Part shown: piece by piece, positions 1 to 64,000 of the stretch
Layout: each line of letters begins with the position of its first letter
Position numbering within the stretch: the stretch's first letter is position 1
Assembly: GCA_050951545.1 (NCBI GenBank)
Contig: JBMNJG010000013.1
Span: forward strand, 32,001-96,000
Origin: Limnochordia bacterium
Lineage (GTDB): Bacteria > Bacillota > Limnochordia > DTU080
Reading direction: 5' to 3'
Length of the DNA stretch: 64,000 nt
Notes under the pieces: generated by a model
The model's input: the letters and a program-made list of their open reading frames with translations, nothing else
What the model was told of the DNA's origin: nothing
Database searches by the model: none
Program-made: the position numbers and the translations under genes

Positions 1-194
1 TGCTCTGAAGGTCGACCGCACCGTGTGGTTCGGTCGCCGAGGGCTGCATGGTATTCCAGCTCGTCAGCGCAGCCTGATCTGTCTCTGGCTTGCCCGTGCA
101 TGGTGCCGATGCTCTTTGGCGAGGTGATTGAATGCAGAGCGAGACATCCTCGGCAAGCTATCCTGTCTCCCGCTTGCTGAAAGCAGAGTGGGGG

Positions 195-447
195 ATTGAG
201 CTCACGGAGCTACTGCTTGTGAGGCACGGTCGATCACTGGCTGACGATGAGCAGAGGATTGAAGGCGGGGGCTATGACTCCCCCTTACGAATCTTGGCGT
301 GGAGCAAGTTTGAAAGCTCGCTGTCAGATTACAGAGAGAGGCTGTGTAGTCGCCCATGGCGGAACGTTGCACATATTGGTCAGACTCGCTCTTGGTCTTC
401 CCATGGTTTTGCCTTATTGGCAACAGCAGGGATTTCGATTCCGGTAG
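195..447 (+). pseudogene. Histidine phosphatase (phosphoglycerate mutase family) remnant, frameshifted and internally deleted
   Basis: 'LLLVRHGRSLAD...DSPL' (RHG motif) lies in one frame and 'VVAHGGTLHIL' (second catalytic His motif) in another, too close together for an intact domain. Confidence 0.7.
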
Positions 448-481
448 CTGGTACTGCGCAGTAGGGAAGGAGTGGAAGCGT

Positions 482-1114
482 ATGAGCTGTTTGGCGGCAT
501 TGGCCCATGGTATCCCCTTCTATGGCGACACTCGCGCTGATATGGTTAGGTTTCTTGCCTGCCATGGTCACCACAAGACCATCAGCCACAGTATGTGCGT
601 TGCCGAAGAAGCAGGGCGCTTGGCCATACGATGGAACGAGAGTGCTGCGCACGCTCAGGTGGCCGGCTGGCTGCACGATATTAGCGCTGTGATCCCAAAT
701 GGCGAACGTATCTCGGTCGCCGAGCACTTAGGTCTCGACATATTGCCCGAAGAGCGCACTGCGCCCATGATCATGCACCAGAAACTGTCGGCGGAGATCG
801 CCTCAGAGTTGTTTGGGGTTTCGAACAAAGAGATCCTCAGCGCCATCGCCTGCCATACAACGCTGAAGGCAGACGCCTCAAAGCTGGACAAGATCGTGTT
901 TGTGGCAGACAAGATTTGCTGGGACCAATCTGGGGATCCGCCGTATCTAGGGCAAATCCTTGAGGCCGCAGAACACTCTCTGGACAAGGCCGCATGCATC
1001 TACCTGGAGTATCTCTGGCGGAGGCGGAACGAGCTGCCAGTCTTACATCCACGGGTTGAAGATGCGCACAAGCAGCTGCGCTGCAGTGGTCTCTTCTCGT
1101 ACGAAGGACCCTGA
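482..1114 (+). CDS. yqeK: HD-domain hydrolase, YqeK-like bis(5'-nucleosyl)-tetraphosphatase
   Basis: Motifs HS..VA, WLHDIS, MHQKLS, AIACHTT, VFVADK; ATG at 482 follows AGGAG. Confidence 0.8.
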   Translation: MSCLAALAHGIPFYGDTRADMVRFLACHGHHKTISHSMCVAEEAGRLAIRWNESAAHAQVAGWLHDISAVIPNGERISVAEHLGLDILPEERTAPMIMHQKLSAEIASELFGVSNKEILSAIACHTTLKADASKLDKIVFVADKICWDQSGDPPYLGQILEAAEHSLDKAACIYLEYLWRRRNELPVLHPRVEDAHKQLRCSGLFSYEGP

Positions 1115-1145
1115 ACCAGCGTTCGGCGGCTGACCGAAGGAGGAC

Positions 1146-1736
1146 ATGATGACAACTATCTGTATGGTACGGCATGGAGAGACTGACTGGAATGCAGCGG
1201 GAAAGATCCAGGGTCAGAAAGACACCGCACTCAATACAAAAGGGCGCGAGCAAGCTAGACTCGCCGGGCTCTATCTGCGTAGATGGCGCTGGGATGCTGT
1301 CTTCACTAGTCCCTTACAGAGGTCAAAAGAGAGCGCCTACATTATCGCGCGTGCGATAGGCATCCATGAGGTACAAGAGATGAACCATTTCCTCGAACGG
1401 GATTTTGGCCAGGCCGAAGGACTTACCTCCGAAGAGAGGCGGCGAAGGTACCCAGATGGAACCGTGCCGGGCCTTGAGCTTTGGGAGCAGCTACGACATC
1501 GGACCATGCAGGGATTAGATGTCCTAGTGAAGGGCTATCCTGGGGGGAAGCTGATCTTAGTAGCTCACGGTGGCGCGATCAATGCCATTCTTGCCACCAT
1601 TTCGGCAGGAAGCATCGGGAGCGGGAAGACGGTCCTTCGCAATGCTGGCCTCAGTTTGATCCACTTCCAGCACGCGATATGGGAAATAGAGTTCTACAAC
1701 TACACGGCTCACCTGGACGCACGTGATTTTGGTTGA
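1146..1736 (+). CDS. Histidine phosphatase family protein
   Basis: VRHGETDWN, SPLQRS, ERDFG, VAHGG motifs; RBS AGGAGG. Confidence 0.9.
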   Translation: MMTTICMVRHGETDWNAAGKIQGQKDTALNTKGREQARLAGLYLRRWRWDAVFTSPLQRSKESAYIIARAIGIHEVQEMNHFLERDFGQAEGLTSEERRRRYPDGTVPGLELWEQLRHRTMQGLDVLVKGYPGGKLILVAHGGAINAILATISAGSIGSGKTVLRNAGLSLIHFQHAIWEIEFYNYTAHLDARDFG

Positions 1737-2203
1737 CTGACCTAGGCAATCGAACACTTGCGCGATCCCTGCAAAACTGGTATCATCGAGACGCAACTGA
1801 CCACCATTGGCGCGCCAGGGCATGCACTGAGTAGCGCGCCGATGATGAAGATGAGTGCTGGGATCACTTGGAAGAGAAGCCAGCGGAGACTGATGAGTCG
1901 TCGTTTTACCTCGGCGAGACAGACAATCTAGGGTATCCGGTGAGCCTGGAAGGTAGCGAGATAGTCATCAGGTCGGGAATGTTGTCGTTTGGCTTCATGT
2001 GCTTTCTGGCCCCCTCTGCGGAGGAGGTTCTGGATTGCGGGCCTCTTGATCAGCCCATGTACGATTTCGCAAGCAAGTTCATCAAGTCCTAGGGTGCTGG
2101 GGCAATGCAGGCGATCGCAGTCCTCGGGCGCCACGCCCTCCGCGGTTGGCCTTCCTGGGGTGCAACTCACTTTAGGGGTAGACGGGAACGATCAACAGCG
2201 CAC

Positions 2204-2435
2204 TTATGCTGTAGCTGAGATGCGGGTACGGCGTCACCAGCGTTCGTTTCGGGAACGTGTCTTGGGGGCCTACCGACGCCAGCGTGCGTTCTGTAGGTTG
2301 CGACACGACGAGCTACTGGATGCTGCTCATGTCGTGCCTGATGCCCATGGCGAGGGCGAGCCCATCGTGCAAAATGGTCTGGCCTCGTGTAGCCTTCACC
2401 ACAGAGCTTTCGATAGGGATTCTATGGAAGTCACG
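2204..2435 (+). pseudogene. HNH endonuclease fragment, diverged copy of 20371..20602
   Basis: Colinear 232-bp nucleotide similarity; HQRSFRERVL, LDAAH, NGL.C..HH; the first Zn-ligand Cys is changed to Arg; no N-terminus. Confidence 0.8.
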
Positions 2436-2651
2436 TGCCATGCGGAATTCTGTGCGGCAGTGCAGTGTGTAGGGCCTTACAGTCTAGCGAAAGCCATTTC
2501 GCATCGGGGGCGGGCCGCCTTTGCTGGGGCGGCCCGTTCCAAATCGAGTCCACACTGGTGGGCTTACCTCGCGCCTCTGAGTGGTACTCTGCTAGCATGG
2601 CATCGCCTATACCTTGGACATCGTCAATAATCGACTTCGGCACGGACGCGC

Positions 2652-2806
2652 CTCATGAACCATTCGCTAAAGAAGGCCGGAAGATCTGTACGTCTGCTCG
2701 CTGAGATGATCAACCGATCCCCTCTTTTCTCACGTTCGCCTCTTCTGGAAGGAAAACGGATAGTGGCTCCTAAGATTCTACCAGGTAATCGTCGGGAGAG
2801 GATACT
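2652..2806 (-). pseudogene. 5' fragment and upstream region of a DUF1848 gene, copy of 50462..50616
   Basis: IISASRRTDLPAFFSEWF is the DUF1848 N-terminus; 23 mismatches in 155 bp versus the intact copy by manual alignment. Confidence 0.8.
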
Positions 2807-3751
2807 ATGCGTCTTCAGGATTTGCACACCCACAGCAGCTATTCCGACGGGAAAAACGACGTGGGCCTCATGGTGTTGGCCGCCGACGTCTACGGTCTAG
2901 ACACCATCGCCATCACGGACCACTACAGTGACCGATATGCCTTCAACATCACTGACTTGGTCCGCGACTGCGAAGCAGCGCGAGAGTGGGCGAACTGCGA
3001 CGTCATGGTTGGTGTAGAGGCCGTGATCACCAGTATCGCGGGCCATGTCTCTGTTACTGATGAGGTATTACCGCACCTGGATCTCGTGCTATGCGAACTA
3101 GGCCCGCAGGTCGTGGAACCCGTGATGACTCTTCCCGTGGAACGTCGGGCGGAGAGTCTTACCCGGGCTATGGTCAATGCGTGTCGCCGTAACCCGTGCA
3201 TACGCATCCTGGCCCATCCCCTCAATATGGCCGCGATTGCGGGCGTCGATCTCAATCAGTTCAGCGAACCCCTCCTGGATGAGTTGGCCACCACATGCAT
3301 CGAGACGGGCGTGGCGTTTGAGGTCATGAGCGACCAGTGGTGGTGGTTTCGCCATCAGCCCATCGATGCCGTCACGGGCAAGTACGCCCGCATCGTCTCC
3401 TACATGGCGTCTAAGGGTGTCGAGTTCACTCTCGGAAGCGACGCCCATAGCCATCAAGGCGTGGGTAACTTCACCTGGGCCCGCCGCGTGCTGTCGTTGA
3501 CAGAGGTGAGCGAGGAACAGATTGCGTACATAGACAGGGGAAGTAGCATGTCTTTGAAAAACATACATAAGACGTCGCCGCGATGTGCCACTTGTTTCTT
3601 GTGGCTGGGTTCCCAGCGCGAGGTGCGTCGGGGAATGCCGAGCATCATCCAATTTGAGGACAACGAACGGGCTACCTGTCGACAGTCCGGCTTGACTAGG
3701 GCCGCTTGGCACGGGGGAGGATGTAGGGACTGGAAACCCTGGATCCGCTAG
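2807..3751 (+). CDS. PHP-domain phosphoesterase with a Cys-rich C-terminal extension
   Basis: DLHTHSSYSDG, ITDH, GVEA, LAHP and GSDAH PHP motifs. Confidence 0.85.
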   Translation: MRLQDLHTHSSYSDGKNDVGLMVLAADVYGLDTIAITDHYSDRYAFNITDLVRDCEAAREWANCDVMVGVEAVITSIAGHVSVTDEVLPHLDLVLCELGPQVVEPVMTLPVERRAESLTRAMVNACRRNPCIRILAHPLNMAAIAGVDLNQFSEPLLDELATTCIETGVAFEVMSDQWWWFRHQPIDAVTGKYARIVSYMASKGVEFTLGSDAHSHQGVGNFTWARRVLSLTEVSEEQIAYIDRGSSMSLKNIHKTSPRCATCFLWLGSQREVRRGMPSIIQFEDNERATCRQSGLTRAAWHGGGCRDWKPWIR

Positions 3752-3841
3752 ATCCGAATGAAGGCCAAAAGAAGGTGCGCGAATTGAACACCGTAGCGTT
3801 GTATGGGCGATGGGAAGGGTGTTTCCCGGCCAATCAGCGTT

Positions 3842-3916
3842 GCAGACAGGGAAGAGTCTGAAACCCAAGAGGTTGAGCGGAAGATCGACCCCGGCAGCAA
3901 GACCACAGGTGTGGCT
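3842..3916 (+). pseudogene. iscB: IscB (IS200/IS605 OMEGA nuclease) remnant, RuvC-I region
   Basis: Translates as ADREESETQEVERKIDPGSKTTGVA, matching the IscB signature (L)KIDPGSKTTG; no full ORF. Confidence 0.6.
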
Positions 3917-4109
3917 ACTCCGATCATCGATCTAGGGGTCGATGCGCCTGTGCCTGACGTGTGGTAGCGAGCCTCGTTAGGCAGAAGGCTGGGTCAGAGA
4001 GGGGGTACCGCATTTGCGGATCAAGGTGAAGCGACCACTGCACGAGCTGTCAACATGCAAGCGCAAAGACGGTACATATGGCCAGGGTTGAGTCTCTGCC
4101 CAGAGCGCG

Positions 4110-5078
4110 TTAGACCCGGGTCGCGTCCCCCAGTGAGGCTTCCCGCAGGTACTTGTCCACGGCGAGGGCAGCTAGGGTTCCTTGAGCGGCCGCTACTACG
4201 ACCTGTCGCACCTGGTGGCAAGCCACGTCGCCGGCGGCAAACACACCGGGCAGCCCCGTGGAGCTATCCTCTGGATCGACTTCGAGGCAGCCTTCGGCCG
4301 TCGTTTGTACGCTGCCGTCCAGATAATCAAGCACAGGCTGATTGCCCGTCAGGTACACAAACACGCCCGACACGGGGCGAGTCTCCTTCGCACCGTCGAC
4401 CTGCAGTGCCACGCCGGTCACAAATCTGTCGCCCTCAATGCCGACAATGCGCGCCCCTTCCAAGAAGGTCACCTTAGGATGTTGCGTGATGATCGCGCGG
4501 TCCTCTGCTGAGAGCTTGCCATGGGGGATCAAATACACTTTCCGGGCGAATTTCGCAACGGTGGCCAGTTCGTCAACCATCATCTCGCTATGACCGACGA
4601 CCGCCACGTCTTTCCCCTCGAAAAACGCCGCATCACAGGTGGCGCAATAGCTGACGCCCTTGCCTATCAGTTCGGCTTCGCCGGCGATGGACGGTTTGCG
4701 TCCCGTCGCCCCGGAGGCGATGATGACGGTACGAGTCCGAAATACGCCATCCAGCGTGATAACCTGCTTGGGATCGCTCCGCAGATCTGTCGTCAGTACC
4801 TGCGACTGGATGATCTCCGCCCCAAAACTCCGAGCCTGCTGGCGAAAACGGTCGAGCAACTCGCTGCCGCTAATCGCTTCGGGCACGCCGGGGTAATTGA
4901 CGATGCGTTCAGTGAGGCCGAGTGCTCCCGCCCGGGGATGCATGTCGACCACAAGGGTTTTGAGTGTGGCCCGAGCGGCGTAGAGGGCCGCACTCAGTCC
5001 AGCTGGCCCTCCGCCGATGATGACCGTATCGTACACTTCTGTCGGTGCTCTTGATCCAAAGGAAATATCCAGTTCCAA
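4110..5078 (-). CDS. trxB: Thioredoxin-disulfide reductase
   Basis: GGGPAG FAD motif, GVSYCATCD redox centre, GVFAAGD. Confidence 0.9.
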   Translation of the reverse strand: MELDISFGSRAPTEVYDTVIIGGGPAGLSAALYAARATLKTLVVDMHPRAGALGLTERIVNYPGVPEAISGSELLDRFRQQARSFGAEIIQSQVLTTDLRSDPKQVITLDGVFRTRTVIIASGATGRKPSIAGEAELIGKGVSYCATCDAAFFEGKDVAVVGHSEMMVDELATVAKFARKVYLIPHGKLSAEDRAIITQHPKVTFLEGARIVGIEGDRFVTGVALQVDGAKETRPVSGVFVYLTGNQPVLDYLDGSVQTTAEGCLEVDPEDSSTGLPGVFAAGDVACHQVRQVVVAAAQGTLAALAVDKYLREASLGDATRV

Positions 5079-5084
5079 AGCCCT

Positions 5085-5783
5085 CTACCTCACGATCAAG
5101 CCGGCTAGCGCCGCTTCTTCCTTAGTGACTTTGCCCGCAGCCATGAGGACGTGCAGGACAGCGGCATCCTCGGGGACCGCCCCTTCTACGTGGTGTTCTT
5201 CATTGATCACTGTGCGCGGCACTCCGTACACATCATAGCGCCGTGCCAGTTCTGGGAACTCCTGTGCCTCCACCATGTCCGCTTTGATCAAGTCGTTGGC
5301 AATCGCCATTTTGTGTGCCAGACGCACAGCGGGCGGGCAATACGGACACGTCGGAGTCGCAAATACTTGAATGTGCACAGGTTTGTCGATCTGCGCCAGC
5401 CGTTCCGTGTTTTCGGGTGACAACCCTGACGATCCCCTGGATACGTCGATCAGGGCCCCCACAAACGTGGTGAACTCGTACCCCGCCGGAATGCCGTAGA
5501 AGCGCACTCCGTAGTCTTTCTGCCCCACAATGGCGATCGCAGGGGCACGAGCAATGCCGTATTCCTCGGCCTCATCTCGGTTGGCATTAAGGTCGTAGAC
5601 CTCGACCGTGATGGAGTCAGAGAGCTCCCCCACCTCAGATACGAGCTGAACCGTCTCCTCACAGTACATGCAGTCTGACGCGTCATGCCCATCTGCAGTA
5701 AATGCGAGCACTCGTACCGGAGCGGTTAGTTCTTTGTCAAATAGCTCCGTCAACGCTTGACGATCGGCTTTCTTGATCAGCAT
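5085..5783 (-). CDS. Protein disulfide oxidoreductase (two thioredoxin folds, AhpF N-terminal-like/PDO)
   Basis: CMYC and CPYC motifs, GIPAGYEF, VYGVP; ATG at 5783 follows an AGGGG RBS. Confidence 0.9.
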   Translation of the reverse strand: MLIKKADRQALTELFDKELTAPVRVLAFTADGHDASDCMYCEETVQLVSEVGELSDSITVEVYDLNANRDEAEEYGIARAPAIAIVGQKDYGVRFYGIPAGYEFTTFVGALIDVSRGSSGLSPENTERLAQIDKPVHIQVFATPTCPYCPPAVRLAHKMAIANDLIKADMVEAQEFPELARRYDVYGVPRTVINEEHHVEGAVPEDAAVLHVLMAAGKVTKEEAALAGLIVR

Positions 5784-5884
5784 CGTGCATCCCCTTTCCG
5801 GGACTTGCCCGTGGTCTTTACCTGCTACGGGATCCGGCAAGCCCCTTGCCCTGATTAAGGATATAGGGAAAGCACATCGTTTCG

Positions 5885-5902
5885 ATGTACGTTTTCGTAC
5901 AT
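5885..5902. promoter_or_regulatory. Crp/Fnr-type palindromic operator ATGTACG-TTTT-CGTACAT upstream of pdo-trxB
   Basis: Perfect 7-bp arms with TGTAC-N6-GTACA geometry; centred about 30 bp upstream of a TATCCT -10 candidate (5863-5858, minus strand). Confidence 0.65.
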
Positions 5903-5912
5903 TGGCGGGGAT

Positions 5913-6605
5913 CTATGTGTCGGCTAGGTCTTGTTGGAGACGGGCGGGATAGACCCGGAGAGGGCCAGTCCGGCGGTAGTCGATGTAGCCAGCGGAGCGG
6001 AATTGGGCAAGCAAAGTGGTGACCTGTTCCCGCGTGGTGTTGATGCGGCTAGCCATTTCCTCATGGGTGGGGCCGTTGTGACATACGCTGCTGCCGTCGG
6101 GCTGGGCTTCGCCGTCTTCAGCCAGGCGCATCAGAAGCAAAGCGAGACGAGTCCGGACCTTGGCGAAGGCGAGTTGGGCGATTTGCTCCTCAAGCGAGCT
6201 AATGCGGTGACAAAAAAGTTGGAGCATGCTTAAGGCACCGTCGCGAGTGGCCGCGAGGTCGATGATCTCCTCGACGCCGATGTGCACCACCTTCGACGGC
6301 TCAATGGCTACAGCCTGCTCGTTGCGATGGTGTTGCTGGCAAAGGCAAAATTGCCCGAACATGTCGCCGGGACCGTGAAGACCAGTCACGAGTTCACGTC
6401 CCTCAGGCGACAACGTGCTCGTGCGCACTTGGCCTGCCTTGACAAGATACAGGCTGTCCACGGGATCACCGTAACCGTAAACTGTTGCCTGGTCTTCCAC
6501 GTCATACGTGCGGCCGAGTTCGGACAACTGCGCGCGTCCGGTCTGAACGAAGTCGAGCAACACCTGGCAATGTCTATGGGAAGGAAAGCCCAAAGCTTGA
6601 TTCAT
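5913..6605 (-). CDS. Crp/Fnr family transcriptional regulator (Cys-rich)
   Basis: cNMP-like domain (YLVKAGQV, GPGDMFG) and HTH THEEMASRINTTREQVT. Confidence 0.9.
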   Translation of the reverse strand: MNQALGFPSHRHCQVLLDFVQTGRAQLSELGRTYDVEDQATVYGYGDPVDSLYLVKAGQVRTSTLSPEGRELVTGLHGPGDMFGQFCLCQQHHRNEQAVAIEPSKVVHIGVEEIIDLAATRDGALSMLQLFCHRISSLEEQIAQLAFAKVRTRLALLLMRLAEDGEAQPDGSSVCHNGPTHEEMASRINTTREQVTTLLAQFRSAGYIDYRRTGPLRVYPARLQQDLADT

Positions 6606-6747
6606 GGCCACTGATCCCTCGCCACAGTATTCGGTGTCTGCAGGGTGTTTCCTACCAGTGAGGCTAGTGCACGCGAGTGGGAGGGGTGGACCAAGGAAAC
6701 GTCCGTGCCGTACGAAGCAGGTCCTTGCACAAGTAGAGGTGAACCCG

Positions 6748-6798
6748 ATGGAGGAAACAGTCATCACGGGCGGCTGTTATTGCGGCGCTATGCAGTAA
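6748..6798 (+). pseudogene. GFA (CENP-V/Mss4-like) family N-terminal remnant
   Basis: MEETVITGGCYCGAMQ* matches the GGC.CGA start of GFA proteins; RBS GAGGTG; premature stop. Confidence 0.55.
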
Positions 6799-6891
6799 GT
6801 TAGGAGCCACTTCCGCCAGGCACGACATCCGGATAGGTCGGGGTAGAGTTTGAACGATATGTGGGTGTGTTGTCGAACACCCTTACGATAT

Positions 6892-6966
6892 GTCTGGCAG
6901 GCGTTTTCAGCGGACGGGACTGAGGTTGGCGGGTTTCGCTGGCGCTGAAACGCAAGATCGTTAGGC
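6892..6966 (+). other. attC site (integron cassette recombination site), R'' degenerate
   Basis: GTCTGGC-aggcgt-TTTCAGCG...CGCTGAA-acgcaagatc-GTTAGGC; L'' carries one extra base relative to L'; a gene starts 19 bp after R'. Confidence 0.7.
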
Positions 6967-6984
6967 AGAGAGGTGACGATCGAA

Positions 6985-7515
6985 ATGAGTGACTCATCCG
7001 TGCAAGAAGAAGGGCAAAGCGTACTCAGCATTTCCGTCCCCGAGGCCAATGGTATCTGTCACTATGTCCGGTCCCGGTACAATGGAGAAGTTCCGCCGGT
7101 TGGCGTTCCAGCTCACATCACGCTACTTTACCCATGGATGCCACCAGGGCGTATCGATGAAACAGTGCTTGCTGAGCTCGCAACAGTGTTTGCCAGTTTT
7201 CCTGCCTTCGAATTCTCGCTTGACTTGGGGTGGTTCGGCCATGAGGTACTGTTGTTGGTTCCCAACGATCCCACTCCGTTCATCGACATGACAAAAGCAA
7301 TCATGCGCCAGTGGCCTGAGTTCAAATACTATGACGGTGATTACGGTGACATAGAGCCTCATGTCACATTGGCGTACGGCAGCGAGTCGAGCCTATCAGA
7401 AGTCGCAGCGGAGATTGCCAGGCAAGTCCCAGTGCGGGCGCGTGCTGGATCCATTTGCCTTAACGTCGGAAAGCCTGGGCAGATGATGACCCGTAAGATG
7501 TTTTTTCTAGATTAG
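6985..7515 (+). CDS. 2H phosphoesterase (2'-5' RNA ligase family), probable gene cassette
   Basis: Two HxT motifs (AHITLL, PHVTLA); RBS GAGGTG directly after the attC. Confidence 0.85.
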   Translation: MSDSSVQEEGQSVLSISVPEANGICHYVRSRYNGEVPPVGVPAHITLLYPWMPPGRIDETVLAELATVFASFPAFEFSLDLGWFGHEVLLLVPNDPTPFIDMTKAIMRQWPEFKYYDGDYGDIEPHVTLAYGSESSLSEVAAEIARQVPVRARAGSICLNVGKPGQMMTRKMFFLD

Positions 7516-7607
7516 AGAGCCTTGTTGACCATTTGGTAGCCCGCCAGACTGCCGCAGTACCATAGACTGGGGGATAGCACTGGAATCATGAATCTGATCC
7601 ATATAGA

Positions 7608-7687
7608 TAGGGACAACCGAATGCAGCGAGCGTGGCGGATTCTCAAAGGACTCGGCCTATCGACTTCCGCTATGGAGCACGTTGGAA
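7608..7687 (+). other. Degenerate attC-like site
   Basis: aaccga-ATGCAGCG...CCGCTATG-gagcac-GTTGGAA; R'' is not recognisable. Confidence 0.35.
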
Positions 7688-7868
7688 GCCACTCAAGCGA
7701 ATTGACCATGCGTCTACACTCGCAGGTCTACTGACGGAATAGGCATTTGCGTAACCATCAGCAGGAAATGGACCCTGTGGGCGAGCCAGGCGTATCCAGT
7801 TGGCCAAACCTAGCGTACTGTGAGGAGAGATCGAGATAGACTCGCAAAGACTTATCGACAGACCCGCA

Positions 7869-8447
7869 TTGCTTGAAGTACTTTCTGAGATCCTGCCAAG
7901 GCTTCAAGCGGTCCTTGGACAGAGCGATTACAGGTTGGTTGGGACTGCTGCGGCCCTGCTTCACGGCTGCGAACTGCCCGTAGGGGATGTTGACTTTCTT
8001 ATGCGAGAACGAGACCACGTTGATGCGTTTGCAGATGCATTGTCTACTCACAACTGCTTAGTCGAGCCGACGTTCCTGCAGTGGTCACCACCGCCCCGTG
8101 AAACAGGTCAGTATTGGTGCCGCTACGATGCTCACGGAATCTGTGTTGAGGCAAGCACAGTGGAGGCAACTACAGAGTCCGACTGCATTGAGGTGATTGG
8201 ATCAGGGCCATGGACTCACTATGTCAGCATAAAGGCAGGTGTGCATCTCTTGCCTACCGTCCGGATTGAACTCAGACTGGCCACCGAACTCAGTCGTAAT
8301 CGAGTACAGAAGTATGAACCGATCGTTGACTGGATGACCAAGAGCGGTTGCGATCTGAGTCTAGTGAAACGAGCTATGAACGCCTGTCGGGTGCCAGCGG
8401 AACGGCAGCGCGATGTCATGTTGAGGCTTACAGGCGTTGCATCGTGA
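7869..8447 (+). CDS. Nucleotidyltransferase-fold protein, probable gene cassette (start may lie about 40 bp further upstream)
   Basis: YRLVGTAAALLHG...GDVDFL (G[ST]...DxD NTase motif); followed by an attC. Confidence 0.7.
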   Translation: MLEVLSEILPRLQAVLGQSDYRLVGTAAALLHGCELPVGDVDFLMRERDHVDAFADALSTHNCLVEPTFLQWSPPPRETGQYWCRYDAHGICVEASTVEATTESDCIEVIGSGPWTHYVSIKAGVHLLPTVRIELRLATELSRNRVQKYEPIVDWMTKSGCDLSLVKRAMNACRVPAERQRDVMLRLTGVAS

Positions 8448-8474
8448 GCTTCTCGCTGTTGCTTAGCGCCTGCT

Positions 8475-8564
8475 GCCCAACAGGTGCATTCACCGGACGG
8501 CGACGGTGTGGGCGCAACTGGCGGAACTGGCGACGGCGGGCGGTGATGCGCAAGATCGTTAGGT
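8475..8564 (+). other. attC site
   Basis: GCCCAAC-aggtgc-ATTCACCG...CGGTGAT-gcgcaagatc-GTTAGGT; fits RYYYAAC/GTTRRRY, with an extra base in L''. Confidence 0.8.
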
Positions 8565-9001
8565 GGTTGGAGCAGGTCGTTAGGGTGAACAGGTCACGTC
8601 GGGAGTGTTGTCTGATGATAGAGGAGGCGGAATGACCACCGACGAACTAAGCACTCACATCTTCTATGTGTCGGGCCACAGGAGCACTAGCGCCAATTGG
8701 ACCAGTGCGCGGGCTGTAGCCGACATCCTGCTGGCATCGGGGTTGGTCGAGCAGGCGGACGTGCGGATAACGGTTGCACCGCCGTCTCGAGAGACGCCTC
8801 ATCAGACGCAGGGCAACGAATCGGAGGAGACTAACGTGGAATCGGGGCCAATCGCTGGGGCCTCGATCGAAGAGAGTGTGCCGCGAAGCATGCCGTCACA
8901 GGCTTAGTTCCTGCGATCGCTGTGAGCATCCAGCTTCACCTGCCGGAAACCGAGTGTACGAGAAACTGCTCGCTGCGCCGTGAGACACCTCCTAACGCCC
9001 A

Positions 9002-9532
9002 ATGACTAGTCGCGATCTGCTTGACTTCCTGGTTCAGCGGACAGCAAAGGCGAAGCCTGAAGCTCATCGGATTCTTTCGCAACACGAGCGTTCTGCATCA
9101 CGTGTAGTCATCCGCGAGGGCTTGCTACGTCGCTTGTCTGGTTTACCCATCGACGTTCAGGACCGTTACTCCGAAGCCGTGAGTTGCCTTGAAAGGGGCC
9201 TTCGCCGTGGGGCAATCGTCATGGCATGGGCAGGGCACTTCCATGTGTATGGAGGAGCTGCCTCCAAACCCATGAGAAATGGGGTTCGGGTGGCCAGGCC
9301 GAAGTGGTTTTTCCGTGATGCGACAGACAAGGAGAACGTGGTTGAAGCACAGATCCTGGATGTCGGCAAGGACGTGGGCTTCATCGGGAAACCCCGCCTG
9401 AAGGTGCTCCAAGGACGATTGGCTACTCGGAACCAGTGCGCTCGCTCAATTTCCCAGTGTCAGTCAATGAACACCGCAATCGGGCATATTTACGATATGC
9501 TTCGTCAGACGATCAGCTATTTCTCGCCCTAA
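9002..9532 (+). CDS. HEPN-like protein (possibly inactivated), probable gene cassette
   Basis: 'EAVSCLERGLRRGAIVMAW' plus RNQCAR (Rx4H position holds Arg instead of His); its stop TAA sits inside CCCTAAC. Confidence 0.55.
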   Translation: MTSRDLLDFLVQRTAKAKPEAHRILSQHERSASRVVIREGLLRRLSGLPIDVQDRYSEAVSCLERGLRRGAIVMAWAGHFHVYGGAASKPMRNGVRVARPKWFFRDATDKENVVEAQILDVGKDVGFIGKPRLKVLQGRLATRNQCARSISQCQSMNTAIGHIYDMLRQTISYFSP

Positions 9533-9556
9533 CGGGCGTACCAGCGGGCGCTAGGC
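9527..9556 (+). other. Collapsed attC remnant
   Basis: CCCTAAC-gggcgt-ACCAGCG followed almost at once by GCTAGGC; the central part is missing. Confidence 0.45.
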
Positions 9557-9786
9557 GGGGTGAGAGACTGCGGGGCTACAACCGAGAGACCTTCTCTCAG
9601 ATGCTTGCCTCAGAGGGGATTGCGAAACCCCGGATGACCGAGATGAACCGCCCCCAGGTGTTTGCATGGAGGTTGCGCTCTGCGCGAGGGCGAGTGCGAG
9701 CGGGAAAATCGCACGCCGGCGACTGTGCGGGGGGCGCCGGGCAACCGACGTTCCTACCGCGGGGAAGGACCAAAAGGAGCGAAACG

Positions 9787-10659
9787 GTGAACAAGAATCC
9801 GTCACTCGAAGGACCTCAGTTCGTCCAGTTCTTTGGACCTGTTCTTGACGCCTTGAGGGAGCTGGGTGGCTCAGCCCGTCCCGTGGAAGTATGTACCAAG
9901 GTTGCTGCAAACCTGGAGTTGTCGGATCAGGCCCAGGAGGAGCTCTTGGATAGCGGTTCGTCGCGGTTTGCCAATCGCGTGGCGTGGGCTCGCTTTTACC
10001 TTGCTAAAGCCGGTTTCATTGACTCCTCGCGTCGCGGTGTCTGGACACTGACAGATCAAGGGCGCACGGCAGTGCTCTCACATTCTGAGTCGGTGGCCGT
10101 TTTCAGAGAGATCCACGGCCAATTTCAGACGTCTCGTCGTAACACCGAACCAGACGTGGTCGACGAGACGTCGTCTCCGGACGATGAGTCAGAGGCTTTA
10201 GATAGCTATCGTAGAGTCGTGTCACGCACGCTTCAAGAGCTACCTCCAGACGGCTTTGAACGGTTCTGTCAACGTCTTCTGCGCGAAGCTGGATTTCAAG
10301 ACGTTGCCGTTACGGGTCGCAGTGGTGATGGAGGCATCGACGGAATCGGTATGTTGCAGGTAAACGCACTAGTAAGTTTCAAGGTCTTATTTCAGTGTAA
10401 GCGGTATCAGGGTTCCGTAGGGGCCGCCCAGGTCCGTGACTTTCGCGGTGCGATGCAAGGGCGTGCAGACAAGGGTATCATCATTACTACCGGGTCTTTC
10501 ACGTCGGAGGCTCGCAAGGAAGCCGTGCGGGACGGAGTTCCCCCAATTGAGCTCGTGGACGGGGAGAAGCTCATCACCATGCTTGAGGACCTTGAGCTTG
10601 GTTTGGCGCCAATCCGAGCGTTCCGAGTCGACGATGACTTCTTTGACGATTACCGCTGA
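9787..10659 (+). CDS. mrr: Mrr-family type IV restriction endonuclease
   Basis: Mrr_N wHTH (NRVAWARFYL..AG) and Mrr_cat (DGGIDG, QCKRY, GIIITTG.FT); GTG at 9787 follows AAAGGAG. Confidence 0.9.
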   Translation: MNKNPSLEGPQFVQFFGPVLDALRELGGSARPVEVCTKVAANLELSDQAQEELLDSGSSRFANRVAWARFYLAKAGFIDSSRRGVWTLTDQGRTAVLSHSESVAVFREIHGQFQTSRRNTEPDVVDETSSPDDESEALDSYRRVVSRTLQELPPDGFERFCQRLLREAGFQDVAVTGRSGDGGIDGIGMLQVNALVSFKVLFQCKRYQGSVGAAQVRDFRGAMQGRADKGIIITTGSFTSEARKEAVRDGVPPIELVDGEKLITMLEDLELGLAPIRAFRVDDDFFDDYR

Positions 10660-10668
10660 GTTGTCGCT

Positions 10669-10758
10669 CCCTAACAAGCGTCTTCAGCGGTCGCATGGGA
10701 GGCCTGTCGGCGAATCTGGGGCACTGTGGTGCGCCGTTGACACGCAGGACCGTCAGGC
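10669..10758 (+). other. attC site (R' variant GTCAGGC)
   Basis: CCCTAAC-aagcgt-CTTCAGCG...CGTTGAC-acgcaggacc-GTCAGGC; same 6/10-nt spacer geometry as the other sites; about 10 bp after the mrr stop. Confidence 0.7.
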
Positions 10759-10934
10759 GCTCGTACACCGTATCGGCGACCTCCCGGACAACTGGCCATG
10801 GTTACGTAAGGAGGGTCTGGTAGGTTACTCCCTAGAGTACTGCAGGCAGCTATGTGGGGACCAATCGCGCCTGCGGGCATACGAGGCGAAAAAGCCGTGT
10901 TTGGGAGTAAGGCCCAATCAGTGGAGGCGACGAC

Positions 10935-12362
10935 GTGAACCACCAGATGTGTGAGGCATTCCCGCTTAGAATCACACTCGAAGAAGCTGGTTTGTCAGAG
11001 CCGCGGCTTGCTCGGTTTTTCGCAACAATCAACGAGCAGCACCTGGACTTGAACAGCCTGCTCCTGCTAAAAGGCGGGAAGCTGGCATTCGAGTATCATG
11101 CGTATCCGTACGACCCGGATACTCCCAGAGCGTCTTTCTCCGCGATCAAAGCGTTCATCGCGCTTGCTGTAGGAATCACTGTTGACAGAGGGCGTCTGGA
11201 CGTTGATGAACGCATTCTGGACATCTTCTCAGAATATCATGTCGCCAATCCCAGCACGAATTTGCAGCGGATGACTGTCAGACACCTCTTAACGTCATCG
11301 ACTGGACACGATGGTCCGGCACTGCAATGGGTCCCGGACGATTGCGACAATATTGTCACGTGGTTTCTTCAGCAGGATGTTCCGTTTCCACCGGGAGAGC
11401 GGTGCCGCTATGAAAACCCATGCTTTCTCATCCTGTCATATATCCTCATTAGGCGCAATGCATGCAGTGTGCAACAACTGCTTGAGGACGAGCTTTTCCA
11501 CAAAATAGGTATGGGGAAGGTCGGATGGATCACGCGCAGGCCCGATGACATTATTCTCGGGATTCAGGCCACCCCACGCGACTATGCGCGTATTGGTGTG
11601 TTGCTCCAGCATTACGGGTACTGGGGCGCTGAGCAAGTTGTTTCGGAACGCTGGCTGAGGGCGGCTACATCCAAACAGGTTCTCTATCCGGAAGGACGTC
11701 GGGCAAGTTGGTATGGCTATCTGCTGTGGTGTGACAATATTGGCGGCTTTTCCGCCGTGGGCGACCATGGACAGCGGATTCTCGTGCTGCCTGAACGTGA
11801 TCTGGTGATAGTCATGACAGGAACCGAACCGCAACACGGGAAGCTGTATGACGCGTTTGTCACGTTTCTCATCGACAAAGAGGAGCATGATTTGGCGAAT
11901 GGTGCCCTACTAGACGAAGTGCTGACAGCAAATCGGCCCATGTCGCACACACCAACGCTGCCGAAAACAGCTCACGACATCAGTGGTGTCGTGTACAGGT
12001 TTTCTCCGCAGGAATACTCGTCACCCTCTGAATTGCAGTTCCATTTCGATGGCTCAGATACATTCCTGCTTGACATTGGCAATGCTGAAGGGCGGCACGA
12101 TCGTCTGAGAGGGGCATTGAACGGCACATTCCATATTGGAACAGTCTCCCCCGAAAACGTCTTCGGTTTTCAGCAGAATAACTATACGGAAACCGAGGTC
12201 GCCGTACGGGGCCAGTGGACATCCGACTCGGTGTTCGAATGTGAGATTCGACCGTTGCGGTACGGGATGGCGTATCACTATGTGCTGACCGTGCATGATG
12301 GCGGTGTGCAACTCTATTGCAGAATGAACCGGCGCACAGAAACGCTGAATTCGCTAGAATAA
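10935..12362 (+). CDS. Serine hydrolase, beta-lactamase fold (class C/NylB-like)
   Basis: SAIK (SxxK), HLLT, YEN (YxN), YGYLLW. Confidence 0.85.
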   Translation: MNHQMCEAFPLRITLEEAGLSEPRLARFFATINEQHLDLNSLLLLKGGKLAFEYHAYPYDPDTPRASFSAIKAFIALAVGITVDRGRLDVDERILDIFSEYHVANPSTNLQRMTVRHLLTSSTGHDGPALQWVPDDCDNIVTWFLQQDVPFPPGERCRYENPCFLILSYILIRRNACSVQQLLEDELFHKIGMGKVGWITRRPDDIILGIQATPRDYARIGVLLQHYGYWGAEQVVSERWLRAATSKQVLYPEGRRASWYGYLLWCDNIGGFSAVGDHGQRILVLPERDLVIVMTGTEPQHGKLYDAFVTFLIDKEEHDLANGALLDEVLTANRPMSHTPTLPKTAHDISGVVYRFSPQEYSSPSELQFHFDGSDTFLLDIGNAEGRHDRLRGALNGTFHIGTVSPENVFGFQQNNYTETEVAVRGQWTSDSVFECEIRPLRYGMAYHYVLTVHDGGVQLYCRMNRRTETLNSLE

Positions 12363-12503
12363 CGTTCTCTCCAAATAGCGAACGCAACTCGCGGTCTATA
12401 GCTGGTCTCAGGCTTACTGCGCCGGTGACAGAGCGATAGGGGTGTGCGCAGACGTGTCGATTACCTGTAGCGTGTGGCTGTGCGTGTTATCTGGAACCGG
12501 ATA

Positions 12504-12641
12504 ATCGAGATAGACTCGCAAAGCCTCATCGACAGACCCGTATTGCTTGAGGTTCCTTCCGAGATCCTGCCAAGGCTTCAAGTGTCGACACAGTGATTTC
12601 GGGTTAGTTGGGGACTGCTGCGGACCTGTCTCACGGCCGCG
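12504..12641 (+). pseudogene. Degraded copy of the 5' end of the NTase cassette gene (7830..7971)
   Basis: Shared ATCGAGATAGACTCGCAAAG...GAGATCCTGCCAAGGCTTCAAG...GGGACTGCTGCGG, with indels. Confidence 0.75.
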
Positions 12642-13827
12642 CATCCATCTGTTTCAATGCCTGGATCAGGCTGCTGTAGAGGCTCATGAAACGTGACTCG
12701 TCCAGCGGCTCCACATTGTTCCAAGTGGCGCTAACTGCGAAGAACCTGCCAGACTGGCTCACCAACCATGTCGTCAGGTTGAGCACCCCGGGCTCCGAAC
12801 CGCCTTTGAATGCTATGCGTTGCCAATCGGCAGGATACGCAACACCGGGGTTGATGCTCATGAGCGGCAAATCCTGAACATGGGCCATCAGGTTTACCAA
12901 CTCGCCGACAGAGAAGAACCACTCGACATCCAAGGCCAGAGGGCCGCCGGAGAAGGCGGAGGCATCAGGCAACGGCGCCGCCTGGATGGCGGGTAGCATC
13001 TCTCTTTTGGCTTGCGCATCACTTTGACGGTAAGCGTCGAGTAGGGACTCATTCACAGGATTCTTCAGCGCAAATGCTTCTCGGGTGCTCAAAAAAGGCC
13101 GATTTACCTGGGTATACGCTTCGATGGTTTCTCGACCGACCACATCGATCAGCATGTCGGTCGCTGTGTTGTCACTCATGGATATCATCAATGACGCCAC
13201 TGTCTGAATGGTTAAGGGCGTGCCGATCGGCCAGGCTTGCAGGATGCCGGTAGGCAGGCTGACGTGCTTCTCGGATAGCCTCGCAACTGTGTCCCAGGCT
13301 AGTGCTCCGGAGTTGATCTTGTCTTTCAACGCAGCCAGAATCGCCAGCTTGAACGTGGAGCCTACCGCCAATCGAGCCTCCGGAGCGATAGCGCCCATCA
13401 CGCCAGTGTCGGAGGCGACCAGAACGCTGACTTGGCCCGGCAACTCGGAGAAGCCCGCCAGAGCCTCTTCGAGGTCGGCAACCTTAGTTTGCGGCAAGCC
13501 GAGCCAAAAGCTGGCAATCCGGGCGTTTTCATCCAACACAATCTGCGCAGGAGCAGTGCCTCGGCTGAATACCAGCGTGTACGCTGGCGCTTTTCCTTCG
13601 GCGCACACATAGTCGCCTAATGTGCCCCGATACTGCTGCACAATCACTTCAACTTGAGATACAGGCACCTGGGCAAGAAACGTTGGCGCAAACCAATTGG
13701 CGTCAATGGCGTCCGCCTCGAAAACTTGAGCCAGTCGGTCCTCAGGGGTCACGGCGGCGCCCAGGGCTTGACCGCTGCACATCAGCAATACCGTCAGCAC
13801 TGTAAGTGTGATAGTACGATAGGTCAT
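12631..13827 (-). CDS. Secreted serine hydrolase, class A beta-lactamase-like fold with an N-terminal extra domain
   Basis: Signal peptide; GSTFK (SxxK), SDNTATD, KGG. Confidence 0.85.
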   Translation of the reverse strand: MTYRTITLTVLTVLLMCSGQALGAAVTPEDRLAQVFEADAIDANWFAPTFLAQVPVSQVEVIVQQYRGTLGDYVCAEGKAPAYTLVFSRGTAPAQIVLDENARIASFWLGLPQTKVADLEEALAGFSELPGQVSVLVASDTGVMGAIAPEARLAVGSTFKLAILAALKDKINSGALAWDTVARLSEKHVSLPTGILQAWPIGTPLTIQTVASLMISMSDNTATDMLIDVVGRETIEAYTQVNRPFLSTREAFALKNPVNESLLDAYRQSDAQAKREMLPAIQAAPLPDASAFSGGPLALDVEWFFSVGELVNLMAHVQDLPLMSINPGVAYPADWQRIAFKGGSEPGVLNLTTWLVSQSGRFFAVSATWNNVEPLDESRFMSLYSSLIQALKQMDARP

Positions 13828-14264
13828 GGTTACCATCTCTCCACTCGGGTTGAGTAGTATCACTACGCATTTACATTTAGAGACACAGCCAGCGATTCCT
13901 TTGCTGTGGTGGGCTACATCCTGGCTGAGTGATCGCGCCAGCTCGGAGCAGGGAGCCATGTGTTCGCGGCTGAAGAAGACAACTGAATTGTGGTTATGTG
14001 TCAGGATTTCAACTCATCGACATGCAGCGTCAAAGCAGAGTTTGCTGCTTGAGGATCTTCAATCCACTCCCAGCTGGAAATGGCGTCTGAAGACGACGTG
14101 ACAGCTCCATGCGTTGGAGCCGCAGTTGCCCGCTGGTATAGACCGGCAAGCTTGCGTGGGAGGATGCGTCTCGTAGATCATGGGATGACTTTGAGTTTGC
14201 ATTCCCAGAGGGTGAATCGAACCGGGCAGCCCAGGTTCGAGGTAGGAGGGCGATAGATAAGCTG

Positions 14265-14900
14265 GTGGAGCAGCATTCGGGCGAATGCACTGTGGCCGCG
14301 TCTCATGGGACGCCTCTGGCCTTGATCGTGCACTCCTATGACAGTGCGTACGGAGAACGTTCTCTGGAATATGCCAGACGGCGCGCGGCAGAAGCACAGT
14401 TACCTATTGAATACCGCCGTATGGACTTCTTTACGATGGAATACGTCGACGTCTTTGATGCTGTGGTTCAAGTGTATGGCGAGCTTTGCACCTTCTCCGA
14501 TGAGAAGCGGGACACCCTGTTGCGGTTGATTCACAGGGCTTTGAGAAAGGAAGGCCAACTCATCTTTGACGTGACCACCCGAGCGCTGAGGGAGCGAACA
14601 GGACTGCGGAGTAGCTGGTATATGAGCAACGGAGGCTTCTGGCGCCCCAGCAGGCATCTGGTTCTAGAGCAAGGGTATGACTACCCGACTGCCTCGGTCT
14701 GGTTGGATCAGTTCATCGTTATCGATGACCGGAACGCCACCATCTATCGAAACTGGTTTCACGACTATTCCTTGGACGCTCTCAGCTGCGCCCTCACGCA
14801 GTCAGGATCTGTGACCAGGCATGTCTGGAATGGCCTGACGGGGAGTACGTTTGCTGAAGGTGGCGACTGGATCGCCGTCGCTGCTACAAAGTCTCCATAG
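14265..14900 (+). pseudogene. Class I SAM-dependent methyltransferase, N-terminally truncated
   Basis: RSLEYAR, FDAVVQVYG, IHRALRKEGQLIFDV; motif I (DLGCG) is absent. Confidence 0.65.
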
Positions 14901-15268
14901 CTACACTCTGGCTGTGTTCCGTCCAGGTAGTACCAGACGCCGGTCTGGCGGGCGCTTGCAGGCATGGCACCATGGGCTGAGTTGCTCAACAAGCAGAAGC
15001 ACTCGCGTCTGGAAGACGGTGTCGACGTGTCCACTAAGGCGAGGTAACTCCAACGCTAGACCACCCATTTCTCACTCCGGGCAGAAGTGCCAGGCAGCGC
15101 TGCTCATCGTAGGTGGTCTGATGAGAATGGGGTTTCTCCGCAAATCAAGCAGGGAAAGAACTCGCACGGTGGAACGAGGCCATGTGTCAGGCAGAGGCCC
15201 TGTGTGGCAACCGTTGAACGGCCACAAATCAGAGGGTCTTCAGACGCTGTCGAAAGAAGGGCAATGAG

Positions 15269-16804
15269 ATGACGAGGTGTCTCAGTTGGCGGCTGCTCTT
15301 GGCTGTTGTGCTCGTTGGTGCCCTTGGTGCCGTGGTAGCGATGGTGTCCGTTACATGGGGCGCGCAGGCGGAGCCCTTGGATAGGTCTGCTGTCGATCGA
15401 TTCGTAGCGGGACAGATGGGCAAGCATCGCATCCCTGGCGTCGTGCTGGCCGTGTTCGAGAACGGCGAGGTGACGTACACGAAAGGCTATGGTACGGCCG
15501 GGCGCGGGCAGCCGATGACGCCCGATACCCCGATGATCATCGGCTCGACGACGAAGTCGTTTACAGCCGTGGCCATTCTACAACTTGTCGAACGTAGCCT
15601 GGTTGATCTCGACGCGTCCGTGCGTACCTACCTGCCGTGGTTCCGGGTTGCTGATTCGGTCGCTTCGGCCAGTGTTACTGTTCGTCACCTGCTCAATCAC
15701 ACAAGCGGGCTCTCCGAACTCGGCTATAACCGGGTGCTGAGTCCGAATACGACGCTTGAGCAAGGGGTGCGTGATCTCCGTTTCGCTCGACTGACCGCGC
15801 CTGTGGGGACGAAGTTTCAGTACTTTAACCCCAACTACGCCACCCTGGCGCTGATCATTGAGACGGTCAGCGGGCAGTCCTATGGAGACTACGTGACTGA
15901 ACACATATTCGCCCCTCTAGGGATGACACACAGCTATGTCGGCAGAGACGACGCGCCAAGGGCTGGGTTAGCCCAAGGGCACAGCAAGCTGTTCGGTTTC
16001 CCGGTTGCCCGCAATCCGATCTTCCGCGCGTACATGGTAGGCGCAAACTACATCGTCTCCACGGCAGGCGATCTGAGCCGTCTCCTGATCGCCATCGACA
16101 ACGGTGGGCTCTACCGAGGAGCCAGAATCCTGTCCCCGGCTAGCGTGGCCCTAATGACGTCGCCCCCTGTGCAGGCCCTGAACAGCCCCTACGGAATGGG
16201 TTGGGTGGTTGGCTCACACCGCGGGGAGAGGACGGGCGGTCATGGAGGTGCGGACGAGGTGTTCACGTGCCAAGCGGTGCTGTTCGCCGATCAGCATCGC
16301 GGTTATGTCGTGTTGATGAACCAGCAGCACCTCCTCGACGGGGCCATCGCCTCCAGGCAGCTCGAGGCCGGCATGCTTGATCTGCTTCTTGCTCGACAAC
16401 CCGATGCGGGCGGCATTTCCGTGCGGTTGGTTGGTGCGGTCATCTTGGTGGTTTTCCTCGTTGCGCTGGCAACGACGTTCCGTTCTTTGGCGGGCCTGCG
16501 TGGGTGGCGAAACCAGGTCAAGACTCTCACGGCCGGGCAGATCGTATCACGAATTGTGCCACACCTGCTGATCCCGGCGCTCATTGCGTTCGTGTTGTAC
16601 CGCTACCTCGGGACACTGCTTCTGGGGGAGCCGAGAGCCTGGAATTTCCGTTGTGTGGGAGCGTACTTCATGCCAGACATTGCACTTCTGATGCTTCTGG
16701 CGATCGTACCTGACCTGTTGCAGGGCGTGTACATGGCCGCAACGGCGATAGTCGATCGCATTGTCAGACGATCGGTCCGATCGTGGTATCGGAAGATGGG
16801 ATAG
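15269..16804 (+). CDS. Membrane-anchored serine hydrolase (beta-lactamase/D-peptidase fold, signal peptide and C-terminal TM helices)
   Basis: GSTTK, HLLNHTSG, YFN, HGG; three hydrophobic C-terminal segments. Confidence 0.9.
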   Translation: MTRCLSWRLLLAVVLVGALGAVVAMVSVTWGAQAEPLDRSAVDRFVAGQMGKHRIPGVVLAVFENGEVTYTKGYGTAGRGQPMTPDTPMIIGSTTKSFTAVAILQLVERSLVDLDASVRTYLPWFRVADSVASASVTVRHLLNHTSGLSELGYNRVLSPNTTLEQGVRDLRFARLTAPVGTKFQYFNPNYATLALIIETVSGQSYGDYVTEHIFAPLGMTHSYVGRDDAPRAGLAQGHSKLFGFPVARNPIFRAYMVGANYIVSTAGDLSRLLIAIDNGGLYRGARILSPASVALMTSPPVQALNSPYGMGWVVGSHRGERTGGHGGADEVFTCQAVLFADQHRGYVVLMNQQHLLDGAIASRQLEAGMLDLLLARQPDAGGISVRLVGAVILVVFLVALATTFRSLAGLRGWRNQVKTLTAGQIVSRIVPHLLIPALIAFVLYRYLGTLLLGEPRAWNFRCVGAYFMPDIALLMLLAIVPDLLQGVYMAATAIVDRIVRRSVRSWYRKMG

Positions 16805-16819
16805 GAGGGTCACCTAGCC

Positions 16820-19741
16820 ATGCACAAGAATCTGCGGCAACTTTTGGCCTTACTTGTCTTATTCGCATCATGCATAGCGCTAACCACGTCTACCGCAGCC
16901 GCCCCAGGGCTCACTATCCCCGAGCTCCGCCAAGAGGGTGACAGACTGTGGGCCGGCCAAGGATACCTCATGGAGCGAGACGGCATCAAGATCCTGCACG
17001 TGAAGGGTTCACCCATGGAGATGGGCATGCAGCATGCTCTCTTGCTCGGCGACGACGCAGATAGGCTTAGAGCCTATGTCGATCCGACTATGCAGGAGCA
17101 CAAAGGCTTGGATGCCTTGGCCTGGCGATTCCGTGATTTCTACATGACTGCCAAGCTGTCACCGACATTCGTGCGCAACCTGCCTTCACGGTACATAGAA
17201 GAGATGCAGGGGTTTGTCTATGCTGCTTCGGGCGGTCTGGAGACGGATGTGGAGCCTGTTCTGACCGGAAACGTCTTCCAGGAGCTAGCCCTGTTGATGT
17301 GCACGTCACTAGCCGCTTATGGTGCCGCCACGATTGACGGTCAACTCTACCACGCCCGCAATCTCGATAACAACCTGCCGTTGGAAATGGTACAGAGCGC
17401 GCTTGTGGCTATAGTGGAACCGGAGGGCCGCCTGCCCTACATCACGCTCTCCTATCCGGCCAACTTCGGCGTGATGCACGCCGTAAACAGTGCGGGCATC
17501 ACTGTGAGCATGAACTACTCAGTCAGCACTGATGCCACTATAGACGGCATGCCGTTCGTTTTCATGCTACGGGAGATTGCCGAAACGGCAACCACGTTGG
17601 ACGAAGCTGTACAGATCATCAAGGAAACTCCGCGGACGGTCGGGCTAAACATTGTGGTGGGCGACGCCAAAATACCACAGGCGGTGGTGGTGGAGGTTTC
17701 GGCTAACCGCTATGCAGTGCGACCGGCCACGGACGGCTTCGTCTCGGCTACCAATCGATATGCCACGGCGAGTATGCTGCCGTACCAGCTCCCTGGCTGG
17801 CACAGCTCGGCCCTGCGAGATGAGCGTCTGGCAGAGCTGGCTCAAGGTCAGCACGGCTCGTTTTCGCCGACAGTGATGGCTGAGGTGTTGCGAGACAAGT
17901 TTGCGCCTGGCACGCTTCCGTATTCGAAACTGCTGTTTGGAATCGAGAACGTAGCTACCATGGCCTCAGTGATCTTCGATGGCGCACGCCAGGTGATGTG
18001 GGTAGGGGTGCAAGATGCATCTGCGCCGGCATCAGATCGCCCGATGCTGGCCTTTAGCTTACCAGCGGCGTTGGCGGGTGCCGACCCGCGGCAGTCTTCC
18101 CTGGACATTCCGTTGCAGAACCCCGACGGTGAACACCGGCTGGACTGGCTCGAGTTACACGAAGCAGAGCGTTTGATGCTGGCGGGCGATTATCCAGAGG
18201 CCCAGCAGCGGCTCCACCCGTTACTCGACAAGTACCCCACGTCCGAGTACATACTGCTCCTCACAGGTTGGACGCACATGCGCCTGGGGGACCACGACAC
18301 TGCAGCCCATCATTTTCGGCTCATTACCGAGCTGGAGGAGGTGGCCAACGCTCGTTACCTGCAGGAGGCCACCTATCAGCTGGGCATCCTCGCCGATAGT
18401 AGGGGTCAGCGGCAGGAAGCGCTGAAGTGGTACAGAGCTTCGCTGGATGTAAACGTACCTGATGTGACTGGCCATGAGCACATCCGCAAGCAGGCGCAGA
18501 AGGGGTTGCTCAAGCCGCTGAGACCGTCGGAATCACTACTGGCTTCGTGGTGGCGAGCGCTCGTGTTCCTTGGCGAACCGGAGGCGTATCCGGCGCCCGG
18601 CGGCGAGGTAGTCTCTATCTCGGTTCTGGGAGTCCACCGCACCGATCCGACGTGGATTACCAGATGGTTGGGCGTAGACATCGGCGACAGAGTCACCGGC
18701 GATAGTGTCAGAGCTATGCGACGGTCGCTCCTGTTGCTCGGCGCCTATGAGGATGCCGTAGTAGCCACAGTGCCTCTGGGTGAGGAGAGAGTGCATCTGG
18801 TCATCCGCATTCAGGAGGGTTTCGGTCTGTACAAGGAGCCAGTAGGGTTTATCATAGATACGGCCATCGGTCTGTCCCAGCAGACGCTAGCTCTGCGATA
18901 TGACAACCTGGCCGGAAGGGCGATCAACGTTGGTGGCGCATACAGCTGGGGTCCATCTCGCCAACGCTTAGCCTACGTCGAGGCTCCTCTGAGCTTGGCT
19001 GGAGCGAACCAGATCAGGCTGCAGGCGCAGACGCACCTGGTTTCCTACGAACCTGAATACGGAATGTATGCTGGTACGAGGGAGACGGTACATCGGCAGG
19101 AGTTCCAGGGAGCGTTGAGCCGGGTACTCAGCCCGACGTGGATGCTGACAGTGCGAGGTCGCTTGTTTGATAGCCGTACAGAGACGCTACAGCCCACGGC
19201 TGGTTATACGCCAACAAACGGACGCTTCGTGTTGGCCACTAGCACCCTAACACGCGCTAGCGGGAACAGAGCGAGGGCGAGCACTTTCACCATCACCCCC
19301 GGTCTGTTGGTTGCCCCGACAACTGAGCACCAGGCACTTCCACGCCTGTCGGCAGAGCTGGATGTGAAAAGTGCGGTCGGCCCTCGCACACAGCTGGCCG
19401 TGTTCGGCGACGTCGGCTGGATGGATGAAGAGACCCCGCTGGTGAACCAGTACTGGCTGGGCGGTGGCCACACTCTGCGCGGCTACGCAGCGGTGATCCC
19501 GACTACCACGTTTGCCCATGCCACGCTGGAGTGGCGTCGGTTCATGCAGGATAATCTGTACGCGGCGGCGTTCGCCGATGTCGGTGTTTTCCACACAGCC
19601 AGTGGAGCTCAGTCTTTGTGGACTCCTGGAGTGTCACTGCGCTACCAAACGCCAGTGGGTCCGGAAGTACGCTTCACGGCCGCACACGCTCCCGAGCAGC
19701 AAAGCTGGCGATGCGATTTTGGTTTCGCTGCAGCCTGGTAG
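16820..19741 (+). CDS. C45 (Ntn) autoproteolytic hydrolase-TPR-POTRA-Omp85 beta-barrel fusion
   Basis: Signal peptide; M|CTS...HARNLD (C45); TPR-like helices; POTRA-like (SISVLGVHRT...LVIRIQE); barrel motifs DNLAG, LGG...LRGY, FADVG, TPVGP; terminal W. Confidence 0.85.
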   Translation: MHKNLRQLLALLVLFASCIALTTSTAAAPGLTIPELRQEGDRLWAGQGYLMERDGIKILHVKGSPMEMGMQHALLLGDDADRLRAYVDPTMQEHKGLDALAWRFRDFYMTAKLSPTFVRNLPSRYIEEMQGFVYAASGGLETDVEPVLTGNVFQELALLMCTSLAAYGAATIDGQLYHARNLDNNLPLEMVQSALVAIVEPEGRLPYITLSYPANFGVMHAVNSAGITVSMNYSVSTDATIDGMPFVFMLREIAETATTLDEAVQIIKETPRTVGLNIVVGDAKIPQAVVVEVSANRYAVRPATDGFVSATNRYATASMLPYQLPGWHSSALRDERLAELAQGQHGSFSPTVMAEVLRDKFAPGTLPYSKLLFGIENVATMASVIFDGARQVMWVGVQDASAPASDRPMLAFSLPAALAGADPRQSSLDIPLQNPDGEHRLDWLELHEAERLMLAGDYPEAQQRLHPLLDKYPTSEYILLLTGWTHMRLGDHDTAAHHFRLITELEEVANARYLQEATYQLGILADSRGQRQEALKWYRASLDVNVPDVTGHEHIRKQAQKGLLKPLRPSESLLASWWRALVFLGEPEAYPAPGGEVVSISVLGVHRTDPTWITRWLGVDIGDRVTGDSVRAMRRSLLLLGAYEDAVVATVPLGEERVHLVIRIQEGFGLYKEPVGFIIDTAIGLSQQTLALRYDNLAGRAINVGGAYSWGPSRQRLAYVEAPLSLAGANQIRLQAQTHLVSYEPEYGMYAGTRETVHRQEFQGALSRVLSPTWMLTVRGRLFDSRTETLQPTAGYTPTNGRFVLATSTLTRASGNRARASTFTITPGLLVAPTTEHQALPRLSAELDVKSAVGPRTQLAVFGDVGWMDEETPLVNQYWLGGGHTLRGYAAVIPTTTFAHATLEWRRFMQDNLYAAAFADVGVFHTASGAQSLWTPGVSLRYQTPVGPEVRFTAAHAPEQQSWRCDFGFAAAW

Positions 19742-19846
19742 AAGGCCTTGTACTGGCTGGGACGAGGTGCATTGGGGGTGGAGGCGCATGGCCGTAGAGC
19801 ACCGCCGCTGATGCGCGGAGTTGTAAGGTAGACCGAGTGAGGGAGG

Positions 19847-20779
19847 ATGGCCGAGATCGTGGAAGATGCGCGTGTTCGCTCTGCAGCGTTTTCGTGGTTG
19901 GCCAAGCAGACAGAGAAGCATGGCGATGTGCTTCCACGCAGTCTGCTTGCGACTGGCTTCGAACTCGACGGGCAGCGCGTTCACCTAGTTGGTCCACAAG
20001 GCATCTTCAAACCGAAGGTGCTGGATGAGTTGCCACTATCGATCACGACTGCTCCTGGTGGCCGCTATGATGATGCATTCGATGCCAACGGGCTCTTGCG
20101 GTACCGCTATCGCGGTTCTGATCCGGATCATCCTGACAACCGCCGCCTTCGGTTGGCATGGCGCCGTGGTGTGCCGCTGATCTACTTTCATGGCATCGTT
20201 CCTGGGAAGTACTTAGCCGCTTGGCCTGTGTACATAGTTGGCGACGACCCCTCGGGTCTATATGTTACGGTTGTACTTGAGCAACCGAACTACTTCGACA
20301 TAGCTGACGGGGCTGCAGACTTGGCTGGGGCTTTGGGTGGAGCTGACTTGGCCAGGGAAGCTGGTCGCAGTTACGCTACAGCTCAGATGCGGGTACGACT
20401 CCATCAGCGTTCGTTTCGGGAACGTGTCCTGGAGGCGTATCGACGACAATGCGCGTTCTGCAGATTTCGACACGAGGAGCTGCTGGATGCTGCTCACATC
20501 GTGCCTGATGCCCACAGCGAAGGCGAGCCGATTGTACAGAATGGTTTGGCTCTGTGCAGTCTTCACCACAGAGCCTTCGACAGGCATTTCATAGGAGTCA
20601 CGCCAGATTACCGCATTGAGGTGCGGCCAGACATTCTGGAGGAGAGCGACGGCCCAACGTTAGTTCACGGTTTTCAGGTGCTCCACGGGAAGAGGATCCT
20701 ACTGCCGAGAGCTTCGAAGCTATGGCCTGATCGCGATCTCTTGTCGAAGCGGCATGAGGAGTTTCGGGCGGCCGTGTAG
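19847..20779 (+). CDS. HNH endonuclease, putative modification-dependent (type IV) restriction enzyme
   Basis: HQRSFRERVL, CAFC, DAAHI, NGLALCSLHHRAFD; N-terminal recognition domain. Confidence 0.85.
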   Translation: MAEIVEDARVRSAAFSWLAKQTEKHGDVLPRSLLATGFELDGQRVHLVGPQGIFKPKVLDELPLSITTAPGGRYDDAFDANGLLRYRYRGSDPDHPDNRRLRLAWRRGVPLIYFHGIVPGKYLAAWPVYIVGDDPSGLYVTVVLEQPNYFDIADGAADLAGALGGADLAREAGRSYATAQMRVRLHQRSFRERVLEAYRRQCAFCRFRHEELLDAAHIVPDAHSEGEPIVQNGLALCSLHHRAFDRHFIGVTPDYRIEVRPDILEESDGPTLVHGFQVLHGKRILLPRASKLWPDRDLLSKRHEEFRAAV

Positions 20780-20797
20780 TGCGTAGGGCTGCACGAC

Positions 20798-23083
20798 CTA
20801 TCTGACGATTACCTCATACCAGAGCGTGCGATAGTCAGGGCCGATGGCAAAGGCACTGCCTGTGTCGGTGTTACGCACTGGCACCTCTGTCATCCGCTCC
20901 CCATTCTCACGGAGAGCATAGACCTGTACCCGATCGGCAGAGGTCGTCAGCTCTACATCCGCTGGAATACCTTCAACCCGAACAGGTGACGCCCCCCAGG
21001 AACCATGAATAGTCGCCCGCGTACCTGTCAGTGGAGTTAGCAGCATCCCTGTGTTCTCGCTGTAGCCTGTGGCCGTGAGCAAGGCCCTGAACGGACCAGC
21101 GAAGCTCTCACCGTCATGCAATGTGAGCGTGATGGTAGACCACCCATCAAGTCGGGTGTTACCCGGCTCAATCGTCACCTCATGCAGGTCGAAGCATCTG
21201 CCAGCTCCGTAACCGACGACTGCCTTGGAGCGAGAGGTGTCAATGGTAACCACACCTCGATCGGTCTGCGTACGATCCCACATCAGCTCCTCCGTATCCG
21301 TCACATGGCGGAGGCCAGAAGAGCTGGGGATCTTCGCTGTGACACCGGGAGTGATCGCGTCAAGCGTCCGGGTCATGCGATACCGCAGGGGGAGTGTCGT
21401 CGGGACACCCCTGGACCAGGCGTTGTAGTTGGTACCCATGTTGGTTTTCCGTTCGGCCATCAGGCTTTTCTGCGTAGCATCGGTTAAGGGAATCTGCACG
21501 ACATCTACCCCCGGCTGCACATCACCACGCAGTAGCATAGCTGTCGCCGCGGGCAGAGTCGCTTGCTTTACCGTATGACCTTTGATATTGAAGTAGTTCG
21601 TGATCCGCATGGGCCAGTAATCCCGCGACAGACTCCAGTCGAAGACGGTGATGCCGTCCCAGTCTTGGAAAGCTCCATATGCACAGGCCAGCACAAAGGC
21701 CTCGGAACCGTAGCTGTTAGGCGCCGGATGATTGTACTCCGACAGAGTGAAAGGTTTGCCCTCGACACGCAAGCGTGCTGCCATGGACAGCGGTCCGCCT
21801 CCATCGTGGTTGACCAGTGAGCGGTTTTCCACATAGAAGGAGCTCCACTGGTTGGAGGAAGAGGGAGTGGTAGTCTGCGGATGAGCCCAGTACATGTGGG
21901 CGTCGACGTAGTCGAGCTGTGCTTGGATACTGGGCGGACTAAGAGTGATCTGGGTCCCGGCTACTAGGTTCTTGGCACCCAGCTCTTCCTTAATAAACTG
22001 GTACATGCCGGTGAAGAAGGCCTGCTCCGTATCCCAGATGAAGTCAACATAATCACTTTGACAAATTGGCGTGCGTTGGCCTGCTTCAGTCCAGATGAGG
22101 CGCCTTACTCCAATCTCCAGACTCTCGCCTTCGGGCAGTCCGACTAAGCCTCTAGCTGGTGCGGAGCTGTCACCCCAGGCTGCCCGCAGTGCTGCGGTTG
22201 TGCCGTATTTCCTGGCCAGCCAAGCGGTCCATTGCTGTTCGAGCGGTGCCACGAGATCATCGGGTGTCTTGTCAAGCTCCCCACGGTTCCAGGTGTAGAA
22301 CAGGCCGTCTTCGTTATTCAGCTCAACCTGGACTAGAGAAGGCTCTTCCGCGTAGCGATGGCCAGTGTACGGGTTGCGATGGGTAAGCAACTCCCTGATG
22401 TGCTCCCTATGCAGTACGGCTACATCGGGGTGGAATATGTCTAGACCGCGGTCAGAACCTGGCCGTTTGTCGGACAGAGGGAACCCTTCCTGCGGCTGCA
22501 CGGTGCGAGATGTCTTCAGGTTGAAATTGACATAGATCCCGTTCTTCTTGAGTTGGGCAACGAAGTAGTCGAGGTTGTCTAGTTGGTCAGGGTCGATGCG
22601 GCGGGGAAACACTCCGGCCTGGAAAAGGCCATCAGGAGCTTCATAGCGCTCGATATTGTGAAAACGTACCAGGTTGATACCGAAACGGGCCAACTGAAGG
22701 GCCAGTTTCTCGGCATCGGCGTGGGACGGAAACGCCGCGTTATAGCAGAAATTGACGCCGAAAAAGCGGATGCGCTTGCCGTCGCCAGTGTAGAAACTCC
22801 CCTCATGCGCTGTGATGAAGCCTGCTTTACCAGCTGGCTTGTCGAGCAGGTGGGAAAAGTTAGTTACGTTGTCGGGGAAGAGATCGCCCTGAGAGACTGT
22901 GAAGGGAAACAACGGTGCGAAGCCCTGCTCGGCAGCATTCACCGGACCAGCGATGCCCAGCAGAGCAGCAACAAACGTACAGATGAGCCATGCCCCTCCA
23001 ATCAGGGTCGGCAGCCGTGCGTCGTCGCGATGGATGATCGTAGTGGGGGTTGGGCGCCCATGCGCCGTCGTTGTGTCAGCCAT
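20798..23083 (-). CDS. Secreted GH5-like (clan GH-A) glycoside hydrolase
   Basis: RFFGVN, GINLVRFH, NPYTG, ELNNE (acid/base), H.YW.HP, SEYN (nucleophile). Confidence 0.8.
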   Translation of the reverse strand: MADTTTAHGRPTPTTIIHRDDARLPTLIGGAWLICTFVAALLGIAGPVNAAEQGFAPLFPFTVSQGDLFPDNVTNFSHLLDKPAGKAGFITAHEGSFYTGDGKRIRFFGVNFCYNAAFPSHADAEKLALQLARFGINLVRFHNIERYEAPDGLFQAGVFPRRIDPDQLDNLDYFVAQLKKNGIYVNFNLKTSRTVQPQEGFPLSDKRPGSDRGLDIFHPDVAVLHREHIRELLTHRNPYTGHRYAEEPSLVQVELNNEDGLFYTWNRGELDKTPDDLVAPLEQQWTAWLARKYGTTAALRAAWGDSSAPARGLVGLPEGESLEIGVRRLIWTEAGQRTPICQSDYVDFIWDTEQAFFTGMYQFIKEELGAKNLVAGTQITLSPPSIQAQLDYVDAHMYWAHPQTTTPSSSNQWSSFYVENRSLVNHDGGGPLSMAARLRVEGKPFTLSEYNHPAPNSYGSEAFVLACAYGAFQDWDGITVFDWSLSRDYWPMRITNYFNIKGHTVKQATLPAATAMLLRGDVQPGVDVVQIPLTDATQKSLMAERKTNMGTNYNAWSRGVPTTLPLRYRMTRTLDAITPGVTAKIPSSSGLRHVTDTEELMWDRTQTDRGVVTIDTSRSKAVVGYGAGRCFDLHEVTIEPGNTRLDGWSTITLTLHDGESFAGPFRALLTATGYSENTGMLLTPLTGTRATIHGSWGASPVRVEGIPADVELTTSADRVQVYALRENGERMTEVPVRNTDTGSAFAIGPDYRTLWYEVIVR

Positions 23084-23115
23084 GGTGTAAGCTCCCTTCG
23101 CGCGTCTATGCCGAA

Positions 23116-23559
23116 TCACTGGTCTCGCTGCTGTTCCAGATATGCGTTAACATGTTGGGCGAATTCAACAAAATCGTCGAGTTGTTCCGTAAGTACGCGG
23201 TGCACCTCTCTCAGATCGACTGCGGTGTATTCGTGGACAAGGATGTTCCGAAAGCCTGCCATCGGCGCCATCCGTTCGGCGAATGCCTTGGGCAGAATAC
23301 CCAATGGGGCCAGGGCTGAGATATTGTCGCGATATCGATCGGGAACTGGGCCCCCGAGCGAGGCTACACAGTGCGACGCCACATCCAGCACTGACTGAAC
23401 GCAGAGTTGCAGGCCGTGCTGGACCGCCCAGTACACTTTTGGACTGGCCGCCAGTTCATCCAGCGTCATTCCTCGGTACTCCCTGAGCACCTGCACGGCA
23501 TCAATCAGGTACGTCAAGCGCCGCTCAATCACGCCGCGGTCAGGCATGGCCCCGGTCAT
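23116..23559 (-). CDS. hepT: HepT-like HEPN ribonuclease toxin (DUF86)
   Basis: FRNILVHEY (Rx4HxY); overlaps the mntA stop. Confidence 0.9.
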   Translation of the reverse strand: MTGAMPDRGVIERRLTYLIDAVQVLREYRGMTLDELAASPKVYWAVQHGLQLCVQSVLDVASHCVASLGGPVPDRYRDNISALAPLGILPKAFAERMAPMAGFRNILVHEYTAVDLREVHRVLTEQLDDFVEFAQHVNAYLEQQRDQ

Positions 23560-24029
23560 GGCTGTTCACCTCGTCTCGGCCGCAGGGCGGCCAGTTGTCG
23601 TTGCAGACGGGCGGCTTGAAGGTTGCGCAGTGGTCGGGTATCCTCGTACTCTTGGAAGGCCCTAATGGTGAACTCCGCAATCACTTCCATATTGACAGCG
23701 TAGAGAACATGCCCGTCGCGAACCACGCGATGCAAAAGCAGCGGTGGTGCGCCGTTCAGGATGACCACGTCAACGTCGGGGCGTTCCCATATGCTCATCA
23801 TGTCCAAAACGAGTTGTGGGCGGTTTACTCGGGCTTCCACCCCGCCTCGGGTGAGAAGAACGCCCAGGTCGAGGTCGCTATCAGGACGTGCCTCGCCCCG
23901 GGCCAGCGAACCAAAAAGGAATACTGCCGCGATCTCAGGCCGTTGAGAGAAGTACCTTCTCAGTTGTGTCATTTTTCCGGTGGAAAACACGGCCTCGGGT
24001 GCACCTCCTAGCCCTCGCCTCTTCGGCAT
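23556..24029 (-). CDS. mntA: MntA adenylyltransferase antitoxin (type VII TA)
   Basis: FGSLARG...SDLDL, VDVVILN.APP. Confidence 0.9.
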   Translation of the reverse strand: MPKRRGLGGAPEAVFSTGKMTQLRRYFSQRPEIAAVFLFGSLARGEARPDSDLDLGVLLTRGGVEARVNRPQLVLDMMSIWERPDVDVVILNGAPPLLLHRVVRDGHVLYAVNMEVIAEFTIRAFQEYEDTRPLRNLQAARLQRQLAALRPRRGEQP

Positions 24030-24313
24030 GACGCCCGTGCTGTCTTATTCTGGCCCCCGCCTCACTCGTGACCTCACTGTGATTCGTTCTCTGTTGACAG
24101 TCACTCTTCCTTGGCGGCGTGTTCTCGAAAAACCCACGACAGTCAGCTCTCCTGCCTGAGGGCCGAGGACGAGTATGAAAATGGTGACTCGTGGCCACAG
24201 GGTAGTCTTTCCCTCGTAGATCAGGTACAGTTGGCACATGATTCGCGTTCCACGCGTGGAGGTTGAGACGTGGGCGAACAAGCAGTCCCTGTAACCTAGG
24301 CCCGTACGCAAAC

Positions 24314-24629
24314 GGGCGATCTCACCAGTTTGGCCTCCATCAGTCCCGGACCCGGCTGGTGAGTCGGGGCCCGGGGCCGGTTACATTGCCCAAATCGGCA
24401 AGAAGAGGGTGATGCTCACTGGTTTCACTTCCGTCAGTCCCGGACCCGGCTGGTGAGTCGGGGCCCGGGGTCGGTTACATTGCCCAAATCGGCAAGAAGG
24501 GGGCGATGCTCACTGGTTTCACTTCCATCAGTCCCGGACCCTGCTGGTGAGTCGGGGCCCGGGCCGGTTACATCACCCAAATCGGCAAGAAGTGGGCGAT
24601 GCTCCAGTTTCATCTTCGATCACAGGAGG
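24314..24629. repeat. Tandem repeat, ~93-94 bp unit, about 3.3 copies, with internal hairpins
   Basis: Unit starts at 24314, 24407, 24501 and 24594; CAGTCCCGGACC at 24341, 24435 and 24529. Confidence 0.95.
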
Positions 24630-24889
24630 CCGACCAGGCGACGAGGCGGGTTCTGGGCAGGGCAAGATGGCTATTGGGCGGAACATTGTGATTTCGAGGC
24701 GGTTACAGCCGGAAGCGGGGCGCCCGTTGGCGCACCACTGGTCTGCTATTGTCACGACTTGTGCCGAGGGCACCTGGCGAGGGCATAGGGGCACCCGCTC
24801 TAGCGAGCGGCAGCGAGAGGTTGCTGAAACCCCTACTGTGAAGGGGGACAGATGATTCGAGGCTATGGCGCACTCTTGGCCGTCGTTGG

Positions 24890-25996
24890 CTACTCGCTGG
24901 CGGCATCACTGGCGGGCGCCCAGCCACCCTTAGCCGTCTCGCGGTAGAAGCGGCTCCTCAGATCGAGGTACCTGAGGAGTTTCTTGTTAAGGTCGCTTCG
25001 CAACGGCAGCAGTTGGCCAGCCTTGAACTTCATGGTGAGCCAGGACAGGTCCTTGGCATGGATCACAACCAACGTGACGTTGTTCTTCTCACACAATTCA
25101 CGCTTGGTCTTGTCACGTTCCATCTGCTTGGCGACCACGTCAGCCGAGAACCGTTTGGTAGGGGTGTAGTGCTGTGGCCCGTTAAACTCAAAAGCCACCG
25201 CCTCGAGGTCATAGTGGCGGTCGAGCTCCAGTAACATGCCAGTAGCCGGGTTGACTAGAAAACGGGGAGACGCGTTGTCTTTGTGGTCATCGGAGTCGAA
25301 AATAGCCGATAGGTATTCCTGCATCAAGGCCTGTCCGAAGAACTCAGCCTCGTCGAGTCGCTGCTGCGCCGCTAGCAGTTCATCCATGTACCTGCGGGCG
25401 ACCGGGTTGCAGAGGCTGAAGCAAATGGGAGCCTGCTTGTGCTCTTGCTGCATCTCCAGCCAGCCCAGCTTGGCCAGTTGTCGAGCAGCCCGCTTGACCG
25501 TCTTGGCACCTAGACTCATCATCCGAGCCACAGACGCATATGTGAACACGCCCTGCAAATTACGGTAATCCGGCGTGGCCTGCAGTGCACCATAGACCAC
25601 CTTGGCCTGAGCACTGACTTCGGTGGCGATGATCAGCTCAGTAGGCATGACCACTCTTGGCCCCGACAGCTCTTTTGCTGGGGCCTGGTTGACGCCTGTG
25701 GGCAGACTGTACCAGCCCTTAGTGGTTAGCTTTGCCGTAGCCTTGCGGACGGTGGGTCGGGACAAACCGGTACGAGCAGCCAGGCGAGTGGGCGATAGAC
25801 GAGCTCGCTCCCCCAACTCAGCGTCGAGTGTGAGGGCCAGCCAGACTACCTTATCCGTCGCTCTTAACTGGCTAGTGAGCAGCAACGAGATCGGCACGCG
25901 AACCTCTTCGATATCCAAGGGCGCCACCTCCAGCCAGAATGTCTGTTCGGGTCCCGAATACATGTTCGGCACACTCCGGTAGAGTTCCTCCATCAA
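24890..25996 (-). CDS. Tandem winged-HTH protein with a C-terminal Vsr/DUF559-like PD-(D/E)XK endonuclease
   Basis: Two homologous HTH modules; C-terminal FLVNPATG..LELD....AFEFNGPQHY...RDKTK; exact start uncertain. Confidence 0.8.
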   Translation of the reverse strand: MMEELYRSVPNMYSGPEQTFWLEVAPLDIEEVRVPISLLLTSQLRATDKVVWLALTLDAELGERARLSPTRLAARTGLSRPTVRKATAKLTTKGWYSLPTGVNQAPAKELSGPRVVMPTELIIATEVSAQAKVVYGALQATPDYRNLQGVFTYASVARMMSLGAKTVKRAARQLAKLGWLEMQQEHKQAPICFSLCNPVARRYMDELLAAQQRLDEAEFFGQALMQEYLSAIFDSDDHKDNASPRFLVNPATGMLLELDRHYDLEAVAFEFNGPQHYTPTKRFSADVVAKQMERDKTKRELCEKNNVTLVVIHAKDLSWLTMKFKAGQLLPLRSDLNKKLLRYLDLRSRFYRETAKGGWAPASDAASE

Positions 25997-26159
25997 AAGG
26001 TCGATTCAGACAAGACCAGAGGCGGCGTGCACCCAGCTCTTCAAAGCGAGGCGCGCTGATGCACGCGTTTTCCGGTCGTGATGGGTCGCATCTGGGTAGG
26101 ACAGTGCTAGCCCGCCGCGGTGACCAGTGCCGTCCTGCCAAGGTAGACCAGTGCACACA

Positions 26160-26205
26160 CCAGTTACATCACCCGATTCGGCAAGAAGCGGTCGATGATC
26201 ACTGA
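26160..26205. repeat. Isolated copy of the tandem-repeat hairpin module upstream of the HTH-nuclease gene
   Basis: CCAGTTACATCACCCGATTCGGCAAGAAGCGGTCGATGATCACTG versus CCGGTTACATCACCCAAATCGGCAAGAAGTGGGCGATGCTC. Confidence 0.8.
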
Positions 26206-26550
26206 TCTCGTGGGCCCACATGGGCACGATGTTGATCGGAGATGCCAGCGGCCTTCAGTTGTCATCCGGAGAAGATGCCTGCGACTTCTCTCGGTGTTTG
26301 CCGTTCGTGACAAGGTGGCTTCTTGCGCGTAGGGTGCAAACACCGACCGCCGTTGCCTCGACTTCTGTGTGTCGTTGGCCGCCCACATGCCTATTGCCCA
26401 GGGTACCGAGACTTGACGCAGGCCCGTGAGCCGAGTCTGAGCATCGGGTTGTATGGTATAGTAGATCGAGATGGTAGCGGTTGATGGGGGAGTGCTGTGT
26501 ACACAGATTATGTCGAATGTGACCGCTAAATACGTGGAGAGGCCGATCAC

Positions 26551-26934
26551 TTGTTGTCTGCACTCGGGCTACATGGGATCCTATCACATTACGGTTTCCC
26601 CCGGGTGACAGGCAGCTACGCGCTGAGGCTGATGACCTGGAGAGACTTGGATATACCTCGTGAGCGATCAGATGTCGGTCTTGTCGTTCTTTGGCTTGGT
26701 GGTCGCCTGGTGGAATGCCTATCCCCAGTGAGGATGCACTACAGGAACGAACGCCTGGCGAGGACGCAGGGCCTGCCGAACGGGCTGTATTGCGGGATCT
26801 ACCTTGGAGACGAGCGGGCAGGAGCGTGGAAGATCGGTATACGGGCGGTGGACTCGAGGGAGTGTGATCGTCTCACAGCGTTCATCGATTCGATAGCGGG
26901 CCGTCTTACACCCAAGTTACGACATCGAATTTAG
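26551..26934 (+). pseudogene. Nucleotidyltransferase-fold gene remnant
   Basis: TGSYALRLMTWRDLDI motif; no clear start; appears truncated. Confidence 0.55.
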
Positions 26935-26946
26935 GAGGCCGTACCA

Positions 26947-27633
26947 ATGGCAAACGCCAGTTTCTCTCAGGTAATGGGTAGCATCCAGGGGGCGTTTGAC
27001 TCAGTTCTGCAGCCTAAGGGTTTTCAGGCGCATGAGTATACGTATAACCGGGGCATGGAGGATGGCCTCATCCAGGTGGTCGACATTCAGCTATACCCGT
27101 CGAAGCTTCCGTATCCTGGTTGGGAGAAGTATCGTGCTCGGTTCACGATCAACTTGGGCGTCTATGTTCCCGAGGTAGGTGAGCACTACAGTGCTACCCT
27201 GGCGCAGACCCCGTGGGTTAAGGAGAGCGGCTTAGTTGTAGCACCGCTGGAGCCTTGGGTGCTTGACATCCAGTGCGCTCTGCGGGAACGGATTGGCCAC
27301 GTATCAGAGGATGCTAAAGACATCTGGTGGCCCCTCCGTGAAGACGAGATGATTATCGAGGATGCTCTTTATTACCTTCAGACCTACGGGATTCCCTTTG
27401 TTGAGCACTGGTCCAGTCGAGACAGGATACTGGAGAACTGGGATGAGAACACAGCTAGAGGCATGAACCTGGCACCCAATGTTGTGAAAGCGATCATCTT
27501 GTCAGAAAGGGGCGACATGGAGTCTGCTCGGGTACTGCTGGCGGAGCATGTGCACGAGCTGGATAGTCCGGATTCCGAACACTTTTTTCGGAGGCTCGCC
27601 AAGAGACTGGGGATTTGGAGGCTAGACGGCTAA
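26947..27633 (+). CDS. DUF4304-like protein
   Basis: L.PKGF, IQVVDIQ, FTINLGVYVP, LRERIG; RBS AGGAGG. Confidence 0.7.
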   Translation: MANASFSQVMGSIQGAFDSVLQPKGFQAHEYTYNRGMEDGLIQVVDIQLYPSKLPYPGWEKYRARFTINLGVYVPEVGEHYSATLAQTPWVKESGLVVAPLEPWVLDIQCALRERIGHVSEDAKDIWWPLREDEMIIEDALYYLQTYGIPFVEHWSSRDRILENWDENTARGMNLAPNVVKAIILSERGDMESARVLLAEHVHELDSPDSEHFFRRLAKRLGIWRLDG

Positions 27634-28217
27634 CAAGCTGCCCGCCATGTCACAGGAGGCTATTCGCATACTGGTCTCGAGCTAGCGCCTGGGGTGCTGG
27701 TTGAGGACGCGACAGTGGCCTTGCCCTCATCTGCATGTTAAGCGAAGCGCGTCTTTGATGAGATGCCATCTATATAATAGACAAAACACGTCGATACTAG
27801 TCGGAGGATTCTAGATGGAGTCATCGAAGGAAACTGAGAAGTGATTACCAGGTTTTAATTAGACTCGTTCTCGCGGGGCACATACCATCCGGACTATTTC
27901 GTACAGAATCGGCCGCGGTGAATGCACAAACTGGGCCCGATCCTAAGGCGGTCGAGGAGGTGCGAACTGGTCTGAGGACGGAGGTGAACGCTGCGCGATG
28001 GGAACTCGCCCCTCAGATGCCACAGAGGCTCTCCAGGTGGCGATCGATTCGGGGGTATGGCGCCGCATCGTTTTGTGGTAATAGCTAGGAAAGACGAATA
28101 TCGCGCACACAGGAGTCGGTCTTTGCCGCCCAGGACGTAAGAAACTCTGTTATTCGCAGCTATGGTTCTACCATTCGCATGCACTTCGCATGATCGGGAA
28201 ATAGACAAGAGGGAGAG

Positions 28218-29558
28218 ATGTCAGTGCGCAAGCCCAGTTGGCGATGGGGATGGGCGTTTGCCTTATGTTTGTGTATATTGTTGGCAGCAACACTCGGCGT
28301 CAATGCAGTAAGTAAGGCGAAACTCGAAGTCTATGTCAGAGCTGCGGGCATTGCTGGGGGTACTGCGGCAGAGACAGAATGGGAAAATCAGATGTACGCT
28401 GACTTCCAGGAAAAGCACCCTGATATCACACTCGACTTGATAACCCCAGTAGGTAGTGCTGGGTACTTAGAGAAACTGATCACATTGTGGGCCGTTGGTC
28501 AGCCTCCTGATGTGTGGGACCATGGCGGATTTGTGGCTAGCTACATTGAAAAGGGCTGGCTACTGGACTTGGCCCCCTTCATTCAACGCGAACCTGACCT
28601 AGGCAAAGACTTCTTCCCGGGTGCTTGGCGAGCATATCAGCAAGGCGGCCACGTGTGGGGGATGCCGCATGTATCGATGTCATCTCTGATCTGGTACAAT
28701 GTCGACCTCTTTGAGCAAGCAGGACTGCCGCTGCTCCCCGTTGACTGGGACGATCCCTCGTGGACCTGGGATGCTATGGTCGACTACGCGAAGAGATTGA
28801 CACGACTCACACCTGACGGACGCTTCGAAAGAGCGGGCGTCTCTGTCGGCTTGGGCGGGGGCATAGAAAGCCCCGTCTACTCTAACCTGTGGGGCGGTGA
28901 CTGGTTCGATGAACAGACCCATAGGACAGGGGAACCGCATGTGAGTACCATCGCCAGCCCCGAAAACATCAAGGCCTACGAAAAAGTAGTGGATCTCATT
29001 CAGAACTATGGCGGCAATGTAGCTGGTGGCTACGCTGGTGGCAAGGTGGGCATGGCGGTTCGCACGCCGCTGAACATCGCTGCCACGGCTCGACAAGACG
29101 CGTTTTTCTGCCGTTGGGGTTTTGCACCGATGCCCGCGGGTACGCACCGGGCTGCCGCACTCTATACAGACCCCTGGATGATTAGTAGCCAAACCAAGCA
29201 CCCTGAGGAAGCATGGCTGTTCATCAAGTACATGACCAGTGTGGAAGTGATGAAGAACTACACTGCCTTCGGGTTTGGCCTGGCACCTGTGGCCAGAAGA
29301 TCAGCCATCAAAGGCTACATTGACAGACTTGTGGATGCCTCCGATGCCCAGAATTTCAACCAGATTCTGTCGGTACTATCGGGTGGGCAGGTCTATGGAC
29401 GAGAAGTATATGACCACACCATCGCGGGGTGGGCAGATATCTGGAGGGTAACCCGTGAGGAGTTCCCATTGATGGTTCAGGGGGCCAAGAGCGTACAAGC
29501 TGCCCTTCTGCAGGCACACGATGCAATCACGGCCATCATCAGCGAGCGGAAGCGCTAG
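28218..29558 (+). CDS. ABC sugar-binding protein (extracellular solute-binding family 1)
   Basis: Signal peptide; PPDV, YNVDLFEQAGL, KHPEEAWLFIKY. Confidence 0.9.
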   Translation: MSVRKPSWRWGWAFALCLCILLAATLGVNAVSKAKLEVYVRAAGIAGGTAAETEWENQMYADFQEKHPDITLDLITPVGSAGYLEKLITLWAVGQPPDVWDHGGFVASYIEKGWLLDLAPFIQREPDLGKDFFPGAWRAYQQGGHVWGMPHVSMSSLIWYNVDLFEQAGLPLLPVDWDDPSWTWDAMVDYAKRLTRLTPDGRFERAGVSVGLGGGIESPVYSNLWGGDWFDEQTHRTGEPHVSTIASPENIKAYEKVVDLIQNYGGNVAGGYAGGKVGMAVRTPLNIAATARQDAFFCRWGFAPMPAGTHRAAALYTDPWMISSQTKHPEEAWLFIKYMTSVEVMKNYTAFGFGLAPVARRSAIKGYIDRLVDASDAQNFNQILSVLSGGQVYGREVYDHTIAGWADIWRVTREEFPLMVQGAKSVQAALLQAHDAITAIISERKR

Positions 29559-29811
29559 ACGCTTCGTTACTGGCTATCACACCGCCAGATGTGAGCATGC
29601 GTCTGGCGGTGTGTCGCGCAAGAGGCCGCCGTGGGACGGAGACACCTTCAGTTTCATTAGTAGCGACGCACATTCGCTCAACGTGCCAGCCACCACCCGT
29701 TCTGTGCAAGGGACTATGCCCGAAAACAGCAATGATAAAACAGGTGGAATGGCCTTCTGCAGGTGCCAGTGAGTAGGAGCTCTCTTGCCGCGCGGCATTC
29801 AGCTCACAGGC

Positions 29812-30034
29812 GTGATGCACGCCCTATGTATAACGTGTCCTTGTCGCACGCCTTGCCCTCAGAAGAGCATCGTGCTTCGGCTCGCAGCCCAGAGACCCAG
29901 ATGCACAAAGTCACCGAGGCCCGCAACAACTTGATGTGGAAGGCCGTACGCGACCAGGTGGTACCGAGCAAAAAGACTGCGAAGCAGGTCATCCTGGAAA
30001 TCGCTGAGGCGGTGCGGGCGTTGTGCAAGTAGGG
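29812..30034. repeat. Chimeric diverged copy of 44224..44301 joined to 46003..46152
   Basis: Two colinear matches (offsets 14412 and 16118) joined at a shared CAGCC. Confidence 0.85.
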
Positions 30035-30289
30035 TGCAAGGATCATCTTTCAGATAGCTGTGACTGAGATACGGTACCAGGGCATTGATGTTATCGGAAA
30101 ACAACTCCTGTGAAAGAAGGAAAGGCACTAAGCGACTCGAATGTGACTATTGATGCCTCGTATCCGCTGTGGCCTGCGCCGTTTTCCATGGTGATGCCGA
30201 TATGGTCGCAGGGCGAGCACCTGTCGCCACAGCGCTTCCGGAGATCGCGAGGCGGTGAGCATACCCACATAATGGAGGGACACAAGCCG

Positions 30290-32170
30290 ATGATGAGTCT
30301 GGCCGCCGTAGACTTCACGCGGGTGAGGCTGCAAGATCGGTTTTGGGCACCACGCCTAGAGACAAACCGCAAGGTAACGCTGCCAATCCAGTACAAGCAC
30401 CTTCGGAAGACGGGACGCATCGATGGAATTGACCCTGACCATAAACCAGGCGATCGCACAGCCCATCACATCTTCTGGGACTCCGATGTGGCCAAGTGGA
30501 TGGAGACTGCCGCATACAGCCTGGCCACCCACCCTGATCCCGAGCTCGAGGCCCAACTCGACGAAGTGATTGCCAAGTTCGCCAAGCTCCAGACGTCCGA
30601 GGGATATATCAACAGCTGGTTTACCGCTGTTGAGCCAGAAAAGCGCTGGACTAATCTGCGCGATTGGCATGAGCTGTATTGCGCTGGGCACCTCATGGAA
30701 GCCGCTGTAGCGCACTTCCGTGCCACAGGCAAGCGCGGCTTTCTAGACATGATGTGCCGTTACGCCGACTGCATCGACAGCGTCTTCGGCACCGAGGAGG
30801 GGAAACTGCGCGGCTACCCCGGCCATGAGGAGATAGAGCTGGCACTAGTAAAGCTCTATGACGTTACGGGCGAAAGCCGCTATCTTGAGCTGGCTAAGTA
30901 CTTCGTGGACCAACGTGGCCAGCAACCCCACTACTACGACGAAGAGGCCAGAAAGCGCGGCGATGACCCATCAAAGTGGACTACCGAGCGCTATCGGTAT
31001 AACCAGTCGCACCTGCCAGTGCGGGAGCAGTCTGAGGTTGCTGGTCATGCCGTAAGGGCTATGTATTTGTACTGCGGCATGGCTGATGTGGCCAGAGAAA
31101 CGGCTGATCAGAGTCTGGTTACGGCCTGCAACACGCTCTGGGACGATGTCTGCCTTAAGCATCTTTACATCACTGGAGGAATCGGCCAGTCCAACCGCAA
31201 TGAGGGTTTCACATTCCATTACGACCTGCCTGAGGAGACCGCCTACTGTGAGACCTGCGCGGCGATCGGGTTGGTATTCTGGAACCACCGGCTATTGCAG
31301 TTGCATGGGGAAGCTCGCTTTGCCGACTGCATGGAGCGTGGCCTATACAATGGTACCATCAGCGGCTGGTCGCTTTCGGGAGATCGCTTCCTCTACGTCA
31401 ACCCACTGGCGAGCACGGGGAATCACCATCGACAAGAGTGGTTTGGCTGTGCTTGCTGCCCTGGCAACATCTCGCGTATGTTGGCCAGCGTAGGGCAGTT
31501 CGTGTACTCAGAGAGGGACGACTCTGCCTGGGTGCACTTGTACGCTGAGGGTGAAGGACGGCTCCAGGTGGGAGGTAGACAGGTTACCATTACGCAACAG
31601 ACAGATTACCCCTGGGACGGCACTGTGAAACTCGAACTAGGTCTTGCTGGGCCTCTATCCTTTACTCTAGCTATGCGCATACCAGGCTGGTGTCGCGAGG
31701 TCACCATCATGCTCAACGGCAACCCCGTGGATATCACCTTCATAGTGGAGAAAGGGTACGCCAAGCTGACCCGGGAGTGGCGCGATGGCGACACGATTGA
31801 GCTATGCATGGCTATGCCCGTAGAGCGCGTAAGAGCAAATCCTGCTGTGCGCCAGGCAAACGGCAAGGTGGCACTGCAACGTGGTCCGGTGGTCTATTGC
31901 CTGGAGGAAGTAGACAATCCAGTCGCCCCGCTGAATCGTATTGCGCTACCTAGGGATTCCGTGTTGGAAGCTCGCTACGATGCGGATCTCCTCGGCGGGG
32001 TCATCGTGATCACGGGCGAAGCTGAGGCGATCAAGGCCGATAGTTCTCAGACTTGGCTCTACGGCACGGACGTTCCACAGACCGAGAGCGTGCAGATTAG
32101 GGCGGTTCCGTACGCCGTATGGGATAACCGGGAGCCGGGGCAGATGCTTGTATGGCTGCGCGAGGCCTGA
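30290..32170 (+). CDS. GH127 beta-L-arabinofuranosidase (HypBA1-like)
   Basis: DSDVAKW, HELYCAGH, GHEEIELAL, GHAVR, ETCA, CACCP; RBS GGAGG. Confidence 0.92.
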   Translation: MMSLAAVDFTRVRLQDRFWAPRLETNRKVTLPIQYKHLRKTGRIDGIDPDHKPGDRTAHHIFWDSDVAKWMETAAYSLATHPDPELEAQLDEVIAKFAKLQTSEGYINSWFTAVEPEKRWTNLRDWHELYCAGHLMEAAVAHFRATGKRGFLDMMCRYADCIDSVFGTEEGKLRGYPGHEEIELALVKLYDVTGESRYLELAKYFVDQRGQQPHYYDEEARKRGDDPSKWTTERYRYNQSHLPVREQSEVAGHAVRAMYLYCGMADVARETADQSLVTACNTLWDDVCLKHLYITGGIGQSNRNEGFTFHYDLPEETAYCETCAAIGLVFWNHRLLQLHGEARFADCMERGLYNGTISGWSLSGDRFLYVNPLASTGNHHRQEWFGCACCPGNISRMLASVGQFVYSERDDSAWVHLYAEGEGRLQVGGRQVTITQQTDYPWDGTVKLELGLAGPLSFTLAMRIPGWCREVTIMLNGNPVDITFIVEKGYAKLTREWRDGDTIELCMAMPVERVRANPAVRQANGKVALQRGPVVYCLEEVDNPVAPLNRIALPRDSVLEARYDADLLGGVIVITGEAEAIKADSSQTWLYGTDVPQTESVQIRAVPYAVWDNREPGQMLVWLREA

Positions 32171-32287
32171 ACGCCTCCGGCTGGCCATGTTAGCGGGCAC
32201 CACAGGGAGGTGGTCGACGGCTGGGAGACAGGGATGGGTTGGGGAATACGGTTCTGAGCCTAAGCGAATGAAGACAGGAGGTCTAAC

Positions 32288-33550
32288 ATGTCGAGAAAGG
32301 CTTGGACAACGCTTCTCGCGGTTGTAGCATTTACGGCTCTAGTTCTGGTGGTAGCTCAGGCAAGTGCCAAGACAAAGCTGGTTATGCTCCACTGGGAAGG
32401 CCCGGATACGCCCCTGCAGCAGGGCGTGGAGTTGTTCCAGCAGCTGAACCCCGATATCGAAGTAGAGCTGATGTCTGCCAGCGCCTACACAGACAAGATC
32501 TTCACGATGCACGCCGGTGGCGTTGATTTCGACCTGCTGTATGTGTCTGCTGACGTATACGTTGACTGGGTAAACAAGGGCCTTCTGAAGGATATCACTG
32601 CTTTCCTTGAGAAAGATCCACAGCTCGGGAAGAAAGACTTCTTCCTGCCCATCGAGACTGACCGCTGTGCTGTCAACGGCAGGTGGTATGGTATCGGCTC
32701 TAGCTGGTCCCTGTTCCAGGTCTACTACAACAGAGATGCGTTCGACGCATCAGGTCTCGAGCCTATGCCCAGAACAGCAGAAAAGGCCTGGAGTTGGGAT
32801 CAGTACATCAAGACAGCCCAGAAACTCACCCGAATCAGCGGGCAGACCGTGGAGAGATATGGTGCAGGTAGACCCACCTGGTGGCTGGTGGTGCAGTCCT
32901 TCCTTCTCTCCAATGGAGGCAACATCCTCAACCCCGAAGGCACGCAGTTCCTACTCGACCAGCCAGTTTCGATAGCCGTTCACGAGGCCATCAACGTTGG
33001 GATCAATGAAATGGGCGTCTTTGGGGGTAGCTTCTCAAAGGGTGAGAACGTAATGCATATCGCTGGCTCTTGGTCCACCGGACTAGGGTATGGTGTTAGC
33101 CAGCTCAACTTCTCCGTGGACGAAGGCGTGCTGCCCAAGTTCATCACACCAGCCACTTACGCTCAAGGGCATATCCACTCCATGCACTCGAATACCAAGC
33201 ACCCGGAAGAGGCTTGGCGACTCCTTCGGTTCTTCTCTAGTAACGACTACTTGGGCATGTGGGTGAAAAACGGTGTGTGGCTGCCCACCACGAGGGAGAT
33301 GATGCGTCCGGATGCTTTTGTGAAGTATCATAACCCCAGCTTCATGCCCGAAGGCTACCTAGAGTACGTGATGACATATCTCTATGAGGTTGGCCGGGCT
33401 CGCAAGATGCCAGTAGGTTGGGGTGACGCCCTCAAGGTGTATGAGCAAGGCATTGCTCAGGTATGGAGCGGCGAGAGACCAGTGCGTACCGTCTTATCAG
33501 AGGTCACGCCGCAGATGAACGCCATTCTCAAGGAGCAGCAGGCCAGATAG
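32288..33550 (+). CDS. ABC sugar-binding protein
   Basis: Signal peptide; YYNRDAFD, KHPEEAWRLL; RBS AGGAGG. Confidence 0.9.
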   Translation: MSRKAWTTLLAVVAFTALVLVVAQASAKTKLVMLHWEGPDTPLQQGVELFQQLNPDIEVELMSASAYTDKIFTMHAGGVDFDLLYVSADVYVDWVNKGLLKDITAFLEKDPQLGKKDFFLPIETDRCAVNGRWYGIGSSWSLFQVYYNRDAFDASGLEPMPRTAEKAWSWDQYIKTAQKLTRISGQTVERYGAGRPTWWLVVQSFLLSNGGNILNPEGTQFLLDQPVSIAVHEAINVGINEMGVFGGSFSKGENVMHIAGSWSTGLGYGVSQLNFSVDEGVLPKFITPATYAQGHIHSMHSNTKHPEEAWRLLRFFSSNDYLGMWVKNGVWLPTTREMMRPDAFVKYHNPSFMPEGYLEYVMTYLYEVGRARKMPVGWGDALKVYEQGIAQVWSGERPVRTVLSEVTPQMNAILKEQQAR

Positions 33551-33982
33551 TGAAGTGATCGAAACACCCATTACTGGTGGGTGGGGGTGCTGCGCTGCAC
33601 ACTATGGGCGCAGTGCCCTGTTTTGTGTCTTGAGGTAACGAGGTGAAGGTGTTCTGGGCGTTGTCGATGGTTACGGTACCCGAGCCATCGCCTACAATGC
33701 ACAATACCGCTTGAACCTAGAATACCGCCGTATGATGGCGACATGGCACGTGAGCTTCTTGGCTTTGACCGGATTGCGGAGGCGAAAACGAATCGGGGCA
33801 TGCTTGTTCGCTTGTCAAATAAGGGTTTCTTAGCTGGTCCCAGACGATGTCGATCTCTGTGCAATAGGGGGTGTCAGCGTGGATGTGCGAGGTAACCCAT
33901 AACCCAGTCTTCCCCGCGACGGCCGAAACCTTCAAGGGAAAACGGTCTATTGACAGAAGAAAGCTTCAGGGAGGCGGGCGTC

Positions 33983-36900
33983 ATGGGTGATGCGGGTCAG
34001 GGGAGCATTATCGTTGAGGCTAAAGTCGATCCGGCCGTGAACTATGCCGTTCAGCAAAATGCGGTGGCTGTGATCAAGGGTTTGCGTATCACGAATACAG
34101 GTGTAGACGCTTTGGCCTCATTGCGTGTGGTGATTACGGCGGAGCCCGCCTTTGCCGATTCCTGGGAACAGGCCTTAGAATCCATCGCCGCGGGGGAGAC
34201 CGTGGATCTGGGTGCCATCGATCTTGTACTTTCCCACGATTTTCTATCCCAGCATACAGAAGCTGTGCGGGGGAGTTTTTGCATTCAGGTCATTCATGAT
34301 GGGCAGCAGCTTGGGTGCCAACGGGTGCCCATTGACGTATTGGCCTATGACCAGTGGGGCGGCATGCGGGTGATGCCCGAGCTGTTGGCGGCCTTTGTTA
34401 TGCCCAATCATCCGGCGGTGGAGCAGCTCATTAGACAGGCTAGCGGTATCTTAAAAAGCTGGACTGGAAGCCCGTCTTTTGATGCTTACCAAAGTAAGGA
34501 TCCCGGGCGCGCCCGTATGCAGATGGCGGCTCTGTTCGCCGCGATCAAAAAGCAAGCCATAAGTTATTGTGGTGTCCCAGCTAGTTTTGAAGTGGAAGGG
34601 CAAAAGATCCGCACTCCCGATCGCATTCTGACCACCCGCCTGGGTAACTGCTTGGACCTTTCCACCCTTTTTGCGGCCTGTTTGGAGCAAGTGAATCTGC
34701 ATCCCTTGATCATATTTACGCAAGGGCATGCCTTTGTGGGCGCTTGGCTGATGGATGAATCGTTTGCCGACAGCGCCGTGGATGATCCCCTTGCTGTGCG
34801 CAAGCGAGTGCAGCTGGGAGAGATCTGTCTGGTGGAAAGCACTTTAGCGGTCGACGGCAGCCAGGCTAGCTTTGAAGAAGCCGAGAAAACGGCCATCAGC
34901 CATCTCGATGATCCCAATCAGTTTCTATTCACTTTAGACGTGTTTCGGGCCCGCATCGGCCGCGTGCGGCCCCTACCTTTGCGCCGCCCGACGACTGACG
35001 GAGTTGAAGTGGTCGCTGACCCGCAGGTCGAAGAGCCGGGCAAACCTGAAGAACCTCCTACCGTCGTCGTCAGTCCCCAGCCCGGGATAGAGTCTGGGGG
35101 TGGAGCCACGGCGGCGACTCGCTTAGACAGATGGAAGCGCAAGCTGTTAGATCTGAGCCTGAGAAATCCGCTGATCAATTTCCGCCTAACGCGCAGCATC
35201 GTGCTGGCCCTAGTCACCGATTTGGCTCTGTTGGAGGATCTTTTAGCCGAAGGTCCAGGCCTCACCTTGCATCCTCGCCCCACGGACTGGACCGCTTCCG
35301 AACGCGACCCAGTCACGCATCGCCAACGCACGGGCGAAGATGCCGAACGGGCTCTACTTGACGAGGAGCTACGGCAACGTCGCCTTCACTGTGACCTCGA
35401 CGAAAACGAGATGCCCCGACGACTCGTGGGGCTTTACCGGGCGGCGCGCACGGCTTTGCAGGAGAATGGTGCCAACACGCTCTTTTTGGCCCTGGGGATG
35501 CTGACTTGGTACGAATCTCCAGTTAGCGAGCCGCCGCGCCGGGCGCCCATTTTGTTGCTGCCCGTCGAGTTGCAGCGTCGTTCGGCGCAATCTAGGTTTT
35601 CATTGCGTCGTATCGACGACGAGCCTGTGATCAACGTGACACTGCTGGAGCTCTTGCGCCATGACTTCGGTCTTGACCTTCGAGGGCTTGAGCAACTGCC
35701 CATGGATGACAGCGGCGTGGATGTAGAGGCCGTCTTGAATACTTTTCGTCACGCGGTCAAAGAGATTCCGCGCTGGGAAGTCACCGATAATGTACATCTG
35801 GGCTTGTTTTCGTTCTCCAAGTTTTTGATGTGGCGGGATCTGCAGGAGCGTACTGAAGAGATTCAGCGCAATCGGTTAGTCTCTAGCCTGATCAATTTCC
35901 CAGAAAGCGAGTTTCAACCCGAAGGCAGCTTCCCGCTAGAAGAGCAACTCGACACTCAGTATCCTCCCAATGCGGTCTTAAGCCCTCTAAGTGCCGATAG
36001 TTCGCAACTGGCGGCGGTGATCGCCGCAGGGGAGAATAAGAGTTTTGTGCTGCACGGGCCGCCCGGCACGGGCAAATCGCAGACGATTACGAACATTATC
36101 GCTCATGCCATAGCCCTGGGTAAAACCGTGTTGTTTGTGTCAGAGAAAATGGCCGCCCTCAATGTGGTGCAGCGCCGATTGGAGCAGATTGGGCTGGGAC
36201 CTTTTTGCCTGGAGTTGCACTCCAACAAAAGCCAAAAAAGCGAGGTCATTCGCCAGCTCGGTGAGGCGCTAGCGGCCGAGGGGGAGAGCGTGCACGACAC
36301 CTGGGAGGCAGAGGCGACCAGGCTCTCTCAGGCCCGCCAGGAATTGAACAATTACGTACAGGCTTTACACAAGTCGCGTAACACAGGAGAATCGTTTTTT
36401 ACAGGGTTGAGCAAGCTCATGGCTTTGCGTGATGCCGAGCGCGTGCGGTTAGATCCGCAGATGCTGATGCGTGTCACAGGCGACGATCTCAACCGCATGC
36501 GTGACAGGGTGAAAGATCTTGTGGCCCGGGGGCGAGCCTGCGGGCATCCCCACGCCCATGTCTGGGAAGCCGTAAGGCTTAACACGTGGACACCGCAATT
36601 GCGAGATGACGCCGCGGAGGGCATAGCTCGCCTACAGAAGGCCACGCACGATCTGGAAGCCTGCGCACGTCAGGTTGCCGCGTTTGCTGCTCCAAAGACG
36701 CGCGAGTGGTCGGGGCGGCAGTTAGAAGCGCTGAAAAAACTGGCCCAGCTCTTTCTTTCCAAATCAACTCAAGCCCCTAGCCTGATCGCCACCATCGATT
36801 GGGAGGATACACGCCAGGCTCTTATGCGCTGGATCGCTCACGGTAAAGAGCGTGATGCGCTGCGCACGAAACTGTACGAGCGTTATACGGAGCGTCTGCT

Positions 36901-39886
36901 TCAGCTCGATTTGCAGCAACTAGAGATGGATTTTGCCGCCGCCACGGTGCAGTGGTTCGTGCCCCGTTGGCTAGGGCATAGGCGGGTCACGGGTACTTTG
37001 CGCCAGGTGCTCAAGCCAGGACAACGGCTAGCTATCACGGAAGTGGTGGGCGACCTCGCGGTTGCTCAGGAGCTTTCGCAAAAAGAACAATTGCTAGGGG
37101 CCGCCGGAGAACAGGCCCGCGCCCTCTTGGGTCGGCTATGGCGTGACGGCGAGGCCGACTGGGGCGAGCTACAGGCTGCTGCTGACTGGGCCGGGGCGCT
37201 GCGTCCTTTGGCTCAAGCTATTGCGGGTGGCGATGCCCGCGGCATTCAAGATTTACGCCATACTTGGGCCGCTATCTTGGCCGAACAGGCCGAGCTCTTA
37301 GAAGATGAAGGGCTTTACGCAGGGCAGCTGCGTAGCTACCAGGTCGCCTATGCGGCATGGGAAGAGAGCAAAAAGGCATTGACAGAGCTGCTATCGCTTG
37401 ATGAGGAATTGTGCTGCGGCCTCCCCACGGAGCCCGACCTTTTGGGGCGTTGGGGTGCATTGCTCGCCAAATGGGAGAGCCATGACGGGCAGTTGCGGTT
37501 TTGGTGTGCCTGGTTGACCGAGCGGCAGGCTGCCATGGAGCATGATCTAGCCCCTTTGGTGCAGGCATATGAGCAGGGACAGCTGGCACATGACCAGGTG
37601 GAGCGAGCCTTTGAACGCTCGTTTTACGAAGGATGGACAGATGAAATAGTCGGGAAAGAGGCTGCCTTGCGGCTCTTCTCGCGACAAAGCGTCGAAGAGC
37701 GAGTGCACCGCTTTCGCCTCTTAGATGAGCGTTTCGCTACGTTGACGAAGCAGGAGATTCGCGCTCGGGTGTTGTCTGGGGTGCCGCGCGCCAGCGGTAG
37801 CGCCAACCAAAACTCGGAGATGGGGATACTGCGTCACGAGCTACAGAAGCGAACTCGTCATATGGCGCTGCGGGCCTTGTTCCAGAAGATACCCAACCTC
37901 TTGCCGCGACTCAAACCCTGTCTGCTCATGAGCCCTATTTCTGTGGCCCAGTATCTTGACCCAGCTCACCCCGCCTTTGATCTGGTGGTTTTTGACGAAG
38001 CCTCTCAGGTACCGACATGGGATGCGGTGGGGGCCATTGCCCGCGGCTCGCAGTGCATTGTGGTCGGCGACCCCAAACAGTTGCCCCCCACATCGACGTC
38101 GTTTTTTGCCCGTCAAGACGACGATAGCGAAGACGATAGCGTGGCCACGGAGGATCTGGAGAGCATTTTGGATGATTGCCTCGCCCTGCGTATGCCTGAA
38201 ATGACGCTGCGCTGGCACTACCGAAGCCGCCACGAAAGCCTTATCACTTTTAGCAACTACTCTTACTACAAACAGGAGCTGCTGACCTTTCCTTCGCCGC
38301 AAGAGCGATCAGCTGTCCATCTTCAGCGCGTGGATGGAGTCTATGACCGCAGTAGAACGCGTACCAATCGCGTCGAAGCCGAAGCAGTGGTGGCAGAAGT
38401 AGTCAGAAGGCTGCGTGACTCCGCCGACTGTGAACAAAGTATCGGTGTGGTCACTTTTAGCGTGGCCCAGCAAGGATTGGTGGAGGACTTGTTGGATGAA
38501 GCGCGGGTGCGTTACCCGGAGATCGAGCCTTATTTTAACGGCGGCCTGGAGCCCGTCTTTGTAAAAAACTTGGAAAACGTGCAAGGCGATGAACGGGACG
38601 TGATTTTGTTTTCCATCTGTTACGGACCGGATTCGCAAGGGCGGGTAAGTCTCAACTTTGGCCCCCTCAATAGAAATGGCGGTGAGCGGCGGCTCAATGT
38701 GGCGATCACTAGGGCGCGGCAGGAAGTGATCGTCTTTGCTTCTTTGGATCCCGAACAGATTGATTTATCCCGCAGCAATGCTACCGGCGTGCATCACTTG
38801 CGCAGCTTTTTGGAGTATGCCAAAAGAGGCGTGGGGGCCCTGCAAGAGAAGACGGGTTACTCGCTGGCGACGGCGGAATCCCCCTTTGAGCAGGATGTGG
38901 GCGCACAACTCGCCGCTCGGGGCTACCAGGTCGTGTCCCAGGTGGGGTACTCGGGGTATCGGATAGATCTGGCTGTGGTGCATCCGCAGCATGCGGATCG
39001 TTTCTTGTTGGGTATTGAGTGTGACGGGGCCAATTATCATCAAGCTAAGACGGCTCGTGACCGTGACAGCTTGCGGCAGCAAGTGCTGCAAGGGCTCGGA
39101 TGGCGGTTACACCGCATCTGGTCGTCGGACTGGTGGCATGACCGGGATGGTGAACTAGCAAGAGTCGAAGCGGCTATCGCCGCAGCTTTGGAAGCGCCGG
39201 TTACCGAGGTGATGATGCGCCCTCCAACACCGCCGGCAATAGAGGACAAGATCGCGGAGTTGGTCGCGAGCCCACCACTGCAAGCCGGGGCACCCCTGAC
39301 CCTGCCTGGTTTTGACTTGTCTGGGTACCAGGCGAGCCAGGCGTCGTGCGAGGAAGCCGGACGCATTGACCTTTACTCGACGGCCGCGGCGCGCCCGGCC
39401 CGACGCCTTATCTCCAAAGTCATCGACGATGAAGCCCCCATGAGCTTAGCTCTACTGTGTCAAAGAGTGGCTTCGCAGTGGGGAATAGCGCGGATTACGC
39501 CGCGTCTACAGACGCGGGTCAGCCGTCTGATCGGTAAGAGAGCTAAGCGTGTAACCCATGGGGAAGATATATTCCTGTGGGGTCTCGACCAAGATCCCAA
39601 GATATACGATCAGTTTCGGGAGCACGGAGCGGGGGACGCGCATCGGCGCAAACCGGAGGATCTGCCGCCCGAGGAGGTAGCTAATGCCGCTTATCACGTA
39701 TTACAGGCCCAAGTGAGCTTGCCCCCGAGCGATCTGGTGCGGGAAGTGGGGCGGCTGTTTGGGTACCAGCGGGCGGGGCAAAATGTAGAACGTTATGTGC
39801 GAAGGGGCATCGACCTGCTCATAGAAAAGGAGTGGGCCGAAATGCAGGACGACATGGTAGTGGTTGTTATGCGCGAGGGTGGGTAA
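33983..39886 (+). CDS. hhe: DUF4011-SF1 helicase-Vsr/DUF559-DUF3320 protein (Hhe-type anti-phage defence)
   Basis: WKRKLLDLSLRN (DUF4011), GPPGTGKS, FDEASQ, GDPKQL, HYRS, VQGDERD, RLNVAITRA, ESPFE...IECDG..YH. Confidence 0.88.
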   Translation: MGDAGQGSIIVEAKVDPAVNYAVQQNAVAVIKGLRITNTGVDALASLRVVITAEPAFADSWEQALESIAAGETVDLGAIDLVLSHDFLSQHTEAVRGSFCIQVIHDGQQLGCQRVPIDVLAYDQWGGMRVMPELLAAFVMPNHPAVEQLIRQASGILKSWTGSPSFDAYQSKDPGRARMQMAALFAAIKKQAISYCGVPASFEVEGQKIRTPDRILTTRLGNCLDLSTLFAACLEQVNLHPLIIFTQGHAFVGAWLMDESFADSAVDDPLAVRKRVQLGEICLVESTLAVDGSQASFEEAEKTAISHLDDPNQFLFTLDVFRARIGRVRPLPLRRPTTDGVEVVADPQVEEPGKPEEPPTVVVSPQPGIESGGGATAATRLDRWKRKLLDLSLRNPLINFRLTRSIVLALVTDLALLEDLLAEGPGLTLHPRPTDWTASERDPVTHRQRTGEDAERALLDEELRQRRLHCDLDENEMPRRLVGLYRAARTALQENGANTLFLALGMLTWYESPVSEPPRRAPILLLPVELQRRSAQSRFSLRRIDDEPVINVTLLELLRHDFGLDLRGLEQLPMDDSGVDVEAVLNTFRHAVKEIPRWEVTDNVHLGLFSFSKFLMWRDLQERTEEIQRNRLVSSLINFPESEFQPEGSFPLEEQLDTQYPPNAVLSPLSADSSQLAAVIAAGENKSFVLHGPPGTGKSQTITNIIAHAIALGKTVLFVSEKMAALNVVQRRLEQIGLGPFCLELHSNKSQKSEVIRQLGEALAAEGESVHDTWEAEATRLSQARQELNNYVQALHKSRNTGESFFTGLSKLMALRDAERVRLDPQMLMRVTGDDLNRMRDRVKDLVARGRACGHPHAHVWEAVRLNTWTPQLRDDAAEGIARLQKATHDLEACARQVAAFAAPKTREWSGRQLEALKKLAQLFLSKSTQAPSLIATIDWEDTRQALMRWIAHGKERDALRTKLYERYTERLLQLDLQQLEMDFAAATVQWFVPRWLGHRRVTGTLRQVLKPGQRLAITEVVGDLAVAQELSQKEQLLGAAGEQARALLGRLWRDGEADWGELQAAADWAGALRPLAQAIAGGDARGIQDLRHTWAAILAEQAELLEDEGLYAGQLRSYQVAYAAWEESKKALTELLSLDEELCCGLPTEPDLLGRWGALLAKWESHDGQLRFWCAWLTERQAAMEHDLAPLVQAYEQGQLAHDQVERAFERSFYEGWTDEIVGKEAALRLFSRQSVEERVHRFRLLDERFATLTKQEIRARVLSGVPRASGSANQNSEMGILRHELQKRTRHMALRALFQKIPNLLPRLKPCLLMSPISVAQYLDPAHPAFDLVVFDEASQVPTWDAVGAIARGSQCIVVGDPKQLPPTSTSFFARQDDDSEDDSVATEDLESILDDCLALRMPEMTLRWHYRSRHESLITFSNYSYYKQELLTFPSPQERSAVHLQRVDGVYDRSRTRTNRVEAEAVVAEVVRRLRDSADCEQSIGVVTFSVAQQGLVEDLLDEARVRYPEIEPYFNGGLEPVFVKNLENVQGDERDVILFSICYGPDSQGRVSLNFGPLNRNGGERRLNVAITRARQEVIVFASLDPEQIDLSRSNATGVHHLRSFLEYAKRGVGALQEKTGYSLATAESPFEQDVGAQLAARGYQVVSQVGYSGYRIDLAVVHPQHADRFLLGIECDGANYHQAKTARDRDSLRQQVLQGLGWRLHRIWSSDWWHDRDGELARVEAAIAAALEAPVTEVMMRPPTPPAIEDKIAELVASPPLQAGAPLTLPGFDLSGYQASQASCEEAGRIDLYSTAAARPARRLISKVIDDEAPMSLALLCQRVASQWGIARITPRLQTRVSRLIGKRAKRVTHGEDIFLWGLDQDPKIYDQFREHGAGDAHRRKPEDLPPEEVANAAYHVLQAQVSLPPSDLVREVGRLFGYQRAGQNVERYVRRGIDLLIEKEWAEMQDDMVVVVMREGG

Positions 39887-40036
39887 TACCGCTTGTCAAG
39901 CGCTACAGGCTCGGTTGAGCTTGTCTTGGAGCGATCCGGTGAGGGCCGTCAGCAAGAACCGTTGAGACAGGCCGGACCCTTATGTGGGGCCTCAAGGTAA
40001 GCGTTCCGCGTTTCGAAACGGACTAGCATACAGAGA

Positions 40037-40074
40037 AAAGGAGCCGCCTCCTGATGTGCGGGAGCAGCTCCTTT
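40037..40074. terminator. Probable bidirectional intrinsic terminator between convergent genes
   Basis: AAAGGAGC...GCTCCTTT inverted repeat with A/T tails. Confidence 0.6.
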
Positions 40075-40093
40075 GTTTGCCGCGAGTTCGTTG

Positions 40094-43000
40094 CTAGTTC
40101 GCCCCTAATGCAGGTTCTTGATACCCCGAAACGACCAACTGCCCGATCTGTACTTGCTCCTTGGGGTATGTGTCGGTGAGGGTTAATCGGAACCAGTGCC
40201 AATCCCACTTATCACGCAGGGCAAAGCTGACACGGGCTTGCTGCCAACCATACTCCCCTTCACTGATTTCCACCTCATACTCCAGCGGTTGCCAGTCATC
40301 ACCCGATGAAGAGACCGCCAGTTCCAGTGTTCTGCTGAGCTCAACCTGGGGTCTACAAAACAGGGTCGCGGTGCCTTCTATGAGGTGTGGAGTCTCCCAG
40401 ACCAGGTACTCTTCGTCATCCGTGGCTCGTACAAGCCGTTCCACATCCCCGAAGAATTGCTCGCCGTGGTCGGTAGCATACGTCCATCCAGCGGATCTTT
40501 GCGCTGTCTGTAGGAAGTCGATTTCCGCAGCCCACCAGCCTCCGGCTATGTGCGGAGGGGTCATATGTTGGACAAGCGTCCAGCGGTTTCTTACCTGGAA
40601 ATCCCAAAGGTGCTGAAAGGCACCATGCTCTTGGTGATTCCCAGTAAGGGTAAGTGAGTGCTTCCCGTCCGCCAGTTTCATCGTATCTAAAGCTATTGCC
40701 CCTTGGGGCGGCAATTCAGAGTCGGAGTGTAGCACCAAGTGATCATCCAAGGTAAGCTCAAGAGCCGTAATCCCAGCAGCTACCGCAGGATTCACCCATG
40801 CCAAATCAACGGCTGTCTGGCCCTTCACAGTGGTACCCGGAAGCGGTGAACGAACATCGACACGTGTAGGAGGGTGTCCGAAGACGCCCATGACCACGGG
40901 GGAGTATCGGGCTCGCCAACCAATGTTCGCCGTCTCTGTCGCTGCGATTGCGCTCAGGGTGTTGTAATCCCATTCCTCGCGCGGGGGAATATCTGAAGGG
41001 AGAAGCAGCTTGGCCACTTCCTGGCGGGCTGTGCGCACCAACTCCTCGCCAACATCCTCCTCGGTATACCCGCTCGCCAACAAGTAGGCCAGTCCGTGGT
41101 AATTTCCCAGAGCGGTGTCGGTTCCCCACGGTATACCATGGGCCTGTAAGCTGGTGCGTATCGCTTCCAGATAGACCGGGTCATGCGTGGCCTCGTGGAA
41201 GTCTATCAGCGTTGGAATGCCATCGAGGGTCAAGCGGAAATTGCTCTTGTAGAGGGCCGCGAGTCCCTGCAATTGAGCATCAGGGGCGAGGTTGCTCCAT
41301 AGGTGGTGCGGCTCGATTTTCGCCACGTCTACGGCTTCCCAGACTTGGGCGGCTTTGTTGAGAAGCGTTTGTGCCTTCTGCAGATCATCATCACTGTGGG
41401 TTTCCGCATAGCGATGAATCCACGCCGCAGCCGCATAAGCCGAGCTACTCCCCTCATGGTTGCTGGCGTAGGATCTGACTTCTGCAAGGGTATCCTCCAA
41501 CCGCTCGTGGCCCGTAAGCCACTTGGTTAGATAAAGCCCGCTGCTCGGTGAGTACTGCACTTCAATCGAGCCACTCCAATGATCTTTGTTCCTTCTATGC
41601 ATACCTCCCGCGTGCTTGGGCCTCGTGGAGAAAAAAGGACCATGTGAAACATCGATGTTCGCTACATGAAGGGCGTAATCCAGCGCAGCCAGGGCTATGT
41701 CCCGCTCTTCGAGAAGTAGCCCCATCAACCACATGCCGTAATAGCCTTCTCCCGATCCCTTTCGCCAACCATAGCGTCCATTTAAGGCCCAACGCCCTGG
41801 GTAAAGGCCCCGCTCCGGCATTTTGCTGGATTTTGAGAAATTGGTGCGAACATCTCCGAAGTTGGCAAACCCGCTCCAACGCCAGTGATCTCGAGAAGCC
41901 AAGACGAACTGAATATTGGCATTAACCCCAGTGAAATACTCGTGGTTGCTTAGCAGGGCATCCGCCGATAGCGGACCCAGACTCCCAGCCGCGATGATGT
42001 CTTGCGGCGAGGGAAGCCACAATGTGTCCCGTCGAGCCTCGGCCAGGGCCAAGGCTGCTGTGCTTTCGGCGTTGGGCCCCCACACGAAGCTGCTTTCTAA
42101 GGTAGACATGAGTCCTGCTGCTGTAGCGTCGACATCCCTGGCTGCAATCTCAAACTCGTCTAGTGAGGTGGTGGTACGTAAATCCAACGCCTGGCCCGCA
42201 TGGTCGCTCCATGAGGCCAGCACGATGGAATGCTCATCGACGCTTATGCGATTGGGGCCCAGTCTGGTGAAATTGGGTGCCCCTACCGCCAGGTAGCCGT
42301 GGGGGTTGTCATCCATTGCCACGAGTGCTACATTCCACTGCGAATCGGGCCATTCACTGGAAGCGGTGCGTGTACTCCCATGCAACGCGTTGCTATGGCC
42401 AGTCGTCTCCGACTGCAATTCGAAGGTACCAGACGCCAGGTCAAAGAGCGGGGTCACTTCGGGTATACCAGCTGTTGCAAAAGGAGTGGAAAACCGGGCT
42501 ACCCACGCAGCTTGGGCCAATGCATGTTTTTCTGGGTCCCAGTGCAGGGCCCAGGTCATCTGCAAACGGACCACGGGGGTATCCTGGTAGATGCGCACTC
42601 GCAACTGCCATTCTAGTTCCCTTCCGGGATATGTCTCCCCTCCATCGCCTCGGAGCCTATACACTGTGAACAGATCGTTGTCTCTTTCAACAACGCACTC
42701 GCGCACTCTTAGATCCAGGGGGTGCGGGCGAGGTTTTTTGTTGAGAGCTTCCAAAGGCTCTGCCCAGGCGTATTGGCGTTGATCATCTGGTATAGAATCC
42801 GGCAGAATATTCTTGGGCTCAGTAATGTCGATATAGGTGGCCAGGGGCTCAAGCACTGCCACGGTTCGCTCATCGGCATCAATGAGGTGCACCTCACCCT
42901 CACGCACGACCAGTCCTCCAACAGGCGGCGGGGGCCCTAACTTGACCGGTTCACCAGCGGCCATATCACCGAGACAGACGGGAACGCCGTTTCGCTTCGT

Positions 43001-43354
43001 CACATTGAGCGGCAAGGCTGCGGGCCACACACCATCCACGCCAAGCCAACGGACACTACCGTCGGGCCATAACGCGTTTGCCGTCACCGACGCCGGGATG
43101 GGGGCGCCGGAATCATGGTGAAGCTCATGGGCGGAGTGGGGGAGTTGTGAAGGATAGAGCACACCCTGGGCGATGGGCACCGCCTGGTAAAAAGGCATCG
43201 AAAAAGCGTATTCCGCTTGCGCCGTCACCACAGCGGGCGTGGGGCGCAGATATCCTTTCCAAGCCGAAGGCTGTTGAGCCAGTAGAATGCAACTGCTAGT
43301 CGTCACTAGGGCTATAACGAACAGAACTGTCGCCTGGATCGATAGTGGTCTCAT
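40094..43354 (-). CDS. Large secreted protein, YetA/PL26 exo-rhamnogalacturonan-lyase-like, with C-terminal Ig-like domains
   Basis: Signal peptide; WPDGSVRW, WSGFANFGDV, HRRNKDHWSG. Confidence 0.6.
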   Translation of the reverse strand: MRPLSIQATVLFVIALVTTSSCILLAQQPSAWKGYLRPTPAVVTAQAEYAFSMPFYQAVPIAQGVLYPSQLPHSAHELHHDSGAPIPASVTANALWPDGSVRWLGVDGVWPAALPLNVTKRNGVPVCLGDMAAGEPVKLGPPPPVGGLVVREGEVHLIDADERTVAVLEPLATYIDITEPKNILPDSIPDDQRQYAWAEPLEALNKKPRPHPLDLRVRECVVERDNDLFTVYRLRGDGGETYPGRELEWQLRVRIYQDTPVVRLQMTWALHWDPEKHALAQAAWVARFSTPFATAGIPEVTPLFDLASGTFELQSETTGHSNALHGSTRTASSEWPDSQWNVALVAMDDNPHGYLAVGAPNFTRLGPNRISVDEHSIVLASWSDHAGQALDLRTTTSLDEFEIAARDVDATAAGLMSTLESSFVWGPNAESTAALALAEARRDTLWLPSPQDIIAAGSLGPLSADALLSNHEYFTGVNANIQFVLASRDHWRWSGFANFGDVRTNFSKSSKMPERGLYPGRWALNGRYGWRKGSGEGYYGMWLMGLLLEERDIALAALDYALHVANIDVSHGPFFSTRPKHAGGMHRRNKDHWSGSIEVQYSPSSGLYLTKWLTGHERLEDTLAEVRSYASNHEGSSSAYAAAAWIHRYAETHSDDDLQKAQTLLNKAAQVWEAVDVAKIEPHHLWSNLAPDAQLQGLAALYKSNFRLTLDGIPTLIDFHEATHDPVYLEAIRTSLQAHGIPWGTDTALGNYHGLAYLLASGYTEEDVGEELVRTARQEVAKLLLPSDIPPREEWDYNTLSAIAATETANIGWRARYSPVVMGVFGHPPTRVDVRSPLPGTTVKGQTAVDLAWVNPAVAAGITALELTLDDHLVLHSDSELPPQGAIALDTMKLADGKHSLTLTGNHQEHGAFQHLWDFQVRNRWTLVQHMTPPHIAGGWWAAEIDFLQTAQRSAGWTYATDHGEQFFGDVERLVRATDDEEYLVWETPHLIEGTATLFCRPQVELSRTLELAVSSSGDDWQPLEYEVEISEGEYGWQQARVSFALRDKWDWHWFRLTLTDTYPKEQVQIGQLVVSGYQEPALGAN

Positions 43355-43570
43355 TTTGGTGCACCTCTTTATGTGTTATGTACCAAAAGACGATTAGACA
43401 TTCCCCAGTGGATTGAACATACCTCTAAGTATGTGGCTCACCTTCCGCTCTGCTACCGTCTATTGACCCATCCAAAGTCGCAGTTGGCCGCCCCCCTTTG
43501 CTGACTACGGCTTGCATCGGACCAGTGTCTATGAGAAAGGCCTGCAAGAGATGGGGGCTTTGCCTACCTT

Positions 43571-43817
43571 GTGGCCCGTCGCCTCAACGACGGCACGTTA
43601 ACTGCGGCACTGGTGGACAGATTTCCTCACAGATCCATCCTTCTCAACATGAATGGGCCGAGCTATCGCCTCAGGGAGGGTCGCAGAGCCACCGACAAGA
43701 GCAAGACGTCATCCGAAACCTCGTCCCGATCGCCCTCCGGGCGGCCTGCTTTAGGCGAGCAGGAGGAGGTCACCGATGGAAACATTGGTGGCCTCCTTTC
43801 ACATGAGCGTTTCCACA
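43571..43817 (+). mobile_element. istB: IS21-family remnant (IstB C-terminus and probable right end)
   Basis: LTAALVDR...LNMNGPSYRLRE; candidate end GGTGGCCTCCTTTCACATGAGCGTTTCCACA (terminal CA). Confidence 0.65.
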
Positions 43818-44075
43818 GCCCGCCTGACTCCACTCGGCGGCTGGCGACAGACGCACTCATGGGCGCGTCGTCATCAGCGAATACGTGCGCCCCCGGCACT
43901 CGGTATGGCAAACCGTGTCGGTTTCGGTCTATATCTGTCGCCTCAGACGACCAATTGGACGGGCCAGCAGGGTTTTTCGCGGTTTCTCGGTGTAGAAGCG
44001 GCCCTCGTTACGGTTACAGACGGAAGCAAAAATCGAAGCCGACCTCTTTTGCCACCACCCAGCGGGGCCTACCAC

Positions 44076-45248
44076 TCATTCTGTCTGGCGGGCAGCGGCG
44101 ACGTCCCTTACGGCTGCCGTTGGTCTCTCTGCGGGTGTGACAAAAGCCTCGTGCAGTACTGAGCCATCGACAGATTCCGGCACGGGCATGCCCACCATAG
44201 ACAACAGCGTGGGCGCAATATCAGTGATGCACGCCCTATGTATGACGTGTCCCTGTCGCACACCTGGCCCCCAGAAGAGCATCGTGCTTCGGCTCGCAGC
44301 CTGAGTACCATGGATACCTCCTGGTCTGCTGGCTGGGGTGATCTGCCAGCCCTCTCGTGGTGACAGCACAATATCCCCCACGAGCTCAGGATCGGAGCCC
44401 AAGGCCCGAATGTCATCGGCGAGGAGTACGTCAAGGCCCGCCACAGATGACAGAGCCTCCACAACCTGTTTCTCACGTTCCGGGTGACGCATGTGTGGAC
44501 GCCAGTAGAGAAAGGACGCCCCGAACTGCAGAGCGACTAGCTCCGTGTCCACTCCGATCTGTGACGTATCGAAAGCTACTCTCAAGTTCAGTCTGTCAAC
44601 GACAGCGAGGAGTTCTGGCAGAACCGGGGCGCCGTCGTTAGGCACCATACCATGGTCGGAAGCGACGACCACTACGGTGTTGTGAGACAGGTTGTTTCGC
44701 TCTAGAAGGGCCAGCATCTGGCCTATCCGGCCATCAATGTGGGTGACGGCCTCTCTCATTTGCGGGCTAAAGGGGCCATAGCGATGTCCTACACTGTCGA
44801 TATCTGAGTGATAGAGAACAGCTAGATTCGGGGTGTCTGACGCCAGCAGATCGATCAGATTATCCATATCGCCCTGTAGGTACTGGTCTACGCCTCTGTT
44901 TTCCAACATGAAATGACTTACGGAGGCGCTGCTCCACCCGTAGGCTCGCACGACCTCGGCGATGGTTGGACAGCGATTGTCTCGGAGTCTAGTTACGATC
45001 GCATCGGTCTGGCGATCGTATCTAGAGTTGTTAGGAATGCCGGTTCTGGCTGGGAGCGATCCCGTCACAAAACTCGTCTGGTTGGTAGTTGTCGTCGAAG
45101 GGAACACTGATCGAGCTTCAGCAACCCATGTGCCTTCGCGTAGCAGTCTCTGTAGATGAGGAGGCTCGTATATCGTGAGGTAATCGGGACGAAGCGCATC
45201 CAGCATCAGCATGATAATGTGTTCAGGGCATTCAGTTCGCTCAGCCAT
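44076..45248 (-). CDS. Alkaline phosphatase superfamily (nucleotide pyrophosphatase/phosphodiesterase)
   Basis: LDALRPD, FPSTTTTN, DSVGH.YGP, SDHG, GIHG, DIAPT. Confidence 0.9.
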   Translation of the reverse strand: MAERTECPEHIIMLMLDALRPDYLTIYEPPHLQRLLREGTWVAEARSVFPSTTTTNQTSFVTGSLPARTGIPNNSRYDRQTDAIVTRLRDNRCPTIAEVVRAYGWSSASVSHFMLENRGVDQYLQGDMDNLIDLLASDTPNLAVLYHSDIDSVGHRYGPFSPQMREAVTHIDGRIGQMLALLERNNLSHNTVVVVASDHGMVPNDGAPVLPELLAVVDRLNLRVAFDTSQIGVDTELVALQFGASFLYWRPHMRHPEREKQVVEALSSVAGLDVLLADDIRALGSDPELVGDIVLSPREGWQITPASRPGGIHGTQAASRSTMLFWGPGVRQGHVIHRACITDIAPTLLSMVGMPVPESVDGSVLHEAFVTPAERPTAAVRDVAAARQTE

Positions 45249-45491
45249 GTCCTCACATCCCACATGGATGGTTACTTCATAGAGGATCGCTCTCCTTTCG
45301 AGGATGACTCATTGGCATAGTATGGACAAGGCCACAGAGATGGCATAGGGTTACCACCCATCTGCGGCCAATGGATAGTGTTGTCAGTAGCCGCTATGGT
45401 GCCCACTTGCTCGGTTTAGGTCACAATAATCAGGTGAAGAAGGAAACGTAAACCTGATGCGGAAAAAACATGACATAAGCTATCTTGGGAG

Positions 45492-46150
45492 GTGTGTCAT
45501 GCAACGACGGGCGGTAGGACGCATGCTCTTCTTAGATGGAGCGGTGAGCAGATCGTACGCTACGCTTTGGTTGACAACGCTCTGCAGCATCCGACGGCCC
45601 GAGGGGCGGGATGGATTGCTGCCAATGGGGGCAAGGTTTTCGACCTGCCGGATAACCCGACCAAGTTCATGATGGACATGCCGGAGACAATTGAGGCACT
45701 GCAGTATCTGCAGGACCTGATATGGGAGCATCAGACGAGATGGATCTTGCTCGTCGGCCGATGGGCAAAGTAGGGCGTGGGTACTACCTGGCCTCCGACA
45801 TGTTTGGTATCTCGGCTGGCACGAAGACCCCAGAGGCGTCGTGGCATTTCCTACATTACTTGGTATCTAAGGAAGCAGCTGAAGCCTACGCTAAGATCAT
45901 GAGCAGAGGTCCAGTGCGTCGCTCAGCGTTTGCCGCCTACCAGAAGGAGTACGCTGGCCATAGCATCCAGATCTACGCCGAGGGCATGATGGACTCTGTT
46001 ATCAGCCCAGAGACCCAGATGTACAAGGTCACCGAGGCCCGCAACAACCTGATATGGAAGGCTGTACGCGACCAGGTGGTACCGAATAAGAAGACTGCGA
46101 AGCAGGCCATCCTGGAAATCGCTGAGGCGGTGCGGGCGTTGTACAAGTAG
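45492..46150 (+). pseudogene. ABC sugar-binding protein remnant (frameshifted and deleted)
   Basis: ANGGKVF...EALQYLQDL and TKTPEASWHFL lie in different frames; no N-terminus. Confidence 0.75.
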
Positions 46151-46582
46151 GGCTGTGTTGGTGAGCGCTTGACTTAACGTCCGACGACCTCCGGCGCTAC
46201 GCACCATGACTAGCGTTGGGCGCTTCGTCGGCGTGGCAGCATCCATGTTGCTCCTATGGAGGGAAGGATATGAGACATCGCGCTGCTCAAGTGGCCATAG
46301 TGATGGCCTGCAGTCTGCTGCTCATTCACGGTATCGCCTTGGCGGGCAGGGCCACAGTCACCCACTGGTTCTCTGGCCCGTACGCCATGTACGACTTCGT
46401 AATGAATCAGATACCTGCCTTCGAAGCGGCCAACCCCGACCTCAAGATCGACCTGATGTTCGTGAATCCTAGTGAGGTTACCGACAAGTACACCGTCATG
46501 TTTGCTACTGACACCCCGGTGGATGTTATCTGGACCAACAACAACAACAATCTGCCTCTCTACATGTCGCGCAACCTTCTAT

Positions 46583-48567
46583 CCCGACTTTCGCCATTAG
46601 CAGTGACTCCACTTGGAATCTTGCCGTCTAGCTGGCCACTAACAATTTCCTGACGTAGTGATAGTTAAGAGAAGGGATTAGGGGCCTAATGGCGAAGTAA
46701 AGCTTGGCAGCGTAGTGGTAGTTGCTATCACCACGGAGGGGAGTTTTTCGATGGCCAGCATTGTAAAACGCCAACCCAAAGGATGCCCGCAACCCGTCTA
46801 CTATTACCATGAGACTTACCGCGTCTACGGTGACGATCCGACTCGGAAAAGCAAGGTGAAGTCTCGTGACATCTACCTCGGCACCGCAACTCAGGTACTG
46901 GAGAAGACTCGCCAGGCACAGCAACCGCAAATTGTGGAGGTCAAGGAGTTCGGTCTGGTGTTGGCCGCGCTGGGAGAAGCAGAGCGCGTCGGACTGGTGG
47001 ACGTGATCGATCGTGTCGTCCCCAAGCGCAGACAAGGATGCAGCGTCGGTCAGTACATTCTCATCGCCGCCCTCAACAAGATTGCCTCTCCCACTAGCCG
47101 CAACGGCATTCGCGACTGGCTAGCTGAGACTGTTCTCCCCGAGCGGATGGGCGTCGACCCCGACCTGTTCACCAGCCAGAACTTCTGGGATCACTTCGAT
47201 CTCATCCTCTGTGAGAATGAGCTTAAGAAGCGCAAGGAGCAGTGGGCCCAAGGTGAGATCACCGAAGACCAGCTTTTCAGCGAGAATGTGATCGCTCAGA
47301 TCGAACAAGGCATCTGGGAGAATCTCCTGGATCGGGAGCAGGTTCTGCTAGATACCGTCTTCTACGACACGACCAACTTTTACTCGTTCCTGGATGCAGC
47401 AACACCCAGCTATCTCGCTCGCACTGGTCACAACAAACATGGACGACACAATCTGCGACAGGTGGGCCTGGGGCTGGCAGTAACCCAGGACGGTTCGCTG
47501 CCGCTGATGCATCTGCTTTACCATGGGCGCAAGGCAGACGCTAAGCTCTTCCCAGGTAGCATGACCGACCTTGTCGATCGATACCTACAACTGACCGGGA
47601 GCACCAAGGGGCTGACCGTTGTCTTCGATAAGGGAAACAACTCCGAGAATAACGTGCAACATGCCCAATCCTTGGGTATCACTGCTGTGGGTAGCCTAGT
47701 CCCTTCGCATCATCGGGATCTGACAGGGGTCCGATTAGCTCGATATGAGAAAAAGGTAGATGGCAAGCCAGTATTCACCACCCGGAAGAACGTGTTCGGG
47801 CTGGAAATGCAGATTGTCGTTGTCTACAACGAAGCGACGTACCGGCGCAAGGTGAGGCGGCTGCGCGAGGCGGTCGATCAACTGCGCTCCAAGGTGCGCG
47901 CCCGCTTTGAAGAAGTGAAAGAGCGGTCCAAATCGGAGATCGAAACGGAGCTAGAGAAAGTGCTTCGGGATAGTAGCTTCCGACGTTTCCTCCAGGTTGA
48001 GGTGACTGGCCGTCGTTACAAACGACTGATCTGCCGAATTCATCTTGTCAACTACCGCGCCAAACTACGGACGTTTGGCAAGATGATTATTTTCAGCACA
48101 GACCTGGAGATGAGCACGGAGGACATCGTCCGGCTCTACACGGACAAGAACGAAGTAGAGAATCAGTTCCGACAGATCAATGACGCTAACGCTATCGCTT
48201 TTCGCCCCTGCTATCATTGGACAGACACGAAAATCAAGGTGTACGCTCTGATCTGTGTGCTGGCGTTGTTGCTGCTACAGCTGATGAATTACCGAGTCCG
48301 CCGTGCTGGCCTTCATATGAGCAACGCAGTGCTCCGTGCCGAGTTGGCAGACATTCGTGAGGTAGTGATGATCTACTCACTGGCACAAGTGACCAAGCAG
48401 ATCACTGGGCTTACGAGTGTGCAACAGCAGTTATTCGCGATCTTCGACTTGCAGCGATTTCTATCAAACTCCACAGTCGCCGCACTACCACTACATCAGA
48501 CCAGTTAGAGATCTGGCCCTTACCCTGGGCCTAAGGCGTTTTTGCGTACGTATTGGCGAAAGTTGGG
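46583..48567 (+). mobile_element. IS1634-family insertion sequence, 1985 bp
   Basis: Terminal inverted repeats CCCGACTTTCGCCA / TGGCGAAAGTTGGG; 5-bp TSD TCTAT at 46578-46582 and 48568-48572. Confidence 0.92.
46751..48508 (+). CDS. IS1634 DDE transposase
   Basis: YDTTNF, GHNK, VFDKG, Y..KNEVENQFR, RP.YHW. Confidence 0.92.
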   Translation: MASIVKRQPKGCPQPVYYYHETYRVYGDDPTRKSKVKSRDIYLGTATQVLEKTRQAQQPQIVEVKEFGLVLAALGEAERVGLVDVIDRVVPKRRQGCSVGQYILIAALNKIASPTSRNGIRDWLAETVLPERMGVDPDLFTSQNFWDHFDLILCENELKKRKEQWAQGEITEDQLFSENVIAQIEQGIWENLLDREQVLLDTVFYDTTNFYSFLDAATPSYLARTGHNKHGRHNLRQVGLGLAVTQDGSLPLMHLLYHGRKADAKLFPGSMTDLVDRYLQLTGSTKGLTVVFDKGNNSENNVQHAQSLGITAVGSLVPSHHRDLTGVRLARYEKKVDGKPVFTTRKNVFGLEMQIVVVYNEATYRRKVRRLREAVDQLRSKVRARFEEVKERSKSEIETELEKVLRDSSFRRFLQVEVTGRRYKRLICRIHLVNYRAKLRTFGKMIIFSTDLEMSTEDIVRLYTDKNEVENQFRQINDANAIAFRPCYHWTDTKIKVYALICVLALLLLQLMNYRVRRAGLHMSNAVLRAELADIREVVMIYSLAQVTKQITGLTSVQQQLFAIFDLQRFLSNSTVAALPLHQTS

Positions 48568-49529
48568 TCTATTGCCTCTGAACAACTACGCAGCTAAGGT
48601 CGGGCTCGATCTCGGGGAGTACGTTGAGCCAGCAATCAAGCAAGCCACTCGCGACGGCCAGGTTTTCGCCGTGCCCTATGCCGCTTTGCCTACGCCTGGG
48701 CTGTTCTACAACGCCGACCTGTTTGATACGGCTGGTGTAGCGTACCCCACGGACATGTGGAGCTACGAAGCCGAGTTCCTGAGCGCAGCCAAGAAACTCA
48801 CCAAAGACACCAACGGCGATGGGGTACCCGATCAATACGGTCTTGGTCCCCAACTCAACAGCAGCCGGACTGGCAGCGTCACCGCTGTTTTGGCGGCCTA
48901 CGGTGGGCGTATTCTCAGTCTCGATGGCACCAAAGCCACGGCTACCGACGAAAAGACTATGGCGGGTTTTGGCTTTCTCAGCCGTCTGGCGCACGAGGAC
49001 CGGGTCATGGCTGGCAGCTTCTGGCAGGGCTCGGCCGCGATGGACCTTGACGGCTTCTGGGCTATCCCCGGTTTCACCGCCTCGTTGAAGGGCGCCCGCA
49101 CTGGCGCAGCCGCAACGCCACTAGGTCCGCAGGGCCGTAAGGTCATGTACGTGGTTGGCTACTACTCGGTGCCGCGCACCGCAACCAACCCCGAAGGGGC
49201 CATGCGCTGGATTAAACACCTTACGTCCGACGAGGTGGGGAAAGCCTGGTTAGCGGCCAAGCTGAACATGACTGGCAAAATGCGGGTCAATGCTTCCCCT
49301 GAAGTACGTCAAGACGAGATGACCCGCAAGTGGATATCGTTCTATAGCATTGAGGGCCTGGTGCCAGCCATACCGGCCAACTTCCGTGTTACTGATGTAG
49401 AAAAGGTCTTTGCCGACGCCATCAGTACCATGGCCTCCAACGCACTGCCCTTGCGGCAGATTGCCGAGCAACTGCAGCAGAAGCTAACCGCGCTTCTTGC
49501 CCTGCCCCTTCAGTAGGGCATCCACTGGC

Positions 49530-49556
49530 AGGCCATTGCCTCTCGGGCGATGGCCT
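49530..49556. terminator. Hairpin terminator between convergent genes
   Basis: AGGCCATTGCC...GGCGATGGCCT. Confidence 0.55.
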
Positions 49557-49596
49557 CATTTGTGTGACCGGCACGAAACTGAGAGCCAGGACGCTT

Positions 49597-50523
49597 CTAC
49601 AGCAGTGGAAGCTGCTGCTGGGGCGGGTGCTGGCGTGGTAGGGATGGGCCAATGAGCACACTGGAATCGCTCTCGTGACGTGTGACATTTGCCAGCGCTG
49701 CCCGATGACTGCGGGTGGCGTAGCAGTAACTGCAGCCGTGGAGACACGTGTCGTTGATGCCAATGTCTTTGCTCACCACGCAGCGGCACGTGCTACGCTG
49801 ATGGCGGTCCTCAGCCAACCCAGCGATGCCCCACAATGAGTTGAGCAACTCGCCGTCGATACAGGCGCCGGCAGGAATACCTGCCACGGCAAGTTCGTCG
49901 GCACAGGATTGCATGTGCATGTGGTGGCTCTCAGCGATCTGCTTGAGCTGACGAAGGAGCTGCACAAACTCGGGCTGCTGCAGCGGCGTCTTGTCAAACG
50001 CCAAGCCTTGAGGCTGCAATGCCGCCAGGCGACGGTCCGTCTTGCGATAGAAGTCCGCAATGCTCACAATGACTCGCTTCGTCAGACCGCCGAGCGCTCC
50101 GGCCAGCGATGAGAAGACTGCCTCATGAAAGCGGCAGTCCGTGACGTTTGAGAGGATGATCGGATCGTAGCGCCAGATGACTCTCTGGGGACCCACATGT
50201 TCAGCCAATCGCTGAAATGCGACCAACCGCTCTGAGAGGTGGGGCACTCCAGGCTCCAGCTCAGCAGGATAGTCGTTCAGCGTATACAGGAAGAGGTACC
50301 GGTAGCCCCTCTCGTCTAGTTCTGGCAGGAAGGGAAGGAGGGGAGCTGGGTTCTTGCTCCAGAAGACGAAAACGTCTACATCCTCGGGCAGAAGTGACAC
50401 CTCGGCTATCTGCTTCGCGTTGAAGGGGTTGGGCACGTGGCAGTAGCCTGCGCGAATGCGTCTCATGAACCACTCACTGAAGAAGGCTGGGATATCTGTA
50501 CGTCGGCTCACTGAGATGATCAA
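49597..50523 (-). CDS. DUF1848 family protein
   Basis: IISVSRRTDIPAF, FWSKNP, WRYDPI, C-terminal C.C..S.DIG...TC.HGC.YCYA; TTG start after GAGGGG. Confidence 0.9.
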   Translation of the reverse strand: MIISVSRRTDIPAFFSEWFMRRIRAGYCHVPNPFNAKQIAEVSLLPEDVDVFVFWSKNPAPLLPFLPELDERGYRYLFLYTLNDYPAELEPGVPHLSERLVAFQRLAEHVGPQRVIWRYDPIILSNVTDCRFHEAVFSSLAGALGGLTKRVIVSIADFYRKTDRRLAALQPQGLAFDKTPLQQPEFVQLLRQLKQIAESHHMHMQSCADELAVAGIPAGACIDGELLNSLWGIAGLAEDRHQRSTCRCVVSKDIGINDTCLHGCSYCYATRSHRAALANVTRHESDSSVLIGPSLPRQHPPQQQLPLL

Positions 50524-50699
50524 ACGATCCCCTCGTTTCTCACTGCAGACTCTTCTGGGAGGAAAACGAGTAGTTGCTCCTAAGATTCTATCAGGTAATC
50601 GCCGGGAAAGGATGCTGTTCAAGAACACACACAAGAAGTATCTGAGAAATGGCCTAGGTCATGGGAGCTTGTCTGTTTCGATAGTTAGGGGGACCACAT

Positions 50700-52145
50700 A
50701 TGAAGACAAACGCTATTCCTACGCGCTCCATCTACCCAGACCCTGTCAACGTGGACTGGAAACATGGGGTGTACGAGTTTGGCAACGCGGTGACGCTATA
50801 CTGCAACTCGGACGACCCACTGCAGTTGAGAACGATGCGCGAGCTTTGGGGTAACTTCACCATGGGCAGCAGTACACTTGAAGTACGCCAGTGTGACGCC
50901 ATGCCCGAGTTCTGTGCGGTGATAGCCAATACAGAGCCGGCATTGGTACCCCAGGTTGCACCAGGCTTCGAGTATACGGTGAGGGTAACTGAGCATGGTT
51001 TTGAGCTTGCCGCATCAGACCGAGTGGGGCTCACCCATGCTTTCTTCACAGCCCTGCAGCTTTTCCATCCGATGTGTCTGGAAGAAGGTGCAGCGCGCTT
51101 CAGGGCACCCTATGTTTCCATCCAAGATCGTCCGGACCTTGCGTTCCGGGGGATTCATCTTTGCGTCTTTCCCGAAACGAGCCTGCTGCTCTTGGAGAAG
51201 GCGATCAAGATGGCTGGGTTCATGAAGCTTACGCACGTGGTGCTTGAGTTCTGGGGCACCCTACAATTCGACGTCATGTCAGACCTCCACTGGAGGCATC
51301 GCTTCTTCACCAAAGAGGAGATTCGGCCCCTGGTAGATATGGCTCATAGCATGGGCATGGAAGTAGTGCCGATGTTCAACCACTTGGGGCATGCCTCGGG
51401 TTCCAGAGAGCGCTACGGCAGGCACGTGGTTCTGAATCAGAATCCGAAACACGCATTGCTGTTTGAGCCCGATGGTTGGACCTGGTGCCTGAGCAATCCT
51501 GAAACACTCCGTCTGCTCAGAGCCATCCGACAGGAACTGATGGAACTGTGTGGTCCGGGGGGCTATTTCCACGTCGGATGTGATGAGGCCTACTCCTACG
51601 CCACGTGCGATCGCTGTCGTCACAATGGCGGGCCAGGGATACTGGCGGAGTATCTGAACGGTCTCGAGGAAGAGATGGGAGGTGAGGGCAGAAGGATCAT
51701 CATGTGGGGCGATGCGCTGCTGAAGAAGACAGAATGGAGCGCTCCCTATACTGCTACGGGCACCATGATCCCGAGGGCGTTGCCCTCTTTGAGCCGCAAT
51801 ATTGTGATCGCGGATTGGCAATACAGTGTGACCGAACGCGCTGTCGCTACCGCTGAGTTCTTTATGGCGCAGGGCTTTGACACACTGCTTTGCCCCTGGG
51901 ACAGGTGGGCCAATATCACGAGCCTGAGCAGCAGCGCCAAGGATACCCACGCCATGGGCGTTCTAGCAACTACCTGGCATCATCTGCCCGAATTCATGCC
52001 TGTGATTCCCAGTGCTGCAATGGCCATGTGGGGGTCATGCGCTGGTAGAGTGCCACATACGGAGGTCGCTGCGATGCTTAGGAAGCTTGTTCTGACTGAA
52101 ACGTACGAGGACTCTGGTTGGAGCAGTCGGGAAGTAGATTACTGA
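50700..52145 (+). CDS. GH20 beta-N-acetylhexosaminidase-like
   Basis: DRPDLAFRGIHL, FHVGCDEA, MWGD. Confidence 0.85.
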   Translation: MKTNAIPTRSIYPDPVNVDWKHGVYEFGNAVTLYCNSDDPLQLRTMRELWGNFTMGSSTLEVRQCDAMPEFCAVIANTEPALVPQVAPGFEYTVRVTEHGFELAASDRVGLTHAFFTALQLFHPMCLEEGAARFRAPYVSIQDRPDLAFRGIHLCVFPETSLLLLEKAIKMAGFMKLTHVVLEFWGTLQFDVMSDLHWRHRFFTKEEIRPLVDMAHSMGMEVVPMFNHLGHASGSRERYGRHVVLNQNPKHALLFEPDGWTWCLSNPETLRLLRAIRQELMELCGPGGYFHVGCDEAYSYATCDRCRHNGGPGILAEYLNGLEEEMGGEGRRIIMWGDALLKKTEWSAPYTATGTMIPRALPSLSRNIVIADWQYSVTERAVATAEFFMAQGFDTLLCPWDRWANITSLSSSAKDTHAMGVLATTWHHLPEFMPVIPSAAMAMWGSCAGRVPHTEVAAMLRKLVLTETYEDSGWSSREVDY

Positions 52146-52522
52146 CCGCTCCAACACGCGTGTTGTCGCCAGCGCTTTTCTATGTCACCGGGATCTTCGC
52201 CGAAGTGGCCTGTGGATAGGATACTCTGGGACGACTCTGTGCAGAGCCAATCTCCGTAAAGTGGAGAAGCTCCTCGAGAGGCCACAGATCGGCCGCCATT
52301 TTCTGGACTCTGCTATCAACTGTTACTCTTGCAGGGTAGACAAGCTCTGCCATAAGGGTGATACCATAAGCCCATCCGTGGCCCGTATGACCAGTGTCCT
52401 GGAACTTGGTCTCTGCATCAGGGTAGAAGACCATGGTAATGCGGGCCTGGGGTTGCACTCTGAGGTGACAGGAAATGTCATGCATGGCTTGGGCGCGTTC
52501 GGCCGCATCCCTTCGACCACCA

Positions 52523-53797
52523 CTACTGCTCCAACAGCGCAGGTAAGAGGTCATGGATCTGCTGCAAACCCGTGGCCGGGGCCATGCTACCCGCCCATAT
52601 CTGGCTCATAATGGGGTTGACCACGCGGTCGATCGCTGTCGCATTGGGCACTACGTAGGCCGCGTAGCCTGCGGGATCGAAAGCGGTTTCGATCATGGCC
52701 TGCCAGTTATCGGGTAGTTCAATGCCACCTGCTCTTGGGTAACGAATCATGGCTTCCTTCAGCGACGGCAGACGCCCAGTGATCCGGGCCAGCTCCATTT
52801 GGTTATCTGCATCGCCAGTAAGAAAGCGGATCCATTGCCAAGCAGCAGCCTTGTTCTTGCTGTGGGAGACGATCTGAAAGCCATCGGGGTTGACTCTGGC
52901 AGAGCGACTAGCGGGCCCCTTCGGTTGCCGGGCGATGTCCCATGCGAAACTGAGGTTCTGAAAAGAGGGCCCAATAGAGCCGGGGCCGTCGACCACGTCA
53001 AACCCGGTGTTCCCCATGGACACGCGGAATGAGGAGTGGTTTGTGGCCAGGTTGTCCGCATAGAGTCGTCGGATGAATTCGACGGCACGCAGTACCTCGG
53101 GACTGTTGAACTGACTCCGAGTAGGATAGACAACTCTGTCGTAGAGCTGACCACCGGCCTGATGCACCTGCATCTCCCAGCGATAGGAGATACGCGTGGT
53201 ACCATAGCTTTCGGGGACGCCGTCTCCGTCCGTATCTCGACTCAGCCTCTTGGCACTGGAAAGAAGCGTTTCCCATGTCCACTGTTCGCCGAGTTCACGA
53301 GGGTTCTGTAGCCCGTGTTGGGCGAAGAGGTCAGCATTGAAGAAGGTGACCACAGGAAAGACGCTCACTGGAATACCCCACAGCTGACCACTGGGAGTGG
53401 TCACTCCCTGCACTGCAACAGGTGGGATGTGATCTAAGGGAAAACGGTCGCGTTGGACATATGGCCTGAGATCCTCGAACATCCCGTGGACGATGAGCGG
53501 CGCTCCTAGCTCCGGATTGGCGTCGGCGGTATCCGGAGCCACACCGCCGGCCACCATGCTCAGCAGCTTCGTTCTGAAACCGTCGATCCCCCCGGTTGAG
53601 ATCACGACCTCAATCGACATGCCCGTGGCATCTTCAAAGCGCTTGGCCATGAACTGGAGGTAGTCATGCCACTTCACTCCGTGATACTCGTACATCAGGT
53701 GTGTCAACTCTACCTTGGTCGCTGCCCCAGGCATGGAAGCCAATGATAACTGTGCCAAGAGCGTGAGCAGCAGTGCTGCAGATAGCCATCGGCTCAT
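52523..53797 (-). CDS. ABC sugar-binding protein
   Basis: Signal peptide; APD, FNADLF, DTDGDG; RBS AAGGAGG. Confidence 0.9.
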   Translation of the reverse strand: MSRWLSAALLLTLLAQLSLASMPGAATKVELTHLMYEYHGVKWHDYLQFMAKRFEDATGMSIEVVISTGGIDGFRTKLLSMVAGGVAPDTADANPELGAPLIVHGMFEDLRPYVQRDRFPLDHIPPVAVQGVTTPSGQLWGIPVSVFPVVTFFNADLFAQHGLQNPRELGEQWTWETLLSSAKRLSRDTDGDGVPESYGTTRISYRWEMQVHQAGGQLYDRVVYPTRSQFNSPEVLRAVEFIRRLYADNLATNHSSFRVSMGNTGFDVVDGPGSIGPSFQNLSFAWDIARQPKGPASRSARVNPDGFQIVSHSKNKAAAWQWIRFLTGDADNQMELARITGRLPSLKEAMIRYPRAGGIELPDNWQAMIETAFDPAGYAAYVVPNATAIDRVVNPIMSQIWAGSMAPATGLQQIHDLLPALLEQ

Positions 53798-54106
53798 GGT
53801 GATCCTCCTTTTTCTGCGGATGGCATAACAATACATCAAGCTTGTTAAGATGTCCTTCCTTTCAGTTGAAGCCTTCGTGGTCTGCAGTAGAGCGCTTAGC
53901 GACAACCAGCCTACTGGTGATGGAGCCCATGCGACCTTCTCTGGCGATCTCTCGCTGGGCAATGACCGCCTCGATGGGAGGAAAGTCACTAAGTTTCTTG
54001 AAACATGATTAATGAAATGATGTATCGACTCGCGGTTACCTTCGCTGTTGTCCACGGTGAACGGGATTCCTGGTGAACATGATCATAAAGTGAGGGGGTA
54101 GACGAA

Positions 54107-55363
54107 GTGCGTAAGCTGCTATGCTTCTTCCTGTCGACGTTACTGGTGTTGCTGTGTGCGGCTGGTCCCGTCGGTGCGCAAAAGACCAAGCTCATATGGA
54201 CGACCTGCTGTGGCCAACCGGATCGTATGGAGCTATTCACTGGTCTGGCCAACCAGTATATGGCTGCCAACCCTAAGGTCGAGATAGAGATGATTCATCC
54301 CACTGGGTCATATTACCAAACGCTGCTCACTTGGATCGCTGCGGGTGTAGGTGCTGACGTAATGTGGCTCGGTACTACAATTTGGTCGTTTGTGGACCTG
54401 CTGCTACCCCTCGATGATCTGGTGGCTAAGGATAGGAATGTGGCCTCCATTCACCCGAGTTTACTCAAGACATTACGTTGGGATGGAAAGCAGATCGGCC
54501 TACCCTATGGAGTGAATACCAACCTGATGGCCTACAACCGGGATATGTTTAGCGCCTCCGGCGTAGCCTTCCCTACGAGCAAATGGGTTTTGTCGGATAT
54601 CGCTACGATGGGCAGTCGCCTCGTCAAAGACAAGGATGGTGACGGGACTCCTGATGTTTGGGGCATTAGTCGGATCCCCGACTTCAACCATGCGCTGGTG
54701 CAAGCCGGAGACTTCTACTCTCAGGATCTAAAGCAGACCGCCTTTGTGAATTCCGCGTCGATCGAAGCGACCCAGTTTCTCCTGGATCTCAACAGAGGCG
54801 TCTATGGCGTGTGTGCTCCCACCAAAACCGACCCCATGTTCTATGGTCAACAGGTGGCCATGCACGTAATCGGCACCTTCTTCGTGCCCAACGGACGACT
54901 CAACTGCGAATTTGATTGGGATGTCGTGGAGTATCCCGGTCTGGTGCAGAATGACGTACGGTATGACTCTGCATGGGTGAGTTTCGAATCGTGGGGTATC
55001 AACAGGGCCACCAAAAGCCCAGAGATTGCCAAGGACTTTGTCGGCTGGCTGTTCCAACCTGAGGTGATGAAGCAGATTTCTGGTCTAGGTGTGGTCATCC
55101 CTTCGCAGCCCCAGCAAGCAAGGCTGTTCTTGAACCAACCGACGCCGCCCAGCAACCTGAATGCTTTTGTTCGATCTATGGACTTTGTGAAGCGCTACAA
55201 CTGGGACCACCCAGCAGGCCAGCACATCAGCTCCGCCTACCTGAGCGGAAGCAATCCCATCTATGGAGAGATGGTCGCAGGAAGAACGCCCGTCGCCACC
55301 GCTCTACCGGAGATTGCACGACAGATCAACTCCTACCTGACTGAGTGGTGGGCCAAGAGGTAG
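54107..55363 (+). CDS. ABC sugar-binding protein
   Basis: Signal peptide; YNRDMF, DKDGDG. Confidence 0.9.
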   Translation: MRKLLCFFLSTLLVLLCAAGPVGAQKTKLIWTTCCGQPDRMELFTGLANQYMAANPKVEIEMIHPTGSYYQTLLTWIAAGVGADVMWLGTTIWSFVDLLLPLDDLVAKDRNVASIHPSLLKTLRWDGKQIGLPYGVNTNLMAYNRDMFSASGVAFPTSKWVLSDIATMGSRLVKDKDGDGTPDVWGISRIPDFNHALVQAGDFYSQDLKQTAFVNSASIEATQFLLDLNRGVYGVCAPTKTDPMFYGQQVAMHVIGTFFVPNGRLNCEFDWDVVEYPGLVQNDVRYDSAWVSFESWGINRATKSPEIAKDFVGWLFQPEVMKQISGLGVVIPSQPQQARLFLNQPTPPSNLNAFVRSMDFVKRYNWDHPAGQHISSAYLSGSNPIYGEMVAGRTPVATALPEIARQINSYLTEWWAKR

Positions 55364-55689
55364 GGCAGGGCAGTGGCGTTGCTGAACGCTAGTCACGCAT
55401 GTGGCGTCGCTACCCGGCGCCACGTTGCTTGCTGGTGCTCGCGTATGCAAGGAGGTCACTTGCCTTGGACGTGCGAACGCACCACCCAGGGACTCTTGCC
55501 GTCCAAGTGGCCTCCGACACAAAAGTGCATCCGCCCTGTAGCTTGTAGATTCCGGTGCCGCGTAGGGGGTGCACCGCCACACCCTCTCGCCCCTGTGTTC
55601 TACCACGCATTGGGATATAATGCTTTGTGAGGCGATATCTACACTGCCCCAGGCGCTGCCCAGGGACACTTGAAAGGGTTTGGTGTTGC

Positions 55690-56460
55690 ATGCGTCTTAC
55701 CATACGTCTCGAACCCGCTTCCGGATCTGCGCTGTTGGACGGCCAGTTTCCCAGGTATTTTCACGCTGCCATCTACAATAGCCTGGGGCGCGAGCTGGCT
55801 GACCGGGTACATGCCGAGGGGTACAAAGATGGTAGCCGGTCACTGAAGATGTTTGTGTTTTCCGATGTGCTGACAGAGCGACGACCAAAGCCTGAGGGGA
55901 AGGGTCTACGATTTGATGGCCCTGCCTCCGTGGTGGTCGCCTCGCCCGTCCATGAGATTGTGGATTCGCTGGCTACTTCCTTACTTCATGCGAACCAAAT
56001 CCGCATCGGACGTGAGCTGTTCAACATCCTCAGCATACACGCCGAGGATTCGGCGGTGGACGGCGACTGCATCGATGTGCATAGCCTGTCACCGATTGTC
56101 ACCTACTCCACGCTGTTACGCCCAGAAGGCGGGAAGTACACCTGCTACTATCAGCCGGGTGAAAGAGAGTTTCAACGTTTGGTTGCTGCAAACATGGCCC
56201 GCAAATACAGAGTGTTGCATGGACGAGACCCTGCGCGGGGTGTCGAGGTGGAGGTCTTGCGCTTGGGGCGGATGGTGATCCGCGAGTTTAAGGAGACTGT
56301 AATAAAAGGTTGGCATTGCCAGCTTCGTCTCCACGGCGAAAAGAACTTGCTCAAGCTAGCCCTTGATGCAGGTCTGGGAAGCAAGAACCCCCAGGGATGG
56401 GGATGCGTCGGACTAACCTCCCGAACGGACCTAGTCCTTGACGAAAGCGCGTCCCAGTAA
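55690..56460 (+). CDS. cas6: CRISPR endoribonuclease Cas6
   Basis: KMFVFS, LSPIVTYST, G-rich loop GLGSKNPQGWG; TATAAT at 55616-55621. Confidence 0.92.
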   Translation: MRLTIRLEPASGSALLDGQFPRYFHAAIYNSLGRELADRVHAEGYKDGSRSLKMFVFSDVLTERRPKPEGKGLRFDGPASVVVASPVHEIVDSLATSLLHANQIRIGRELFNILSIHAEDSAVDGDCIDVHSLSPIVTYSTLLRPEGGKYTCYYQPGEREFQRLVAANMARKYRVLHGRDPARGVEVEVLRLGRMVIREFKETVIKGWHCQLRLHGEKNLLKLALDAGLGSKNPQGWGCVGLTSRTDLVLDESASQ

Positions 56461-56666
56461 AGTAAGGGTGTGCTAACCCGCCTTGTCTGGCGAGCCAAAC
56501 GCCTATGGGCTAGATGTCGTCGACCTCCGGTCGCGCGAAAAGCCCAGGGGGTCGACGACATCTATTTTATGGAAGGAATCTCTGTACCTGCGGCGAATCA
56601 TTCAGGGAGTCGGCTGCGTATTCCGGAGAGGCAATGACCGATATCTGTTTACCCAGCTCGTGAAGG
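56461..56666 (+). promoter_or_regulatory. CRISPR leader with a 15-bp inverted repeat
   Basis: TAGATGTCGTCGACC (56511-56525) / GGTCGACGACATCTA (56550-56564), a motif typical of Firmicute type I-B leaders. Confidence 0.75.
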
Positions 56667-56954
56667 GTTTGGGCTCTACCTATAAGGGATTGAAACCACC
56701 GCCACGTCCGTGGAAAATATTGACTCCTGGACCGTTTGGGCTCTACCTATAAGGGATTGAAACTCCGTCCACTTCCCATCCCTTTGAATCCTGTGGTTCA
56801 GTTTGGGCTCTACCTATAAGGGATTGAAACATGTCGCCGGTGAGTCGGGCCGCGTCCGTGGTGGGGTTTGGGCTCTACCTATAAGGGACTGAAACCTCAG
56901 GGTCTCTACCCTGTAGGTGCCATCCAATGGCAGCTACCTATGAGAGATTGACAC
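56667..56954 (+). CRISPR. CRISPR array: four 30-bp repeats GTTTGGGCTCTACCTATAAGGGATTGAAAC, spacers of 37, 37 and 35 bp, then a 29-bp segment and a degenerate fifth repeat
   Basis: Repeats at 56667, 56734, 56801 and 56866 (one mismatch); degenerate copy at 56925-56954; 3' ATTGAAAC handle. Confidence 0.95.
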
Positions 56955-57285
56955 CTGCCCAACCAACCCACATGGTTCACGTTAGTGGCCAGTCCCCGTC
57001 CGTCTTGGCTTCCGAGCGTGACAGGTCATCCTACGTTGCCTGGTGTTATCGGCTACACCGGGGGTGTTGTCGTGCGTCCGCCGGGGTCTTCGCCCCTACA
57101 TAGATAGCATCGCATGCACATCCCCAAAAAAAGAGGGCAACTTTTCCCCGCCGATGGTGACAGAGGTGGTATACTTTGATGCCATTCGGTCACAATAAGG
57201 ATGACTATTCCCTACACTGGCTGCTATTAGACCTTAGTTAGGGCTGTTTTGGTCTGGCGTAGAATTGTCGAGGAGCGTATGCTTT

Positions 57286-59400
57286 GTGCTGATCGAGAAC
57301 CTGATTCGTCTGGGCCGCCTGTACCTGAACGCGGGCGCGTCACCCAAGGAGCTTCTTGAATTGGTCTCCGATGTGACTAGCACCAGAGGGCGCCGCTTTC
57401 TCGAGCGAGTGTTTGTCGTGGAGCTGGCTATCAGAGATGGGGTTCTGCAGGTCGTAGCACACCCGCAGGGTTCATGGGGTCACGTTGAGTCAGGCAGGGG
57501 TGGTGAGTTCTTTTGCCCCGACAAAGAAAGAGTGATCGGTATTCCCTTCGTGATGTCGCGGGGTAATCCACTCCAGCCACAGGGACGCTACCCAGTACCG
57601 GTATACACAGTCTTCGACAAGCACTTCGCTGCCTTTTGCGGTGCACCCATCAAGGTCGAGGAGTTTCTCAGAGGCAGAATCCGGCGTACCGTCGGCTTGA
57701 AATGGACGGAGTCACTGGTGTACGAGATCAGTTCGGCTTTGCATGCGGAGCTTGCCCATCACGAGCACGGCGGCGACAAGAAGCGCTCGGCAGTGGTCGT
57801 GGTTGCCGATCTACGTGATGGCTGCTCTCCCTATGTCTACGACCGTAACAGCGACACCATCGACCTATGCGGGAGCAGGATTTGGCCAGGGCGCCGCATC
57901 TGTGTGGATCCGGAGCAGCTACTCGATAGGGTGTGGGTAGCGAAAGCTGCGGAAGGAGCTGAGATGGGGACGAGAGATGGTTTCTGCTCCGTATGTCGGA
58001 AAGAGGGGGAAGTTGCTTCAATCTACTCCAAAGCGTGGCCGTGGTTTTCGACTACCTGGACTGCACCTCTTCCTAGTGCCCTTGGCGTTGACCAGCTCGT
58101 GGAGGGTGTGGCGTTGTGCCATAGCTGCTATACGGCGTTGACCATCGGGGCTCAGCTGTTCACGAAATTGTCCCAGCCACTCGGCTCATGGGTAACCGGA
58201 GAGGGCTTTGGTATTTCCGATCGGCCGTTCGCAAAAGGGAGGTGCCAAACGCAGGTTGAGCGCATCTACGGTAGCCTGATGGTGCTCCCAGTTCTCGACG
58301 AGAATCCCCCTGATGACGACGATCAGCGGATGTCTGTTCGTAGCCTCGCGTCCATGCGACCGCATGGCCCACACGCGGTGGAACGTTATCTCGACTCCAT
58401 CACTGGTTTTGAGGCAAGAATACCGGATATCAAAGATGGCACGCATCGCTTGCATCTTTATTACTACTCGGGTGATGTGACCCGGGGCGATGTGCATGTG
58501 CGCTGCATCATGGAAGACGTGATGCCCTCCGTAGCCAGAACTCTTGATCGTCTTCTCTACCGCAATGCTGAAATGCAGGCCACTGAGGCTGCGCGGCAAC
58601 TTGACCTTTCCCTGAGTGAACGCGATTGGCGACGCCTCCGCTCACTTCCGTGTCTGCTCGCGACCGCCTATGGGTCAGCGCATTTGTGGCAGACCATGTC
58701 TGATGTGTTGCAGCGGCGGGTTCTAGAGATCGATCACTTCGTCCGTAATGCCGCGTCACGCATGCAAGCCTGTGCTCACCGTCTCCCCAAGACCTACCGT
58801 TACTTGCGTTTGGAGGTCCTTTTCTACGTGGTCTTCCGAGCATTCTTGAACACCTATCACTCCGAAATAGCGGAGTCAGATATGGAGGGAAGGATGTCAA
58901 TGCGTTCGTGGCAAGAGTTGCAGGCCATGCTGGCGGAGCCAGTGCAGGAGATTCGTTTTTATGACGTTGAGGAGCTCGGTTTTGTCTGCGGTCATCTCGT
59001 CCGTCAGTTTTCGCGGTGGTATTTTGCCTGTACAGGGCAGGATCTTCTTCGCCAGCGCGTACTCACGTTCGGAAGCGTGCTAACCCCCGAATTGGTACGG
59101 GAGCGGGCCCTAACGAAGTTTTGGGAGTATCGAGCGAAGCTGTGGCGCAAGGGGATCCTGCCGCAGGGGTTCGAACAGCTAACCGGAGTAGCGCTTTGGG
59201 AGTGGGAACACCGGCGTGATGAGATATCCCGCAGGCGTGAAGCCTTTATGGCTGCTTTCTGGGCCGGATACGCACTACAGTCATCGAGTGGTGAAGGTGT
59301 CGACGAAAAGGTAGCCGTGGACCCTAATGGGGAATGGAGGAGGGAACCCATTGACCAAGCAAGTGAACACGGGCGAGATCCTGTTTGTCAAGAGTGCTAA
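57286..59400 (+). CDS. cas8b: Type I-B Cas8b (TM1802-like)
   Basis: Position in the operon; CSVC...LCHSC; helical C-terminus; GTG after GAGGAG. Confidence 0.85.
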   Translation: MLIENLIRLGRLYLNAGASPKELLELVSDVTSTRGRRFLERVFVVELAIRDGVLQVVAHPQGSWGHVESGRGGEFFCPDKERVIGIPFVMSRGNPLQPQGRYPVPVYTVFDKHFAAFCGAPIKVEEFLRGRIRRTVGLKWTESLVYEISSALHAELAHHEHGGDKKRSAVVVVADLRDGCSPYVYDRNSDTIDLCGSRIWPGRRICVDPEQLLDRVWVAKAAEGAEMGTRDGFCSVCRKEGEVASIYSKAWPWFSTTWTAPLPSALGVDQLVEGVALCHSCYTALTIGAQLFTKLSQPLGSWVTGEGFGISDRPFAKGRCQTQVERIYGSLMVLPVLDENPPDDDDQRMSVRSLASMRPHGPHAVERYLDSITGFEARIPDIKDGTHRLHLYYYSGDVTRGDVHVRCIMEDVMPSVARTLDRLLYRNAEMQATEAARQLDLSLSERDWRRLRSLPCLLATAYGSAHLWQTMSDVLQRRVLEIDHFVRNAASRMQACAHRLPKTYRYLRLEVLFYVVFRAFLNTYHSEIAESDMEGRMSMRSWQELQAMLAEPVQEIRFYDVEELGFVCGHLVRQFSRWYFACTGQDLLRQRVLTFGSVLTPELVRERALTKFWEYRAKLWRKGILPQGFEQLTGVALWEWEHRRDEISRRREAFMAAFWAGYALQSSSGEGVDEKVAVDPNGEWRREPIDQASEHGRDPVCQEC

Positions 59401-60081
59401 GGTTGGAATTCCCAACCGCAATCTCAACGACGACGACGCACGTCACCTTTTCGGGCCGCTATCGACGTAAGGCTTTTTGGAATTGTCTATGCCGTTACTG
59501 GGGAGAGGTTTCATCTTACGGGTCCGGTGCGCTTTGGATGGGCGCATTCGTTACATCCGGCGGTAAGCGTGTATACGACGGGAACAAGTATGGTGCCCGC
59601 CAAAGACCAACGCCATGGCGATGCATCCGAGGGTGCCCAGCAAGGAACGAGCTGGACTAGCTCTTTAGTTCCGTTTGCTGTCTTCGCCATGCCGGCGGTT
59701 GTCAATGCGACCATTGCACAAGAGACTGGCCTGGATCAGGAAGACCTCGAGTTGCTGTTAGAGGCGCTGTGGCAGGGAACAGCACACCGGCAGGGGCGGG
59801 GCCGCGGCGTACAACAGCCATTGTTTCTGTTGCATATCGAGTACAAAGACCCCTTTTTCCGCATCGGGTACCTCGAAGAGAAGATATGTCTCGAACCAGG
59901 CCGCGAGGAGTGGTTGGGCGGCAACCCACCTACGTCGCTAAACGATGTAAAGCTTGACGTGACCCGTCTTGTGGAGTGCCTGGGAGAATACACACAGAAG
60001 ATTAGCCGGGTACGGTATTGGATCAGGCCCGACTTGCAGCTGGTGGGTCAGCCTCCGTGGGAGGTACAGCCGCTGTGGTAG
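59351..60081 (+). pseudogene. cas7: Cas7 (Csh2-type) with an apparent internal deletion and a frameshift
   Basis: The N-terminus (TTG 59351: GEILFVKSAKVGIPNR) stops at 59470; IDVRLFG...LTGPVRFGWAHSLHP continues in another frame. Confidence 0.85.
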
Positions 60082-60122
60082 GTCAGGGTCAGGGAAGACA
60101 GTTTTCGGGCGGGGGATAGGTC

Positions 60123-60824
60123 TTGAAGGTCTTGGTGTTCGAGTTGCGAGGATCCATTGCTCACTTTCGGTATCCCGACACGACAGTCACGCATGTCACC
60201 TATCCCTTCATTACCCGGACGGCTGTGCGCGGCTTGCTGGGGGCCATTCTCGGCCTTGAATGCTTCGCGCCTGAGGAAGGACTCACGGGGATTCGCCTCA
60301 TGTCGCCCGTGCGCAAGTCGGTGCAGGGGATTTCCATGCTTGGCAAGGGGTTTCTTGGCGAGGGGAACGAGTTTAGCCGTTGGACGTCCACTGAGTTGCT
60401 GGTCTCCCCGCACTATCGCATCTTCTACGCGGGTCCATTCCTTGACGAATTGGCCCAGGCGATCAAGGCCCGGCAAAGCGTGTACCATACTTACCTGGGG
60501 GTGGCCTTTGCCCAGACGTTCCCCGAGTGGAAGGGTGTTCGACAGGGCGTGTCGTACCAGGCTGATGCCGCTGACATCATCACTACTCTGTCGGTTGTAC
60601 CCACGCATGTGGTCGGACAGCTGGTCATGCAGCACCGATCGCAGGTGGCACGTGTGGGTGGCATGTTATACGAATACCTTGGCGACAGGCGGTTTCGTGG
60701 CACCATAAATCTGCTTTACGATACGAACTGCGGGCCCATCACCTTCATGCCCTCGGTGGCCCCGTTTTCCCCCCGGGTGGAGCTTGTAGACGTGGCTGAG
60801 GAGGGGATCGTGTGCCTGTGGTAG
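60123..60824 (+). CDS. cas5: Type I-B Cas5
   Basis: FELRGSIAHFR, TAVRGLLGAILG, YLG. Confidence 0.9.
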   Translation: MKVLVFELRGSIAHFRYPDTTVTHVTYPFITRTAVRGLLGAILGLECFAPEEGLTGIRLMSPVRKSVQGISMLGKGFLGEGNEFSRWTSTELLVSPHYRIFYAGPFLDELAQAIKARQSVYHTYLGVAFAQTFPEWKGVRQGVSYQADAADIITTLSVVPTHVVGQLVMQHRSQVARVGGMLYEYLGDRRFRGTINLLYDTNCGPITFMPSVAPFSPRVELVDVAEEGIVCLW

Positions 60825-63208
60825 TTCCTCTGTCACAGTGTATCGCCCGTCCCAGCTCGCAAGGAACAAGGTACCTGCTCACCGAGCATCTACTGGAGGT
60901 GGCACACTACGCCGGCGGCACCCGGAAAGGACAGCTGGGGCGATTACGATTTCTGGCCAGGTTAGTCCATGATGCAGGTAAAGCCCAGGCCGCTTGGCAG
61001 CGGTATATGCGCGATCCAACACACCATTGCGGTGGCGTTTCCCATGCTTTCCTAGGTGCTGCCCTTTTCTTCCTTCTTTCCTTGGAGCTTCTGGCGAAGT
61101 CCCCCCAGAAGGCGAGGCCATTGGAGGCAACTGTTCTTCAACTCACCGCCGATATAGCCCATCATCACGGGGAGCTTAGGTGTCTTGACGAGGCGGAACC
61201 ACCGTGGCGGGCAGGATGGCGTTTGGACTGCCTGGAAGAAACAGACCTTGATGGACTCCTTCAGTTTGTGCAAGCCTCCTTCCCCCCTTTGGCTAACCTT
61301 CAACTCAAGGCCAACGATGTTCCCGGACGACTTGACCTACTCCTCAAGATGTGGAGGCTCATGGTAGTTCGCTATCAGGCCCGGCGTGTGGGCAGCATAC
61401 AGGAGGCCGGGCGAGCCGTGGTGGAAGCGCGACTGGGAACCGCCGACCTCATTACTGCCGATCGTTTCACTGTTGCCGGGATGCTGCCTCAGCACCTGTG
61501 CTCGAAGCAAGCGGGTATAGCGCTTGCGCACTTGAGTCACTTCTGTAGGCAGAGGGGGGAAAGCCTAGATCGCCAGTGCAGATCAGCTCTGACCGGGCTA
61601 CGCCAGCAGATTCAATGCATTGCTACTGCGGCCTATGTGGCCGAGCCGACGAATCGCTTCTATGCCCTACGTGTAGCCACGGGTCTCGGAAAGACACTCA
61701 CGGCGTTGCGCGTCGGACTGGAAGCGTGTCGACTGGGAAGAAGCAAACGGATCGTATACGTTGCGCCCTACCTTTCGATCCTCTCACAGGCGGCGAAGGA
61801 GATCCGACAAGCTACGGGCTTGGAGGTGATGGAGCATCACCATCTCTCGACGCTCGATTTGTGCTCCATAGAGAGCGAACCTCAGGATCTGCTCTCTATG
61901 GAGTCATGGCAGGCCCCTATCGTTGCCACCACGTTCAACCAGCTCTTTAGGACAATCTCACCTCGCTACGCGCAGGAGACAATCCGCATGGAAGCTTTAA
62001 AGCGGGCTTTCGTGATCCTTGACGAACCGCAGATTGTTGACGGGGATGTCTGGCATCCCTTCCTCGCGCTACTTGAGGCCTTTGCCGAGCACCTTGAGAT
62101 GGGCTGCCTCATGATCACGGCCACAATGCCCCCACTTGATGGGCTGTGTGATCAGCCAACTGATCTGTCACCGAAGGGGCTTGTTGCTCCCTGTCGCTAC
62201 GTCGTCCGCGCGCGAGACGAATCCATGGATGAGGTCGCATTAGCAGATGAGCTGGTGGACGTGGTCCGTACGCACGGTACCGTCGCCGTTATCTTGAACA
62301 CTATCGGGGATGTGGGCCGGGTGTTTGAAGCTGTTCGCGAAAGACGCAGTCCAGATGTGGCGGTGTTTGCCTTGCACGGAGCGATGACTTCCTTGCACAA
62401 ACAGAATCAGATTGCGCGACTTCACCAGCGGCTGGATGGGCGGTTGCCGACCATCGTCGTGGCCACGCAGATCATTGAAGCCGGGATTGACCTCAGCTTC
62501 CGGGCGGTCTACAGAGCACGATCGATTATCCCTTCGATCATGCAAGCGGCGGGACGAGCGAACCGTCATGCTGAACAGGGCGAGTCGATGGCTACAGTGA
62601 TCGATTTCGAGTTCCGACGCAATGGCATGAATACACGGCGGTTTGTCTATGAAGAGATCGCCACGCGCCTGACAGACGAACTACTTGCTACCCACACGGG
62701 TCTGGCTGAACGCGAGATGCCTGGTTTGTGTGAGGAGTACTTCCGCGAGCTGTTGTGTCGGAAACCGGGTACCTCAACCCTGGCCTATTTGAAGGACGCG
62801 GCAGTCGGGCACTGGAGCAATCTACAGTCCATCGGCCCCTATAAGGAAAGACGGTATCGGATCTCGGTCTTCGTTCCGAATGAAGGGCCATGGATCGACA
62901 AGACAACCAGGGTCTTTCTAGCTCGATTTGGTGTGACAGACCCCGAGGAACTCTACAACCTATACCTAGATCGCCCCTGGATGTCGAGGCTTTCCTTTCC
63001 AGAAAGGAAAGCCTTCATGGGCCTTATGCAGCGATTTACTGTGCCCTTGTCGTTAGAGTATGCCCGGGCTATTTCGAATCTTGCCGAGATGGCTACTGGA
63101 CGTGATCAGCCCCTGGCCATCTGTGTGCTTCGACAGCCGCATCTGTATAGCCCTGAGACTGGCTTCGGTGGCTTAGTTCGTGATGTAGACCAATGGATTT
63201 TCGTCTGA
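60812..63208 (+). CDS. cas3: Cas3 HD nuclease-helicase
   Basis: EHL, HDAGK, HH, TGLGKT, DEPQ, TAT, QAAGRANR. Confidence 0.92.
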   Translation: MPVVVPLSQCIARPSSQGTRYLLTEHLLEVAHYAGGTRKGQLGRLRFLARLVHDAGKAQAAWQRYMRDPTHHCGGVSHAFLGAALFFLLSLELLAKSPQKARPLEATVLQLTADIAHHHGELRCLDEAEPPWRAGWRLDCLEETDLDGLLQFVQASFPPLANLQLKANDVPGRLDLLLKMWRLMVVRYQARRVGSIQEAGRAVVEARLGTADLITADRFTVAGMLPQHLCSKQAGIALAHLSHFCRQRGESLDRQCRSALTGLRQQIQCIATAAYVAEPTNRFYALRVATGLGKTLTALRVGLEACRLGRSKRIVYVAPYLSILSQAAKEIRQATGLEVMEHHHLSTLDLCSIESEPQDLLSMESWQAPIVATTFNQLFRTISPRYAQETIRMEALKRAFVILDEPQIVDGDVWHPFLALLEAFAEHLEMGCLMITATMPPLDGLCDQPTDLSPKGLVAPCRYVVRARDESMDEVALADELVDVVRTHGTVAVILNTIGDVGRVFEAVRERRSPDVAVFALHGAMTSLHKQNQIARLHQRLDGRLPTIVVATQIIEAGIDLSFRAVYRARSIIPSIMQAAGRANRHAEQGESMATVIDFEFRRNGMNTRRFVYEEIATRLTDELLATHTGLAEREMPGLCEEYFRELLCRKPGTSTLAYLKDAAVGHWSNLQSIGPYKERRYRISVFVPNEGPWIDKTTRVFLARFGVTDPEELYNLYLDRPWMSRLSFPERKAFMGLMQRFTVPLSLEYARAISNLAEMATGRDQPLAICVLRQPHLYSPETGFGGLVRDVDQWIFV

Positions 63209-63223
63209 TAGGGGCGGTGCATC

Positions 63224-63727
63224 ATGGTGGTTGAGACTCGGGTGACGGGTACGCTCATTCGGTACTACTACGTGTGCACACGGGAGGTGTGGTTCACGGC
63301 GCACCAACTCGAACCCGACTCCAAAGATGACAACCTGGAGTACGGGCGGTTCTTGCACCAGCATGCCTATCAACGGCATAAGAAGGAGATCTCCATTGGC
63401 CATGCCGTCTTCGATATCCTGCGTACCGAGGGCAACGAAGTGGTCGTTTTGGAGGTGAAGAAGAGTTCAAAGCACTTGGTTAGCGCTCGCATGCAGCTTT
63501 TGTATTACCTGAGGGAGCTGAAACACATGGGGGTTCAGGCCACGGGGGAGCTTCGAATCCCGGAAGAGAAGCGGGTGATCAAGGTGGCGCTTGATGCTGA
63601 GGCGGAGAAAGAGTTGGACCGGGCCGAACGCGAGATCCTACGCCTGATATACCTGGAAAAGCCGCCGCAGACGGAAGAGATCCGATACTGCCGTTCGTGT
63701 GCCTACCGCGAGCTTTGCTGGGCATAG
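63224..63727 (+). CDS. cas4: Cas4
   Basis: YYVCTRE, EVKKS, QLLYYL, C..CAY.ELC. Confidence 0.95.
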   Translation: MVVETRVTGTLIRYYYVCTREVWFTAHQLEPDSKDDNLEYGRFLHQHAYQRHKKEISIGHAVFDILRTEGNEVVVLEVKKSSKHLVSARMQLLYYLRELKHMGVQATGELRIPEEKRVIKVALDAEAEKELDRAEREILRLIYLEKPPQTEEIRYCRSCAYRELCWA

Positions 63728-63756
63728 CACAGCTGTACCAGAGAGGTGTCCTGTGA

Positions 63757-64000
63757 ATGCAGAAAAGCTTCTATGTCTTCAGTAGCGGCGCCCTAAAGCG
63801 CAAGGACAACACGATATTCCTAGAGATGGAGTCGGGAAAGCGCTTCATTCCCGTGGAAGATACCAGTGAGCTTCACGTATTCGGGGAGGTGGACGTGACT
63901 AAGAAGTTCCTGGAGCTGGCCTCACAAAAGGAGATCACCATTCACTTCTACAATTACTACGGTTACTACAGCGGGTCGTTCTACCCACGTGAGCACCGTA
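63757..64000 (+). CDS. cas1: Type I-B Cas1 (partial, runs off the window)
   Basis: MQKSFYVFSSGALKRKDNT...HFYNYYGYYSGSFYPRE. Confidence 0.9.
   Translation, partial: MQKSFYVFSSGALKRKDNTIFLEMESGKRFIPVEDTSELHVFGEVDVTKKFLELASQKEITIHFYNYYGYYSGSFYPREHR

Follow-up and report, generated by a model that had tools for sequence, protein, structure and literature searches.

Fusions between an enzyme and an Omp85-type barrel are few, and a 2014 survey recorded patatin-like and 'Metallo' forms (PMC4104836). PlpD and FplA ('type Vd') combine in one chain an N-terminal hydrolase, which is a Ser-Asp patatin, with a linker, a single POTRA domain and a C-terminal Omp85 barrel of the 16-strand type. Hanson et al. 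2024 have reported that PlpD is dimeric and that its passenger is located in the periplasm, a location shown in Pseudomonas and E. coli only, and PlpD has accordingly been reassigned from 'secreted' to 'periplasmic, lipid homeostasis' (PMC11116518). Views on the function of enzyme-Omp85 fusions have been in flux from that point on. Other systems share part of this layout. BamA and TamA carry three to five POTRA domains before the barrel, while two-partner secretion (type Vb) relies on a pair of adjacent genes, one for the secreted protein and one for a barrel of the Omp85 superfamily, and both products start with a signal peptide. The known MEROPS C45/IAT, NAAA and acid ceramidase enzymes have a Cys nucleophile at a self-cleavage site and an R-N-L-D motif, and are soluble, peroxisomal or lysosomal. 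IAT-type enzymes can also transfer acyl groups.

The window analysed here (a 64-kb stretch of DNA from an uncultured Limnochordia bacterium) contains a single ORF of 973 aa at 16820..19741, on the + strand like all features given below, in which a C45 enzyme is joined to an Omp85 barrel. A Sec signal, a C45 domain, TPR-like helices, a single POTRA and an Omp85 barrel had been proposed in that order in a preliminary description, and domain searches together with an AlphaFold2 model of the whole chain (pLDDT 86.3, pTM 0.82) bore out this order. Each of the motifs named there is present, namely MCTS (residues 160-163), HARNLD (178-183), LRGY in loop 6 (886-889; 19475-19486), FADVG (918-922; 19571-19585), TPVGP (944-948) and a C-terminal aromatic residue (W973), which is followed by the stop codon (19739-19741). 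The Shine-Dalgarno sequence AGGAGG (16803..16808), as read from the DNA, lies 11 nt 5' of the ATG and overlaps the stop codon of a beta-lactamase-family gene (15269-16804) just upstream. Residues 1-28 (16820..16903) form a Sec signal peptide with K3 and R6, a hydrophobic core and then AAA|P; the model has a helix at 2-23 and pLDDT below 50 at 21-29. Cys18, within FASC, was considered as a lipoprotein lipobox and rejected because this residue is not conserved among relatives.

Two profile models identified the enzyme domain: NCBIfam C45_proenzyme NF040521 (residues 62-392, E 1.6e-49, with 169 bits where 85 are required) and Pfam AAT PF03417 (residues 175-397, E 5e-19, 69.2 bits against 23.2). 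No patatin family occurred among the 14 Pfam matches at E <= 1 in this protein. Residues 56-421 of the model aligned with the isopenicillin-N acyltransferase precursor 2x1c_B over 328 residues (Z 35.7, rmsd 3.0), an alignment that identifies the Ntn alpha-beta-beta-alpha fold; the next nearest structures were acid ceramidase (Z 31.5) and NAAA (Z 31.4), and PLBD2 was also among them. Identity to IAT, NAAA and acid ceramidase is only 15-20%, although the fold, the Cys nucleophile and R-N-L-D are common to all. The C45 alpha (pro) segment comprises residues 29-160 (16904..17299), and from residue 54/56 onward the model aligns with the IAT, NAAA and acid ceramidase precursors. The predicted self-cleavage site, M160|C161-T-S (17297..17308), separates it from the beta-subunit, the catalytic Ntn-hydrolase core (residues 161-424; 17300..18091), which includes R180-N-L-D183. 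In the sequence search, Cys161 fell on residue 1 of 6dy3_B, the NAAA beta-subunit; in the structural comparison, residue 161 of the model was likewise paired with the residue at which mature NAAA beta chains begin (numbered 124-131 in the respective entries). It was invariant in three alignments (11/11, 14/14 and 18/18 sequences). R180, N181, L182 and D183 were also invariant, C161, R180 and D183 being present in 18/18, and 'haRNLD' of the window protein aligned with 'hGRNLD' of NAAA. This agrees with the self-cleavage site proposed in the preliminary description, and C161 is predicted to be the N-terminal nucleophile exposed by self-cleavage. Unlike the known enzymes, the beta-subunit here runs on into TPR, POTRA and barrel.

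Downstream of the enzyme, several domain calls were weak at the level of sequence and were confirmed by the structural model. The TPR-like domain (residues 438-564; 18131..18511) consists of seven helices in the model; all Pfam TPR matches were below their cut-offs, and a consensus TPR in the PDB, 8bu0_A, matched at E 7.5e-5. A protein atlas search with the window protein returned only TPR and C39 clusters (0.79-0.85). A flexible, disordered linker follows (residues 565-594, with pLDDT below 50 at 571-588; 18512..18601). The single POTRA (residues 595-666; 18602..18817) has the order beta-alpha-alpha-beta-beta in the model (E595-605, H610-617, H627-639, E643-654, E657-666) and aligns with TamA POTRA3. 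The Pfam POTRA match was weak in the window protein (residues 598-667, E 0.05); in L021 and L022, two relatives, it passed its cut-off with 34.5 and 25 bits, respectively. Between the POTRA and the first long strand lies a junction (18815..18877) with the motif EGFGLYKEPV and then a helix at 674-686. The core of this motif, LYx[DE]P[VL], is specific to the family and is kept in 17/17 members.

The Omp85-type beta-barrel occupies residues 667-973 (18818..19738). PF01103 matched only residues 863-948, at 24.5 bits barely above the cut-off of 24, whereas the model matched the barrels of TamA, BamA and FhaC over their whole length (Z 23-27). Residues 668-973 aligned with the E. coli TamA barrel (4n74, 264-575) over 280/314 residues, and also with the BamA barrel (423-810). 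With the POTRA included, residues 595-973 aligned with P. aeruginosa TamA 190-577, which comprises POTRA3 and the whole barrel (Z 26.9), in keeping with the PlpD-like single-POTRA Omp85 module that had been proposed. The barrel and the last POTRA thus superpose fully on BamA/TamA and share with them the loop-6 RGY, FxDxG and terminal aromatic residue, but there is one POTRA instead of three to five. Fifteen strands were clear by DSSP in the model, with isolated beta-bridges at 668 and 671 in the place of beta1 and the helix 674-686 at the expected position of beta1-L1. When residues 590-973, the barrel part, served as the sole query of a homologue search, just 4 proteins came back, all of them close members of the family.

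Fused C45-TPR-POTRA-barrel loci were found at 16 places in other assemblies. The genome of one member is closed, and the junction is spanned by a contig that a separate study assembled, so a chimera or frameshift artefact was rejected as the source of the fusion, and the preliminary description's concern over a singleton artefact falls away. In 6 genomes the protein is split: a C45-TPR gene adjoins a POTRA-barrel gene, with a signal peptide on each product, and the ends and starts of these ORFs show that the two genes divide within the linker at residues 565-594. The L029 pair has an intergenic ribosome-binding site, GGGAGG; its C45-TPR protein matched AAT and TPR only, and its barrel partner PF01103 and PF07244 only. 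The split barrel partner has the same predicted strand and helix pattern as the window barrel, including the junction helix (117-129). The occurrence of both forms, as judged from gene structure, supports a functional coupling of enzyme and barrel. The hosts are Limnochordia-type Bacillota and Thermotogota, two deep diderm lineages. A tree was built by a quick method from 32 rows (18 from the family alignment and 14 picked homologues), and, its root being arbitrary, it gives no order for the split and fused states.

The architecture is related to the enzyme-barrel proteins of the PlpD type but had not been described: C45-TPR-POTRA-Omp85 did not turn up in literature searches, in agreement with the preliminary description, which knew of no Omp85 subfamily with this passenger; the cluster table supplementing PMC4104836 could list one. 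The family differs from PlpD/FplA in its passenger (a C45 cysteine Ntn-hydrolase with TPR in place of a patatin), in the LYx[DE]P motif and helix at the POTRA-barrel junction, in its natural two-gene forms and in its diderm Bacillota and Thermotogota hosts; what the two are likely to share is the principle of tethering an enzyme to the outer membrane. One further protein, P0133 (1013 aa), carries C45 and alpha/beta-hydrolase domains on an Omp85 barrel, and its C45 part is 26% identical to that of the window protein (E 2e-32). However, the second hydrolase replaces the TPR, there is no POTRA match at E <= 1e-4 and the barrel is canonical (PF01103, 157 bits). Since the two barrels are alike only around loop 6, P0133 is probably an independent fusion.

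An outer membrane in the host had been implied by the preliminary description, and the host encodes BamA, TamB, LpxC and a TpsB. The bona fide BamA is separate from the window protein and lies beside TamB, and the TpsB (L012) matches ShlB and POTRA_2. Taking these data together, we consider it somewhat better than an even chance that the protein is a cysteine Ntn amidohydrolase or acyltransferase that is anchored in the outer membrane and faces the periplasm, the barrel probably holding the enzyme under the outer membrane without secreting it. Following Sec export, the signal peptide would be removed after about residue 28 and the host BAM machinery would insert the C-terminal Omp85-type barrel by way of its terminal aromatic beta-signal. 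The C45 domain would fold in the periplasm and cut its own chain between M160 and C161, exposing Cys161, and the alpha piece (29-160, ~14 kDa) would probably remain attached non-covalently, as it does in IAT and NAAA. A covalent connection would persist between the catalytic beta-subunit and the barrel through the TPR, the linker of ~30 residues and the POTRA. Barrel and POTRA would then serve mainly as an anchor and docking platform, comparable to the arrangement of the PlpD patatin domain, and not as a secretion pore.

To our knowledge, POTRA domains have only ever been found in the periplasm. We infer a periplasmic location because the enzyme is N-terminal to the POTRA and because its analogue, the PlpD patatin domain, is reported to be periplasmic (PMC11116518); the transfer of this location to the C45-TPR-Omp85 family is by analogy. 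The pTM of the whole chain hints that enzyme and TPR pack in a defined way on the POTRA and barrel in the model. The periplasmic reading also draws on the split forms, in which Pfam scanning found no TPS domain in the C45-TPR proteins and the barrel partner, with one PF07244 POTRA and PF01103, is not a TpsB of the PF03865 ShlB and PF08479 POTRA_2 type. Within the family, loop-6 RG[FY] is present in 8/17 members; one member has RSF there and the other 8 lack it. The D-x-G motif of beta13 is missing in 4/17, and a C-terminal aromatic residue is kept in 16/17. Such losses would fit a barrel with no need to translocate. Points against the anchored reading are the split arrangement, which is superficially like two-partner secretion, the linker, which is long enough to thread the barrel, and the retention of LRGY and FADVG in the window's own clade.

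Outward transport of the enzyme by the same export architecture, as claimed in the preliminary description, was not supported. It would have the barrel and POTRA carry the C45-TPR passenger outward in unfolded form, with folding, self-activation and action on external substrates to follow at the cell surface, the fused form being Vd-like and the split form Vb-like. The layout parallels the original PlpD model of passenger, one POTRA and Omp85 barrel (PMC4104836), fused and split genes both occur as with Vd and Vb, the disordered linker could span a pore and the host also runs a TpsB system. Both the window's clade and the split clade retain LRGY, FADVG and the beta-signal, and the barrel of the window's clade may therefore form a working Omp85 pore or gate. 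However, a type Vd autotransporter mechanism is doubtful because PlpD, its founding example, is now reported to form dimers and to keep its passenger in the periplasm (PMC11116518). In the present family the passenger is not a beta-helix but a globular alpha-beta-beta-alpha enzyme with TPR, the split pair has neither a TPS domain nor a ShlB-type barrel, and loop 6 has decayed in the 8 members noted above. The C161 cut could not shed the enzyme, since it would release only the alpha piece. We therefore regard true type V secretion as unlikely. A more specific form of the idea is that the family represents a new branch of type V secretion, in which a single-POTRA Omp85 barrel with a helix replacing the normal beta1-L1 exports a non-beta-helical, self-activating Ntn enzyme, in fused Vd-like and two-gene Vb-like forms in deep-branching diderms. 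This is given a low probability; if true, it would bring the idea of passenger translocation through barrels of the BamA/TamA type back into play at the moment when PlpD is being reassigned to the periplasm.

For the anchored enzyme, our favoured guess at the substrate, which we put at clearly below even, is an acyl group held in amide linkage on some envelope lipid, though not lipid A; peptide or peptidoglycan amides are the alternative. The lean towards lipid comes from the structural likeness to NAAA, acid ceramidase and PLBD2, from the fusion partners of C45 domains and from lipid-enzyme neighbours in 4/18 loci (PlsC at L021, LPG_synthase_C at L022 and L026, and patatin with PLD at L032). 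Among 24 long C45 relatives scanned, fusions were seen to neutral ceramidase in 3, to alpha/beta-hydrolase or esterase in 8 (one also with Omp85) and to MMPL in 1. A search for LpxC in the 4 Thermotogota-titled carrier genomes, which may be incomplete, found it in none of the 4, and lipid A was rejected as a common substrate for this reason. The neighbourhood scan covered 98/106 neighbour ORFs at 18 loci, leaving out 5 from L035 and 3 from L030 (near-duplicates of L034 and L038), and no conserved operon was found across these loci. The only recurrent neighbours were a ~203-aa protein without a Pfam match, in one clade, and Rce1-like genes at 3 loci. As gene neighbourhoods are unconserved, the substrate guess amounts to weak guilt by association.

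The neighbours of the gene in the window, three beta-lactamase/PBP-family genes, point to peptides or peptidoglycan and not to lipid. An enzyme of the same anchored topology could trim peptide or peptidoglycan amides, such as stem peptides or envelope tethers, in place of lipids. The window gene begins 15 nt past one of these beta-lactamase/PBP-family genes, with two more further upstream, S41 peptidases adjoin the family gene in L028 and L036, and an L,D-transpeptidase is close by in L038; the spread of the family over two deep diderm lineages would also suit such a role. However, such neighbours are not conserved even beside the 72%-identical orthologue L014, and the nearest structural and fusion partners lean to lipid amidases, which makes this version of the substrate rather improbable. 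Least probable, and in our view very unlikely, is that the family combines Omp85 insertase or translocase activity with its own maturation enzyme, so that POTRA and barrel would handle a client protein or lipoprotein that the TPR binds and the C45 domain cleaves or acylates in transit. In favour of this, factors of outer-membrane biogenesis typically bind their clients through TPR domains, a weak TPR_Slam match (E 0.0037, sub-cut-off) occurs in one member, the barrels score best on BamA (15/17) and TamA (8/17) models, though far below the cut-offs, and acyl transfer is within the range of IAT-type enzymes, but there is no conserved client gene beside the family, loop 6 has decayed in half of it and only one POTRA is present.

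The probably outer-membrane-anchored enzyme described here adds a chemically different passenger, a predicted self-cleaving cysteine amidase or acyltransferase with TPR, to the enzyme-Omp85 fusions, and extends their range to diderm Firmicutes and Thermotogota, two groups in which little is understood about the outer membrane. The natural pair of fused and split forms can separate an Omp85 partner that secretes an enzyme from one that merely docks it, and the predicted Cys-dependent self-cleavage would report, from within the protein itself, on the place and time of passenger folding. Should the enzyme indeed act on lipids, the family would represent an outer-membrane lipid-remodelling activity not yet known, independent of LPS.

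The gene at 16820..19741 (+) is one open frame of 973 codons, with an AGGAGG (+) 11 nt 5′ of it that overlaps the stop of the preceding beta-lactamase-family gene. The preliminary description had proposed a single chain of C45 (self-cleaving Ntn-hydrolase), TPR, POTRA and Omp85 barrel domains, and both this order and the motifs it listed were borne out (MCTS, residues 160–163; HARNLD, 178–183; LRGY, 886–889; FADVG, 918–922; TPVGP, 944–948; and W973). The one strong profile call was to C45_proenzyme NF040521 (E 1.6e-49, 169 bits against a cut-off of 85). Pfam AAT matched at E 5e-19, the Omp85 and POTRA matches were weak (24.5 bits against a cut-off of 24, and E 0.05, respectively) and all Pfam TPR models fell under their cut-offs. 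Seven helices (438–564) separate the enzyme from the POTRA domain and matched consensus TPR proteins at E 7.5e-5.

The weak Omp85, POTRA and TPR calls are settled by predicted structure, using an AlphaFold2 model built with 11 full-length relatives and compared by Foldseek and VIA-align. Mean pLDDT was 86.3 and pTM 0.82, with pLDDT below 50 only at 21–29 (signal-peptide end) and 571–588 (linker). Residues 56–421 matched the isopenicillin-N acyltransferase (IAT) precursor (Z 35.7, rmsd 3.0, 328 residues), 54–447 acid ceramidase (Z 31.5) and 54–404 the lipid amidase NAAA (Z 31.4). At the other end, 595–973 matched P. aeruginosa TamA 190–577, comprising POTRA3 and the entire barrel (Z 26.9), and 668–973 superposed on the E. 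coli TamA barrel (280 of 314 residues) and on the BamA barrel, 423–810. DSSP assigned 15 long strands, and, where beta1 and L1 would be expected, a helix (674–686) and no more than isolated bridges (668, 671); we infer 16 strands from the full-length superposition in the model, not from a direct count. A junction motif, LYx[DE]P[VL], precedes the helix and was kept in all 17 aligned members; motif and predicted helix occupy 18815–18877 (+), between the POTRA domain and the first long strand, at the usual place of beta1 in Omp85 proteins.

Cys161 aligned with residue 1 of the mature NAAA beta-subunit, both from the single sequence and from a 14-sequence profile (E 3e-4), with haRNLD paired to hGRNLD of NAAA. 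The VIA rows also placed model residue 161 at the first residue of mature NAAA beta chains (124–131 in different entries). C161, R180, N181, L182 and D183 were invariant in 11/11, 14/14 and 18/18 sequences; the Cys at the self-cleavage site and the RNLD residues are presumably catalytic in the NAAA and IAT families. Predicted self-cleavage between M160 and C161 would release only an alpha piece (29–160), and the catalytic beta-subunit would stay covalently joined to the TPR, linker, POTRA and barrel.

A word-indexed protein search returned eight proteins, including full-length relatives at 72, 56, 54 and 47 % identity. An exhaustive search of 1.84 billion representatives gave 2810 matches at E≤0.001. 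Almost all of these fell in the C45 part; the best 150 included six clear full-length clusters (P0003, P0010–P0014) and one divergent cluster (P0032). Some match to the protein was present in 13 of 41 related genomes, running from C45 through the barrel, as one or two segments, in G004, G005, G013 (twice), G037, G003, G024 and G030. The last is a closed one-contig genome, whose member matches the Omp85 Pfam model in full and starts at an internal signal peptide. When one genome from each of 185,579 species was scanned by pattern, 28 loci emerged. On ORF inspection 16 were fused, one of them cut by a contig end (L017), six were split into two genes, two were frameshifted or cut (L036, L037), three were partial at contig ends (L015, L033, L039) and one had C45-TPR alone (L027). 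Near-identical DNA occurred in 20 of 24 listed sequencing runs, from 16 studies, with 10 of these 20 flagged as possible sources of this DNA. No indels or joints were seen in the four sequencing runs compared, and contig X12 (record 9), from another study, was gap-free over 17373–18816 (C45, TPR, linker and POTRA). The singleton artefact that the preliminary description had considered, whether chimera or frameshift, was rejected on the basis of the 16 fused loci in other assemblies, the closed genome and this junction-bridging contig. In L036 (5914–8914) the family gene is divided between two overlapping ORFs (288 and 715 aa), reflecting frameshift or assembly error. Locus L008 of genome G027 (1429–3249, −) holds a 606-aa C45-TPR gene followed by transposase-like ORFs where the barrel would be, and may be a fused gene truncated by an insertion element.

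The two-gene form is a new element, beyond the preliminary description. In the six split loci (L028, L029, L030, L031, L032 and L038), a C45-TPR gene adjoins a POTRA-barrel gene. The first product has 586–591 aa, its own signal peptide and an end exactly in the linker; the downstream ORF (409–431 aa) likewise encodes a signal peptide of its own, together with a single POTRA and a barrel with F as last residue; it carries PF01103 and PF07244 and is colinear with residues 589–973 of the window protein at 25–31 % identity. The genes are 16–23 nt apart in five loci and overlap in L032, where the downstream ORF has its first start codon 35 nt 5′ of the stop of the upstream gene. The L029 pair (608–2383 and 2400–3629) is separated by TAA-GGGAGG-N10-GTG, with GGGAGG as ribosome-binding site, and an independent model of its barrel partner (2400–3626; pLDDT 78.3) had a helix, at 117–129, matching that of the window protein. 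A quick tree of C45-TPR parts, arbitrarily rooted, placed the six split genes in one clade (SH-aLRT 99) and the fused genes in another, with four Thermotogota-titled sequences nested inside (support 91).

The passenger, a globular Ntn enzyme with TPR, lies N-terminal to the POTRA domain. Comparison with PlpD, the patatin-POTRA-Omp85 founding example of type Vd, fitted the architecture but not the export mechanism, since Hanson et al. 2024 report the PlpD patatin domain as exclusively periplasmic, packed against the POTRA domain, dimerizing and affecting phospholipid levels (PMC11116518). By analogy, the C45 enzyme would on balance be docked under the outer membrane, facing the periplasm. This is favoured because a pTM of 0.82 over the whole chain suggests that the domains are fixed in position relative to one another, because 8 of the 17 members, all four Thermotogota sequences among them, lack loop-6 RG[FY] and 4 of the 17 lack the beta13 D-x-G motif, and because the split C45-TPR protein had no TPS domain in a Pfam scan and its partner was not a TpsB. 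Export of the C45-TPR passenger by the barrel, as first proposed, is unlikely, given the location reported for PlpD, the argument of the same study that a folded domain could not plausibly pass a closed Omp85 barrel (PMC11116518) and the loss of RG[FY]; the split form also differs from two-partner secretion in both its 'cargo' and its barrel partner. That the protein is a translocase with a processing enzyme is very doubtful.

For the docked enzyme, an acyl-amide lipid, not lipid A, is held only loosely as the substrate, because neighbouring genes also point to peptides or peptidoglycan. The closest folds after IAT were lipid amidases, and among 24 long C45 relatives three were fused to neutral-ceramidase domains (P0084, P0098, P0102), eight to alpha/beta-hydrolase or esterase domains and one to MMPL (P0112). 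Genes for PlsC, LPG_synthase_C, or patatin and PLD adjoin four loci. The alternative, peptide or peptidoglycan amides, draws on S41 peptidases flanking two loci and on the beta-lactamase/PBP-family gene (15269–16804, +; hydrophobic C-terminal tail) ending 15 nt before the studied gene, with two more upstream (10935–12362, +; 12631–13959, −); against it stand the folds and fusion partners. The three beta-lactamase/PBP-family genes were not conserved beside the 72 %-identical orthologue (L014), and no conserved operon was found among 98 neighbour ORFs from 18 loci. In one clade, ORFs of ~203–212 aa are repeatedly found 3′ of the fused gene (L016, 9054–9662; L018, 9107–9721; L024, 8963–9571; L025, 10082–10690; L006, 4065–4703; L037, 3018–3629); the first four, when scanned, had no Pfam hit and the last two look membrane-embedded. 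Rce1-like genes lie near the family gene in L018, L023 and L025. The region is flanked by genes for an Mrr-type restriction endonuclease (9436–10659, +) and an HNH_2 endonuclease (19847–20779, +). Also present are a secreted-looking 773-aa protein (20798–23119, −) for which no Pfam family reached E≤0.001 and the only hit was a weak Glyco_hydro_42 match (E 0.003), an overlapping toxin–antitoxin-type pair of HepT-like RNase and MNT nucleotidyltransferase (23116–24029, −), a 368-aa protein with winged-helix hits (24890–25996, −) and a very long, 1978-aa ORF (33950–39886, +).

An outer membrane in the host, which the preliminary description had deduced from the barrel, gains independent support because the genome has BamA (576 aa; Omp85 at 178 bits plus POTRA hits), TamB directly upstream of it, LpxC 11 kb farther along that contig, and a ShlB/POTRA_2-type TpsB. 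Carrier records are titled as Bacillota, Clostridia, Limnochordia or Peptococcaceae MAGs, with four Thermotogaceae or Kosmotogaceae MAGs. LpxC was found in the split-form genome G045 and was not found in any of the four Thermotogota-titled carrier genomes, for which completeness is not given. Two copies in a MAG titled Chloroflexota (L025, L035) are likely a binning error, because the L035 match equals that of L034, in a Bacillota MAG, in E-value, identity and query range. Automatic source names include 'BamA/TamA family outer membrane protein', 'predicted choloylglycine hydrolase/TPR' and 'C45 family autoproteolytic acyltransferase/hydrolase [Petrotogales bacterium]'.

One of the eight C45 relatives fused to alpha/beta-hydrolase or esterase domains, P0133 (1013 aa), combines C45 and an alpha/beta-hydrolase with a canonical Omp85 barrel, and gave no hit to POTRA at E≤1e-4. 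The C45 parts of P0133 and the window protein share 26 % identity; P0133 points to a second, probably independent, C45-Omp85 fusion, because the barrels match only around loop 6. The main text of a 2014 Omp85/TpsB survey describes ten subfamilies, patatin-like, 'Metallo' and WD40 forms among them, and does not contain the words C45, AAT, TPR, peptidase or hydrolase (PMC4104836). Full-text literature searches found no description of a C45/Ntn passenger with POTRA and an Omp85 barrel. The enzyme-on-Omp85 architecture is already known and the C45 passenger is undescribed. The family is not a demonstrated secretion system; it is a genuine Omp85-superfamily member, both rare and conserved, distinguished by this passenger.
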